Source: Octopus sinensis (taxonomy: Eukaryota). Taken from it: 64,000 nt of DNA. This document shows positions 1-64,000 of this stretch, piece after piece. Position 1 is the stretch's first letter. Every line of letters begins with the position of its first letter. The translations under genes were made by a program, and so were the position numbers. Under the pieces are notes generated by a model that was not told the DNA's origin, did not search any database, and saw only the letters and a program-made list of their open reading frames with translations. The DNA is taken from contig NC_043002.1 in NCBI RefSeq assembly GCF_006345805.1, positions 54,684,001 to 54,748,000 of the forward strand, in the 5' to 3' direction.

Positions 1-1273
1 CTGACGATTCTGCAACCTAGCCGACTTAATGTACTATAACACCACCAAACGAGCTGATAACACGGACAAGAAAAAAAACTATTATATATAAATCCTTCAA
101 CTCAGAGAAAAAAGTTTGAGCATCTGGAAGAATCTACTATTGAAAGATGCCTCGGGCCAATGTTAAACGAAATCAAATACTGGCAAGAGGTTCAAGGTTC
201 GCAACAATCGAAGCACGATTCGAGTCGGCTGAGAAGGCTAAGGACTTCTAGATTCGAATCGTGCAAAGCGGGAATATTCTACTTCTGCCCTTATATTTGG
301 GCAGAAGAACTTCTCGAATTAAAATAAAAAATATACCGCCAGAGGTGGGGGCGGCGTGGATTGCAGCTACTATTCTCTTCGGCCAGGAAGAAAAAAAATA
401 AATATTATCCAGTTCTCCAGAGACGCCCCGCAAACTCTGGAGATCTTGGTGCAGGCTTCTTTTGAAGATTTAGAAAGCCTCCCCGAGACACACATTGGGG
501 AATTCGATAAGAGTTTAAGTACGAACCAGACGAAGGAAATGCCTTCGAGGCTAACTATACTCACACTCCCTTCACAATATCCTGCCACTTATTGTATTTG
601 AACCCCAAGGGTATGTCCTGTCACTTGTCACCATCCATATCTCTCTTCCTTTACTCAACCATCCCATTTATATTCTGATCCCTGTTCCTTGTAAGTATGC
701 CCAGCATTTTGCCACCATCTCTATCCTGCGATCTGCCACTCTCTTCTTCCCTCAAGTTGGGTAACCATGTATTTCCTTTGTGGTAGTGCACATGTTTCTG
801 TCTTCATTCCTGATCTCTCTCTTTCTGGCTGAGTAACTTTGTACCTCCTCTACAGCAAGACACCTGTTTCTGTCTCACTATAACTCTTCATCATCCAACA
901 CAAGATCACCTCCGATAATGCCCCCTCCCCTCTCAAAAGAGCTTTCTTTTTGTCGTGCAAGTACTTGGTGACCCTGTCAGTGCAGGTGTCACTTAAAAGT
1001 ATCCAATCTACACTATTAAGTGGTTGGTGTTCAGAAGGGGCATCCAACTGTAAAAACCTTGCCAAAACTGACCTCACCTGTACATGTGCCACATAAAAAG
1101 CACTAAGTCCACTCTGCTGAGTGGTTGGTGTTAGGAAGGGCACCCAGCTGTAAAAAAAATCCTGCCAAAACAGTCACAGGTGCAGGCTTTTGCCTGGCTG
1201 GCTCGTGAAACCGTCCCACCCATGCTAGCATGGAAGGCGGATGTTAAACAATGATGATGATATATAGTATGTA

Positions 1274-1670
1274 TATATCTATATCTATATATAAATACAT
1301 AAAATTTATTTTTTCATAATGAGATAAATAAAACCAAGGCTGTGTGTGTTTCTTATTGAACATTTTCGGATTTTTGGAAGTTTTCCCAGAATCTAAGATG
1401 TGAAATTAATACATATTGTACACATTTATCTATATACATATTACATATTTACATTTCCCCAATCACCCTGCAAAGCCATTAAAAAAATCAATGGAAGTGG
1501 CTTTTTTGTGAATTTTCTATCCAAAACCCAATCAAAATGCCCGAAACTTGATACGCCAATTGAATGCCAGCTAGCCGTATGTGAATGGTCGGAGATTTGG
1601 ACAGTACTCGTGTGTATGTGCTAATGCATGCACTATCACTATGACCCGGCATTGCCGGTCATAGTGCTAG
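1274..1670 (-). mobile_element. Non-autonomous Helitron/Helentron-like element
   Basis: ACTAG terminus with a subterminal hairpin (gcactatgaccgg...ccgggtcatagtg) and a TATATAGAT end; related to the element at 1853. Confidence 0.5.
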
Positions 1671-1852
1671 TTATTATTATTAAGGTGGTGGGCTGGTAGA
1701 ATTGTTGGTACGCCAGGTAAAAGTGCTTAGCAGCATTTTGTCAGTCTTTATGTTCTGAGCTCAGTTTTGCCTTTTGTTCTTTCAAAGTTGATGTTAATCA
1801 ATTTATACCCTGAACTTGCTGGCCTTGCATCAAAATTTGAAACCATTATTAT

Positions 1853-2330
1853 ACTAGCACTATGACCCGGTGTTGTCTGGTCTAGTGCTAGTCAAGCATA
1901 TTTGGTCTTCCATGAAAATCCACTCTCTTGTCATTCACTTGGTCTAACTCGTTAATTATTCCCTCCATTTCTCAAATCAAAAAAGTGTGCACGTTTGAAA
2001 GCCAAAGAGGAGTGATACATAACAAAGGGAGGGAAATGCAGAGTTTTAAAGAGTTACTTCCCTTGCTATGGTTTAATATCTTTAGATTAAACTGCTGGAG
2101 TTACATCCCTTGTATTAAAGACTTTTGTTACCTGAAACATAAGGGTTCAGTTTATCGATTTTCTTTTATGGTTTTCAGGGGTAACTGGGGAAATGAAAAG
2201 ATCTTCACAACCACCCTTAGACAGTTTTGAATGACCATAGAAAGTGCAAGCCCTCTAACTGAAAAATTGTGGATTTGTATAAAGGATACACACACACAGA
2301 CATTTTGCCGTTTTATATATATATAGAGAT
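1853..2330 (+). mobile_element. Non-autonomous Helitron/Helentron-like element
   Basis: Starts actagcactatgacccgg...ggtctagtgctagt hairpin; ends ttttatatatatatagagat. Confidence 0.5.
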
Positions 2331-2416
2331 GACTTGCACATTCTTTGTTTTGTCCTGATGATAATGTTTTTCTTAATGTAAACCCTTGTGGTTAATAAAG
2401 AAATCATTATTATTAT

Positions 2417-2720
2417 AGATGCTGCACAATATACAATGTGATGAGGTTGTTGATTGAAGATATTGTATCTACCAGGGGTTTGTACTGTGTCAAGTCACAA
2501 CAAAGACCTCAGACAGTACTTTATGCAATATATGTGTAGTTCCAAGTAATGCAGACTTCTGCAATACATCTAGATTGTAGGGTATCTCTAAGGTTTTCAG
2601 ATGTTTTTTTCAGATTGGGTGGTACTGAACCCAATGCTCCGATGACAATAGGGTTAACTTTTATGTTCGACTCTCATAGCTGCCACATCTTAGCGATCTC
2701 AATTCTCAGGTCTCCATATT
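2417..2720 (-). mobile_element. 3' fragment of an RLE-type (R4/Dong-like) non-LTR retrotransposon
   Basis: Minus translation KYGDLRIEIAKMW...KVNPIVIGALGSVP...LQKSALLGTTHILHKVL; flanked by (ATT)n on both sides. Confidence 0.7.
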
Positions 2721-3479
2721 TATTATTATTTTTAAGGCAGCAAACTAGCAGCACCGTTAGCACACCAGGAGAAATGCTTAGCAGTATTTTGTCTGCTACT
2801 ACTTTCTGAATCCAAATTCTACCATGGTTGACTTTGCCTTTCATCCTTTTGAGGTTGATTAAATAAGTACCAGCTATGCACTGGAGTCGGTCCTATCAAC
2901 TTAATTCCTTCCCCCAAATTTGAGACCTTGCACTTCCAGATGAAAGGATTATTATTGTCGTTAAGCTATGAGATTGTGCTTTTTTTTTTTTTTTTCTATT
3001 CCTGGAGTGGGCAATGCATTGTTTTTCGTTTCATCTTGCATTTGTCCACTTAGCTGGCAAAAAGGAGTAATCCTGTGATGGGTTTGCATCTTGTCCAGGG
3101 GCAGGCTATATTTGACACAGAATCCAAGAAGCTGATTTTATGGCTTGGGAAGGACCGTTTTGAGGGCAAATCAAAAGCAGCACCCATCTTCTGGGAAGTC
3201 AGTCCTTTCTTTCTTCGCTTTGCAGGTTATTACTGAGTTTTTAAACCTGGATTATGTATCCTGTTGTTTATACTCTTTGGTCTCAACCTGACCTCTTGCA
3301 ATGAGAAGAAATGTAGTCTAGACAGAAAAGCTTTAATGGGTGCAACAGCAAATTAGAAAGCAGAAATGAAGTGCAACAAAGCATACTATACGTAAACAGA
3401 AAGATAGTTTATATAGCAGGGGAATGGAGGATGGGTCATCAATTAGTTGCAATAAAGGAGGACAGGTGCACTTGGCTGC

Positions 3480-4665
3480 CCTGCAAATTCAGGTAAACAA
3501 GATGGTGAAATTGTTCGTCACACTCTTGTTTTGCAGGTTATTTATTGACAGTTTTGAAAGTTAAATTTACTTTCAATAAATCAATGCAGCTGTGAAACTT
3601 CACAACAAATGCAACGGAAACCAATCGTTGGCCGAGGAATTTGATTTTAACTCACCTCAAGGAAGATACACTTTAAATTGTCAAAAAACTTGAAACAGAA
3701 TCAGTAGCCAAAAATGGCTACAAATGAAACGATGTCTGAATGTCAACAGAGACTGTGACGAGCTCCACCAAAAGTCAACTTATCATTTATCTCCACTGAT
3801 TGGAGTGCTCCAAACGTTATGCATATCCTTCAGCAGAAAAAAATGGAAGCCTTATATTTCATGCCCTTCATGATGGGGATGACGACCACTGTCTTCAATT
3901 TTGCAAGAGATCTCAGCTTACCTTGACAGAGACACAATGCTGGACAGAATCTGGTGGCCAGACGAGGCCCGTTTTAAGCTCAATAGCACAATTAACAGAC
4001 ACAGTTGTGCCTACTAGGTGAGGAGAATCCAAGAGTGATGCTTGATAGGGATGTGGACTTACCTGGTGTGACAGTTTGCGCAACTACATCTTTGTTAGAA
4101 ATTGGTCTCTTATACTTTGAGGGAGCTACCTGGATATACTACAAACCTTCTTTTGGCCCAGGGCACTATTATATAAGATAGCACCCCTCCTCATTATGGA
4201 TGACATATTTGTCAGTGACTTGATAAAACTTTCCTGGACAGTGGTCCTGCACACTACCCCAGACCTCACATTGGCAGATTTCTTTCTTTGGGGGACCTTT
4301 GTTGACTTTGTTTATTGCGAAAAGCTTTGTACTATCCAGGAATTGAAAGTTAAAATTACTGAAAAGTTTGAGGAAATTAAGTGAACTCTGCAAGTGTGTG
4401 TGTGTGTGTCACTCTGTGCTTGTTAGATTGCAATTGTGCATTGATCATGAAGGAAGACACTTTGAAAATGGCAAGTATAAGCCTGAATAAATTAATTAAT
4501 TTGAAAACACGTTTTTTATTTATTTCTCCCTTCTTGCACACTCTAATAACATAAATTGCAAACAAACAAACTGATAGCCAGAAAACAAGAATTACGAGTC
4601 AATAGTAGTCACACATATTAACCCTAAAACAGGAATTGGCCACTAGTTTTTACTCACCCTCTATG
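3480..4665 (+). mobile_element. Degenerate Tc1/mariner-superfamily DNA transposon
   Basis: Broken transposase motifs IWWPDEARFKLNSTINRH, QDSTPPHY and TPDLTLADFFLWG; TIR-like end ...tttactcaccctcta; left boundary approximate. Confidence 0.8.
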
Positions 4666-5954
4666 TGTGTGTGTGTGTATATATATAGAGAGATATATAA
4701 TCATCACTAGTGTTGGTGTCATGAATAAAATCATCCAATACACTCTGTAAAGTGGCTGAGCCATAGAAACCATGTAAAAACAGACATCAGAGCACAATGC
4801 AGTCCATGGGTTTTTTAATCTTTTAGTGTTTAATCTGGCTCAAAGATTCTGTTTTATGCTCAAACTAGTCAGATCTGGCCTCTCACACCTACATTATAAT
4901 GTCATTCTAGAAAGAAACCATCTCAAAGCTACAAGGTAATTCATGATTAATACAAAACAATGTGTAAAAAATAAACATTACATTTGACAGAGAAAGATGA
5001 ATGGTAAAGGGTTAAACCATCCAACTGATGCCAACATGAAACATAGACCTATGATGATGATGATGTCTGTAGACTATTGTTTGGAAAAAAAAAAGACATT
5101 GTTTATGACGATTTTTGTTTTTTAATTACAGGTCAAACTGGTAAAGTGTTTGCAGCACAAGTGGGTGAATTCATGAAAGCAGAAACTAAAGTTGGTAAGA
5201 AACTCTTGGAATTGTTGTCATTCAATGTCTGTATTTCATGTCTGCTTTGCACTGGACAGGTATATTTCCATTCTCATCTTGATTGTTTCATCCACAATGT
5301 GCAGACATTACATCTTCACAGACCACACACCAACAGAAGATTGTAACCCCTTCGCACATATACATAGCCATTTGTATACTCATTAAACAATGCTAAATAT
5401 AACGTTTGTGTCCAGAAAATTTGCTTTAAACTTTTTTTACAATAGGAAAATTTGTCACCCTAAAAGAGGCACAAAAGCAGACTGTAAACTAGAAAACTTA
5501 TTTTAAAGAAATTACCATTCTCTAATTGATAGGTTGAGGAAGTTGTCATTTTAAGAAAACTTATCTTTTTTTTTTAATGGCAAATTTTCCTACAGCAAAA
5601 ATGTTTACAGTGAGATTTCATCTAACGATATCTCTGTACCAAGCCTCTTCAGTTTGTATCCACAGTTGTTCAATTTACTCAAATATATTTCAGGTTGTGG
5701 AGCTGTGGTTAACCCCCACCACCACCACCCTTTTTTTTAAACCCATGGACTGCTTTGATTTCTATTTTATTTGGATGGATCTTCGTAGCCATTTGATGAT
5801 TAAAAAAATATCCTATTATATTTTTAGAATTAAATATTAAATTCAACTTAGGATGAAAGTCAAAGTTTGCTTTAGAAGAGTTGAGATGTATAGAACGATA
5901 CAGATAAGGAAAGAATTTTATTCTCAAACGCAGGATAATGCTAATACAATAGCA

Positions 5955-6102
5955 TGAAGAGGATAAACTATCCATATATTGCAGAAAGATTTGTTACTAG
6001 TCAGCCATGAGACTCGAACTCACATCCCAGGGATGTGAGTTTGAGTCTCATGGCTGACCAGTAACAAATTTTTTCTGCAATATATGGATAACTTATCTTT
6101 CA
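5955..6102. repeat. Near-perfect palindrome with arms of about 73 bp
   Basis: Symmetric about 6029 (cacatccc-a-gggatgtg). Confidence 0.9.
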
Positions 6103-6103
6103 A

Positions 6104-6480
6104 TCATCATCATTAACATCTGCTTTCCATGCTGGCATGGGTTGGACAGTTTCACTGTGGTTTGGCAAGCGAGAAGGCTGCACCAGTCTCCAATCTGATC
6201 TGGCAGTTTCTACAGCTGGATGCCCTTCCTAACGCCAACCATTCTGAGAATGTAGTGGGTGCTTTTACGTGCCACTGGCATGAGGGCCAGTCAGGCGGTA
6301 CAGGCATCAGCCATGCTGAAATGGTGCTTTTTACCTGCCACCTGCACAGGAGCCAGTCTGGCAACGACCATGCTTGAATGTTGCTTTTTACATGTCACTG
6401 GCATGGGTGCCAATCAGGCGGTACTGTCATCGACCACAACAGCGATTTCACTTGCCTCAACAGGTCTTTGCAAGCATAGT
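6104..6480 (-). mobile_element. (GAT)n-tailed SINE-like repeat family, representative copy
   Basis: Core GTGGTTGGCRTTAGGAAGGGCATCCAGCTGTAGAAA...CCCATGCCAGCATGGAAA plus (GAT)n. Other copies near 950-1260, 6585-6783, 16120-16440, 18615-18787, 24010-24275, 24590-24915, 28640-28935, 36680-36830, 37735-38005, 39945-40115, 49545-49868 and 51300-52045. Confidence 0.85.
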
Positions 6481-7199
6481 TTGTCAGCAATTGCTGATTT
6501 CCTTATTGCACACATCAGTCAGCGCTCTCTGGACACATTCCTTTACAGGTAATGAACTGCATATTAATGAGAAAATAGTTGTGGCTGTTACTGGTGTCAT
6601 CTAAGTGGTACGTAAAAGGCACCCATTACACTCTTGGAGTGGTTGACATTAGGAAGGGCATCCAGCCATAGAAAACCCATGCCAAATCAGACTGGAATTT
6701 GATGCAGCTCTCCAGCTTAGCAGTCCCGGTCAAACTGTCCACCCCATGCCAGCATGGAAAGCTGGATGCTAAATGATGATGAAGAATTGTATTTAAAAAA
6801 AAATTATTAAAAATATTTAGCGTGTTGTAGAAATATAACCAAATTATTGCACACAAATTTTAACAACAATAATCTTATGTGGACCCTATCAAAGTCTGCT
6901 GTTGCAGGCATGGTTACTTGGGATTTCCTTTAGCATCTGAAGTTGGCAGATATAAATCCCTGAAGTGTATTTGTTTTCATCCTGAAATTGGTAGAAGCAC
7001 CAAGTGTTCTATTTCCAATACATTCTAAAAAAGCAGATGAGATAAACATAAAATATAATTTATTTTTAAGCACCACTTGCTGAAATGCCAGTTAATTCAG
7101 GTGTGAGGCCATGGTGCCATTGCTTGCACTCTCTGTCTGGGGTAACTTGTCAAGCAGAATCCCAGTCTGTCCCCATCTCTGCAAGATAACCTCCTCATA

Positions 7200-7362
7200 G
7201 GCGCAGGAGTGGCTGTGTGGTAAGTAGCTTGCTAACCAACCACATGGTTCCGGGTTCAGTCCCACTGCATGGCATCTTGGGCAAGTGTCTTCTGCTATAG
7301 CCCCGGGCCGACCAATGCTTTGTGAGTGGATTTGGTAGACGGAAACTGAAAGAAGCCTGTCG

Positions 7363-7403
<41 letters not shown>

Positions 7404-7530
7404 ATATATGTTTGTGTGTCTGTGTTTTTCCCCCCACCATCGCTTGACAACTGATGCTGGTGTGTTTACGTCCCCGTCACTTAGTGGTTCGGCAAAAAGA
7501 GACCGATAGAATAAGTACTGGGCTGTAAAA
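7200..7530 (+). mobile_element. tRNA-derived SINE with CORE-like segment, near full length
   Basis: GGCGCAGGAGTGGCTGTGTGGTAAG head, B-box GGTTCAGTCCC, TTGGGCAAGTG core. Other copies near 12760-13100, 17860-17970, 35345-35480, 37325-37620, 41452-41810, 42115-42357, 43420-43770 and 50730-50885. Confidence 0.88.
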
Positions 7531-8660
7531 ATACATCTCAAATCTTGGCACAAGGCCAGCAATTTAGGGTCAGGGGTCAGGAGAGTAGCATGCTGGACTA
7601 ACCCCCTTCGTTTCCAAGCAGCCAAGTTACATTATTACATTAGTGACTAATGTTACGGAGTTTAATTTACTGTAATCACAATTTTTAACGCTCTCCTCCC
7701 CACTCCATCACTTTTCTTTTTAAAAAATAACAGCAACACAGAAGCAGTACAAACACCAAAAGGTAACATTTATCCTCACTTAAAAAGGAGAGGGGAATGT
7801 GTTGGGATACAGAATACTGCAACAGGTGACCATGAGAGAGAGAGGGAATCTCTTACCTTGGCCTTTGGTGCATAGAAACACTCATGTTCATATTGCTGCC
7901 ACTGCTGGAACTAGCAGGTCACATGATTTCAGCCTTCCTTGGCCTTGTCAATGGTAGACACCTAAAGCTAGAGATAGCAGTGATAGACATGGAATCTCAG
8001 TGTCTATTCAGGCACTGGCATTGCAAATAGCCAATGGACTTATTGATAGTTAATAGCAACAGGAGGAGGATTAATGCCAAAAGGTAATCGTTACGGCCCT
8101 CTTTTAAAAGTGGAGATAGTGCGTTAGAACACTTCTTGTTTCTATTAGGTTGGTGCATAATTGATGATTGTTTTATAATTTACAACAGTTTTATATCCTG
8201 CACCAACCCAATGTAACACAGCTAGGACTACGTTCCATTAACTATTTCTTCCCTGGAAGGTCTGAAGATACTACATCCCCAAACATCAAAGACAGACATC
8301 TCAGAACATGTATTGCAGATAACCACCAGACTGATCTGCCATCAAGCCACAGTTAATCTCCAGCTGCCATTGGGGCCCCACAGATGCGCTGTGGATTTTC
8401 TACAGCTACTATGATTGCCTCTGCTCTTCCTATCACGCAAGTCATATCTCCCTCCTTTCCTGCAAGTGCTAAAGGTTCCACAGGAACTTTAATGCCATCA
8501 GTCTCACATATGCAGGGTAGGGACTTGCATGCATTCCCATCACTTATAGCAGAAACCAATTCCAATAACTTAAATACAAAGTGTTGGCTGCCCTGCAATC
8601 AGTTGACCATCAATTTTGAACCCAATCATTTTCATTTCAAACCGATGTTATTGTAATCAA

Positions 8661-9042
8661 TACTAGCAGTATCGCCCGGCGTTGCTCGGGTTTGTAAGGG
8701 AAATAACTATATAAGCATTTTTAGAGAGTTATAGCCAAAAAATGCATTAAAAATGGGAAAAAAATGATAGTAAATTTTTTTTAAAAACATTGACTCATCA
8801 GACATTTTTAGAGAGTTACTTCCCTTATATAATAGCGAAAAAATGCATTAAAATCGAAAAAAAATGATGGTAAATTTTTTTTAAAATTGTAGACTCATGC
8901 TAATACCCAGAAGGGCTTGATATGAATCACGACTATAAGATACCTGGTTTTGGTTAAACTGCACCACAAAATGTGGGAGTAGTTAGGAATCTAAATCGTA
9001 GGAGACAGACAGACACACAACCTCTCTTTTATATATAAAGAT
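8661..9042 (+). mobile_element. Non-autonomous Helitron/Helentron-like element
   Basis: tactagcagtatcgcccggcgttgctcggg start, internal tandem duplication, ttttatatataaagat end. Confidence 0.55.
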
Positions 9043-9230
9043 TATCTGATGCCATTTGTGGATTTGTTTCCCGTAGTTAATGAGCTGATCCGTTCGAGCA
9101 GACTAAAAGTGGTGGTTTACAGTGGACAACTGGACCTTATTGTGGCAACCTTAGGTGAGTAGAACAACTGGTTTCCTTATTTATCCTGTTTACACTGAAT
9201 ATATTGTAATGTTTAGCATAATCAGATCAC

Positions 9231-9520
9231 ATCATCATCATTGTTCGACCATGGTCGAGACAATGGAATTTACCATGCTATGCCAGACTTCACGCTCCAT
9301 CATGGCATTATGGAGGTCCTGTTGCTGGATGCCTGTATCCCTGGAGATTACATCAGGGTAGGAGAGTGTGCGCCCTCTGGTATTGCGAGTAGATGGCTTC
9401 CAGAGGAGAAGAGTAGAAATTACCTCTTTTTCAGCTCTACAACAATGTCCAGCAAACTGGACTCTCCTACCTTTCACAAGAGATGACACAGGTGGTAGTT
9501 TCCCATATATTTGCATTTTG
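9231..9520 (-). mobile_element. 3' fragment of an RTE-like LINE
   Basis: ORF 9238..9540 RRVQFAGHCCR...LLLWKP...SYPDVISRDTG, followed by a (GAT)n tail. Confidence 0.75.
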
Positions 9521-12500
9521 GTTGGATGGTGAGGGGGCAAAAAAAAAAAAAAGTTTTTAATTCTTTATTTCAAAATATATTTTGTCGTCATTACACAATT
9601 AAAAAAAAAAAAAGCAGATGCCACAGAAATTTGCTTTTGTTAACTTTGGGGGGAAAAAAAAAAGTTGTCTGTAACCTTTACTCTTCCATACTGGCATCAT
9701 TATTTGGATGCTTTGACAGAGCCAGATGATTGTACTGAATGCCAATGTCTGCTATGGAATGGTTTCTGTGGCTGTATGCCCTTTGTAATACCAACCACTT
9801 CATAGAGTGCATTGGATGCTCTTTGTGGTACCAGCAGTTGCAAGGTCACCAAGACAAGACCCCTTGATTGAAGGGGAAGTGATTTTGTCTGGTGATGAGC
9901 AGTTAAAATTTGGTAGAGCAACAGGAATGAGAGGCATCATGATGATGATTGGAAAAGGGAAGAGGGCAGGTAAATTTGCAAAAATATTGCCAGGAATTTT
10001 GAAGACCAAACTAAGATAGCATGTTGAGGGATGCAGGATTAAGAAAAAACTCCAAAATCATTTCTATTAATTTCTGGTGTGAAATTAAAAATTGCCCCCC
10101 CCCCCTACAAAAAGAGCACCCAGAATACACTGTAAGGGCATCTATGGAGCACAATGTAAGCCCTGTGGATCACCAGATCCTGTCAAACTGTTCAACTCAT
10201 GCCAGCACAAAAAAGAAAAAAAAAGGGACCATTAAATAATGATTTTCATCTGATCTTGATGAAATTCGTTTTATATATCTCATTGAGCTCTGATACAGCA
10301 CCAGGTGTGTATTTACTATTTCTGGGGAAAAGTTTTAGTAAACTTGTACAATTTACATATGGAGAGGGAAAAAAACCCTTTCCATGTTGTGGCATCTTAG
10401 GCAAGTGTTTTTATATAGAAGCCAAAAGTTTGAATGAATTTGAGAGATGGAAACTGAAAGAAACTCACTGTTTATGTAGTGTGTGTTTGTTTTTCCTTAC
10501 CTTGACAATGCACAATAGTTGTAAATAAGAGTCACTGTCACACAAGTGGTGTCATTTTCAATTGACAGCTGTCATGTCTACCCAGCAACATTACTATAGA
10601 AAACTTTATATTAATGCTCAATATCACAGTAAACTGAACTAAAGCAGGTATATTGAGCTGCTGTTAGATGAATGAGTGAAATCCATTAATATTAAACCAA
10701 TATTTGTGCTGTTGTGCCAAAGTTTAATTGAAATTTTTCGAACAGGTACTGAAAAATGGGTGGATGATATGGACATTGCCATGGTCTTTAAAAACACCAA
10801 AAGAAGAATTCTTGTTGATCCAATCACATAAACTGTTATGGTATATAAAAGAAGCCTAAAAAATTTCTCATTCTACTGAATATTAAATGCAGGTCACATG
10901 GTAAATATTCACTTTTGTTTTTCATTGTATTTCGAGGTTTAAACATCACAATAAATTGATTACACACAAAATACAAATACAGCAAAATAGACTTTTACTG
11001 GTTTATTTACTTTTGTTTTCATACAAATGAATGCAGTGTACTTGTAGTAGTAGTAGTACACTTGAAAGGCAGGGAACAATCCAGATGGGCAACCATTTTG
11101 TAATTCATCTAAAGTATAGAGATCAACATTTGTTTTGTTTCAGCCAAATAATATGGTTGTCAGTGGGGTCCATTGATTAAAGCAAAGCCATTTTAATTAG
11201 CAGCAGCTCTTGCACAGTTAAAAACCAATTCCATTTTTCTCTTGTAGATTCCATCAGATAATCCAACTGGTGCATTGCAAATTAATTTTAGCTTGAGCTT
11301 AACAGAAATGTCAAGCCTAACAAGCCATCAAGACGGTCACTTCCAGGACCTGAGTATTTCGGAAGCATCTCAAACCTACTTTATTCTCCAGTGAAAATTG
11401 CCACAAATAAATGCGTCAAAGATTTTTTTTTTCTTCTTTGCTTTAATTATGAAAAATAGAATTCTGTTGCTTTTAATTGCAAAGCAGACCATCAGTGAGG
11501 ACATTAAAATCATTATAGATTCAAAAACACTAGAAATATTCTTAAATTACAAAAAACCCCAAATAACTTTCCTCAACTATTAGAATCCATAGCACTAAGT
11601 TCCTCAGTCTGGAGACAATAATAATACACTCCCAAAATAGATCTTTAGAAATTTTTAGGTACAAATTAACTTATTTTGAAATGAAAACAAATTCTTCCCA
11701 AATTTACGCACCAAATAAATGAACAGATAAACCAAATATTTAACATTCTCTCATTTGGCACTTCAGGCCACCAAATTTATAGCAGAGATGTTTGCTGATA
11801 TAGGAAAGAGATTTCATCCAATTAAACTCTTGATAATGGCAGTAAATAGGATAACGAGTGGCAAATGTTCCAAGAGAAGAAAATCAAAATTGTAATAAAT
11901 ATATATTGTCTAATGGAAAGGCACCAAATAAAACTTTTCAACCCATGGCCTGATGTACCTTTAAATATTATAATGCTGGAATGCTATAATGTTATGAGGA
12001 TTTCAATAAAAGTGAAAGCCCTTAAAGCAAAGCATCTACAGTTGAAGCAGACCCAGTTTGGTTGGTTGAAAAGATTTCTATGTAAGTACTGAACATACAC
12101 AGTGTGTGTTCCATAGACAATCTGTTAACAGTGGATGCAGGAGTGACAAACTTTAGAACTGATGAGTATTATGATTTCCTTTAAAACTTGGTAAGTTTCT
12201 GAATGTCAAAATGAAAAAATAATTTACAAGATTCCAAGAAAACAAAAAACTTATATATAAACACGCACACACACAAGAGAGAGCTAATAATAAGTGAGAG
12301 TAGAGAGATTGTGACAGGTTTAGTAATCCTATCACTTAATGTCTGTTGTCCATGCTGGCATGGGTTGGCTGGTAAGCTGAGGGGCTGCACCAGACACCAG
12401 CTGGATGCCCTTCTTAATGCCAACCACTTAGTGTAAAGTGAGCTTTTATGTGCCATGGCTATGATTTCACTTGGCTTGATGCATCTTCTCAAGCACAGTA

Positions 12501-13773
12501 TATCGACAAAGATCTTAGTCATTTGTCATTGCCTCCGTGAAGCCCAATGCTCAAAAGGTGCTTTTTATGTGCCAGTTACACAACACTGGCCACATTGCCT
12601 CTGTGAGGCTTCCAAGGTTCTGCCTTGTCTGGCAGTCATTAAAAGAGATAATTAGAGAGAGCAAAAAAAAAGTAAGAAAAGATAAGAGTTTGGTGTGTAA
12701 ACCCCAAAGTTTGAAAATATAAAATGATGCAACAATATGTAAAGAGTGAACAATTTGTCTTCTATTTCAATCATTTGGCTGTGGCCCTGCTAGGGCACTG
12801 CTTTCAATTTTTAGTTGAATGATTCAACCCCAGTATTTTTGTTTTTTTGAAAGCCTGGTTCTTATTCTATTGGTTTCTTGCCAAACTGCAAAGTTATGAG
12901 GGATGTAAACATACCAATGCTGGTTGTGAAGTGGTCTTGGGGGACAAAAAACATACACAAACACACGCCAACCTTATTGCAGTTTCTATCTACCAAATCC
13001 ACTCACAAGGTTCAGTAGTAGAAGACGCTTGACCCAAGGTACCACATAAGTTGGACTAAATCTGATACCATGTGGTTTCAAAACAAAGCCACACTTGCGT
13101 CCCCCCCTACACACGAAGTAGCCAGTCCAGCAAATCCTTCCCCTTTCTCCAATTCATCATTAACAAATCCTAAACAAGAATTAATGTGTGTGTGTATCCT
13201 CACACACAAATAAAAGATATTTCCATCACAAACGACAAGTGTGAAAACCAACTAATAATCTCCATAAGACATGGAACCATTTGGTCAGACCAAGACTTTT
13301 TACTGTCCACTTCTGCCCCGTTTCCAATTGACTAAACCATTTAGAAGAACCTACTAAAAGAGCTACTTTTATCCAACAAAAAAAAACAAAAAAAAAACGC
13401 AAAACCTCTACAAATTAAACAATAATGACCAGTTTTTATTTTCTTCATCGATGGAACCAGGAGGTGTCCAATTTAATGTTTTCTCTACTTCAAGATTCTT
13501 TTGGATATTTCAGCAATCACTATTTGAAGAGAATCCAAAATTTCAAAGAGAACTAATCAACCAGATGCACAGAACAGAAAACTTTAGATGTGATTGAAAC
13601 ATCATTAAAAGTTTAGTTATTTAAAAAAATGTTTCCATACCAAAACACAAAACGAAATACACTATGGTTATTTCTACGAAAAGCAACAATGAATGTCATT
13701 GGTGAGGGGAGGGGGGTTTAACGTTTCACTTAGGTTACAAAGAAGAAGAAAAAACAGGGAAAAGCAGACTTAC

Positions 13774-13851
13774 CTGTATGTTTAAACATTTTAATAAACC
13801 GATATATTTGGTCTGGGTTACCATGACAATGGGTCAAACAAGAAAAACCAA
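13774..13851 (-). other. Candidate non-coding exon, 78 nt
   Basis: ttttcaatctcag acceptor; CAG|gtaagt donor. Confidence 0.5.
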
Positions 13852-14284
13852 CTGAGATTGAAAATTACAATACCTTTACTATGATATTCCAAAGACTGAC
13901 CATTTGTGATATTTGTTGCTGTTGTTGTAGTTGTTGTTCCAATTATTTAAAAAGAGTTTTTAAAAATGGTACTCACCCCCAACCATTTTCAAAGACTTTG
14001 GACTCTGTAGCAAAACATGATTATCATAAAGTTAGAAAGCATCCCATTAACTGGTCATCTTAAATACTTTCAGAATTAAAAGAGATTAAATCAGAATCTT
14101 ATATCTAAAATACCATTTGGAAAATTTTTTTTTTTTTTTTTTTTTTTTTAACAATTAATATTTACTGAAATTATAAATTTTTAAAATTCTGAAACAACTT
14201 GTCTAAATAATTATTTTAAAAATTATTTTCCAAGAGTAAAAGAAAATGGTTTGAGAGGAAGAGAAGGACAAAGAAAGTAGAGGG

Positions 14285-14356
14285 AGTCACCAACAGTCCA
14301 ACAGTGTGGAAAGTTGGGGGCAGGTTAAACCAGCCCAACAACATTTTGTTGTGACC
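14285..14356 (-). ncRNA. Four-way-junction RNA motif, copy A (function unknown)
   Basis: Minus strand ggtc|acaaca-aaa-tgttgt|t|gggc-tggtttaacct-gccc|ccaac-...-gttgg|t|gact; same architecture as the copies at 20221 and 20494. Confidence 0.7.
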
Positions 14357-14368
14357 TAACCTACTTGC

Positions 14369-14509
14369 CTGCTAAATATGATAGACTGTCCATCATTGAA
14401 GCACCAGGCCACTCTCTCCCAAAACCTAATCTGGAAGATAGGAACTACGGATAAGTAGCTGGAAACTCCAGATGTCAGCTTCTTGATTTCTTTTCAACCA
14501 ATTCACTCA
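14369..14509 (-). other. Candidate non-coding exon ending in a GC donor, 141 nt
   Basis: gctaa branch-like site, long pyrimidine tract and tttaaag acceptor; CAG|gcaagt donor. Confidence 0.55.
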
Positions 14510-17500
14510 CTTTAAACAAAGGGGAGTGGAAAATACAAAAGAAAAGAAAAAAAGAAAAAAAGCTTAGCATTTAGCTTTGCATTAGATAAATTTAAAACCT
14601 TAATTTTCACACTAGATGAAAAACAAAAATAATGAAAATTTGTAGTTAACTAAAAAGACATTGACAAGAACAAATGTAACACTAAAATTATGCAATCTGT
14701 ATCCAAATCCTCTAAATAACCTTCAAGACAATTCTCTTTTATAACTGTTGTTCAAAATAGGATTTCTAGCACAACATTTGAAATCACATTGAAATTCCTC
14801 TCAAACTATGAAGCTGTTTGTTGCATGCAAATAAAAATTGAAAATATATTTTATGCAAGCCTTTACTTATCCACTTTAATGTATCGCATTAACTAAATCA
14901 TCTACAATATGTCCAGCCATTACATCGGTAGCGATTCGACAGGTTCCAAAGTTTCATTGAGAGAAACTGATTTGGACTTAAAACAAAAGAAAATAACCTT
15001 TTCGACAACACCTCAAGTTTTGTGGGAGAGGTTAAATTGATTATGTCAACCCCAATGCTTAAACTGGTACTTATTTTATTGACCCCAATGGAACGAAACA
15101 CAAAGTCAACCTTGGTGAAATTTGAACTCAAAATCTGAAGACAGATGAAAAGTGTGTTAACAATTCAACCAAATCACCACCTTAAAAGATAACAACATCA
15201 AAGAAACAAGAAGAGCAACTATTAACCATTTTGGAAAAACTTCAGATAAAAGCAGAAAATCAACATCTGGAATTTTAGTTTTTGAAATGATTTCTAAGAC
15301 TGACAGAAGTCCAAAGAGAGGCAAGATATGAACCTTTTCAATCAAGGGAACAAAGATATTTTGCCTAATCAGCTCAGATATCACTGTTCATATGGAATTA
15401 TTATTATTATTATTATCAGGTCACTGCCTAGAATCGAACTCAGAATCTTGGGGTTAGTAGCCTATGCTCTTAACCACTACACCATGTACCCATGGGCAAT
15501 TATGAAGTGAATTTTAGGACTTATAAATCTAATATTTTCCTATCCTTCCTTAATACTGGTTCCCATATGCTATTCCTATCTACACTCTGTCTGCTTAGGA
15601 GGTTGTGTCCTAGCATATGTGCTGTTTCTTTTTAGTTTTTGTATTTTCCAGTGGTGTTCTCTGTCTATAATAATAATAATAATAATAATAATTCATATGG
15701 AATAGTTTAGGAAAAATAAATGTTAAAAAAAAATCCAAGAAAATTTGAAATCCCTTTTCTTGAGCAGCTTGATATAAATTTAGTTGAAACCTTACTGTTT
15801 GATGTCAAGAAATAGGGTCAGGTCATTCAATTATCTTCTGGTTTAAAAACAAAACAAACAGGATATGAAGAGAGAAGAGTTAGGCTGATCTTTGGAGATG
15901 CAGCTGTATGCAACTGGTTGATATAAAGATAGCATTTTGAATGGTTTGCAGAAGGAAAAGTAAAACAATGGAAACAAGACAGAAAATCTATTACGGGAAT
16001 CAATTGAAATCCAAACAAAAAAACTGGACAAGTGATGTAGTAATTTAATTTTGTATGTGTATACTAAAGTTGGAAAAATTAATGTAATTATGATATTCTG
16101 TTGGTCTAAAATGTACAGGTTCCCGTGCCAGTTGCATGTAAAAAGCAGTATCCAAACATGGCTGATGCCACTGCCCCCCTGATTTGCTCCCATGCTGGTG
16201 GCATGTAAAAAGCACTATGCAAACGTAATCGATGCCAGGCCCGCCTGACTGGCTCCTGTGCCGGCAACATGTAAAATGCACCCACTACACTTCTGGAGTG
16301 GTTGGCATTAGGAAGGCATCCAGCTACAGAAACACTGCCAGATTTAGATTGGAACCTGGTGCAGCCTCCTGGCTTGCCAGTCCTCAGTCAAACTGTCTAA
16401 CCCATGTCAGCATGGAAAACGGACATTAAACGATGATGAAGAATACTATGCAACTTTATAGCATACACACACACTTGTGCAGATGTGAAATAATTTGACA
16501 CTAAAATTATTTTTTCCTGATGTCGACTGCAAAATGGCTGTCATCCGCTGGATATTCAAATGTGAAATAAATATATTCATTTCATATCTCCAGACTTTCT
16601 TTACGTTCTGTATTAATCTCCACTGATCAGATTTATTGGATTTCAACTGGATAGGGGGCTCCACATTACACTCCTACATATTGGCTTGCTATGTGGCATG
16701 TAAGCCAGTCCATTAAAGGAGCTTTTATTTTTGAGATTACCACTGGATTAGAGAATTCCATATATTGTGCATTAAATACACACACAATGAGCTTCTTTCA
16801 GTTATCCACTCGGTTATAGTTGGCTAGAGGAAGACACCTGCCCAAGGTGCCAAACAGTGGGACTGAACCTGAGACCATTTGGTTGGAAAGCAAATTTCTT
16901 ATCAGACAGTCACACCTGTAGATATGACACGCAGAAGTATGCATTTCTTTTGTAATAAGCCAAAAGAGGTGGTGGGGGTTAGTGAGGTTGTTTTTTAGCT
17001 TGAAGGAAGGATTGGGCAGTAGAATGTTGAGTAAAAGAGGTGAGAGAAGGTATATATAGGTTGGACATGGGTGGTGGTGGTGGTGATCTATTTTAGAAGC
17101 TGTTGTAGTTAACATGCAATGAATCAGCAACTTGTTGGTGAGTCAACATTTTGCAATCGAATGAATGGCCTTCAGGGATATTGATTGCTGAGTTATGTAA
17201 TCACTCTTCTAGATGTAAGATTAATTAGGGTGGCTCTACTTGATGTTTGTAGAGAATTAGCAAGAGTCACAATTCAGCTATTATCTGACCCTAAAAAGGA
17301 AACTTATGAAGCTTTGGTAATAGTGTCAATAAGAGGTCATCGAGAGAGAGAGAGAAAGGGGGGGATTGGTCTGAAACGGTCTATTAACCCTTTAAGCATT
17401 CAGATTATTGTCAAATCTAATTCTTATTTATTCACATTGTTTTGAATTCATCATGGATTATCTCATAGCTTTTGAGATTTCAATGATATGATTGTTTATT

Positions 17501-18030
17501 TTTACAATGACATTATAGGGTAGGTATGAGAAGCTTGATCTGGTCAGTTTAAACATAAAACAGGGAGAATATTGGGGCCGGATGTGGGTTAAGAGACTTC
17601 GAGGGTTTCTGTGTCATTCAGGTGTACACAGGGAATGGCACAAGATAAAATTATGTCAATTTTTAAAGAAAATACTAGTATAGGTAAGACGACTAGATTG
17701 AGGTTGTGTTCTTGTGGCTAACCCTTGTTTTTCAAGTAAAGGATCTTTTCACAGGTGTTTGGAGGTGTGAAGGGAGCTGATGAATTATTGATAGAAATGA
17801 AAACACCACTACTTAGCAAAGAACTCTTTTATGGTGCAAATATAAGCCAGCTTCTCTCAGTTTTCATCGACCAAAATCCAGTGACAAGGCCAAAGGCTAT
17901 GGAAGATACTTGTCTGAAGTGCCACAGAGTGGGAGTGAACCTGAAACCACATGGTTGGGAAGCAAGACCTTTGAAGGCAGCTTACAAATCCTCTGCAGAG
18001 AATTAGTGCCAGTCTGGCAGGAGATGGCTG

Positions 18031-18031
<1 letters not shown>

Positions 18032-18091
<60 letters not shown>
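18032..18091. repeat. (GT)n microsatellite
   Basis: About 30 perfect GT units. Confidence 0.97.
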
Positions 18092-18093
<2 letters not shown>

Positions 18094-20220
18094 GTGTGTG
18101 GAGCTTTGTGAAGGAGTGAAAGGAGTTGGTTGAATACAAGGGTACATTTGAGTTGGTGGAGGAGGGTGAGGAGAAAGAGAGACCATGTCAGTGCTACAAC
18201 TGACACAACATATCTGATTGGGTGGGGAGGGGAAAGAATAAAAATGGGGATGGATATCAAAAAAAACAAGGATTTACACTTGAAGTGAGATTTAGCCTTC
18301 AGTGATTGGACTAATAATCCTTTCTACTAAGGGCACAAGGCATGAAATTTTGGGGGATGGCATGTGGCTTAGTGGTTAGGGCATTCAACTCACAATTGTA
18401 TGATCAAGAGTTCAATTCCCATCGAAGTGTTGTGTCTTTGAGCAAGATATTTTATTTCACGTTACCTCAGTCCACTCAGCTGGCAAAAAGGAGTCATACC
18501 TGTATTTCAAAAGGGGTCAGCCGTGTCACACATTGTGTCATGCTGAATCTCCCTCTGAACTACATTAAGGGTACATGTGTATGGAGTGCTCAGCCACATG
18601 CATGTTCCTTCAATTTGTAAAAAGCACCTACTACACTCTCGGAGTGGTTGGTGTAAGGAAGGGCATCCAGCTGTAGAAACCTTGCCAGATCAGATTGGAG
18701 CCTAGGGTGGCCTCCTGGCTTGTCAGTCCCCAGTCAAACCATCCAACCCATGCCAGCATGGAAAACAGATGTTAAACGATGATGATGAGGTTAGTTAATT
18801 ACACTGACCCAACTGGTTCTTATTTTACTAACCCTGAAGGCGTGAAAGGCAAAGTCGGCCTCGGTGAAATTTGAACTCAGAACATAAAAGCAGACAAAAT
18901 GCCACAAAGCATTTCGCCTGGTGTGCTAATGATTCTGCTAGCTTGCCACCCTAGTGATTCAACTGTAGGCTGTCACTGACATCTAAAGACTAGATGCAAA
19001 GTTGCAGCCTTTGCTCCATTGGGGATGTCTGCGTGTCCAGCTATGAAGGAAAAGAAAATCGAGTTCTTATTTGAGACTCAGTGCACACTCAAGTATTTTA
19101 CAAATAATAGACATCAATCAACCTGACTGAGCAATACTCAAACATCAAGGTCAAACTTTGACCAATCTGCTTCTAGTTCTACCTAATTCCTTCTTTTAGA
19201 ACCTTCCCAATGGGCCAATATGGATTATTGTGATTTCAGCTGAAAATATTTTCCTTCAGCCAATTTTTAAATCTGAAGACTGAACATTCAAGTTTTCTAT
19301 TTAGTTGCAAAAACAAGCAGTTTGTGTTGAGTCACCAGGCCTGGGTTGGGCCCAAGATCAAGTCACTGTCAGCAGTCAAGCTCCCTGCCCCTCCTAGCTC
19401 TCAGTCCTTACTGAAATGATGGAATTCAGGGACAATATTGTTAGACTGAATATTTCATTGGGTTCCAGTGTTGAGTAAAATAATCTTGTGGTTAAGCTTG
19501 GCCATCACTGTATCCAAAGAACTATTAAAATTCAACTCAACTGCTTAACGATTCAGAAACCAGTCATAGATGTAGAAACGCGAAAAAGAACACGCGCGCA
19601 CACACACACTATTAACACCAATGAAGATTACACAAGTTTCAAACTACATTGATCTGAGTAAATGCAAGAGTAACTTCACCATATCACTAACAGAAATGGC
19701 TTTGTCATGACAAAAACAAACAAATAACTATTTCAATGTTTTTTTCCTTCTTAACAGGACAGAAAAATCTTGAAGTTTTTAAATATAAACATCAAAACAT
19801 CAGTTATTTGTTGTTGCAATGTAAAGCTATTTATCAATGAAATCTTAAAATTCAGGTTTAAATGAATGGAGACTCACACTAGGCTTAGACTAAATCTCAT
19901 TCCACACACACACACTTGCGAATACTCGATTCACTCACTAATCTTATATATACATACATGGAGGTATGTAAAAGCCTTATAAGAACTCAAATGGTGAAGA
20001 AAGCAAACTAGTTTTAAAAATAGAAAGTGAAAATCAGATTCAAAACCAAAATCAAATTAAATCTGTTACTGACGAGAAAAAAAGAAAAGGAATCCATTAA
20101 TATTGTTCAAGGAATAGAAAGGAATGTAACAGATGAATGAGGTTTACGTAAATGCGAAATGTTGCAAAAGATGAAAGGAAAATGAACAAGTCAAAACACA
20201 AAAAACAAACAAACAAACGA

Positions 20221-20292
20221 AGTCACCAACTGACCTCGAGAAAGGCAGTTAGGGGCAGATAAAACCCAACAACAAGTCTACTTGCTGTGACC
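20221..20292 (-). ncRNA. Four-way-junction RNA motif, copy B
   Basis: Minus strand ggtc|acagcaag-taga-cttgttgt|t|gggt-tttatct-gccc|ctaactg-cctttctcgaggt-cagttgg|t|gact. Confidence 0.7.
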
Positions 20293-20493
20293 GAGTAACA
20301 AAAAAAGGAAAAAGAAAAAAAAGGAAAAAAGGTTTCCTAGGTAATTAAAGTGCAACTTAAGATATAACAGGCCATCTTTTATATAGTGATTAAAATAATT
20401 TACCAATAAGCATGCAGAATTTACAGGAACAGGAGAAAAAAATATGTGTATATATATATATATTTATAGAACTCAAGTTTAGAAAGAAAAATG

Positions 20494-20581
20494 CACATCG
20501 CCAACATGTTGTTGGGGGCCATTGTAGCTAGCCCAACAGTAAGCCGCAGAACCATACACAGAGCAGTCTTACTGTGACGTG
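20494..20581 (-). ncRNA. Four-way-junction RNA motif, copy C
   Basis: Minus strand cacgtc|acagtaag-...-cttactgt|t|gggcta-gctacaa-tggccc|ccaac-aacat-gttgg|c|gatgtg. Confidence 0.7.
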
Positions 20582-20594
20582 GTGACTGACTTGC

Positions 20595-20678
20595 CTGTAG
20601 AATTTCTTTGGAGTCCAAAGCCAGGTCACAAGCAAGCTCTCTCTCTCTCTCTCCCACCCAATGTACCCAAACTCAAAA
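20595..20678 (-). other. Candidate non-coding exon ending in a GC donor, 84 nt
   Basis: ttttctgcctgttcatggtttcag acceptor; CAG|gcaagt donor. Confidence 0.5.
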
Positions 20679-21297
20679 CTGAAACCATGAACAGGCAGAA
20701 AATATTTTTTTTTTTATTTCAGCCTTTTATAAAGAGAAGAAGAAGAAAAAAAAAATCAAGTTTCAGATAAATTTGAAAATGTTAAATCTGCAAATCAAGC
20801 ATATATAACATTAGGAAAGACTTCAAAAGACTGGAATATTACATATAAATGTGTTAGTTTTAGAATTTTTCTTCATTTTGAAAGAGAATGACTGAATACA
20901 TTTTCAACCTAATGGGTAGTAGCATGTGGGTATATCATATGATTGATCAGGCTATCGGACATTCCCATACACCACTAGTCACAATGTGTTTCAAAAAATG
21001 CCACTGTTGACTAGCAGAGGTCAACATTCCCCCACAATTGGGTGGGGGGGTTTCATCCATTCCAGGGCGACTCATTTCTACAGCTGAGTGGACAGAGCAA
21101 TGTGAAATGAAGGGTTTTGTGCAGGAGCACAACCGGCTACCTGGACAACAGATTGAACCCACAATCACCAGATCGTGAATGCAATGTCTCTAATGACAAG
21201 GCCATATGACTTCACATGTGTAAATATAAATGCATTAATTTAATAACTACAATTAATTTAATAGTTAATGAGTTCCTGTATCTCAATCTGTGCCACC

Positions 21298-21365
21298 CCA
21301 CACATAGCTCATTAGAGCATCAGACTTAATATGACAGTTACAGGTTCAAGTCCTCAGTAGGAGCA
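21298..21365 (+). pseudogene. Degenerate tRNA-Lys(UUU)-like sequence
   Basis: ATAGCTCA-TTAGAGCATCAGACTT-AAT...GGTTCAAGTCC matches eukaryotic tRNA-Lys, with deletions in the D and anticodon loops and a poor acceptor stem. Confidence 0.65.
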
Positions 21366-22368
21366 GTTTGATGTCAGTGCCCTAGCTTGACCACCCCCAC
21401 TTTGCTCAAGACTAATAAGAGAGCAAACTTGTGTAAATGAGAGATATTCTATAATTACTTTTGCTTTTTATGTTCAGTTATAATAAAAACAATTTTATCA
21501 TTCTTATACAAGAATATCATTGACAGTGACTTCCATCTTTCAGCCAATTAGTGTATGTATATACACACACACACTAACTTGAAACAGCTGTTGATCTTAA
21601 GGTGTAAGTTCATCACTTCCTCCCATCATCTGTACAACCCCTGATGTTCCTTGAACAATCCTTTCCACCAACCACTTATCTTTGTCAAGTTACATGCCTG
21701 CTGTCATATAAATACTGCTGTTTTGACAGCTTCTGTTTTTTGGATTCTGCTAACTGCAGACTTTTAAATTGCTTCATCTTTGTGCCACATTTTTAGATTA
21801 TTCTACACTAATTTCTTTATCAAATCTTTCTTCCCCACCACCTTCATTTCTGCCCATGACTTCTCTTTCATCAGTTACTCTTGAGAAATCCAAAACCAAC
21901 ACTAATTCTATGAATATTAGTTCTCTCTCCGAACTGAAAGTCTTGGAAGTCATAAAAAATATTTGAAAGCTACCAGCCTTTCTATTCAGACAAATTAACA
22001 GTTGCGAGATATATGCATTTATACATAAAATTAACAAGTTTTCTTTCAAAATTACAAAATGGTAGAAAAAGGTGATACATCTAGAAAATTCTAGAAAGGA
22101 TTCCTTCTACCATTCTTTATTTGGAAATGAGATAAAACAAGAAATTGTTTAAAAAAAAAAAATATTTAAAAACAAACAAACATGGAAATTGAAAGGTAGA
22201 AATCATAACAGTACACATATTGAAAACTTGTTCCTTAGAGTGATTTATTAGAAATGAAAAATACCCCAAGTATACACAATGAGCTATACATTAAATAGGT
22301 AGGGGGGGCTCAGGGGACAGCAGGGCAGGGGGAGGGGTTGAGAATATGTTCATAAATCACACACTTAC

Positions 22369-22391
22369 CAGATTCCAGCAGTGTTCAATGT
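22369..22391 (-). other. Candidate downstream microexon of ZNF207, 23 nt
   Basis: tttatttcatcag acceptor and CTG|gtaagt donor. Confidence 0.5.
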
Positions 22392-23108
22392 CTGATGAAA
22401 TAAACATTCCTCCCACTCCCATCCCCACCCTATTTAGGATCACGTTTCAACCTTACCCCCCATCGCCCACCCTACCCCCAACCAAATGAACTAATGGTGT
22501 CAGGAATAAAAATGTTCAGGGTTTAATGTTATAGACGTCTATTTCTTCGAACACCATTTACACAACATTCATTTTATCCAATAAATAGAATGGATTTTGT
22601 ATGCCATATCTTTGACAGTTGTGTTGCCATGGGTAGCAAATGCAGGTCTGAATTGCTTGAGATTATTATAATTATTATTATTATTATTATTATTATTACA
22701 CACATTTGACACAAGAGTTTTATTTCAGAGTTTCTTGAACATAATCAGAAGGTTAGCCACAAGTTCCTGAGGTCAGAAAACATTTTGTGAATGGAAAAAA
22801 AAAATTGCTAATCAAGTTTTCTAATCAATAAAATTAAACAGTTTGAAATCTTTGAATTGTATTACTTCTCCAGTAAAATAAGGAATTATTAACGTGATTC
22901 CGCTAATCCAAAGAAAACAACATTCTCCTCACTGCTAGGAGAAATCAGAAAGATGGAATAAGGTAGAACTTTGCAGATGAGTAACTCAATAATTTAAGAG
23001 CGGAGAGCAGCTATGGTTGTACTAGTGATGGAGATAGGAAAAAAAAGTGGCTGTAGACAAAGAAAAGGACATGAGGGAAGTCTGAAGAGACTAAACAATG
23101 ACGCTTAC

Positions 23109-23167
23109 CTTGAATTCAAGTGTTGGATGGTAAGTAGCTGGGCTAAAGTCTTCTTCTATCCCCTCAC
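23109..23167 (-). other. Candidate downstream exon of ZNF207 (3'UTR or alternative coding), 59 nt
   Basis: tttatgcag acceptor and AAG|gtaagc donor. Confidence 0.5.
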
Positions 23168-23709
23168 CTGCATAAACTGTACATAACAATACCCATCAGG
23201 TTAATTAGGCTTATGATCTACTGAAAACTCCTAATAGGCAGGTTTCTTAAAAAATAGACATTTTTGTAAGGAAAAGAGATAAAGTTTGTTTAATGGAGAG
23301 GTATTTAACAAAAAAAAAAAAAAAGGAAAAATATACATTTGCTTGCTTTGTTTTGTTTTTTTCTCTCAAGGAGTGAACAGTCAGAAAATGATTGTGAAAT
23401 AAGAACGAGGGCAAGGGAGCAGGAGGAATAACAGATTGGCAGCTGAAGACTGGAGCTAACCAGCAAGAACAGCAGTAGCAGCAGCAAGCTCAAGCTAAAG
23501 AATAATAATAATAATAGTATTGACGAGCTTACCAATTACTGCTGTAATTACCAATCAGACTGTCACTGCTAGAGAATTTAGTGATTCCCATTATGACACT
23601 CACCAATGAGGTGGACACTCTAAGTTGGTGGCAATAAAAAGGGAGAAGTAGAAGAGAAGAAGAAGAAAAAAAGAAGAAGAAAAGAAAATAAACAGCTCTA
23701 ACATAACAT

Positions 23710-23849
23710 TTAGAACCTCCCTGCTTGTTGCGGTGATTGTGTTGTCGTTGCTGGTTGATTCATTATGACACCACGTGGATATGGGTTGTAAGGAGCACGG
23801 ATGCCCATCGCTGGTGGCACAGTGGCTGGCATTCGAGTGAGAATTGGGC
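23710..23849 (-). CDS. ZNF207: ZNF207 last coding exon
   Basis: [27 protein letters not shown]...QQAGRF then TAA; resembles the GGRY/F C-terminus of the family. Confidence 0.88.
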
Positions 23850-26800
23850 CTGAAATTGTCAAAAGGTTTTACAATAAGTGACAAAGAAAGAAAAAAGAAA
23901 AAAACTAAAATTAAAATGCTAAAGGAAATCATTTTACACAAAGTCAGAATTAAAGTAAATGCAATGTTAGTTTTCTATTTCTGGGATCCATTTGCCATTT
24001 AAAATGCATCCAGTTCACATTGTAAAGTGGTTGGCATTTGGAAGGGCATCCAGCTGTAAAAAAGCCTTGCCAAAACTGATCTCACATGTGCTTGTGTCCT
24101 GTAAAAACCACTAAGTCCACTCTGCTGAGTGGTTGATGTTAGGAAGGTCATCCAGCTGTAAAAACCCTGCCAATACAGTCACAAAAGTCTAGTGCAAGCT
24201 TCTGCCTGATTGGCTCCTGTCAAACCATCCCACCCATGCCAGCATGGAAGGCAGGTGCTGAACTATGATGATGGTGATTTGTAACATTCTTTAACCTTTT
24301 AGCATTTAAACTGACCGTACCCAGACCAAATATTCTACCTATTTTATGTTCAAACTGGCCAGATCCAGCCTCTCACACCTACCCAACAATGTCATTCTAA
24401 AAACAATCACATTGTCAAAATCTCAAGGCTATGAGATGATGCAAAATTAATTCGAAACAATGTGAATAAATAAGGATTACATTTGACAGAGTAATCAGAA
24501 TGCTGAAGGGTCAGTCACTTGCAAACAGTAAAATACTGAACACATCAAATATAACTTACTCCACTTCTACAATACAGCCACCATTTGTAGTGCTCCCGAC
24601 TGGCTCCCATGCTGGTGGCACATAAAAAGCACCATCTGAACATGGCTGATGCCAGTACCCACTGACTAGCCCCATGCTGGTGGCATGTAAAAAGCACTAT
24701 CTGAATGTGATTGATGCCAGGCATGCCTGACTGGCTCCTGTACTGGTGGCATGTAAGAAGCACCCACTACACTCTTGGAGTGGTTTGCATTAGAAGAGCA
24801 TCCAGCAGTAGAAACCTTGCCAGATCAGACTGGAGCCTGGTGCAGCCGCTGGCTCCCCAAACCTCAAACTGTCCAACCCATGCCAGCATGGAAAACAGAT
24901 GTTAAATGATGACAATGAAACTACCAAGCAAGCTACTCGTGCCGGCTATTATTCCACTCAAAGCTGAAACTTTTTGTAATACCAGTGAACCTGAAAAATT
25001 TAGATATTTTTTTTGATTTGTAACACATTATAGCAATACATGTGGCCTAATGGTTAGGGTGTTGCACTCAGGATTGCCAGACCATGGGTTCAATTTCCAG
25101 ATTGGGTGGTGCATTGCGTACTTAAGCAAAATACTTTACGTTGCTTTGGGCCACTCAGCTATAAATGGGTCACTCTGTGACGGACTAGCCTTCTGATTAG
25201 GGGGAACGGATGTTGGCCTGTTCCTGTAGCCAACAGGGTTAGGGTTCTTTCAAAGCTAAAAACGATGCAAAGCACATTGTGATCAATGATGTATAACAGG
25301 TTTAAAATTACAACACCTTTTACAGAACTCAAAGAAGACAGAAGAAATGGTATGTTCAATCACAAGTGAACTTCCACTGAGATCTGTCACCAAAAACAGT
25401 CCAGCCATGACTATTTCATCTATCCAGGAGTATTTAAGACAACATTATCTCAAGTATACATTCCTTTATTTCAAGTTGTAGTAGTTCAGAGAGATGTGGC
25501 TATCTTTTCTAGCAAAAGAAAAGCAACCATGTAAAAGCTTATTATTTACATTATTTAAATTATTTACATTTGATGGATATTTGTCCTCATCTTGTTTGTT
25601 ATATTTTTAGCTAAAAGTAAGCTGTTGTAACTTGCATATACTGACCAGGAGAAAGGTTTTGATAGTTCCATGATTTATTATGTGATGAATGTTAAGGAAA
25701 CCCAGACAAATTTCTTGTACAAACTATATACACAGGTATCGGCAGCAAGGTCAGTGTTAGCTATGTGAACAGTGACAAGTTTAGAGTGTAGGTGGGGGTC
25801 TATTTGGGCCTGGTCCTCAGCCCTTTTTGTCCATTGTAGTCTTCCAAGATATAACAGGAGTTTAAGACTGTTAGTCCATGGCATGGGAACTATGATTTAG
25901 TTCTGAGAATTAAATCTAATGTAGATTTACAGAAGAAATTTCAGATACGTAAAGAAGACTAGAATAGAGAAACCTCAAACATAGCAAATAGTAAATTTTA
26001 TTAAATACGAAAAAAGACAGGGTTCTGGTGCCATCAGAAACTGGTACTGGGTTTGATATGCAAGAAAAGGAGGAGACAGAAATTCTGCATGGATGCATAG
26101 GAGGAATAAAGATTAATAACAGATGGGACATAAATAAATTAACCGTAGGTGCAAGTGTTCTAAGTGTTTGTGTAAGAATGTATTATCACCTCTGATAGCA
26201 ATAAAGAATTGCTCCCTCAGAATTAGGGGCAAATCATTTAATGTTTATGTATAATGCTGCATGGTAGCAACACATGGGCCTTGGATGCAGAGCATTTGCA
26301 AAGATTAGAAATGAAGTGAGCACACACTGATGGATGTCTAATGTTAGCGTGTGGATGATGGAGTACAAATGAGGGTAAAGAGAAACCAGATACAAAAGGA
26401 ATCAAATTTAGTGTGCAAGAACTGAACTGGTAGAGGCATGTGATGTGCAAGAAAGTAGTGAATGCTCCAAGTGGAGGGACCCTGTGAAAGATGGAGATTG
26501 AGGACAACAAGAAACAAAGCATTAAAGGCAGTTCACAAGAAGTTACACTTCACAAAGACAAAGGATTCTGAGGGTTAGCCTCTCACACCTTAACAGTAAG
26601 CATTACCCTTCTATATTATTAGCTACCATTTCAGGTCACTCATGGTCAACACACACACACATCAACCAATTTCTAGAACCACCACTTGCTTCTCTTACTA
26701 ACTTATAGCTGCCCTTAGCCATCTCTTCTCTCTCTTCCCCATTGCTTAACTGTTTCCTTCCTTACTTCACCTAGCATTGATTATTTCCTCCCGTCCTGTC

Positions 26801-29800
26801 ACTCCAATTACTGTTTCTTCCAACATACTCTCTCAATTCTTCTCTTCTCTCCTGCCCTGATTCATCTTCTGCCTATTCTGTTGCTTACACTGCCTTCTTG
26901 AACAAAAAGAGACAACATGCAATGGTCAGCTCTCTTTTGTTTAGCACTAATGCCACAATCAAATGCTTCCAATCCATTTTGTAAAGTGGTTGGGGTTTAG
27001 GAAAAGTACTGAGCTGTAGAAACTATGTAGAAAAAAAAAACACAAGTGAGAAATGCCCCCCCCCTACCGCACCTCCCCAGTCGTCTTGGAGGGCAGAAAC
27101 TGAATAAGAACTGATTTGGACTGTGATGACCCATCAAACCCATGCCAGAAGAGAGAATGGATGTAAAACCAATGGTTTTATAAACAAGCATTTATTGTGG
27201 AATATAAGAAATGCAGTTGTACATATTTATGCATTCATTCATATTTGCTGCTCTGTTTGGTATGAGGAACACAAGAATATAAGAAGAGGGTTTAAAAGAG
27301 AAAATATTTACTGACCAGACAGCATTCCAGATGTCATCATACCTTGTACAGGCCGAGGCGACTGAGTGGCTTTTTTATACTTAGGGAGACTGGCACGTCT
27401 TTCTTCCTATAAAAGCAATAATAATACATCACATGTAGACATTAAAACAAACATGGTAGTTCTTTGATATCTAATAGATTGTTACAGACATTCTTCAATG
27501 ACAGAAAATTACAGCAAGACGACTTTAGTTTTTTTGGGGAAATTAAAAACAAAGAAAAATGTAGTGCATCATTCACTTACTGATCAAGTGATTCTTCAAT
27601 GGAGAAAGATGGCCACCTCAACCATTTGCTGAGCTCTAGGACATTAGTAGGAATTTTCAAATCAACATTATCTAGAATCTGTAACATTTATTTTTAAATC
27701 TAGGAGGACAGCATCAGGCAGGTAAATATATCTACATTTATGATGTTAACAGACTTTGAAATTCAAATTTGCCACTTTAAAAATACAAGAACGGAAAACG
27801 GTCAATGGCATAAAATCACAAGGAATTAGCTGAAGAAAGTTGAAATACTTCTAACTAAAGATCAAAAAATCTTATCACTGCTGGGCCACAGTGCCCAATA
27901 CTGACAGCATCTAAGTACACAAACATCAAACTCCAGATTTAAAAGCAAGCAGCAAATAAAACTGACAATCAGCCAGGTTCCCCCACCCCCAAAGGCATAA
28001 ATGACATGAGTGATGGGCTGGGTTTTTTTTTTACCATGAATAAAAAATCACATCACACATTTCACTCCCCAGAAAACAAGATGGTGCCAGTTAAAGATTT
28101 AGTTGGCATTATCTTGGTTGCATTGCAGAGCCATGTCTGCAGGCAATATACTCAAGCCTCACAAGGCAGTGAGCTGGCAGAAATGTTAGCATGCTGGGCA
28201 AAATGCTTAGCAGTATTTCGTCCATCTTTACATTCTGAGTTCAAATTCCGCTGAGGTTGACTTTGCCTTTCATCCTTTCGGGGTCAATAAATTAAGTACC
28301 AGTTGCGTACTGAGGTCGATCTAATTGACTGACCCCCACCCCAGAAACTTCGGGCCCTTGTGCCTAGAATAAAAAAGAATATACTCAAAAGTCTCACTAG
28401 CTGAGTTGAATTATTTCCTTAGAAATAGCACAAAATTAATCAACTGATTGTTGCTAAGTAAATGGGAACACTTAATATACAAGTTTCAACACTTCCAGTG
28501 AATAAAGCTTAGTGAGATAAGCTGACCTTGAACTTCCCCTCATAAAGAACACTGCTTATCAGCTTGAAGCCTCAAGTTAGGGAGATAATATTCTGTTGTG
28601 AAAGTTGCATTGTTTTACAATAGTCTTAATCAGTTTATCATCAACATCCGTTTTCCATGCTGGCATGGGTTGGACGGTTCAACTGGGATCTGGGAAGCCA
28701 GGAGGCTGTACCAGGCTCCAGTCTAATCTGGTAGTGTTTCTACAGCTAGATGCCCTTCCTAATGCCAAACCACTCTGAGAGTGTAGTGGGTGCTTTTTAC
28801 GTGCCAGAGGAGACTGGTAACAACCACAGTTGGTGTTTTTTACATGCCACCAGCACGGAACGGCACAGGGATCACAAATACAATTTCCACTTGATTTTGA
28901 TGAACTTGACTCAATAGGTCTCCTCAAGCACAGCATGTCGCCCTACAATCTAAGGTACTTTTGAGTGGGCTGGGGCTGGTTATGCGACACTGGTGTAGGT
29001 TTCAGCTGTGAACTCATTTTAGTGAAACAAACGTTCCAAATAGTAACAAAAACTAGTTCAAAGACTTGATTCAGTCAAGAACTTTACCATCACAAAACTG
29101 TACACCAATAATACTTTGAGAAGAAGAGCAAAATCAATTTTACATTTTCACTTTTAATGTTTTTTTTCTTAAATCAAGTTTTGTTTTTAAATCCTATAAC
29201 AGTTATTTGAAAGGGGGAAAGGAAATTTAAATAATTCAAAATATAGCAAAAATAAAAGACAGGAATTTAATAAGGGAAAGGATATTTTTATACACACAAC
29301 ATGCGTACGTAGGCATACATTTTATATGTGTGTGTGTGAGATGAGGCAAGTGGAAGAGAAGGAATCTATGGAGGAGGATGACTTGAGACCTAAAAAGAAA
29401 TGTAGAGACAAGACTCCAAGATGGTCGCTATTAAGAAGTGAAAAGATGGAAGAGAGCCAGCCATCCGATGCCACAAACCCACATATAAACTCACCAGTGA
29501 TATGTCTTCATCCGGATGCATCAACTTTGACGTTAACCCTGACGCCGATTCTGGTTTACGGATAATAGGTGCTCCTGATATTGTGGCACTGGGGGAGATT
29601 GATGTTGTGACAGCAGCTGCTGAAGGAAATGTTGGTTTTATCTGTGCCATAGCTTGGCTTATAGCTGTGGTGGGTTTGAAATCTGGTCCAACTGGTCGCG
29701 ATGTGCTAGTCTGTGTCTGGTTAAAAACAAAATTGAAAACATTGATCAATATTTAGCATCAAATACAACAGACAGACAAGTTACAACAGATACTGTTGAG

Positions 29801-32800
29801 GAGACAGGTTCAATCTATAGTAGCATAAAAAAAAGAAAAAAGATACTACAGTGGTGCTTTATAACTATATCATTATGGTCCTTAACTTCTCCATTGCTAC
29901 TGATTGACATCCCTTCTTGTCTTAATCTGCTGATCCTAGCACCCTCACATTTGATCCCCCAACTATTTTCCATTGTCTTTCTTTATATCTGTTTTATATT
30001 CTGGTACCAGATAAAAAAACAAACGTTTCATATTGTTTATGTATCAATAAAAAGAGGATTTGTACTGACCGCTTCTCTATGGATCTCAATGGATCAGCAT
30101 TATTGATCTTGTTGTTTACATATAAACAAACTCAGGAAATATAGAATAACGTTCCCTATCCAATCAATAACAGTTCAATAACTTGATTTGGACATTTCCC
30201 TTTACAAAATACTTATACTCATTTGGTACAGTGCAACCCTAAGGGAAGCCCAGAGAATGAATGTTCCAGCAGAAGAAGGAATGGCTTTAGGGATTAGTGC
30301 AGGATCTAATACAACATGGATGACAAGACGGGCTTCTGGAGAAGGTGGAACAAAACTAATTTTGAGGGAACAGGGGACATTGTAGCTACAATGGAACTGG
30401 CTGTTCATCACAGATAAACAGAGAACATGGATGTTTAATAATAATGATGAAATTTCTGAAGCCAGTTCCCTATTTGTTTCTGTGTACACAATGAAACCAC
30501 TGATGACAACTTGAAAACTGCCAAATTAATTCTTTTAATGCTTTTTGATGTTCAACCGTTATGGTTTTCTGTAATGAATCTTTAACTGACTGGCCTTCTT
30601 TAGCTGTGACCATTCTTGTCTTCATCCATTTTTTAAGATGAGATATTTAGGTTCCTTTTTCTAATAGGTCAAGTGGTTAATATAGAGGTTTTCCCAAGGT
30701 CAACCTGATGTTAAGTAACAAAATTATGCAGTTTCTCTCTCACCAACACTTCACATCATTTCGCCATTTCTCTACATTTTTATTAGTTACTCTCCACTTC
30801 CCCCATTTATGTACTGCCACCTATCATCTTCTACTCTCTGACTCACATCCTATTGTCCTTTACCTACCACCCTTAAACCGAGATTCATTACTGATCACCC
30901 CCACCCCTTCTAACCATTTGTTACTCTTCTTTCACAATCACCCAAACCTATCCACACAGCAATCCTTGATTCCCTGTCCCTTTTCTATTACTATTCACCT
31001 TCTTGTATCCTGACAGCACACCAACATGCTTTCTCCCTTTCCTGCTGGGGCAGCTACATATCTCCACTACAGCAAGACCTATGGGCTTGTCCCTCCATCA
31101 TACTTTAAGCTCTCATCCCCTGCTACAAAGCCACTTCCCTCATTCAACGGGTTTTGTTTTGCAAGTTACTCAGTACCCTCACTAGCGCTAGTGCGATGGA
31201 AAAATAAATTAAATAAAGCTGCCAAGGCATTCTGTGAACTGGTTGGTGTTAGGAAAGGCATTCAGCCATAGAAATCATGGCAAAGTTGACAGTGAAGCTT
31301 GAAGGATCCTGTGGAACCTATCAACCATTGTTGGCATAGAAAACATGCTAAATGATGATGATAAATTCAATCAGAAACCTGCCAGTGTATCAACAAGACT
31401 AGTCCAGAGCACAGAGCAAAGGATGACTTAAGAAGCAGACCCTAGGTATAGACAAGGTGACCATACTACAAACTTCTCCATCCATTCTCTCTGCCCACCA
31501 TTTCAGGAATCTCCCTCCATAGGGTCTTATCAGAAACAACTACTATTTCACTTTCCAGCTGGGTTTCCAAACTTAACCAACTGAAACTAGAGATACTCAG
31601 CCATCTCATTCTTCATCTCCACCCTTACGTTTTCTACTGGTTGGCTTAGCTTAATCCATTTTGTGGTTCTTTCCTGAGACATTCTAATCACATTACAACA
31701 AAAGCTATGATCTCTCAATGCTGAGAAGTAGCAGGTCAACATGGAGAGTCCATTTGACATATGAAAAACCAATGATGATGATGATGATACTGAGAGTGAC
31801 AAGTTAAAAATGCTCCAAGTCCTGAGGTATCAATATTTTTCAATAGTTGATAGGAAGCCCTAGCTTACCTGTCCAGCTGCTGCAGCGGGGAAAAGAGGTT
31901 TTGCTGGTGCATTCTGTGTTGAAGTTATAGACTGTGAGGAAATTGGAGGTCTTGACACTTGAGGCATTATTCCACGTGGAGGAACAGCCATTGTGGGAAT
32001 ACCAGGACCATTGTTTGGATGCATTCTGCAAAGAAGGAATACAACAAAATTGAATAAAGAATTCTTTAAAAATATTTTATAAAAATGATTTTATGAGAGA
32101 CAAATTTCAAAACTGACACATTAAACATCTTTATTTATTTTTTTCCTTCTTTAAAACCTAATCACTTACCTTAAAAGTGTATTTACCATTCTTTATAATT
32201 CCTTTATTGGTTTATATATTTAGTTGGAATGGACATTGGAAATATTGAGACATCACAAGATGTTTTACAATTGTTATAAGTAATTATTGGTATGAATAAA
32301 GCAGAGATGAAATTAAGACTTACCCTATTTGTGATATTGGTCCCATAGGGCCTGCAAAAAAAGAGAAAAATAATAATAAAAACTGTTGTTTAACCTCAAG
32401 TCAATCCTAATCAACCAGTTGTAGGATTTGTTTTTTAGCTAAGTTTTTGTTATTATCATCCATATGTGAATTAGTCAATCAATCTAGGATTCCCTCATTT
32501 CTTTCACTATCTACTTGCTAAGGCCACACCTAATTTTCATTTCATTTCAGTTTCAGCCAGACTCCCATTCCTGTTGCAAAAATGCTTAGGAGATAAATTT
32601 ATCAATTAAAAAAGGTACATGTATATTAATTTAGTATTTTAATAAGAATAATAATTATTAAATACTACAGCTTTCCTTCTGTGCCCGAACTAGCTACACT
32701 ATGCATAAGCTTAGCCTTACACAAGGGCTGCTCAATGTCCGTTTTTGCATATGCATTACACCCACTCACCCTTCCCCACCATTTTAACTCGTAACATTTT

Positions 32801-33185
32801 CACCTGGTGATTCATACGTGTGCTGTTTATGTGAATACATATATTTTGAGCATACCCTTATTCCCCCTCTTTATAGTCCTCATACAAGAGCCCTGATGTG
32901 TGTCATACAGTTGAATATTTACACACATAATACTTAAGCTGCTCTATGTAACCACCCTATTCTCATATCCACTTGTTGGCTCTTGCTTAGGATGTTGGAT
33001 GAGGTCTATGCAAGCTGGTAAGCATTTTCGCAGATCTTCGTTTCAGGTGACGACAAAATTCTCACAACTAACTTACCGCAACCACTCCCAAGTACTTAAA
33101 CCCAGGGACGCTATCATCAATGTTGGCACAATGAAGGGAAGGATGCCTGAGATCCTAGAAGACACACACACACAGACAGAACGGG

Positions 33186-33219
<34 letters not shown>

Positions 33220-36200
33220 ATGTTTGTGCCTCCCAGCCATCGCTTGACAACCAATCTTGGTGTGTTTACATCCACATAACTTAGTGGTTGGCAAAAGAGG
33301 CCGATACAATAAGTACTCGGCTTACAAAGAGTAAGTCTTGGAGTAGATTTGTTTCACTGAAGATGGTGCTCCAGCATGGCTGCAGTGAAATGACTGAAAG
33401 AATATATATATATATATATATATATATTGTTTCAGTCATTAGATTGTGGCCAAGTTGAAGCATCACCTTGAAGAATTCTCAGCAGAATGAAACATGTACA
33501 TTTGAATGGAAGAAACTTACCAACAGGAGGCATTGGCGCCATTGGACCGATAGGTCCTATTGGCCCTAATGGCCCAGCTGGTCCCGGTCCTGGAGGAAGA
33601 GGAGGCATACTAGGAGCCCCTGGAGGAACAAAAGGTGGCATTGCAGCAACTGGTACCTGACCTCCATTGAAGTAAGTGTTGTTAGCGGGACAACTGTTGC
33701 TGTCTTCATCACTGTCTGCTTGCGGCTGCCGATTATCTCCTAGCATACGGAAGAAAAGAAAATCATTTAATAAAAAAAAAGAATTTTAACACCCAAGGAC
33801 ACTAATTTTATCACCCAAGGACACTAATGTCTTAGGATTTAAAATGGACAATGTGAAAGTATTTAGATCTAAATTTTAATTTTCCAGCATAACTTTAAGA
33901 ATTAGAAATACAAAAGTATGTTCCAAACACTCTCAAAAGCGAGCATCTATATTACTAAATCTCTAAAAATTCCTTATTTCCAAAATTTATTGGGGCCTCA
34001 AGGAAGTGTGTATATCATTAGAAACAGAAAAAGGAAAGAATGACTGGAAAGAAATGAAGAATATCTTTGAAGAATAATCGGAGAGTCTCTTACAGTAAGA
34101 GTCTAAGAACTATACTCAAACAGGAAGAGACAAACTGAGCAAAATATAGGATAAAGGGGTCTCTCTCAATTCAGTATGAAAAGGCCCTTTCCAAAGATCT
34201 GAATGCCAGACCAGTGAGCAGACAGTCAACCAGATTTCATCTTTGCATCAAATCATATCAGCACTAAGAACCCCAACAATATTCCAGCCAAAGATAAGCG
34301 GTGGGAGCAGCCAGGATTGTTCTCATGCTGGACATAATGCTTTGTGGCATTTCATCTGCCTTTATGTTCTGAGTTCAAATTCCACCAAGATTGACTTTGC
34401 CTTTCATCCTTTTGGGGGGAGGGGGGTCGGTAAAATAAATACCAGTTGAATACTGGGTTGATGCAATCAGTTTACCTCCTAAGCCCCGAAATTGCTGGCA
34501 TTGTGCCAAAGTTTGAAATCAATGTTACCGTTAAAGGTAGGCAACCACACACACATTAGTGAAAAGGTTGGGAACCACTGCACTATAATATGTGAAATTG
34601 GGGTTCTCAAAACTGCTTTTACTGCCTCCTAGATTGTCAGGGCAGTGGAGCTGACAGAATTATTCTCGTGTTGGACGAAATGCATTTTTTCTGACTCTTT
34701 ACATAATAAAATACAAATGTTAAGGGGATGGATGAAGGGAATGGTGGATAAGAGATGGGGGGAATGTCCAATGAGACATGGGGTGAGGGTGGGGTGTAAA
34801 ACAGCAGAAAACAATGATGCATAAGAGAGAGGCATTGTGCTCGAGAAGAGTGAGAGGTGAATGGTGGTAGAGAAGAGCTAAAATATTTGGTGGCTGAGGA
34901 ACAACGCTATTCTATAGATTCCATTTGTATTGACAGGACTCAATTGTAAAACATTCTGACAAACAAAACATCACTTTATATTAGCAATATTAGAAATACT
35001 GGAAAGATATCAATTATCTAAAAGTGGATTATCTCATAACTAGTATTGAATACATTAAGAATAATGAGAAAAGAAAAAAACTGTGGTGAGGTACCTTTTC
35101 CAAGTTTGTGTTTTTCATGTTCTTTCATATCTTCTTCCGGAATTCCTTCCATTCCATAGATTTCTATTTCTATGTTATTCCGACCAGGTAATGCATTGGG
35201 AACTTTATCAACTTTTTCCTTATGAACCTAGAAAAAAGGTTTTTTGTAAATATTTAGCATTTTATTTAAGGACAAGCTGATGACAAAAAAGTTGAAATGA
35301 AGAAACTAGTATCAGAGAAATTTCAAAAGAATATCTCATGGAACTCTCACTTTCCATTCTGTTTCCATCTACCAAATACACTCACAAGGCTTTGGTTGGC
35401 CCAAGTGCCATGCAGTGGGATTGAGCCTGGAATCACATGGTTGGGAAGCAAGCTTCTTACCACACAGCCATGTCTGCACCTATGTATTTCTTCATTCTAA
35501 CTTAAATTAATCTTTACAAAACTTTATATAATTTTAAAAAGAAATTCAAAAATGGACATGGTAAATTTCTCTTCTGCTATAGAATTTAAATTCTATATAA
35601 ATTATTATTTACTAGACATTTCTAATGATTAGAAATAAAGCTGCAGATTAGTTTGATAAAGATCATCCCTTTCTAAGCTATTGACTAAATCAAACTCGGC
35701 TACAAGACACAAGTGCTGCACAACTGTGCCAACCAATAATCAACAGGAGATGTTTCTATGTCACTGTGACACGACTCAAGAAATTATTGAACATGAAATC
35801 AATAATCAATATTGAAACAGTCTTGTATGGTGTTTGTGTGTTAGCAAACAACGGGGAGGGTAGATATGATGTTAAAAGCAGAGCATGCTGCTGCAAATCA
35901 AGCTTATCAAGTCTACCATACTCTATACGGATTTAAGGGCACTGGTAAAATCCAACAGATATAATAATCAATAGGTCTGGCCCCTGGAGGACATTCAATA
36001 AGACTAAATCTCAAATGGCAATTCAAATAGCAAATAATTGAAAAGGAGAAATTAATATTAATTGAAAGCAATCACTTACTTGCATACAATGTATCGATAA
36101 GCCAGGCCCTGTGTAAAGTTTCTTGTGACATATATGGCATTTGAAGTGCTTTGCTTTTTGATGTTGGATGAGAATCTTTTCATCATCAAATTCTCTATTG

Positions 36201-36842
36201 CAGTACCTGAGTTAGATTTAAGGAAACAACTTGGCAAAATAATATTGGTTTCAAATTTTGACACAAGGCCAGCATTGGTGGAGAGGGAACAAGGTTGATT
36301 ACATCAAACCCCCGCCCCCATGTCCAACTGGTACTTATTTTATCAACCCCAAAACAATGAAAGGCAAAGTCAAACTCAGACAGACAAAATGCCACTAAGC
36401 ATTTTGCCTGGTACGCTAATGGCTCTGTCAGCTCACCACTCAGCAAAATATAAAAAAAAAAAAACAAGCATATATGAATTGTAAAGAAATAATAAAGTAG
36501 CAGTTCTACTGGCCAAGTGAAGTCAAAGGTTTTGGCTAAGGTCGCCAAAAAAAGCCCTTTCATTCAGTGCGAGCAATTGAGAATTCTATCTGCTGTTTCT
36601 ATTGCAACATCTGATGGCGTTTACCACCATAGCAAATGAAACAAGTGTACCATGTTGTGCTAAATGTATGTGTGTGATGATCATCATTTAATATCCATTT
36701 TCCATGCTGGGATAGGTTGGATGATTTGACAGGGACCTCACTGTTCTGGCAGGGTTTCTACAGCTGGATGGCCTTCCCAACACTAACCACTTTACAGAGG
36801 AGACTGAGTGCTTTGTACATGGCACCAACACTATGTATAAAA

Positions 36843-36877
<35 letters not shown>

Positions 36878-39800
36878 CATGCACACACTCATACTTGATG
36901 CACCATGGGTTGTAGCAATCATGGACCTCCATCCTAAACCTCCCAAATATACAATTCACTCTCAATCTTTTCTAACTTCTTTTCAATTACAGGAAAAATT
37001 CATACATACAGTGGGGCTAGGGCAAAATGTACAGGGTCAGTGATGTCATGTGAATGACCAAAGGGTCTTACTGGAAGGAACAGGAGCAAAGGAGGTGATG
37101 CAAACAGGACTGCTATCATGGACTTCATTTGCTTTGGGATTCTCACTTGGAATGGATGTAGTAGCTGCATAAGCTGAGGGAATTTGGCATTAGGTGGGTA
37201 GGACCCCACACCCAAGGATATATCCCGACGGGAAAGGATTGATTTATGACAGGTAGGTGAACTACGCTTTTATCCCTGTGCCACAAATACAGACAGATGA
37301 TGCAAACATGACACGCTGGATATACGTGGCTGCATGGTAAGAAACCTGCTTCCCAATCACATAGCCCTAGGTTCAGTTTCACTGCGTGCCACACTGGGAT
37401 AGTGTCTTCTATTTAGCCATGGGCAGACCTAAGCCTTGAGTGGATTTGGTAGACAGAAACTGAAAGAAGCTGGTCATATATATCTGTGTGTGATTGTCCC
37501 CCACCACTTAACTGGTGTTGGTGTGTCTATGTCCCCATAACTGAGCAGTTCAGCAAGAGACTGAGAGAAAAAGTACTAGGCTTAAAAAAATTACTGGGGT
37601 CAATTCATTTGACTAAGGTGTGTGGAGGGGGATCTACTATCCTACTGATGTGAATATCTCTTCAGAAATCAAAGAGAAAGAAGATAACAATGGACAACTA
37701 CTTTGAAACCTCCAGCTTCTAAATTCACATTATCACCATCATCATCATCATTCAACATCCATTGTCCATGCTGGATGGTTTGACCAGGGCTGGCAAGCAG
37801 GAAGGCAGCACCAGACTCCAGTCTGGCTTGGCAGGGTTCCCTTCCTAATGCCAACCACTGAGAGTGTAATGGGTGCTTTTACATGCCACAACTGAAATTT
37901 TACTTGGCTTGATGGGTCTTCTTCTCAAGCATAACATAATGCCAAAGGTCTTGGTCATTGCCTCTGTTAGGCCCAACACCCAAAAGGAGCTTTTCCTGTG
38001 CCACCAGCCAGACTTGGTTTTGTGAATGACAATCTGGATAGGCTAAGGTTTGCAAGAAAAGAAATCAACCAGCCAACTTGGACAGTACAATCTGTCAGCA
38101 GTGAAAATATGCAAGATATTTCTCAACAATTTGAAATTGTTTTGTCATCTACATTCCAACAATAGGACTTTGTAACTTTGTTAAAAATTAGCTCCTTCCT
38201 TTAAGGAATATTTCAAATAATTAAAAACAGAAGACGAGACACACACACCAGAGGCTCCAGTTTCTGAGAGCAGATTTTATTTTGTTAAAAATATTAAAAG
38301 TAAATTTCAAGGACATTCATTCTTTATGCAATATACGTGTGTGTGTGTGTGTGTGTGTGCATGAGTATACACAAACAAACTAGTCTACTTTCATTCATAT
38401 TCAAATGAAAACTAGGTGCGGTCCAACAGTCTGGGTTGTTATGTTCATGAGACATTTCTAAACCAGATGACATATTTTCTCTCTGGAAAGCACACTTCAT
38501 TTCACATTGTTCTAGTCTAGTCTAAAACCAAGTACCAGTGACACGTTGGAAGTAATTAAACTGTGTGTGATGGACTGTTGTCCCTGGTACTTTGTGTCAT
38601 TGAAGCAACACCAAAACTTGGATAAGCTCTGACCTCATGAGACTAAATGCAAGATACATTGAAGTTTAACACACACACACACACACACAAGTACGTCCAG
38701 TGCATGTGCACATATGATAAAGTGCTAATGTATTGAGAGAAAATTATAAGAGGTGTCAGATGTAATGTGCAAGAAAGAAGACTGCTGATATGGGCATGTG
38801 ATGCATTTACAGTAATCCCTCGCCATATTGCAGCTCACCTATCACGCATTCAGCACATCAGATTTTTCTGGCTAATACATGTAAATTTATATTGCGTATT
38901 TCTCAGTATATCACAGGTTTCTGCAGCCGATAGGTATTGATATTTTTTCAGATTTTAATTATTTCTGTGGGGGGTTTTGGAATGTAATACCTGCGACAGT
39001 CAAGGGATCACTAGATGAGAACAGTTGCATAAAGAAGTGCTGATTGCTTTAAGTGGATGGAATTCATGGAAGTGAGAGAGAGACACACAGGAAGACATGA
39101 GATGAAGTACTGAAGCCTGATCTCAAGATGCTGAGCTTTTTGGATGAGATTAAGATAATTGGTGATTTATTGTGCCCGAGAAGACCCATCACTCACAGAA
39201 TAAGTTCTATGGATGAGCAGTGCCCTCTTCTCCCTCCCTCTGCCCTATTGAGCATCCTCCCAAGTCTCATCCCCTAACACCTTTTACTCCCTATTTATGG
39301 TACTACTAAGGCTGGGGGACATATTTCATTCCATTTCCTAATGGTTACCTTTATCCCTCCTCTCCCTAGAATTGCTTCCATTTCCACCAATCACCTCCTG
39401 TTATCTCAATAGCTCTTCATCTCTCTCTCCCCTTTACCATACTCCATTCTCAACACCCCCTCACCTCTACCATCACACCCCACTTACTATATCTCTGTAT
39501 CTCCCCCTTCCACTGCTCCAACACCTTGCACATCATGGGGTGGTGGTGTTACTTTCTGATCTATTCTCCTCTCTGAACTACTAGTATATCTCCCATCTTA
39601 CACCTCTCCATACTGATACTTCCCTCGACTGAACCTTGACCCCGGTTCATCACTCATTACAATCAATTCCATCACCCTCTGTTACTACTACCCTTCACAC
39701 TATGAAAGCACCAATGCTCTCCTGCCCTCTCAAGACCTACTGCCCACACCCTCTCTTAAGTTCACCTTCTTGCTCTGGCTCTCCCTCACTACCACCCACA

Positions 39801-42800
39801 TCTATATATAATAGGGGTAAGCCATATACCTCTTCTACAGCCACACACTTGTCCCTCTACTTTACTTCAGCCTCTCAAATATTCCCTATTTAGGAGTGGA
39901 AACTTTTTCTTCTCACTGCTCTTCTTCCGTCACACAATGTTACTAGTGCTAGGAGCATGTAAAAAACACCCAGTACAAGTGGTTGGCATTAGGAAGGGCA
40001 TCCACAGAAACCATGCTGAAACTGACATTAGAGCCCTACACAGCCTTGCAGCTCACAAGATCCTATCAAACAATTCAACCCATGCCAGCATAGAATGTAG
40101 ACATTAAATGATGATCATAAATATATTATATATATTTATGCATTATATATCCCTACCATAGTAAACATGAAGAGAAAGTCAGCTTGCACAGCATACAGAA
40201 ACCACACACACACACAGTGTAGTAAACACAGATGAATCAAGTTTCAACATGAATCTGTTTTAAAACATTACACAGAATTATCTAGCCGGATATTGTTAAA
40301 ATACATAAACAATCCTAAGATTTTTCTTTAGCTGTTCTGCATCAATTTTACCTTAATATTAATTGATATTGAAAATCAATGGCAAATGATAAATATTTAT
40401 ATCTTATTATTGTCATCTCTGCAGGTCCAGTCCATTGGTTTCAAGGTTGTTCTTCACCCACCTATAGTTATCCAATTGTTTCCTCCTCCCACTGCTGCTA
40501 ATGCGCAAGTGAAAGCTAATTTTACATACAACAAAGCAGGCAGATTGAGGTCATTTATCTAGTACACTTACATCAAATAATCAATTGGAAATTTCAAATT
40601 GGGACCTGGAAGTGGAACACCTAACTCCAAAGTCTTGCATTTCTTTTCCAGTCATACATGCTGTCAATATTTACAAAGTCTTCATACTTATAATTTTATG
40701 ACCCCTACCATTTCTATCCCAACAGTCAGAAGGAATTAGTTTTACGTGGATTGTAAGGAGTACAGAACACTTTCATATCTACAAGAGATCCTTAAAAAGC
40801 AAAAACAAATCCTGGGTAGTTCTCAATTTCCTTAAGGACATTGAAACGAAACCCATGACTGGTAACATTCCATTTCTGCTAAATGCAGTGCTCTGGGTAA
40901 ACAGTCAGTGAAGTTCAGCAGACATGTTCCCTAATCACTTGATGTCCAATCAAACCACTGACTTTAGTATTTATTTTGATAGTGTAAGAGCTAAATTTTG
41001 CAGGCCAAAATTGGATCAAGTCCAATCTAATATATGGTAATTATTCCATAAAATGAGGTCACTACATTGAAGGAGTAAATCAGAGAGTGGGATGTCAGTT
41101 AAAATTTAAGCATTTCATTGTCATCTCATTCATGTCTACTTTTCTGTGCTTTTATGGATCTGATGGAGGGGATTGATCTTCTATGGCTGGATGCCCTTCC
41201 TGTCTCCAACCCTCACCCATGTCCAGACATGTTTACATGAAAGACTGAAAGTGAATGACACTGCTTGTATGACAGTGACACTCATTTACAACTATCATGC
41301 AATGTTAAGACAAGGAGACACAAACACACACAAAACATGCTTCTTTTAGTTCAGTGTCATTCAGTGGGAATAAAGGAATGAACCTGAAACCATAATGGGG
41401 GGTGGGGGAGCGAAGTTCTTAACTGAGCCATTAATTAATATTATTAAACATAGGTGCTGACATGGCAAGAAGTTTGCTTCTTGACCACATGGTTCCAGGT
41501 TCAGCTCCATTCCAGGTCACCTTAGGCAAGAGACTTCTACTACAGCCTCAGGCCAACCAAAGCCTTATCAGTGGATTCGGTAGATGGAAACTGAAAGAAT
41601 CCCATCGTATATACAATTATGTCACCATTACTTGACAACCAGTGTGTTTGTGCTTTACATCTCCATAACTTAGCAGTTCAGCAAAACACATTGATAGAAT
41701 AAGTGGCAGGCTTAAAAGAAAAAAAATGAAGTCCTGGGGTTGATTCGTTCAACTTAAATTCGTCAAGAGGTGCCCCAGCATGACCGTAGTCTTATAACTG
41801 AAGTAAGTAAAAGACAATTGAGATAATTCTTTGGAATGTACATTTTTGTCAGTTGGCTTTGTATTGCTATTAATGCGTTTTATCCTTATTTTACTGATGA
41901 AAAGAGGGAAACCAGATCCATTTTGGTAAGATTTTACCTCAGAACAGAGGTATTTCATGCACTGCTTTACCATTTCTGCCAACACAGCTACAAAACAACG
42001 AATTTATAAGACAGGAGAATAAGACTGTGTGATGTTCATGCCTATTTTCAAGGGCATGGACAACTTAGTAAATAAAGTGGTTGCTGCCAGCAATCAAAAA
42101 TGAATGAACAGTGGAGCCGCTAAGTTACGGGGATGTGAACACACCAATACCGGTTGTCAAGCTACGATAGTGGACAGACACAAGGACACACACATATAAA
42201 TACGACGGGCTTCTTTCTATTTCCGTCTACCATATCCACACACAAGGCTCTGGTCGGCCTGAGACTATAGAAGACACTTCCGTAAGGTGCCACGCAGTGG
42301 GACTGAACCTGAAACCATGTGATTGGAAGCAAACTTCTTACCACACAGCCACGCCTACTGTCAGCCGGAAGTGGCCTCTGACGAAGAAAAATAAACAATG
42401 TCAAAAACTAAAACACCTAATTAGCTTCCTCTTTAACTCTGAGCAATTAACAACCAAGTGGGCGTTCCTTGCATTAATCAAGTCGCTTCTTTACGTTAAA
42501 AAAAAAAAAAGAAAGAAAAGAAAAAAATGGCCACTTCTTCCCGCGGCAGAGGTCTGGAATAGGTCATCTACATAAGATGGATTTTCTCCGTTTTGACAGA
42601 GATTTTTCAAACCATAACAAAAGATAATCAGAACTACCAAAGTTTTATAGAAAATACAGTTGCACAGGAATAGCGATACTTCTTGTAGGAATCACTAAAT
42701 GAGAAGTTAGTCATATAAATAATGGTCTAGATTGAAGTCATGATATCCGAAACGGGAAAAGATGACAGGGAGAGGGACCGCCCGAAAGTTATGAGAAAGG

Positions 42801-43211
42801 AAGGGAGGGATTTTACACAATTAGAAGTTCAGATATTATCTCGTGGTTTGTATTATTACATTAATACTGACGACATAGGTTGAGGGAAGGGACTAGAATG
42901 GTTATAATATATTTTATGAAAGAAACGGTGAAGCACGTTATGTTATCTAAAAATAATTGTTCAAGTTTGCGTATATATATATATATATATATATAAAGGG
43001 TGACCCCCCTTCGGTCATGAATAACCATAGGATTGCACCTGGAAAGTTACTCCGAAGCACAAATCCGTGCAAGGTTGTTTATGGAAGACCAGCAGTCGCC
43101 CATACATACAAGCCTCCCCTGTATATATGTATATACACACACACAACTGGAGGAGAACGAACTTTACACTGTACTCTATGTTCTTAACAGAATATACCAT
43201 AACTCTCTCTC

Positions 43212-43281
<70 letters not shown>

Positions 43282-44592
43282 GGTAATTAAAAAGTTGCCA
43301 TACAGAAGAATTTATTTTTTTATAAGAAAGTTGTTGTTTTTTTATTTAACTGTTTCTTATTTAAAAAATACATTTTTCCTATGTATGGTGACTTTTGAAT
43401 CACCCTGTATATATATATGTTTCAGTCACTAGACTGCAGCCATGCTGGGGCACCGCTTTGAAAGAATTTAGTCGAGAGAATCGACCCCAGTACTTATTCT
43501 ATCAAACTCTTTCGTCTAACTGCCAAGTTACGGGGACGTAAATACACCAACACCGGTTGTCAAGCAGCTACAGGACACACGAGGGGTTTTCAATTTACGT
43601 CTACTGGTATTCTTCCGTTAGAAAGAGCACGCCCTACCAAATTCACTCGAGGTTTTGATCAGTCCGAAGCTATAATAGAACACATTTGTCTAAGGTGTAA
43701 TGCAGTGGGATCGAACTCAGAATCATGAGCTTGAAAAGCAAACTTCTTTCTACACAGCCACGCTTGCGCATCTGTATTTCAGAGGTATAGTTGGCAGGCC
43801 ATGGATTTGATTTGAGGCCATGCATTGAAACCAAAACAATTAGAATGGAAGACACACAACCATTGAAAAATAGCCAAGTGAAACCATGTCGGTGACAAGG
43901 TCCTAATTGGCGCAATGAACATTTTGCCACCAAACACTGTTAAAAGGGAAGTTAAAACAATGTGCTTTTGAATGGCTAATATGCGTTTTCCACAATTGTG
44001 TTTGTGTGTATGCATGTATATATATATATATTTATATATATATATACATACACACACACACCATTTAGTGTAGATGTAAAGAAAGCATTATTGTAGTATT
44101 AGTTAAATAACAAAGGAATAAATTAATGATCTGATCCAAAAATTGGAAACAAAGGTAATTAAAAAAAGAGAAACCCTTAATAATAAAATGGTTTTAAGGA
44201 GACTTCACAAATGACCGACCATGTTTTTTTTTTTATTTTGTAATTCTATTATATATTTATACACACACTGGCAATAGATAGCAAAAATACCCGTTTTATA
44301 GTGAAGGCGCGAAGATTTTGTAGAAAAAGGCTGTGAAAAAATACAAGGGAATACTTAAGGAATTATAAAATCATCAAATATCGTATATGAAAAATAAATT
44401 TTGCAAAATAATAAAGTAAAATGAAATAAATAAGGGAGAGAGCAGTAAGAATCACAATATTAAACACAACAAAGTCTTTTTATATTAAAACATTTCAACA
44501 GAAAATGATAAACAGGAAAAAAAAAATAAAATATAAAATATGAAAGGATACCAGCACCAAGGTTTCAACTGCTTCTTCTTTTTCCGACCCAT
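23710..44592 (-). CDS. ZNF207: BUB3-interacting and GLEBS motif-containing zinc finger protein ZNF207/BuGZ, complete spliced CDS (9 exons, 1158 nt, 385 aa)
   Basis: Phase-consistent exons 44552-44592, 36080-36206, 35095-35227, 33521-33739, 32324-32351, 31869-32025, 29495-29716, 27316-27406 and 23710-23849. They translate [60 protein letters not shown]...[11 protein letters not shown]...KPLFP...[21 protein letters not shown]...AGRF*. This is the recognisable ZNF207 N-terminal zinc fingers, Pro-rich region and GLEBS motif. Confidence 0.97.
25990..26560 (+). mobile_element. Decayed RTE-like LINE 3' fragment
   Basis: Remnant motifs [10 protein letters not shown]...LQRLE...WMSNVS and W.RHVM. Confidence 0.6.
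27316..27406 (-). CDS. ZNF207: ZNF207 exon 8 (second half of GLEBS)
   Basis: 91 nt; [30 protein letters not shown]; ttttatag acceptor, gtcagt donor (an alternative same-phase gtatga donor lies inside). Confidence 0.88.
29495..29716 (-). CDS. ZNF207: ZNF207 exon 7 (first half of GLEBS)
   Basis: 222 nt; [15 protein letters not shown]...[12 protein letters not shown]; gtgagt donor; a second AG lies 6 nt inside the exon. Confidence 0.93.
31869..32025 (-). CDS. ZNF207: ZNF207 exon 6
   Basis: 157 nt; [10 protein letters not shown]...[13 protein letters not shown]; tttgcag acceptor, gtaagc donor. Confidence 0.92.
32324..32351 (-). CDS. ZNF207: ZNF207 exon 5 (28-nt microexon, [10 protein letters not shown])
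   Basis: Strong pyrimidine tract plus gcag, gtaagt donor; needed to reconcile the phase 1 end of exon 4 with the phase 2 start of exon 6. Confidence 0.88.
33521..33739 (-). CDS. ZNF207: ZNF207 exon 4 (Pro/Gly-rich)
   Basis: 219 nt, phase 1-1; lies in ORF 33432..33746; tag acceptor, gtaagt donor. Confidence 0.92.
35095..35227 (-). CDS. ZNF207: ZNF207 exon 3
   Basis: 133 nt; [44 protein letters not shown]. Confidence 0.95.
36080..36206 (-). CDS. ZNF207: ZNF207 exon 2 (zinc fingers)
   Basis: 127 nt; [42 protein letters not shown]; cag acceptor, gtaagt donor. Confidence 0.97.
38810..39013. mobile_element. Tc1/pogo-type MITE inserted in an RTE-like LINE remnant (about 38700-39190)
   Basis: Imperfect TIRs CAGTAATCCCTCG / CAAGGGATCACTA preceded by TA; flanks read as GHVM and [12 protein letters not shown] motifs. 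Confidence 0.6.
43279..43407. mobile_element. Mariner-type MITE
   Basis: TIRs of about 25 bp, CAGGGTAATTAAAAAGTTGCCATACA / TGTATGGTGACTTTTGAATCACCCTG, next to TA/CA repeats. Confidence 0.75.
44552..44592 (-). CDS. ZNF207: ZNF207 coding exon 1 ([14 protein letters not shown])
   Basis: ATG at 44592, 41 nt, followed by the U12-type donor GTATCCTTT. Confidence 0.97.
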
Positions 44593-44879
44593 TATTATTA
44601 ATAATTTTTAGAGACTTTTGAAGTTATTTCCTGGTTGATATTGAAAAAGACAATAAAACTGAAACGGTTGATGTGAATGTTGGATGAAGAGGGGGAGACG
44701 GACGTCTGGGGAGAAGGGTAATTAATAGACAAAAGCGAGCACAATTGAGGGCCACTGTTGAAGTAGTGTTGTCTAAAGAGAAAAACCACAACTTTATAAT
44801 GTTGTTGTTGGTTATTTAAATCAAATCAAATAAAATAACGAAAGTTTTACACCAAATTTTTTTCAGCTGCGTTTTCTGG

Positions 44880-44980
44880 GGTGAAGAAACCTAAGATGGC
44901 TTCTGAAATAACCCGGATGACGATAATGACAGGAGAGTTCCATACTTCCGCTCACGTAACCGCGCCGTCGCGGTTCTCTC
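44880..44980 (-). promoter_or_regulatory. Probable ZNF207 promoter/TSS region
   Basis: CpG-rich patch about 350 nt upstream of the ATG, with an ETS-type CGGAAGT (44944-44950), a YY1-type AAGATGGC (44893-44900) and a short AACCGCG/CGCGGTT inverted repeat. Confidence 0.6.
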
Positions 44981-45650
44981 CTCTTAATCTCCTATCTACC
45001 CCCTGTCTTTCTCTTTTGTCTCCCTCTCTCTTACATCTCTCCTTCTATCTTATCTCTCTCTCTTCCTCTCTCAGCAGACATCTTTAATAGGAGAAAGAGT
45101 TATATAATTAAAGTCAAAGAATAATTCTTTCTGTTAATGAGATAATCCCTGAAATTTGGGGGGGAGGTGCTAGTCAATTACGTCGACCTCATTGTTCACC
45201 TGGTACTTATTTTTATCGACCCTGAAAGGATAAAAGGCAAAAATCGACGACAGCCAGATTTGAACTCAGGACGTAGAGATGGAAGAAATATAGCTCAGTC
45301 TTTCGTCCGGCGTGCTAACGATTCTGCCAGCGCACCGTCTACCCTATAGCAGGCTTATGTAATTAAAGCTATATAACCCAGTTATATCCGCATAACTGTG
45401 TGTGTATGTGCACTTAATTGATTAGACATTGTTATTTAATTGAAGCTAAAATTTAACGATTACAAGACATAAAATTACTAAGGTCTAAACTTTACTTAGA
45501 CATAAATTGTATTACTTCAGGTTTTGTGTTGAACATATTATTCTCTTGTGGGAAACAATGTGTGTCACGGCCTTCACCCTTTTACGTCCGTGTGTATGTG
45601 TGTGTGTATGTATGTATCAATGTATCTCTCTCTCTCTCTCTGTCTATCTA

Positions 45651-45685
<35 letters not shown>

Positions 45686-46599
45686 CGTTCCTATAGAATA
45701 GTTTTAAATTATATAATGTGCCAAAGACACAATTTCTATGTTTTAAACATCACTGATTACGATTTAAAAGGGGGAAAAAAGGAGAAAAGACGAAAGGAAG
45801 CGAAAATGGGAGTGAGAAGTTGCGGGGAAAATTCCTGCTACTTTTAACGTAATTTTTCAGTTTTGATTTTCCTTTGAAAATGTTTCAGATTTATGCTTTA
45901 ATCAACTGAGGTTAAGATTCTTCAATATGTATTTTTGATTAAAAAAAAAAAACGAACCAAATAAATAAATAGATTAAAAATTTTTAATAATTCAGAAAAA
46001 AATCACAACTTGGGTGAAATGGAGGGGAAGTTTTGTTGTCTGTCACCTTTTTCTTTTTCGCTGTCGTAAAATTAATTTTTTTACTTATTTTTCTTGCTTT
46101 TCTATAAAACCCCATACATGCATACATACATGCATAATCATCATCATCATCATCTCCGCCAACAACATCATCGTCATCATTTAACGTCTCTGTCCCATGC
46201 TGTCATGGATTGAACAGTCGGCAGGTTTCAACGGGGTGCAAGAATTGCATCGTCTTCCCTTCTCTACTTTCGCAATCCCTTCTTCCTTATATTTTTCGTG
46301 CAGGGGATCTTATCCGTTCAAAGATCCCGTGCAGGTGTTAAAGGCTCAAGAGGAACATTAATGGTAACAATCTCATTGGTCTGGGCCATTGGCATTGCCC
46401 CTTTCTTCAGACCCAACAAGTAAAATATACGTGTGTATATGTGTCTGTGCACGTATATATGTACATATGCATGTGTGTGTGTATGTGTAAGCAAATGATC
46501 ATCGTAAGAATTAATTCGTTAAATGGAGTTCAAAAAGACGAAGACATTATATGTATGTATGTATATGTCTTCGTCTTTTGTTTTCCTATAAATTTCAGC

Positions 46600-49375
46600 T
46601 ATATCTTATATGTTCACGTGGTTGCCCCAGTTTTATCTTGCTTTCACTTCCTGCTCTTTGGACTTAACATATCTTAACTACTTTCCGAACTTTCTGTACC
46701 TCTCCTCATCTACATACCAGCACTCCACCTGGATTAGCACTGGATATACCGACTCTACTTTCACAGATTTCACTGAAATTTTTCGTTGATGTAAATCGCT
46801 CCAATCTACCTTGATTTTTGAACTTTAATACTTTGCCTTTCTCTCTCTTTTATTTCCTTTTTTTTCTTCTCTTCTCTTCTCTCCTTTTTTCTTCTCTCCT
46901 CGACTTTTGAACTTTCATACTCCGTACGTTATTACTTGACCTTTCTCCTTTCCTTTTATTTTCCTCTCCTTTTTCCAGCATGCCTAATTACAAATCCTTC
47001 CTCAACACCGTCTAAAGGAACACTTTTCCACGGCTCCTTTCCACTGCCTTCAACCTTCTATTAATCTTTCCCTACTGATTTTCAAAAAGCACGCGCCTGT
47101 GGCCATGTTTCCTTTCTCAGTCACCACCTTCACCACCACCTCGTCCCCAAAGGCTTCCTCCTCCATTTCCACCCCACTTTCACTCTGCTTCTGTCATCCT
47201 ACCCACACTCTGTACTACTTCGTACAGCCTTATGTGTGCCACCATTCATTCTAATATCTCCAAAATACACACCCTCCACTGCCTTCTCCTTCTCGCATAT
47301 TCCACCTTTTTCTCCTGCCTTTCGCCTTCCTATGCACACTCCACTCTATGCTTCATATGCCATTTAAATAATCTTTCCCATGAGCTCCTCACTTGCACTA
47401 AACAACATAAACTCTACTCACTCCTTCATTCTGTCCCACCTGATGCCACTATAGCCATCCCACCCCTCCATCTCCGATCCACCCCCTCATCCTCACTCCC
47501 ACCCTTCCATTACTCTGACCCCTATGCACGTCCTCCTCTCCCTCCTCCCAGCCTTCCACTGCCTCCGCCCCCCCCCATCTAACTTATCCACCCCTCCCCA
47601 CTTCAGTCTGTTGTTACCATTCCTCCTGATCTTCCTCTCTCTGAGGTGAAGCGCTCTCTTCTCAGTAAGGGTCTGCGGTTCATCCCCTTCACTTCATCCA
47701 GTAACAAGTTTCAGACCCATGCTGATAGTCATAGCTTTGTGCACCACATCAGGCTTTATGCACTTTTCCACAACACTCCACCTACATCTAATGAAGAGGA
47801 CTGCTTCACCGACCTGGGCCGTTGACCACCCCACTGGCCAGTTCCAAGCAGTTGATCATTTTGGAAGCGTCTGCCAACATGTGAACTGGTTCAACTTTCG
47901 CAGGTGTCCCCAACAACTCAACATCTCCCCGGCTGAACTCTTGGCATTCTGATGTCTCTGTCGCCAAAAACATGTTGTCATAAAACCAGCCAACAAGGGT
48001 GGAGCTGTGGTGTGCAGATCTCTACAAGGCTGAAGCTCTCCACCAACTTCAAGACACCTCTTTCTATTACCCTCTGCCCTCCAACCCCATGCCTAACTAC
48101 CAAGAGACTGTATCCTCCCTATTCATGACCTCATTTCCTCCTCCTGTCTCCCTCTCACTGCCTCCAACTTCATTATCCGCACTCCATGCACCCGCACCAT
48201 TTACTTCCTTCCCAAAATCCACAAGCCCAACAACCCTGGCTGCCCCATCATCTCTGCCTGCAACTGCCCTATGGAATTGATCTCTATATGCTTCGACCGT
48301 GTCCTTGCCCCCCAACTGGCTTCCCTCCCCATGCTCACCATCTCTTTAACTCTTTCTACTTCTATCCTGGCCTCTCTAAACTTCTCTTCATTCTTGATAT
48401 CAAGAGTCTGTATATGGTGATCTCACACAACAAAGGACTTCTTGCCCTCAAACACTTCCTAGACTTCCGACCCAACCCCCAACCTGAGACCTCCACACTA
48501 CTTTCATCCACTACAAACACACCAACTCACACTCCTACCTTAAATTCTCCTCTTCCCCCTACCCACACCAAGCTCTCCATCTCCTACTCCCAATTTCTCT
48601 GTCTGCACAGCCTCTGCAGTAATAACCATGACTTAGAGACTCAGTCTCAACTCATGGCTTGCTATTTCATCCTTCGTGGATATCTCCTCACCACTATCCA
48701 CACTGTGTTTGCCAGGACATGTTCCATGGACCGTGCCTCTGATCTTTCTCCCCACACCACCCTGCTGTTGCCCATTTCTTGTCTCCCCTCAGTTACCACC
48801 CCTCCAACGCACCGTTCTCCGAGCCTTCCAGTGACTCCAGTCTGACCCTCCACCTTGCACATCTTCCCCACTCTACCCCTTTCCTACTTCAAATGAGCAC
48901 ATAACCTGCATGACTTCTTGGTCCACAGTTTCTTCCACAACACCACCTTCCAGCCTGGTTCCTTCCCCTGCTCCAACCCACACTGCCATACTTGCCCCTA
49001 CCTCTCCAACACCATCACCCTCACAGGCACCCATCATTGTTCCTATCACATCACCAACTCCTTTACCTACACTTCCAGCAATGTCATTTACTGCATCTCC
49101 TGTTCTTTCTTCCCATCCCTGTACACTGGTCAAACAGGATGTCGCTTGGTTGACCAATTTGCAGAGCACCTCTGAGATATCAGACTCAGCAATGACACCC
49201 CGGTCTTGTGCTGTTCCCGCTCTACCAGTCATTCACTACAACATCTGTCTGTGTTCGGACTGTCTTTTCAGAGGGGCGATACAGACTCCTGCCTTTGCTG
49301 TGAACAGGAATTAATCTTCTCTTTTTGCTCCTTTCCACCACATGCATTCAACTCCCCTCCTCTTTTCATCTGACA
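46600..49375 (+). mobile_element. Degenerate Penelope-like element (RT plus GIY-YIG endonuclease)
   Basis: Frameshifted RT motifs (VIKPANKG, IYFLPKIHKPNNPG.PIIS, LFILDIKSLY) and GIY-YIG TSSNVIYCISC...LYTGQTGCRLVDQFAEHL; left boundary approximate. Confidence 0.88.
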
Positions 49376-52300
49376 CCCACTTTGTCAGCTGAGTGAATTA
49401 GAGCTATGTGAAGTGAAGTGCTTAAGAACACAATGCACCACTTGGTCCAGAAATTGAACCTACAATCTGGCAATCATGAATGCAACACCCTTACCACAAA
49501 TAACTTTGGAAGTCATAACTTCCTTTTAAAAAATGAGGAGACCTACTGAGACAAGTACATCAACATCAAAAGGAAATCAAATCACAATCAAATGGAAATT
49601 GTAGTTGTGATCCCTGTGCTGGTGGTATGTAAAAAGCACCATTCGATTGTGGTTGATGCCAGCCCCCTCTGGCCCCTGGGCCGGTGGCACATAAAAAGCA
49701 CCCACTACACTCTCTGAATGGTTGGCATTAGTAAGGGCATCCAGCTGTAGAAACATTGCTAGATCAGACTGGTAGTCTGGTGAAGCCTCCTGGCTTTCCA
49801 GACCCCAGTGGAACCATCCAACCCATGCCAGCATGGAAAACGGATGTTAAACGATGATGATGATGATGTACTGACTGCATGCAATGGCTGCCAGGCTCAA
49901 ATAAGTTACACAGTAAGCATATTCAAACTGTTCTCCCTACATTTGTTTCACTCAAGGGTGTTGTGGGCTGTTTGTGCACTTGCTGAATGAGTCACACAAC
50001 CCATGTTAAGTCATCTCAGTTTTACTTAACTGAAGGACAGATACTGTTTTCTTGCTAACAAATTTTGTAAAAAACAAATCATTGTAATGTTTGACTGACT
50101 TTTGTGACAGTTGTTCTGTTTTCTTTCTTTAAATATCATCATTAAAAATGTCTCTTTAAATGGTGAAACCAACATTTAGCCAATTATGCAATACTGATGA
50201 CATAAATTCTTACACAAAGTAACACTTTAAAAAATTTTTGTGAAATAAATTATTGTTTTTGTGTCTTGTTTCAATAGATGCCAATGAAAATTCCTTCAAA
50301 TCTTTGTCTTTTCTGAAATTTCCTTCTTCACAATGCTGGCAACTGCAAAAGAATTACTAAAAAGAAAGTTATGTATTTCATAATCAGATATGTGTTCAAG
50401 CCCCAGAGTTTTCAAAGAAAAGACCTTAAGTCTGAGTTCTGTTTCTTTACTCCTTTATATGTTTCAGCCCAAAGGCAGTGGCCATGCTGGAGCACTACCA
50501 TTTCTGTTTTATTGCCAATAATTTTTTTCATGAATTTCATCAATAGGAATTCCAGAAATTTGAAAGAATTATGTCCTAATTCTTCTTGAGAATATATGTC
50601 AGTCTTGATAGTCTACCCCCACTGGAGAAAATATTTCAATTATTTCCACCCTGTGTGTTGGCATTTTATCAGAGACTAACAACCAGCGTGAGGTTATCAA
50701 ATGGCATTCATCAGTAAGTCCAATATTTATTGACTGGTTGTGTGGTTGAGAAGCTTGCTTTGCAAGCAGGTGCTCTTAGGTTCAAGCTCACTTTGCAACA
50801 CCTTATGCAGGTGTCTTCTACAATAACCCTGGGCTGACAAAAACCTTGTGAGTGGATTTGGTAAATGGAAACTGAAAGAAGCCTGTAATATATATATATA
50901 CATATATATATATTCTTTTATTCTTTGACTTGTTCCAGTCATTTGACTGTGGCCATGCTGGAGCACCACCTTTAGTTGAACAAATCAACCCTGATCAAAA
51001 GCCTATTCCATTGCACAGTCACCCATCTACAGGTGAATGAACTGCAGCAACATGAAATAAATGGTCCTTGCTCAAGAACACAACGTATAGCAGCTGGTCT
51101 GGGAATCAAAACTACAAGCTCATGATTGTGTGTGGGGGGGGGGAGATGTTTGCTTCCCAACTACATAGTTCTGAGTTCAGTCCCACTGAGTGGCACCCTG
51201 GGGATATGTCTTTTGCTGGAGTCCTGAGCTGATCAAAACCTTTTGAATGGATTTGGTGGAAGGAAAGTGAAGGAAGCCTACTGTGTATACACACACACAA
51301 TCATCATCATCATCATCATCATCATTTAACGTCCGCTTTCCATGCTAGCATGGGTTGGACGGTTCAACTGGGGTCTGGGGAGCCCGAAGGCTGCACCAGG
51401 CCAGTCAGATCTGGCAGTGTTTCTACAGCTGGATGCCTTTCCTAACGCCAACCACTCCGAGAGTGTAGTGGGTGATTTTATGCACGCTAACACAGGTGCC
51501 AGACGAGGCTGGCGAACGGCCACGCTCGGATGGTGTTTTTTATGTGCCACCGACACAGGTGCCAGACGAAGCTGGCAGACGGCCACATACACGCACGCGT
51601 GCATGCACACACACACACACACGTCAAGCAGAGTGAAGTCATAGTCGTGGCCGATGCCAGTGCTATTTGACTGGCACCTGTGCTGGTGGCACATAAAAAA
51701 GCACCATTCAAGGATTGGGCCTTATGGAGGCAGTGGCTTTGACATATACCATGCTTGTGTAGACCTGTCAAGCCAAGTGATACTGTAACTGTGGCTGATG
51801 CCAGTGCCAGGTCAATAGCACTTGTGCCAGTGACACATAAAAAACACCCACTACACTCTCGGAAGGGTTGGCATTAGGAAGGGCATCAAGCTGTAGAAAA
51901 CCATGTCAAATGAGATGAGAACCTGGTGCAGCTCCCCGGGTTACCAGTTTTCAGCAAAACTGTCCAAACCCACGCCAGTATGGAAACCAGACGTTAGATG
52001 ATGATGATGATGATAATGATGATGATGATGATGGGGATGATGATGATACATATCGCATGATTGACCAGACTATCAGATTACGTTATACATTGCTAGTCAC
52101 AATGCGCTTTCCATTGTTTTAGCTTTCGAATGATGCCACGTTGCTGGTTAGGCAGGCTGATCAGAAAGCTATTTGGTCACAGGGATACCCATTTGCAGCT
52201 GTAATGAAAGAAATTGTCTGATGTTGAAACTGAACAATAATATAAATCAAACAAGAAAATGCAGTGGGGGGAGCTGGCAGAAACAGTAGCATGCTGGGTG

Positions 52301-53159
52301 AAATGCTTAGCAGTATTTTGTCTGTCTTTATGTTCTGAGTTCAAATTCCGCTGAGGTCAGCTTTGCCTTTCATCTTTTTGGGATCGATAAATTAAGTACC
52401 AGTTGCATACTGGGGTTGATATAAGCAACTGGCCCCTTCCCCCAAAATTTCGGGCCTTGTGCCTAAAGTTGAAAGGAATATGTATTTTAAAGGCTGTGAA
52501 CTGGCAGAAATGTCAGCATGCCAGGCAAAATGCTTGGCGGTATTTCGTCTGTCTTTATGTTCTGAGTTCAAATTCCACCGAGGTTGACTTTACCTTTCAT
52601 CCATTCAGGGTCAATAAATTAAGTACCAGTTGTGTACTGGGGTCGATCTTATTGACTGACCCTCCCCCAAAATTTAGAGCCTTGAGCTTAGAGTAGAAAA
52701 AAAAATCAAACAAGATGACAACATTTAAATACTGAAACAGAAAGTTTAATAATATTCTAGAGCTAATGGTGGTGGTGGGGTTATGATACAGGGGTGGAGT
52801 ACCAGGTGTGTTGATTTTATTTTATTTATTTTATTGATTCTGGAGAAATGAAAGGTAGGATGTAACGAAATACTGCATAGTGTTCTATCTGATTCTGCCA
52901 AACAACAGTAGAGACAAAGAGAGAAGGACAGAGAGAAAGAGCGAGGAAATGGTAGATAGAGAAAAAAGAGAAAGGGTATTAGTTGGCAGAAACGTTGGTG
53001 GAGGCAGGTGGGGTGGTGGTGGGTGTCGATAATAACAAATACAATAAAAAAACAAAGGAAATCTAATAAAAACTCCAACCGATCTTTCCGTTGATTTAAT
53101 TCTCTGCTGATTTGAAAGCTAAAAAGAGTGAATTTCGTGGGGCGGTGGGGAAACCATAT

Positions 53160-53960
53160 TTATTTCTTTATTGCTCGCAGGGGGCTAAACATAGCGGGAA
53201 CAAACAAGGACAAAGTGATTAAGTCGGTCACATCGACTCCAGTGCATAACTGATACTTAATTTATCGACCCCAAAAGGATGAAAGGCAAAGTCGACCTCG
53301 GCGGAATTTGAACTCAGAACATAAAGACAGATGAAATACCGCTAAGCATTTCGCCCGGTGCGCTAACGTTTCTGCCAGCACGTCCAGCGAAATGCTTAGC
53401 GGTATTTCGTCTGCCGTTACGTTCTGAGTTCAAATTCAGCCGAGGTTGACTTTGCCTTTCATCCTTTCGGGGTCGATTAAATAAGTACCAGTTACGCACT
53501 GGGGTCGATATAATCGACTTAATCCGTTTGTCTGTCCTTGTTTGTCCTCTCTGTGTTTAGCCTCTTGTGGGTAGTAAAGAAATAGGTATTTCGTCTGCCG
53601 TTACGTTCCGAGTTCAAATTCCGCCGAGGTCGACTTTGCCTTTCATCCTTTCGGGGTCGATAAAATAAGTACCAGTTACGCACTGGGGTCGATATAATCG
53701 ACTTAATCTGTTTGTCTGTCCTTGTTTGTCCCCTCTGTGTTAGCCCCTTGTGGTATTTCGTCTGCCGTTACGTTAGGTATTTTGTCTGCCGTTACATTCT
53801 GAGTTCAAATTCCGCCGAGGTCGACTTTGCCTTTCATCCTTTCGGGGTCGATAAATTAAGTACTAGTTACGCACTGGAGTCGATATAATCGACTTAATCC
53901 CTTTGTCTGTCCTTGTTTGTCCCCTCTGTGTTTAGCCCCTTGTGGATAGTAAAGAAATAA
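53160..53960. mobile_element. Cluster of tRNA-derived SINEs with Meta-like core: one minus copy head-to-head with three tandem plus copies
   Basis: Repeated GAGTTCAAATTCCGCCGAGGTCGACTTTGCCTTTCATCCTTTCGGGGTCGATAAA...AGTACCAG. Other copies near 1683, 2735, 14990, 18790, 28165, 34340, 36245, 45120, 52268, 52490, 54858, 55045 and 59532. Confidence 0.9.
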
Positions 53961-55751
53961 AAGCAAATAACATGAACAAGAGAGACAACTCAGGTGCTTC
54001 GAAGGGAGAAAACTCTGGTGACGGGATGTTTCCGTTTCTCATTTTGGAGGTACTCAAGGCATATGGTGTAGGGGTTAGAGTATCCAGTTCAAGTTCGTAA
54101 GGTTGTGAGTTCAATTCCTGGCGACACACTGTGATACTTTATTTCATACTGTTTTAGTTCGCTCAGCTGGCAAAAATTAGTTATAGCAGTATTCGAAAGG
54201 GTCAGCTTTGTCACATTCTGTATCACTCTGAATTCCTTGAGAACTATATTATGGGCACGCGCGTCTGTTGATTATTCAGCCACTTACAGGTTAATTTCAG
54301 GAGCAGGCTGTCTCATTGATGGGATCAACTGGAACCCTCGTTGTCGCAACCGACGGAGTATCAGTTTTGAGGTAATAAGATGCGAAGCTGACAATTTAAC
54401 GCTTAACTGCATTTTTTTCCGGTTTATGTTCTAGGTTCAAATACCGCCAAGCTCGATTTTGTTTTTCATCCTTTCGGGGGTTGGTAAAATAAGTACCAGC
54501 TGAGCGCGTGGGTCTATATAACCGATTCACCGTCCCTTAAAAATTGATGGCTTTATGCCAAAATATGAGACCGCAATTCCGACTTAGACGAAGTTGGGTA
54601 ACAGTAGAATCTTCATCAGACAAAATATGTCCATCGTCTTTTGTTAACGTCACTGGCCCCTATCAGCTGTGCGATTGTGTGAGCGCATGCGTATTTTACA
54701 ACCAGGATACGAAGGAAAACATATTTAAGCACGCAAGGTTTTCAAGATAAAATCGAATTTAATTGAAGATAGTGGTATATGTTTGTAAATAAAGACAAAC
54801 TGGTACTTTTTGCTTATCTCACCCCCATTAAAAAATTGCCATTGAAAAACTGGGTTAAGGTGGCGAGCTGGCAGATACGTTAGCCCACCGGGCGAAATTC
54901 CGCCGAGGTCGACTTTGCCTTTATCCTTTCGGGGTCGATTAAATAAGTACCAGTTACGCACTGGGGTCGATATAATCGACTTAATCCCTTTGTCCTTATT
55001 TGTCCCCTCTATATTTAGCCCCTTGTGGGCAATAAAGGAAAAAGAAACGTTAGCACGCTGGGCGAAATGCTTAGCTGTATTTCGTCTGTTTTTATGCTCT
55101 GAGTTCAAAGTCCGCCGAGGTCGACTTTGCCTTTCTTCCTTTCGGGATCGATAAATTAAGTACCAGTTGCGTACTGAGGTCAATGTAATCGACTGGGCCC
55201 CCTCCCCCAAAATTTCGTGCCTTGTGCCTAGAATAGAAAAGAATTAAAAACTTGGGTTATCTCCCCACTAAAAAGTTGAGTTTATATGGGGAGAAGAGAT
55301 TGGATTAAAAGGGTTTAGATCCTTTTGATTCTATACTTCAACACATTGTTGACTTTTGGCCCCCTCACTAGGCAGGATAGGATTTGCTATAAAAACATTT
55401 TTCGCTTTTCATGTTTATTAATTTTTCATTTTTGTTTTTGTTTTATTGAGGGTTAAGCAATTTTTTTAGTTGGGGGAGATACTCCAATTTTTTAAAGGGG
55501 GTGAGATAACCAAAAAGTACCGACAAACTGTATACACTCACAAACAAAAATCAGAGAGCATATTAGTCAACATCTGTTTATGTTCTGAGTTCAAATCCTG
55601 CCGTAGCTCATTTTGTCTCCCGAGAGTCGATAAAATAAAGCATTTATCAAATACTGGGCTTGATTTAATTGACTGCACTCTCTCATCAAATTTATGGCGT
55701 TGTCTCGATAATAGGAATCATAATTCTGAGATGGATGGGGTGCTATATATA

Positions 55752-57740
55752 TATAATAATAATAATAATAATGAAATTATTGTATACAGTGCTCAGGTGC
55801 ACCACAACTTGTCAGAAAGTGCATATAAAGTACATGCAGTAATGTAGAAATGTCTGGAAAGCGAACAATGTATGAGTCAGATACATGCTTGTGTGTGTAT
55901 GGAGGGGAGAAAATCAAGTGTAGTGTTAGCGAATCTCAGGAAGCATGGAAGTTTTGAAGGATGCAGTGCTCCGACAACTAACAACCGATGCCGGCAGTTT
56001 GTTCCATGCTTCAGCAACTCTCAGCGTGAAAAAATGTTTCCTGAAGTCATGGGAGCTGTGCTGTTTTCTTACTTTGTAAATATGTCCACGGGTGTTAGAT
56101 GGGTGGAGTTTGAAGAGGTGCTCAGAGTTATTGTTTGTGCGATGGTTGATAATTTTATGGGTGTCTGCCAAGTCAGCTGCCAGACGTCGGAGTTTCAATG
56201 TGTCCATGCCCAGGGAAGTAAGGCGTTCAGGATATGGCAAATGCCTGATGGAGGGTATTCTTTTGGTTGCACGTCGCTGAACAGCTTCCAGACGATTGAT
56301 GTCCTGGGCAAGATAGGGGTTCCAGACCGGTGATGCAAATTCCAGGTGAGGTCTTACCATAGCTATATAAAGCCGCAGATAGATAGCCGGAGAGCGGCTC
56401 ACAAAGGATTTGGTGGGTGATGCCAAGACACCCTCAGCCTTCTTGACAATTTTAGCGATGTGTTTTGTCCAGCGCAAATCACTGTCGACAGTAACACCCA
56501 GGTCACGTTCACATGAAGACTTTTTGAGACTAGTGTTGTGGAGGGAGTAGGTGGACGCTGGGTTTCTCCTCCCAAAATGCATGGTGGTACATTTGTCCAC
56601 AGCCAGCTTGAGTTGCCAGTCCATGATCCACTGCTGCATTGTGTCCAGGTCTGCTTGCAATAGAGATCTATAGTGTACAGGATTTGACCTCTTTATTTCG
56701 AGGTACAGCTTGATGTCATCTGCATATTTCAGCACTATGGCATTCTTTAAGTTGGCATCTATGTCATTAACATATGCAACAAATAAAAGGGAGCCAAGAA
56801 CAGATCCCTGTGGTACACCAGATGTCATCTCATAGGGCGAAGAGTGCTGTCCTAGAACTGTGACAACCTCTTTTCGGCTGAAAATAAAGGACTTTAACCA
56901 GTTATAGAGTTCGTCTCTCACACCCAACGCAGAAAGCTTCACCATGTCTTTTGTGTGGCACAGAGTTAAAAGCCTTAGCAAAGTCCAGGTAAACAACATC
57001 CACCCAGGATCCGTGATCAGTGATTTGGGTAACGTCCTCAAGAAACTCGATGAGTTGATTACAGCAGCTGGAGTTAGGAATAAATCCGAATTGTGACGGC
57101 TGGATGAGGCTGTGAGACTTCTAGAAGTTCCAGAGGGTTTCTCTGATACAGGATTCCATCAGTTTGGCGATGCAGCTAGTAAGACTGACGGGGCGATAGT
57201 TGACAGGCGATGTGCGGTCGCCTTTTTGAACAGAGGGATGACACTGGCAGTTTTCCACTGTTCTGGAGTAACACCATTGTCAAGACAGAATTGGAAGAAT
57301 AGAGAAAGTTGGCTTAGAAGAAAGTACCCACCGCGTTTGAGAAGTAGGTATGTAACACCATCGAGACCAGGAGAGGCATAATTGCGTTTATTCTTTAGGT
57401 GGCGTTGCAGCATTGCTGGTGTAAATTGCATAGTAGATATAGAGTCCGATGTCAGTGGTGATGAAGATGGAACATTTTGGTCTTCGACAGTAAAGATGTC
57501 GGCATAGCATCCAGCAATGATTTCTGCACATTCTTCGGGATTACCAGTAATCTGTCCTGTGTGGGGATTGCGAAGGGGACCAACTGGAGAGTGGGGTCTC
57601 TGCTTTGAGTGCACATACTTCCAGAACACTTTGCTGTCAGGGTTAGCTGCAATGCGTTGTTCAAATTCAAGCACTGCTTTTTTTGTCACCTGCTTGAGGT
57701 GGTTGGCTGACCTATTGCGCTTTTTCCTGTTGCTATACTC
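55752..57740 (-). mobile_element. 5'-truncated CR1-clade LINE (reverse transcriptase, frameshifted)
   Basis: ORFs 55926..57041 and 57159..57689 with SGVPQGSVLG, YADD, ERDLGV, VRPHLEFASPVWNP and FFTLRV..WNKLP; (TAT)n 3' tail. Confidence 0.95.
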
Positions 57741-58481
57741 ACACTATATTTTAGATTAAGATTTGAGACAACTGCGGGACTTGATAGAGTTAGTGTTTGA
57801 TATCTAAATTTGTTACGATAAAGAACACTGAAATCAGATAAGATAAATATTCATTTTTATTGGGGTGGGGTGGGGCAATATTGTTGTTACTACGAACGAC
57901 AAACACTGAAATAGTTCGAAGATTATTGTTGTTGGATTCTATAGAATAGTAGTCGTTGCTGTGATGTTAGCTGATCATTGTGTACTGCAGTCACTTTCCG
58001 TTCATAGTTTTAGCGTTGTGACAGCGCCCTCGTCAGCTGCTAGTTTTGCTACGTGTTCTGTGTCCGGTCTGATGTCCACGTCCGCTCGTAGTGGCCAAAA
58101 AATGCGCTGAATATTCAGTGGTGGTCTTGCTCATAAAAAGCGCACCAAATATGAAATTGCTATTAGATCCGGCTCCACACGAAGTTTCAAATGATCAGAA
58201 ATTTTGATGGCGTTGGCAATCGCTATCATATTATTCAGTATTCTTTTTTCTTTTGCCATCGGATATTGTGATCTGGGTTCGATTGCTTAATATTCTTGCA
58301 ACAAATTAGAGATCTATTACAAATTAGTAATTCAATTCAGAGATCTATTCCAACGGCAGGGCATTATTTTTAGGCCCAGAAAATACTTTAACACTGGCCA
58401 GTTGGCAACGACGTCTTACAAAACCAAATGCGATTCATATTACATTAGATTATCGGAGGAACTGGAGCACGTAGTCTAGAC

Positions 58482-59142
58482 TAGTGCTTCTCAAACTATC
58501 TGATGTGTTTGTTTTGTTTTCCAATGTGCCAGGGACCGGTAATATTTCATGGTAATATTAAATTATACCGGAAACAATATATATATATAATGAATATAAT
58601 AAAAGTTGACAATTTTTTTTCATAACGAGAGATATTCAGCAACAGTACTTTGGAGTAAAGATTGTTTGCCAACATAATATGGCAGTCCTAGTTTAGGACG
58701 AATGTTGTTGTAATTTAGCCCCAGGAAACATAGTCTCCAGCTGGCTATACGACACGATCTGTGTCCTTATATTTTCGAACAAAGGAATCCAGCACAGATA
58801 TTGTTTTGAGCTGAGTTGGGGTGCTAGAATCCCTTGTTCGAAAATATAAGGACACAAATCGTGTCGTATAGCCAACTGGAAATGATGTCTCTTGGGGCTA
58901 AATTACAGCAACATTCGTCCTAAACCAGGACTGCCATGTTATGCTAGCAAACAATCTTTACTCCAATTTTATTCATCTTATATTTATTTTGTAAACAAAT
59001 AATACAATGTTACATAAGCTGATAAGTTGTTTACTGCAATGCATAAAGCAAAATTACTGAAATTATGCTATTGTTTCTTTCTTTTCTGGAAACTCGCCGC
59101 GTACCGGCACTGGTCCGCGGACTACCATTTTGGGTAGCACTG
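58482..59142. mobile_element. Non-autonomous hAT (Charlie-like) element
   Basis: TIRs TAGTGCTTCTCAAA / TTTGGGTAGCACTG; 8-bp TSD GTCTAGAC (58474-58481) / GTCTACAC (59143-59150). Confidence 0.8.
58650..58966. repeat. Long inverted repeat (foldback), arms about 145 bp, spacer about 25 bp
   Basis: ttggagtaaagattgtttgc...ttcgaacaa mirrored by ttgttcgaa...gcaaacaatctttactccaa. Confidence 0.92.
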
Positions 59143-59531
59143 GTCTACACCTCATCCTCGTAAATATACAACTGAATGTCAAACTTTCCAACATTACATT
59201 CACTATTACATATGTATGTTTTGTATGTGAGTTACGACTGAATGAAGAGCTAATATTCATCGGACAGTATGTAGTGGAACTTTGATGTAAATGTGTGTGT
59301 GGTTGTTTGGGGGTAACTGCGCCTTTAGCGAAGGAGATTGTGAAAGCTTGAACTTACTGTGGCACTGAGTATGTCTAAATGGTATTTAATTTGAGCAGTT
59401 TCATTTCAATGTAAAAATTGTGATGATGTTAGGCGCTCTATTTTATGTTCCTTGCAGTTTGTTGTGGAGAAAATGGAGGTCTAGACAGGACAAAATACAA
59501 CTCATCATTGATGTAATATATTGTCGAGGAG

Positions 59532-59750
59532 GGCGGCGAGCTGGCAGAAACGTTAGCACGCCGGGCGAACTGCGTAGCCGTATTTCGTCTGCCGTTACGT
59601 TCTGAGTTCAAATTCCGCCGAGGTCGACTTTGGCTTTCATCCATTCGGGGTCGATAAATTTAGTACCAGTTACGCACTGGGGTCGATATAATCGACTAAA
59701 TCCCTTTGTCTGTCTCCTCTGTGTTTAGCCCCTTGTGGGTAGTAAAGAAA
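59532..59750 (+). mobile_element. Near-intact Meta-core SINE copy
   Basis: GGCGGCGAGCTGGCAGAAACGTTAGCACGCCGGGCGAA head through the AGCCCCTTGTGGGTAGTAAAGAAA tail. Confidence 0.88.
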
Positions 59751-60907
59751 CAAATATATTGTCGAGAAGAGAGAGAATAGAGGAGTAGACAGGATTAACA
59801 CAGTCCACCGTAGATGTAATATAAATTGACGTTATCTGCATTGAAAGCCCTGTCTGTTCAGTACTAAGCAAAGACCACAGCACATCAAGTTACCATATTT
59901 AGTGGCGACTACATATTTAAGGTGATGTTTGACCCATATTTCAGTCAATTGTCTTATTTCGTCACTGATCTTCTTGATGCCTGTTGTCGTCTCAATTGTG
60001 TCATTTCAGACTCTTTACAGCCACTTGATGGTCCAGTATTCTCTTTAAGCATGTGAATTGGAACGTTGTCCATTGGTTTCCCTTCTGTTTTTATCACTTT
60101 CCAGTTTCCACATCCGTAGAGTAATTCTAAACCAGGAAGCCCAGGCTACACAAAGCGTGCATCACTAAAAGTTTGGAATGCATGAATTACTGACGAGGTC
60201 CGGCAGCAGAGACTAAAGTGATGGATGCCGTAGTTCACATACATCATCTTCTGCTAGTGTTAGCCAATTCCCAGCCTCACCTGTCGTGTGCTACAATTGC
60301 TATGATGTTTTGGCTGAATCGCGTCTCTCGGTCAAGTCAGTAGCGAGGAGGTGTCCCGTCGTTGTCCGCGAATAATTACAACGAAAGAATAGGAACGGGA
60401 TTAACTGACTATTAATTAGCTCAGGGAATGAACATTTTCGTGGTCGGTCGATCTTTTAAAAATAGCAACTAAATTTTTCTATTCTATTTATACAATAAAT
60501 TAAATTTAGATATTTTATAATTAAAGTAATTATATATAATTAAGAATTAAATAAAGAATTTAAAAAATATATGTATGTAATGATTATAACATTAATACAT
60601 TAAATTAAAATAAGGATCTCTTCTCACCAGATTATATTAAAGAAAGAGAGGACACATTGGATAGTGGAGTGAGAGAAAGGGAGAGAGAGGGAGAGAGCGA
60701 GGGGGAGAGGGAGATTGTTACGAAGATTGAAGATGTGATGATCCCAACGGGAATACAGGCCTGTTCAAGGGAAGCTCACCCGGGACTAATCAACAACAAC
60801 AACAACAAAAGCAACATATATCTTAAAATAAATTGCCCAAAATACGAATCTGGTTAAATAATACTAATTTCCCTCATTAAGGTTACGAAATTATGTGGAA
60901 TAAATTG

Positions 60908-61610
<703 letters not shown>

Positions 61611-62214
61611 TTTGTCAGCTTTAGGTTATGGTATTTCTAGTATAGAAAATTCCATATTTAACACTCCATGACCTAAAGGTGACATGCCTAAATAAATACA
61701 CATAAATCACAAAGCTTTACATGCTAGTTTGAACTATGAACAATAACCTCCTTCTTCCCAAAACAAACAGATTAAATCTCTCATTACTGCTCAAATAAAA
61801 TCAACAACTAAACCTAATTACTTATTCTTTGATCAACTAACTTTTTCACCGACCTACGGTCGGTTACAACTCTTATGAAAGAACCGTAAATCTGAAGCTG
61901 ACGCACCTAAATTGACACACCTGGTTACAAAGTTCTGCATGACTGAATTCTGAACGACTCCAAATTTAATAACTAAAAATCTTTTATAATATCTTTCCAT
62001 CAGAACCCATCCTACAATATAATTATCATCCAATAGAGCTCCACCTACTCCAGTAAAGTGAAACTTACAAGAAACTGTAGAAAGCAAAAACGAACTCAAA
62101 CGTACCACAGTCCGATGAAGAATAAGACGAAACTTCGAAGTCAATGCCAACACTTTTTGCAAAAAGAATAATATGTATATAGTTCTATATTTGAGAGATG
62201 TGGAATTATTTATA

Positions 62215-63224
62215 TTATTTACATTTGACGGATATTTGTCCCCGTCTTGTTTATTGTTAACACAACGTTTCGGCTGATATACCCTCCAGCCTTCATCAAG
62301 TATCTTGGGGAAATTTCGAACCCGGGTTCTCATTCCTAAGGTATTGTTGTTGTAGTTGTTATTATTATTATTATTCTATGTTTGACTTTTGCTTTATATT
62401 TGTACAAGTTGGCTTCAAGTCTCACCCAGAGACCTCAAGAGACAACAGGTTGGAAGTTCGTGTATTATTATTATTATTGAGTGAGAGAGCAGTTCATGCC
62501 ATCAAAGTGACACTGGGGTAAAATATACGAAGCCCAATATACCCATCATGACTACCCGTCTGATAAGGGTACACCAGGCACATGCATCACAACCATATGT
62601 GCGCGACATGGTGATCTTATATCAAGATAAACAGCACATGACCTTGCAGGTGGAGCCCAGTAAGAATTTTCTTCAGGTTGAGTAGCCCATCCCGCTCAAA
62701 AGGTCCCTGAATAAGGGTTGTTTAAGGATGTTGAAAGAACCACCCATGTTTCCAGAGGTGAATTATTCAAACCCCAAAGAATCCCTCTCAACACATGGCT
62801 ATGATGCTCCCCCACTACTTCTGCTCGTGATCAGAGATGCACATATCGTCAGCCACTAAGGGACATGCTCAACTGGTTAAGGTCAAACAACTGACAAGCA
62901 AATCTGTGGTATTGAGCAGAATATTTGCTGTAGCCCATCTTTTATACCAAAACAAAACAATGTACATGATAACACTTCCAATCAGTTAAGATCAGAAGCC
63001 ATGAGAGCCACTGCCTGGTACTGCATCAGGGCATTTATTATTATTATTATTATCATTATTATTATTATGCCTGGAATCGAACTCTGAATCTTGGGGTTAG
63101 TAGCCTGCGCTCTTAACCACTACACCATATGCCCAAGACACCTGATGAAGGGTGGAGGGTATATCAACCAAAATGTTGAGTTAACAACAAACAAAATGAG
63201 GACAAATATCCGTCAAATGTAAAT
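62215..63224. mobile_element. Composite foldback repeat bounded by inverted Penelope-type terminal repeats with hammerhead-like motifs
   Basis: 62215-62310 is the reverse complement of 63131-63224. It encloses an (ATT)n-flanked 555-bp insert (62480-63035) and a tRNA-like head (63068-63134, minus). Confidence 0.7.
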
Positions 63225-63509
63225 AGTATGTATGTATGTATGTATGTATGTATGTATGTACGTACGTATGTATGTATGAGGGTGTTCGTGTTAGAGTATG
63301 TATGAATATATATGTGTATGTCTATACACACAATACATAATTACGCATGAGTGTGTATGTTCACACGGGCATAAATGCATATCTATGTGTGTATAATTGT
63401 ATCTATGTACTATAATGATACTCATGGCTTAATCTAACCGTTTAGATTAGATTAAAATCAAGCAGACACACCAGCTGAGTTTTCTTGGTAATGTGTTTGG
63501 ATGAACTCA

Positions 63510-63545
<36 letters not shown>

Positions 63546-63637
63546 GATACATGAATATATTCACATTAATATGTATGAAAGAGAGAGAGATAGAGAATCG
63601 ATTTAGGCATGTATATGTATATAAATATGTATACATA

Positions 63638-63674
<37 letters not shown>

Positions 63675-64000
63675 CATATGTATGAAGTGCGCGCACGCAC
63701 ACACACACACAGAGTAGGTTACTTTCGTCGCTCTACATCAATGCTTCATCCTCTCTCTCTCTGCAAGATTCCAGTTTGTGTATCGGGTTCCAATTACGTG
63801 TTCTTCGTAACAGCAAGTTGGTAAGCTTCTACACATTCGCTTTTTGGTATTGTATACAATAGATACACCTGCTGCTGCTGCTGTTGTTTTTTTATTTCTT
63901 ATCTCCATTACCGACACCTACGGAACGGTCCCTTAAAGAAATAACAGAAGAAAAGTGAAGAACTTTCAACCTCTTTGTCGCGACATCGAACACTATATTT

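Follow-up and report, generated by a model that had tools for sequence, protein, structure and literature searches.

The stretch of DNA analysed, a 64-kb window (64,000 nucleotides) of the Octopus sinensis genome, includes the 3' region of ZNF207 and, past its stop codon, three copies of a four-way-junction RNA fold. The fold is best explained as a post-stop element which usually lies behind a weak GC donor and likely acts as a ligand of ZNF207, which would aid U1 at this donor so that an unproductive mRNA is formed in a negative feedback (probability roughly 0.57). Judged by the sequences, the fold is not octopus-specific, being common to octopus and other invertebrates. ZNF207, or BuGZ, is a mitotic checkpoint protein for which recent work has demonstrated a helper role in the U1 snRNP, promoting progerin splicing.

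All three folds are carried by the minus, ZNF207-sense strand. Fold A (14284..14357, core 14286-14355), fold B (20220..20293, core 20222-20291) and fold C, which has a long arm 1 (20495..20580, core 20497-20578), scored 53, 50 and 55 bits, respectively, with the final covariance model, and they lie within 1-3 nt of where the original prediction had placed three minus-strand copies. Each folded into a closing helix and three hairpins (z -2.4, -3.0 and -2.2 on the minus strand for A, B and C), and the junction linkers were 0, 1, 0 and 1 nt long instead of the single nucleotide proposed for every junction. On the plus strand the corresponding z values were -2.4, -1.2 and 0.0, so that the strand, previously regarded as fixed, can be told clearly from B and from C, and is ambiguous for A taken by itself. 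When the window was dinucleotide-shuffled 100 times, a descriptor made from the three octopus copies gave 0 matches, and a covariance model built only of copy A and its duplicate recovered both other folds (E 1.4e-6 for B, 1.4e-4 for C). A possible fourth copy near 19330-19375 did not match the final model. Rfam yielded no match to the folds, either across the window with the gathering score as threshold or within positions 13800-21000 with E<=10.

The placement downstream of ZNF207 was borne out. The part of the last coding exon ending in the stop TAA (23712-23710) covers 23710..23848 of the minus strand, its translation matches the C-terminus of P0010, and it is backed by the joint 23848/27315, present in the RNA-like runs X6, X14 and X18 and absent in X5. 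The folds are situated 3.1, 3.4 and 9.4 kb downstream of this stop, all past the main polyadenylation zone (22116..22724, minus strand), which was delimited by hexamers (AATAAA at 22724, 22249 and 22121) and contig ends. Deep mRNA contigs (depth 186-200) stop near 22706 at an ATT repeat, where the contig end need not equal an RNA end, and one contig of depth 52 spans 21468-22654. A consensus scan of the 3'UTR found a candidate GT donor at 23103..23110 (minus strand, first intron base 23108) and further candidates at 23167 and 22368.

Fold A is preceded at 13 nt by a GC-type 5' splice site reading AG/GCAAGT (14363..14370, minus strand; the slash marks the exon/intron border), and fold C has the same site 16 nt ahead of it (20589..20596, minus strand). 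These GC donors are a key feature absent from the original prediction. A pyrimidine tract and an AG lie 141 and 129 nt before the donors of A and C, respectively, and the flanks are thus not unrelated, as had been claimed. Two non-coding minus-strand exons are predicted on this basis: exon A of 141 nt (14369..14509), between an AG ending at 14510 and the GC donor at 14368, and exon C of 129 nt (20595..20723), between an AG ending at 20724 and the GC donor at 20594. The acceptor score of exon C was equalled by 3% of random positions. Fold B is without a donor and has a pyrimidine tract in front. The GT donors of the 3'UTR are possible upstream partners of the GC-donor exons. The 5' end of octopus U1 can pair with seven of the eight positions of AG/GCAAGT, the one mismatch being C-A at +2. 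Coverage at the octopus GC donors was intron-like (depth 6-18), and no splice joint was present at either of them among the 15 of 2353 joints listed; these missing joints are weak evidence, since the joint and coverage data consist of contigs only, dominated by SINE contigs and obtained without an NMD block.

Outside the octopus, the covariance model matched 49 of the 63 metagenome loci obtained by a pattern scan, with 1-6 copies per locus. ZNF207 coding sequence was present upstream on the same strand in 18 of these 49 loci and on the opposite strand in none, and it was found at 0 of the 14 loci negative for the model. The linkage extends to six lineages, the proteins being bivalve-like and annelid-like, and in contigs L051 and L060 an intron-free ZNF207 frame reads on into the folds. 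Two-sided changes occurred in 9 of the 19 pairs and 96.7% of the cells paired, a level reached by 0 of 500 shuffles. The earlier view of a selected fold therefore gained support, as the ZNF207 loci of other animals keep it with compensatory changes. Across the copies the junction letters are fixed and the loops free; this invariance is partly built in, because the search pattern preset three of the four junction strands and the structure was used to fit the alignment. The model alone contributed only seven of the metagenome copies, and of 40 single-sequence ensembles only 19 had all four junction-closing pairs at a probability of at least 0.5. Arm 1 can be as short as 1 nt and as long as about 150 nt. 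One unbiased animal ZNF207 locus included neither a fold match nor AGGCAAGT. Viral contigs had one and two pattern matches, of which the one scored was a chance match, and no ZNF207 was found there.

The donor accompanies the fold in these loci as well. GGCAAG was present at most 45 nt upstream in 27 of the 40 non-redundant copies, against 0.013 expected per upstream window; all 27 donors read AG/GCAAGT, with a spacer of 7-24 nt to the fold, and the other 13 copies had no GC donor within 45 nt. In one 37-locus cluster a non-coding 3'UTR exon closed by the GC donor is conserved: 19 representatives keep TCTAAY, a pyrimidine tract and AAATAG before it, the acceptor being based on alignment, and the exon is 65-75 nt with lengths that are not frame-keeping (10 rows measured), while its flanks diverge. 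A conserved non-coding exon with a weak splice site, of the kind expected for alternative splicing coupled to NMD, is seen in this one cluster, and the octopus exons are predicted only. Among 11 first donors scored, an upstream acceptor clearly above random was found in octopus only. Two bivalve-like loci have in common GT donors 200-300 nt past the stop, a micro-exon and donor-plus-fold units, and in both the last, long-arm fold stands behind a weak GT donor. The tract following the folds is U-rich (U 0.47 vs 0.31), with TTTT in 24 of 40 copies vs 5 of 40 upstream. A structural switch that would hide or free the donor was rejected, as, over 27 copies, the unpaired probability of the donor was 0.35 in the free state and 0.36 once the junction was imposed.

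In the proposed mechanism, surplus ZNF207 would dock on the junction and stabilise the U1 snRNP on the weak GC donor in spite of its C-A mismatch. The intron past the stop would then be removed, in octopus skipping the main poly(A) site, and the resulting mRNA might be degraded or retained, with donor-plus-fold arrays setting the gain of the feedback. Junction-complex-dependent decay in these phyla is not established, which counts against this explanation; NMD in fly and worm is not known to require the junction complex. The association of ZNF207 with U1 is documented in a preprint, which reports that the zinc fingers bind U1 snRNA by EMSA, that U1-70K is bound directly, and that ZNF207 drives NMD-linked splicing of LUC7L, LUC7L2, SNRNP70 and RBM3 (PMC12952242). 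Autoregulation of ZNF207 is plausible because its zinc fingers bind U1 snRNA. According to the same preprint, over-expression of ZNF207 alone causes little splicing change (PMC12952242). A literature search found no report of ZNF207 self-regulation. More tentatively, and with less than even confidence, we suggest that the GC donor and letter-fixed junction form a portable unit predating the mollusc/annelid/vertebrate split, and that the ZNF207/BuGZ zinc fingers may have this unit as their native ligand, bound with high affinity, the unit sensing free ZNF207 and loading U1 on a deliberately weak donor, with the copy number of 1-6 as the gain.

The fold has probably been predicted before. Two clover-shaped folds were proposed by EvoFold for the 3' end of ZNF207 in human, and the text assigns them neither a function nor a ligand (Pedersen et al. 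2006, PMC1440920). The earlier statement that the motif is not recognised as a described family holds for Rfam and probably not for this prediction, whose match is by description. As described there, the human folds resemble those found here in lying at the gene end, in their clover shape, in occurring as several copies a few kb apart, in near-identical central stems with compensatory changes and free loops, and in having a short and a long form (PMC1440920). One of them is tied to an alternative splice variant, as is predicted here from donors and acceptors; the differences are that the human case is a vertebrate prediction only, with two copies, and that a GC donor is absent from the text (PMC1440920). 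For the human fold sequences, the supplements searched contained no ZNF207 entry. EvoFam (Parker 2011) may list this family. The proposed feedback would provide a mechanism for the human fold predicted in 2006 without function, and the fold, with its dozens of natural variants, offers a candidate ZNF207 ligand of 55-60 nt, besides being one of the rare multi-helix junctions that go with a GC donor. If the reading is true, an ancient device would account for the human clover folds, so far orphans, and reveal the way in which ZNF207 grips U1 snRNA.

Related regulation is known from other genes. The RBM39 poison exon also combines a weak 5' splice site with a nearby stem-loop, and RBM39, like ZNF207, contacts U1 snRNA, its feedback being negative via decay; as described, it differs in that RBM39 reads a short linear motif, along with generic stem-loops, at an exon of the coding region (PMC10477243). 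The ZNF207 element instead lies past the stop, occurs in arrays and combines a GC donor with a four-way junction of fixed letters. The USSE of U11-48K and U11/U12-65K likewise comprises conserved 3'-region signals that resemble splice sites and, as part of a feedback loop, switch splicing to 3'UTR isoforms that are unproductive, but it consists of tandem U12-type donors read by the U11 snRNP, without a junction fold (PMC5473595). In the ZNF207 element the donors, all 27 AG/GCAAGT, are of U2-type and each is paired with a fold. The MAT2A 3'UTR hairpins bound by METTL16 and the U1A PIE are repeated structured 3'UTR elements binding an snRNA-related protein, and they control terminal intron splicing or 3'-end processing. 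They are single hairpins or internal loops with clear sequence likeness to an snRNA, a likeness not found in the ZNF207 fold.

Instead of being spliced, the GC sites could be seldom-used docking sites on which a fold-bound protein holds U1, the docked U1 defining the upstream acceptor, blocking 3'-end cleavage or retaining the RNA in the nucleus. The arrays look additive, with up to five donors within 500 nt in L064, most first donors are missing a strong upstream acceptor, L051 keeps three unspliced donor-plus-fold units inside an otherwise spliced contig, and the missing octopus joints fit as well; the U11 and U1 sites in U11/U12-65K mRNA form a precedent (PMC5473595). We nevertheless consider docking unlikely, since in one cluster branch point, acceptor and exon are all conserved, individual donors have GT in place of GC (the upstream donor of L026, and L059), and the human paper places one fold inside the intron of a splice variant (PMC1440920).

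Another U1-associated or structure-binding protein might bind the fold and either cross-regulate ZNF207 or repress the donor. ZNF207 is itself only a putative ligand, the junction letters do not copy U1, and RNA binding by ZNF207 in bulk is described in the preprint discussion as largely non-sequence-specific (PMC12952242). With the two exact patterns, however, the octopus genome has the fold at ZNF207 only, apart from a segmental duplicate, and in the metagenome it occurs in the linked loci. Confinement to one locus is typical of self-regulation and therefore counts against a different ligand, which appears improbable.

The fold and U1 are both four-way junctions, U1 and U11 snRNA (RF00003, RF00548) having the same closing helix and three hairpins, and ZNF207 binds U1 snRNA (PMC12952242), so the fold might copy the U1 junction or stem-loop 3 and be read through that likeness. 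The best rotation is structurally sensible, pairing P3, P4, P1 and P2 with SL1, SL2, SL3 and helix H. The snRNA mimicry of the original prediction, however, was not upheld at the level of sequence: the junction letters agreed with octopus U1 and U11 at chance in every rotation (p 0.14-0.36, with and without offsets), U11 being about equal to U1. The resemblance to stem-loop 3 proved private to copy A, the arm 3 interior being 2-18 nt (median 5) in 40 copies, and the covariance models match neither U1 nor U11 loci. The fold also differs from both in its junction letters, in being embedded in pre-mRNA, and in having no U1-70K or U1A loops, Sm site or terminal stem. A sequence copy thus seems quite improbable, and a shape-level mimic of U1 is compatible with the autoregulatory explanation.

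It is very improbable that the intron releases the unit as a small RNA with its 5' end at the GC donor and acting in trans: the order of donor, junction and U-rich tract resembles an snRNA layout, but the lengths of arm 1 and of the spacer vary, the flanks listed show no fixed Sm-type site or 3' stem, and there are many diverged tandem copies. A neutral repeat or transposon remnant, for which the fourth copy elsewhere on the chromosome could speak, is already refuted, in agreement with the original prediction, as each of the two exact patterns matched the 2.7 Gb octopus genome only four times (the three folds and one copy) and not hundreds of times, the fourth copy belongs to a duplication that spans at least 10.8 kb at 87-95% identity, and other phyla keep the position with two-sided changes.

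The ZNF207 gene of octopus lies on the minus strand, between 44592 and a stop codon at 23712–23710, and Octopus ZNF207 showed 100% identity to one exon in the window. Beyond the stop codon, folds C, B and A were located on the same strand, with cores at 20497–20578, 20222–20291 and 14286–14355 (at distances of 3.1, 3.4 and 9.4 kb, respectively). Folding computation gave each of them a closing helix and three hairpins (z −2.2 to −3.0), and a model built of A and its duplicate alone picked up B (E 1e-6) and C (E 1e-4), bearing out the three four-way junctions of the original prediction. The Rfam search with the octopus folds, proposed at the same time, matched no family. Two exact patterns gave four matches each in the 2.7 Gb octopus genome, the fourth within a duplicated block and with no ZNF207 coding sequence in 10 kb on either side, and the element is thus not a repeat, in agreement with the original prediction. 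The segmental duplicate (G000:C6 about 3932000–3943600; loci L001 and L082) corresponds to 3839–14662 over at least 10.8 kb with 87–95% identity and SINE insertions; the donor at its fold A is altered to AG/GCAGGT, and its letters are present in a contig of one RNA-like run.

In the alignment of 56 copies, which was fitted to the model, includes kin and has three junction strands preset by the search pattern, pairing was found in 96.7% of the cells and two-sided changes at 9 of the 19 pairs, a level reached by 0 of 500 shuffles. Independent support for the covariation comes from the 5′ strand, which lies outside the search pattern and still keeps pairing with its two partners (six rows have ATC/GAT in place of GTC/GAC), and from seven copies that only the model detected, some of which show compensatory changes within arm 3. 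With the duplicate and 15 cluster rows of near-identical sequence removed, the remaining 40 copies gave the consensus RUC-ACAG..CUGU-U-GGGC..GCCC-CCAAC..GUUGG-Y-GAY with junction linkers of 0,1,0,1. The arm interiors measure 1–76 nt in arm 1 (about 150 nt in one further copy), 4–13 nt in arm 2 and 2–18 nt in arm 3. Since the junction pairs are fixed in their letters and the loops are free, the junction may be read by a protein.

The metagenome scan used an exact pattern covering three of the four strands at the junction and yielded 63 loci. The octopus-trained model matched 49 of these (75 copies, one to six per locus, every E < 3e-4), and the remaining 14 were without the fourth junction strand and without any ZNF207 sequence. 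ZNF207 coding sequence lay upstream on the same strand in 18 of the 49 loci and in opposite or downstream position in none, so that the covariance-model search did reveal the predicted conservation at ZNF207 loci of other animals. Upstream coding sequence or a terminal-exon-like peptide was carried by 30 loci, 13 further ones fall in the same blastn cluster, and six have at most 1.5 kb of upstream sequence. Besides octopus, the loci represent six unlinked and six ZNF207-linked lineages, one of the latter being a cluster of 37 loci for which a named relative was looked for and none found. In sequence comparison, the proteins of L050 and L021 end like those of venerid bivalves, and a signature also present in the annelid Lamellibrachia occurs in L051, L060 and L080. 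In L051 and L060 an intron-free ZNF207 frame continues into the folds, which therefore lie in the 3′UTR (three copies about 840–1150 nt past the stop in one, one copy 115 nt past it in the other). L086, a divergent animal ZNF207 locus found independently of the motif, had no fold match in 20.9 kb, which counts against the generality of the element. Its contig (CBDBCZ010000008.1) is filed as a bacterial genome assembly and is likely host contamination, since the gene is an animal one with introns.

The element is real and under selection, its conservation extends across phyla, and it is linked to a GC donor, a feature overlooked in the original prediction. Of the 40 copies, 27 have a GC-type donor 7–24 nt upstream of the fold (expectation 0.013 per window), and it reads AG/GCAAGT in all 27, complementary to the octopus U1 5′ end everywhere except +2; a U-rich tract comes 3′ of the fold. 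The predicted octopus exons closed by the A and C donors (141 and 129 nt) have strong acceptors, and fold B has no donor. In the large cluster, 19 representative loci retain the same signals upstream of an exon of shifting length (65–75 nt) ending at the donor: TCTAAY, which resembles a branch point, a pyrimidine tract, and AAATAG. A second GC donor, closer to the stop, is present in 12 of the 19. Both bivalve-like loci share GT donors past the stop, a micro-exon and donor-plus-fold units, the last fold being a long-arm one after a weak GT donor. In most lineages other than octopus no acceptor above background was found within 250 nt, and their GC donors may therefore be alternative 5′ ends of a 3′UTR intron.

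The ZNF207 joints 27405/29494 and 23848/27315 were present in three runs, guessed to be RNA, and absent from a fourth. The main poly(A) zone has AATAAA at 22724, 22249 and 22121 (minus strand), the deep contigs of the three runs stop near 22706, and coverage beyond about 21500 is 6–18, equal to the intron level, in contigs carrying no strand. The folds are thus located beyond this zone, in extended or nascent RNA. No splice joint at A, B or C was present among the 15 listed of 2353 joints.

The element very probably acts via the adjacent donor. Spare ZNF207 protein would dock on the fold and keep U1 at the GC site, and splicing past the stop would cause the mRNA to be degraded or retained; such negative feedback would fit a protein that helps U1 and carries weak donors, each paired with a dedicated fold, in the 3′ region of its own gene. 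For the full model, in which ZNF207 is the ligand and the splicing is productive, the probability is put at about 0.57. Docking of U1 at the GC sites without splicing, compatible with the acceptor-poor lineages and less so with the conserved branch point, acceptor and exon of the large cluster, is unlikely. According to the accessible part of one study, the zinc-finger domain of ZNF207 binds U1 snRNA and U1-70K, K42E abolishes both, and decay-coupled splicing of LUC7L, LUC7L2, SNRNP70 and RBM3 is under ZNF207 control (PMC12952242). The same part describes ZNF207 RNA binding as mostly non-specific and the effect of over-expression as small, which weighs against the whole model; a ligand other than ZNF207 would suit the former and is less likely still. 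At 10744–12365 (plus strand) lies the end of a convergent gene with a GT-AG splice 10899/11247 at depth 159–366. If the short frame ending at 10831 is its last coding exon, this abundant intron about 70 nt past a stop would call junction-triggered decay in octopus into question.

The fold as a switch on donor pairing was rejected, no such effect being seen in silico. ZFP207 reportedly binds U1 SL3. The earlier idea of an SL3 mimic was dropped: the SL3-like loop occurs in copy A only, no rotation brought the junction letters closer to octopus U1 or U11 than chance (p 0.14–0.36), and the models missed both the U1 and U11 loci. The fold may at most resemble U1 in shape.

By description, the octopus and invertebrate folds very likely belong to the family of clover folds that Pedersen et al. 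predicted at the 3′ end of human ZNF207 (PMC1440920), and the fold was thus probably predicted in vertebrates already in 2006. No follow-up on the ZNF207 clover or four-way fold, GC-AG, autoregulation or NMD was found in the accessible, mainly open literature. The regulatory logic is, by analogy, that of known autoregulation; as far as their accessible parts describe them, the RBM39 poison exon (PMC10477243) and the USSE (PMC5473595) are among the closest working analogues.

A degenerate fold copy without the middle arm (24.7 bits) was detected in the bivalve-like L021 at 1948–2003 (minus strand). Four relatives clustering with the Sepia protein (P0018, P0020, P0022 and P0025) have a shorter C-terminal isoform in which part of the last coding region is skipped. 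A weak tRNA match of 30 bits at 18363–18424 (plus strand), of which a copy with 75% identity lies at 25039, is probably a tRNA-derived SINE head. Intron 1 of ZNF207 is U12-type, with the donor GTATCCTT at 44552–44545 and the branch site TTCCTTAA at 36225–36206 (minus strand); it is listed for fly and human in the accessible part of PMC2831892, and is present also in L086.

Follow-up and report, generated by a model that had tools for sequence, protein, structure and literature searches.

A GC-type 5' splice site paired with a four-way RNA junction behind the ZNF207 stop codon of octopus and other animals

Structured RNA elements through which a gene regulates its own splicing include the MAT2A hairpins, P5SM in the TFIIIA gene of plants and the PIE of U1A. 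The SF3B3 poison-exon stem-loop and the ENOX1 pseudo-donor have been described as conserved RNA elements (PMC13100119). The outcome of the USSE in the SNRNP48 and RNPC3 genes is nonsense-mediated decay (NMD) or nuclear retention (PMC8329584). For ZNF207 itself, Pedersen et al. predicted in 2006 a pair of clover folds at the 3' end of the human gene, separated by less than 3.5 kb; one lies in the 3' UTR, the other in an intron of an alternative variant. These folds had near-identical central stems and free loops, they ranked first and fourth among the long clover predictions of that human screen, and a new family was proposed for them (PMC1440920).

The 3' region of octopus ZNF207

The window, which is the whole 64 kb stretch of octopus DNA analysed here, carries ZNF207/BuGZ on its minus strand, with an exon-by-exon identity of 80-100% to the Octopus bimaculoides protein (tblastn). 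The features around its 3' end are the following.

23710..44592, minus strand: ZNF207/BuGZ coding region, 9 exons, located by tblastn with Octopus bimaculoides protein P0009
23849, minus strand: start of the last ZNF207 coding exon; the splice junction into 23849 is a loose end in run X11
23712-23710, minus strand: ZNF207 stop codon, TAA
22121..23709, minus strand: proximal 3' UTR of the main mRNA, from contig depth and poly(A) hexamers
22724, 22527, 22249 and 22121, minus strand: poly(A)-signal hexamers, read in the sequence
23598..23606, minus strand: candidate GT donor in the 3' UTR, intron G at 23603, 106 nt after the stop codon, recognized from sequence alone
23103..23111, minus strand: second candidate GT donor, AAG/GTAAGC (the slash marks the splice site), intron G at 23108, about 600 nt after the stop codon, recognized in the same way
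13768..13776, minus strand: perfect GT donor CAG/GTAAGT, intron G at 13773, candidate end of the next non-coding exon

Contigs from four public runs cover 22706-23850 at a depth of 111-479, and further 3' the long contigs among those listed have a depth of 5-35, contig depth being a rough measure in both cases. The runs were taken as RNA by guess; X11 shows splicing into the final coding exon. Because contig depth drops in the 3' direction and the hexamers lie at 22724-22121, the 3' end of the main ZNF207 mRNA is most likely about 1.5 kb upstream of the first GC site. The GC donors, folds and candidate exons described below are thus all 3' of the stop codon and past the 3' end of the main mRNA. 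The donor at 23603 is a candidate, judged by its motif, that would open a splicing path toward the 3' region. Both it and the donor at 23108 are bridged unspliced by the main contigs, and the donor at 13773 is bridged unspliced by contigs of runs X2, X9 and X11.

The word CAG/GCAAGT was found exactly two times in the 64 kb window, against an expectation of 0.2-0.3 per strand under a Markov model. Both occurrences are on the minus strand, about 3 and about 9 kb past the ZNF207 stop codon, and their intron G residues at 20594 and 14368 are where the first-pass annotation had placed them. The two donors, the folds behind them and the exons that they could close are listed here.

20589..20597, minus strand: GC donor C, CAG/GCAAGT, read in the sequence
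20497..20578, minus strand: four-way junction copy C, by folding; covariance-model score of 50 bits, the copy being in the training set
20222..20291, minus strand: four-way junction copy B, by folding; no donor within 30 nt
20595..20678, minus strand: candidate non-coding exon C, 84 nt, acceptor assigned by sequence
14363..14371, minus strand: GC donor A, CAG/GCAAGT, read in the sequence
14286..14355, minus strand: four-way junction copy A, by folding; a pyrimidine tract follows the fold, with candidate acceptors at 14188 and 14004
14369..14509, minus strand: candidate non-coding exon A, 141 nt, assigned by sequence; alternatively 62 nt, from an acceptor at 14430

The closing helix begins 16 nt (copy C) and 13 nt (copy A) after the intron G. 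An earlier figure of about 12 nt is slightly short. Copy B, which had been put about 200 nt deeper than copy C, starts 206 nt past the end of that copy. A long pyrimidine tract leads into copy B, and an AG at 20286-20285 sits within one of its arms; this AG could possibly be a hidden acceptor, which is a guess from the letters. The acceptors proposed earlier at 20678 and 14509 are present, but a simple acceptor rule finds a match about every 116 nt in the donor-fold loci, so that a plausible acceptor says little by itself, and exon A may also start at 14430.

Copies A, C and B each fold as a four-way junction, with z scores of -2.4, -1.4 and -2.9, respectively. The fold of copy C is not significant when taken alone, since 18 of 200 shuffles were equally good. 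Searching Rfam 15 gave no covariance-model match at the copies. The core pattern has four matches in the 2.7 Gb octopus genome, namely A, B, C and a duplicate of A in a segmental duplicate elsewhere in the genome, and the control had 0. This genome search found no other octopus gene with a donor-fold unit; five extra matches to the donor pattern lacked the fold. In the segmental duplicate the unit differs at 3-4% of positions and the flanking 500-nt bins at 0-8%, a comparison that is uninformative on extra constraint.

Recurrence and structure of the donor-fold unit

Metagenome contigs were scanned with a pattern made from the 3' part of the fold, which excluded the donor and the 5' strands of helices 1 and 2. 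The scan returned 90 stretches, and the matches listed among them represent 79 loci. A covariance model, from which the donor was again excluded, was trained on 31 copies and had 89 matches at E <=0.05 in 89 sources. A gap in the scores from 39.5 to 32.3 bits separates 64 strong matches from the other 25, which we call weak. The strong matches come from 41 metagenome loci, the window and the octopus duplicate, and once redundancy is removed they amount to 51 distinct copies, grouped in 10 sequence clusters, nine of them outside octopus.

AG/GCRRGT is present within 30 nt upstream of the fold in 42 of the 51 distinct strong copies, compared with a background of 0.0012 GC donors per 30 nt. The donor is exactly AG/GCAAGT in 41 of these; the sole exception is the octopus duplicate. 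With octopus left out, AG/GCAAGT lies 7-24 nt upstream in 39 of 47 distinct copies, and when the 19 related sequences of cluster 1 are omitted as well, a donor is still present in 20 of 28. At least one donor-linked copy occurs in 9 of the 10 clusters and in 8 of the 9 outside octopus. A loss of the GC donors from loci that keep the fold had been named in the first-pass annotation as one observation that would refute its interpretation, and donors are found in these eight non-octopus clusters. Its judgement that the octopus pairing of donor and structure is not due to chance agrees with the recurrence of the unit in other animals. A GT donor was found upstream of the fold in none of the 64 strong matches, and a GC donor in none of the 25 weak ones. 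On the sense strand of these loci the donor word occurs 93 times, on the antisense strand 12 times. The first letter of the fold is 7-24 nt past the G, at intron positions +8 to +25, and the fold never overlaps positions +1 to +7; it is therefore never on the letters that pair with U1. Since 9 of the 51 strong copies have no donor, the fold must also act, or persist, donor-free.

ZNF207 coding sequence was identified upstream of the fold in eight loci from three clusters, for which the best named matches were bivalve, other mollusc and annelid proteins. The remaining six of the nine outside clusters are short contigs without ZNF207 coding sequence, so that their link to ZNF207 is an assumption. 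Locus L085 has up to five units in tandem, 115-130 nt apart. The order in the tandem arrays of L085, L023 and L067 is donor, fold, pyrimidine-rich stretch, AG, 20-60 nt and then the next donor. The AG after a tandem unit is mostly 75-130 nt from the donor, as in short introns, a likeness that is weak because such acceptors are common. L067 is without any coding introns, yet has retained three donor-fold units. In L081 a copy of the fold lies 115 nt past the stop codon in a transcript-like contig. The word AG/CTAAGT, which resembles a U1 site and is uncuttable, follows the stop codon in L022, L064, L067 and L081.

The consensus structure consists of two stacks, a short closing helix on arm 2 and arm 3 on arm 4, with a single unpaired U following the first and a single unpaired pyrimidine following the second. 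Among the 31 copies, 99.8% of 551 cells are paired, 5 of the 18 pairs show changes on both sides, and none of 500 shuffles reached the pairing score. The search pattern itself required two of the helices, and ten of the 18 core pairs are invariant, so pairs outside the pattern provide the better test. In the next three pairs of arm 2 beyond the searched core, 62 of 66 cells are paired versus 41.8 after shuffling of the partners, a value reached by none of 5000 shuffles. The outer pair of the closing helix is changed from G-C to A-U in 6 of the 31 copies. The donor and the four-way junction are a real, deeply conserved unit, with pairing beyond chance.

The arms are free in length (48-82 nt among the aligned copies) and the junction alone is kept; from copy to copy the central stems are nearly the same and the loops diverge. 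The invariance of the paired letters around the junction, together with the free loop lengths, leads us to infer that a protein reads the junction. The closing helix, at 3-5 bp, is marginal in folding models, its mean probability being 0.52 alone and 0.36 in context. A two-state switch by branch migration was rejected, since none of the 31 copies has an alternative helix above 0.2. Mimicry of U1 snRNA is also rejected for now, as the model had no match in four octopus U1 loci; the likeness of the fold to stem-loop 3 of U1 snRNA, examined post hoc, was reached by 7.8% of shuffles.

A conditional splice donor and its rivals

Several properties of the unit suggest that the GC site is an exon end. 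Cluster 1 has, invariantly in all 19 of its sequences, a CTAA of branch-point type and the acceptor AAATAG 60-90 nt upstream of the donor, and the piece between acceptor and donor takes indels of any length. An invariant branch point and acceptor combined with such indels are the signature of a non-coding exon in this cluster. Twelve of the 19 sequences have an additional short exon-like piece that also ends in CAG/GCAAGT. Around the GC the match to U1 is near-perfect, AG/GCAAGT being present in 41 of the 42 donor-linked copies, and this is the context in which GC-AG donors that are used usually stand. An exon junction more than 50-55 nt behind a stop codon triggers NMD. The first GC donors of L022, L064 and L067 are 531-831 nt past the stop codon, and the predicted octopus junctions are at least 106 nt after it.

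We propose that the unit is a conditional splice donor that routes ZNF207 mRNA into decay by negative feedback, a proposal that we favor over its rivals and for which we consider the chances evenly balanced, with donor use, ligand, direction of control and decay all part of what is proposed. ZNF207, riding on the U1 snRNP, would be the likely protein to dock on the four-way junction. The docked protein would license the weak GC site, and splicing behind the stop codon would then send the ZNF207 mRNA to NMD. In octopus, the spliced path would start at the GT donor 106 or 600 nt past the stop codon, remove the proximal poly(A) signals and then run via exons C and A. A weak GC donor with a landing pad beside the U1 footprint, in a place that triggers decay, would supply what negative feedback by ZNF207 needs. 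The first-pass annotation had suggested a weak GC donor switched by a factor that binds the adjacent structure. What stands of this suggestion is that donor and fold form one selected unit, that the GC is invariant in other animals, that ZNF207 is the host gene and that in one cluster the donor closes a conserved non-coding exon; the switching is conditional on the proposal above.

Published work on ZNF207 bears on this proposal. The human zinc fingers bind U1-70K and U1 snRNA and set the poison exons of LUC7L and LUC7L2 (PMC12952242). ZNF207 mostly favors inclusion, with 639 exons promoted versus 76 repressed (10.1101/2025.04.25.648738, preprint). In human ZNF207, a junction that joins the last coding exon to the 3' region reaches 0.91 RPM in EJC-bound RNA versus 0.17 and 0.15 in RNA-seq, according to a row in the supplement of PMC8091538. 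The new junctions given in that source are of the GT-AG type only and so cannot show GC use. One of the ZNF207 exons goes up 3-4-fold on cycloheximide in U2-2 knock-out cells (10.1101/2025.03.12.642709). Against the proposal, RNA binding by ZNF207 was concluded to be largely without sequence specificity, and over-expression alone to change little (PMC12952242; 10.1101/2025.04.25.648738). Also counting against feedback are the assembly of the unspliced form (L067 and run X2), the 9 of 51 donor-free copies, the marginal closing helix, the missing resemblance to U1 snRNA, the assumed gene link of six clusters and the many invariant core pairs. In the four contig runs on 9500-24500, which were swamped by repeats, no GC-donor junction was seen among the 15 of 91 joints and 24 of 895 loose ends listed. 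Depth in octopus run X2 is equal on either side of donor A. Such steady-state retention would follow from destruction of the spliced form as well as from rare cutting at the site, and it therefore does not discriminate between the two leading models.

The second of these models, and the main rival, is that U1 docks on the GC site and seldom cuts there, as in the USSE; we regard this as rather unlikely. The docked U1 and the fold would then define the upstream acceptor or keep the intron in, so that a long isoform stays in the nucleus or the proximal poly(A) site is avoided. Docking would agree with the fact that GC never drifts to GT in the 42 donor-linked copies, with the close tandem spacing in L085, with the uncuttable U1-like word behind the stop codon of four loci and with the unspliced form being what assembles in L067 and the octopus runs, and RNPC3 provides a precedent with U11 (PMC8329584). 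There is, however, no evident reason for a site used only for docking to keep exactly GC, and the AG/GCAAGT context is typical of GC-AG donors that are cut. The pyrimidine-rich stretch and AG after most tandem units also look like the end of a short intron, subject to the weakness noted above. It is a little harder to believe that the donor is used but that the fold is a brake that keeps it shut, or that the fold binds a U1 partner (U1-70K, LUC7L or RBM25) so that ZNF207 is cross-regulated. In copy A, bases that follow the fold are able to pair with the donor (probability 0.85, reached by 0 of 40 shuffles), ZNF207 itself has little sequence preference (10.1101/2025.04.25.648738), and cross-regulation among U1 helpers has been reported (PMC12952242). 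As a general means of hiding the donor, extension of the closing helix was rejected: it is true for copy A, but only 8 of 27 copies fell in the top tenth of shuffles, with a mean of 0.42 versus 0.32. The fold also stays clear of intron positions +1 to +7, and it is in no other octopus gene.

Two further explanations carry far less weight. The folds could be small RNAs released from intron 5' ends, as the first-pass annotation had offered as an alternative, and the compact stable fold (z down to -2.9) and the several copies per locus would be in keeping with this. The Rfam search lent it no support, and free arm lengths around a kept junction, the location of the L081 copy in what looks like a transcript, and a tie to a GC donor 7-24 nt away, which small RNAs would leave unexplained, make it a poor fit and very improbable. 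Chance, or a repeat copied together with its flank, we consider already refuted. Copies within a locus may share descent by duplication, and one copy is in a segmental duplicate, but the unit recurs in eight of the nine outside clusters with unrelated spacers and loops, the whole octopus genome has only four matches, and the stems have compensatory changes.

Returning to the conditional donor, we would more tentatively extend the proposal, in a form that we think probably goes too far. The module may predate the split of molluscs, annelids and vertebrates, the zinc fingers of ZNF207 may read the junction directly, and the stacking of up to five or six units in a gene may set the steepness of the feedback. 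The clover family that headed the 2006 ranking and is unexplained would thereby have its function.

Relation to known systems

If the conditional-donor proposal is true, ZNF207, a mitotic factor and proposed progeria target, would have a dosage circuit and possibly a natural RNA ligand, and the unit would be a clear-cut example of selection preserving a GC donor for a regulatory role across animal phyla. Like the proposed unit, MAT2A, P5SM, PIE, SF3B3 and ENOX1 have a conserved element in the host pre-mRNA that sets unproductive processing of the host message; their folds and positions are different. U1 snRNA mimicry would have been the analogue of P5SM and PIE and is unsupported for the ZNF207 unit. 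The USSE of SNRNP48 and RNPC3 shares with the octopus unit a non-coding donor-like site behind a conserved acceptor, a constrained distance, and a host gene for an snRNP helper (PMC8329584). It differs in being a tandem U12-type donor that is uncut and, as described there, has no attached fold, whereas the octopus site is a U2-type GC donor with a four-way junction. The U12-type tandem donor consensus is absent from the octopus site, which reads as U2-type AG/GCAAGT.

The closest known parallel is the clover family of Pedersen et al. (PMC1440920). In both cases the fold is at the ZNF207 3' end, is a clover with compensatory changes, and occurs in several copies with like stems and divergent loops. 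The 2006 prediction came from an eight-way vertebrate alignment, and the section of that paper on the folds gives no function and mentions no GC donor. In our search of the literature on ZNF207/ZFP207/BuGZ, which did not extend to subscription journals or the EvoFam paper, only PMC1440920 treats the folds, and neither invertebrate copies nor a GC donor nor a function was found. ZNF207 rows are absent from the supplements of PMC11310781 and PMC7242645. The tie to the GC donor and the invertebrate range therefore appear to be new; the mechanism is inferred. By comparison of descriptions rather than letter by letter, the octopus fold probably belongs to the 2006 family, and the GC donor that precedes the invertebrate copies provides these clover folds with a testable job, that of governing a weak 5' splice site past the stop codon.

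A segmental duplicate, a second ZNF207 and repeat-like features

The 3' flank of octopus ZNF207 has a segmental duplicate in the octopus genome (G000), and a second ZNF207 occurs in the same assembly. Two repeat-like features lie in the window.

G000, contig C6, 3928293-3943567 (loci L012, L013 and L001): segmental duplicate of the ZNF207 3' flank, matching window 558-14662
G000, contig C6303, 534366 (loci L011 and L016-L019): second ZNF207
Window 18363-18424, plus strand: probable SINE head, scoring weakly (30 bits) as tRNA-like
Window 55929-57743, minus strand: broken LINE-type reverse transcriptase reading

The C6 duplicate is 84-95% identical to the matching part of the window. Directly upstream of exon A, the candidate non-coding exon, a LINE-like insertion truncates it. 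Copy A of the predicted four-way junction (the fold) is retained with its stems intact, and the donor there is CAG|GCAGGT. In contigs from two public sequencing runs (X1 and X9) that carry the duplicate's alleles, 347 nt (10899-11247) are skipped; the skipped segment has GT..AG ends on the plus strand, and a spliced transcript therefore runs antisense to ZNF207 at this position.

The C6303 gene has 67% identity in the exon searched, lacks the first intron, and has an intron of about 24 nt. No fold was found in the surrounding 40 kb. The gene probably belongs to another organism that was co-assembled, perhaps a kidney parasite whose introns are tiny.

Donor-like words and donor-less folds

The word AG|CTAAGT, which resembles a donor but has C at +1, is conserved 9-68 nt 3' of the stop codon in four outside loci (L022, L064, L067 and L081) and is absent behind the octopus ZNF207 stop codon. 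A further GC donor without a fold, CCAG|GCAAGT, was found in 12 of the 19 related metagenome sequences of cluster 1. It lies 435-1026 nt 5' of the donor that is linked to the fold, closing a piece of about 15-20 nt that starts after an AG.

Fold copies without a donor are often final in their array (the last copies of L081, L023 and L085), and several have an A-U closing pair instead of G-C. In copy B (at window 20286-20330, minus strand, which is not the extent of the copy itself) and in L081, a pyrimidine tract leads into an AG within arm 2, which may be an acceptor masked by the fold.

Introns within ZNF207

In three outside loci, the intron interrupting the GLEBS motif contains a short exon-like sequence that carries an in-frame stop and is possibly a second poison exon; octopus has a weaker candidate.

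L022, oriented 1213-1257: exon-like piece
L064, 1599-1626: exon-like piece
L088, about 430-490: exon-like piece
Window 27581-27628, minus strand: weaker octopus candidate
Window 44551, minus strand: start of intron 1, GTATCCTTT

Intron 1 of octopus ZNF207 begins with a U12-type donor; ZNF207 is among the genes listed for nested U12/U2 introns (PMC8329584).
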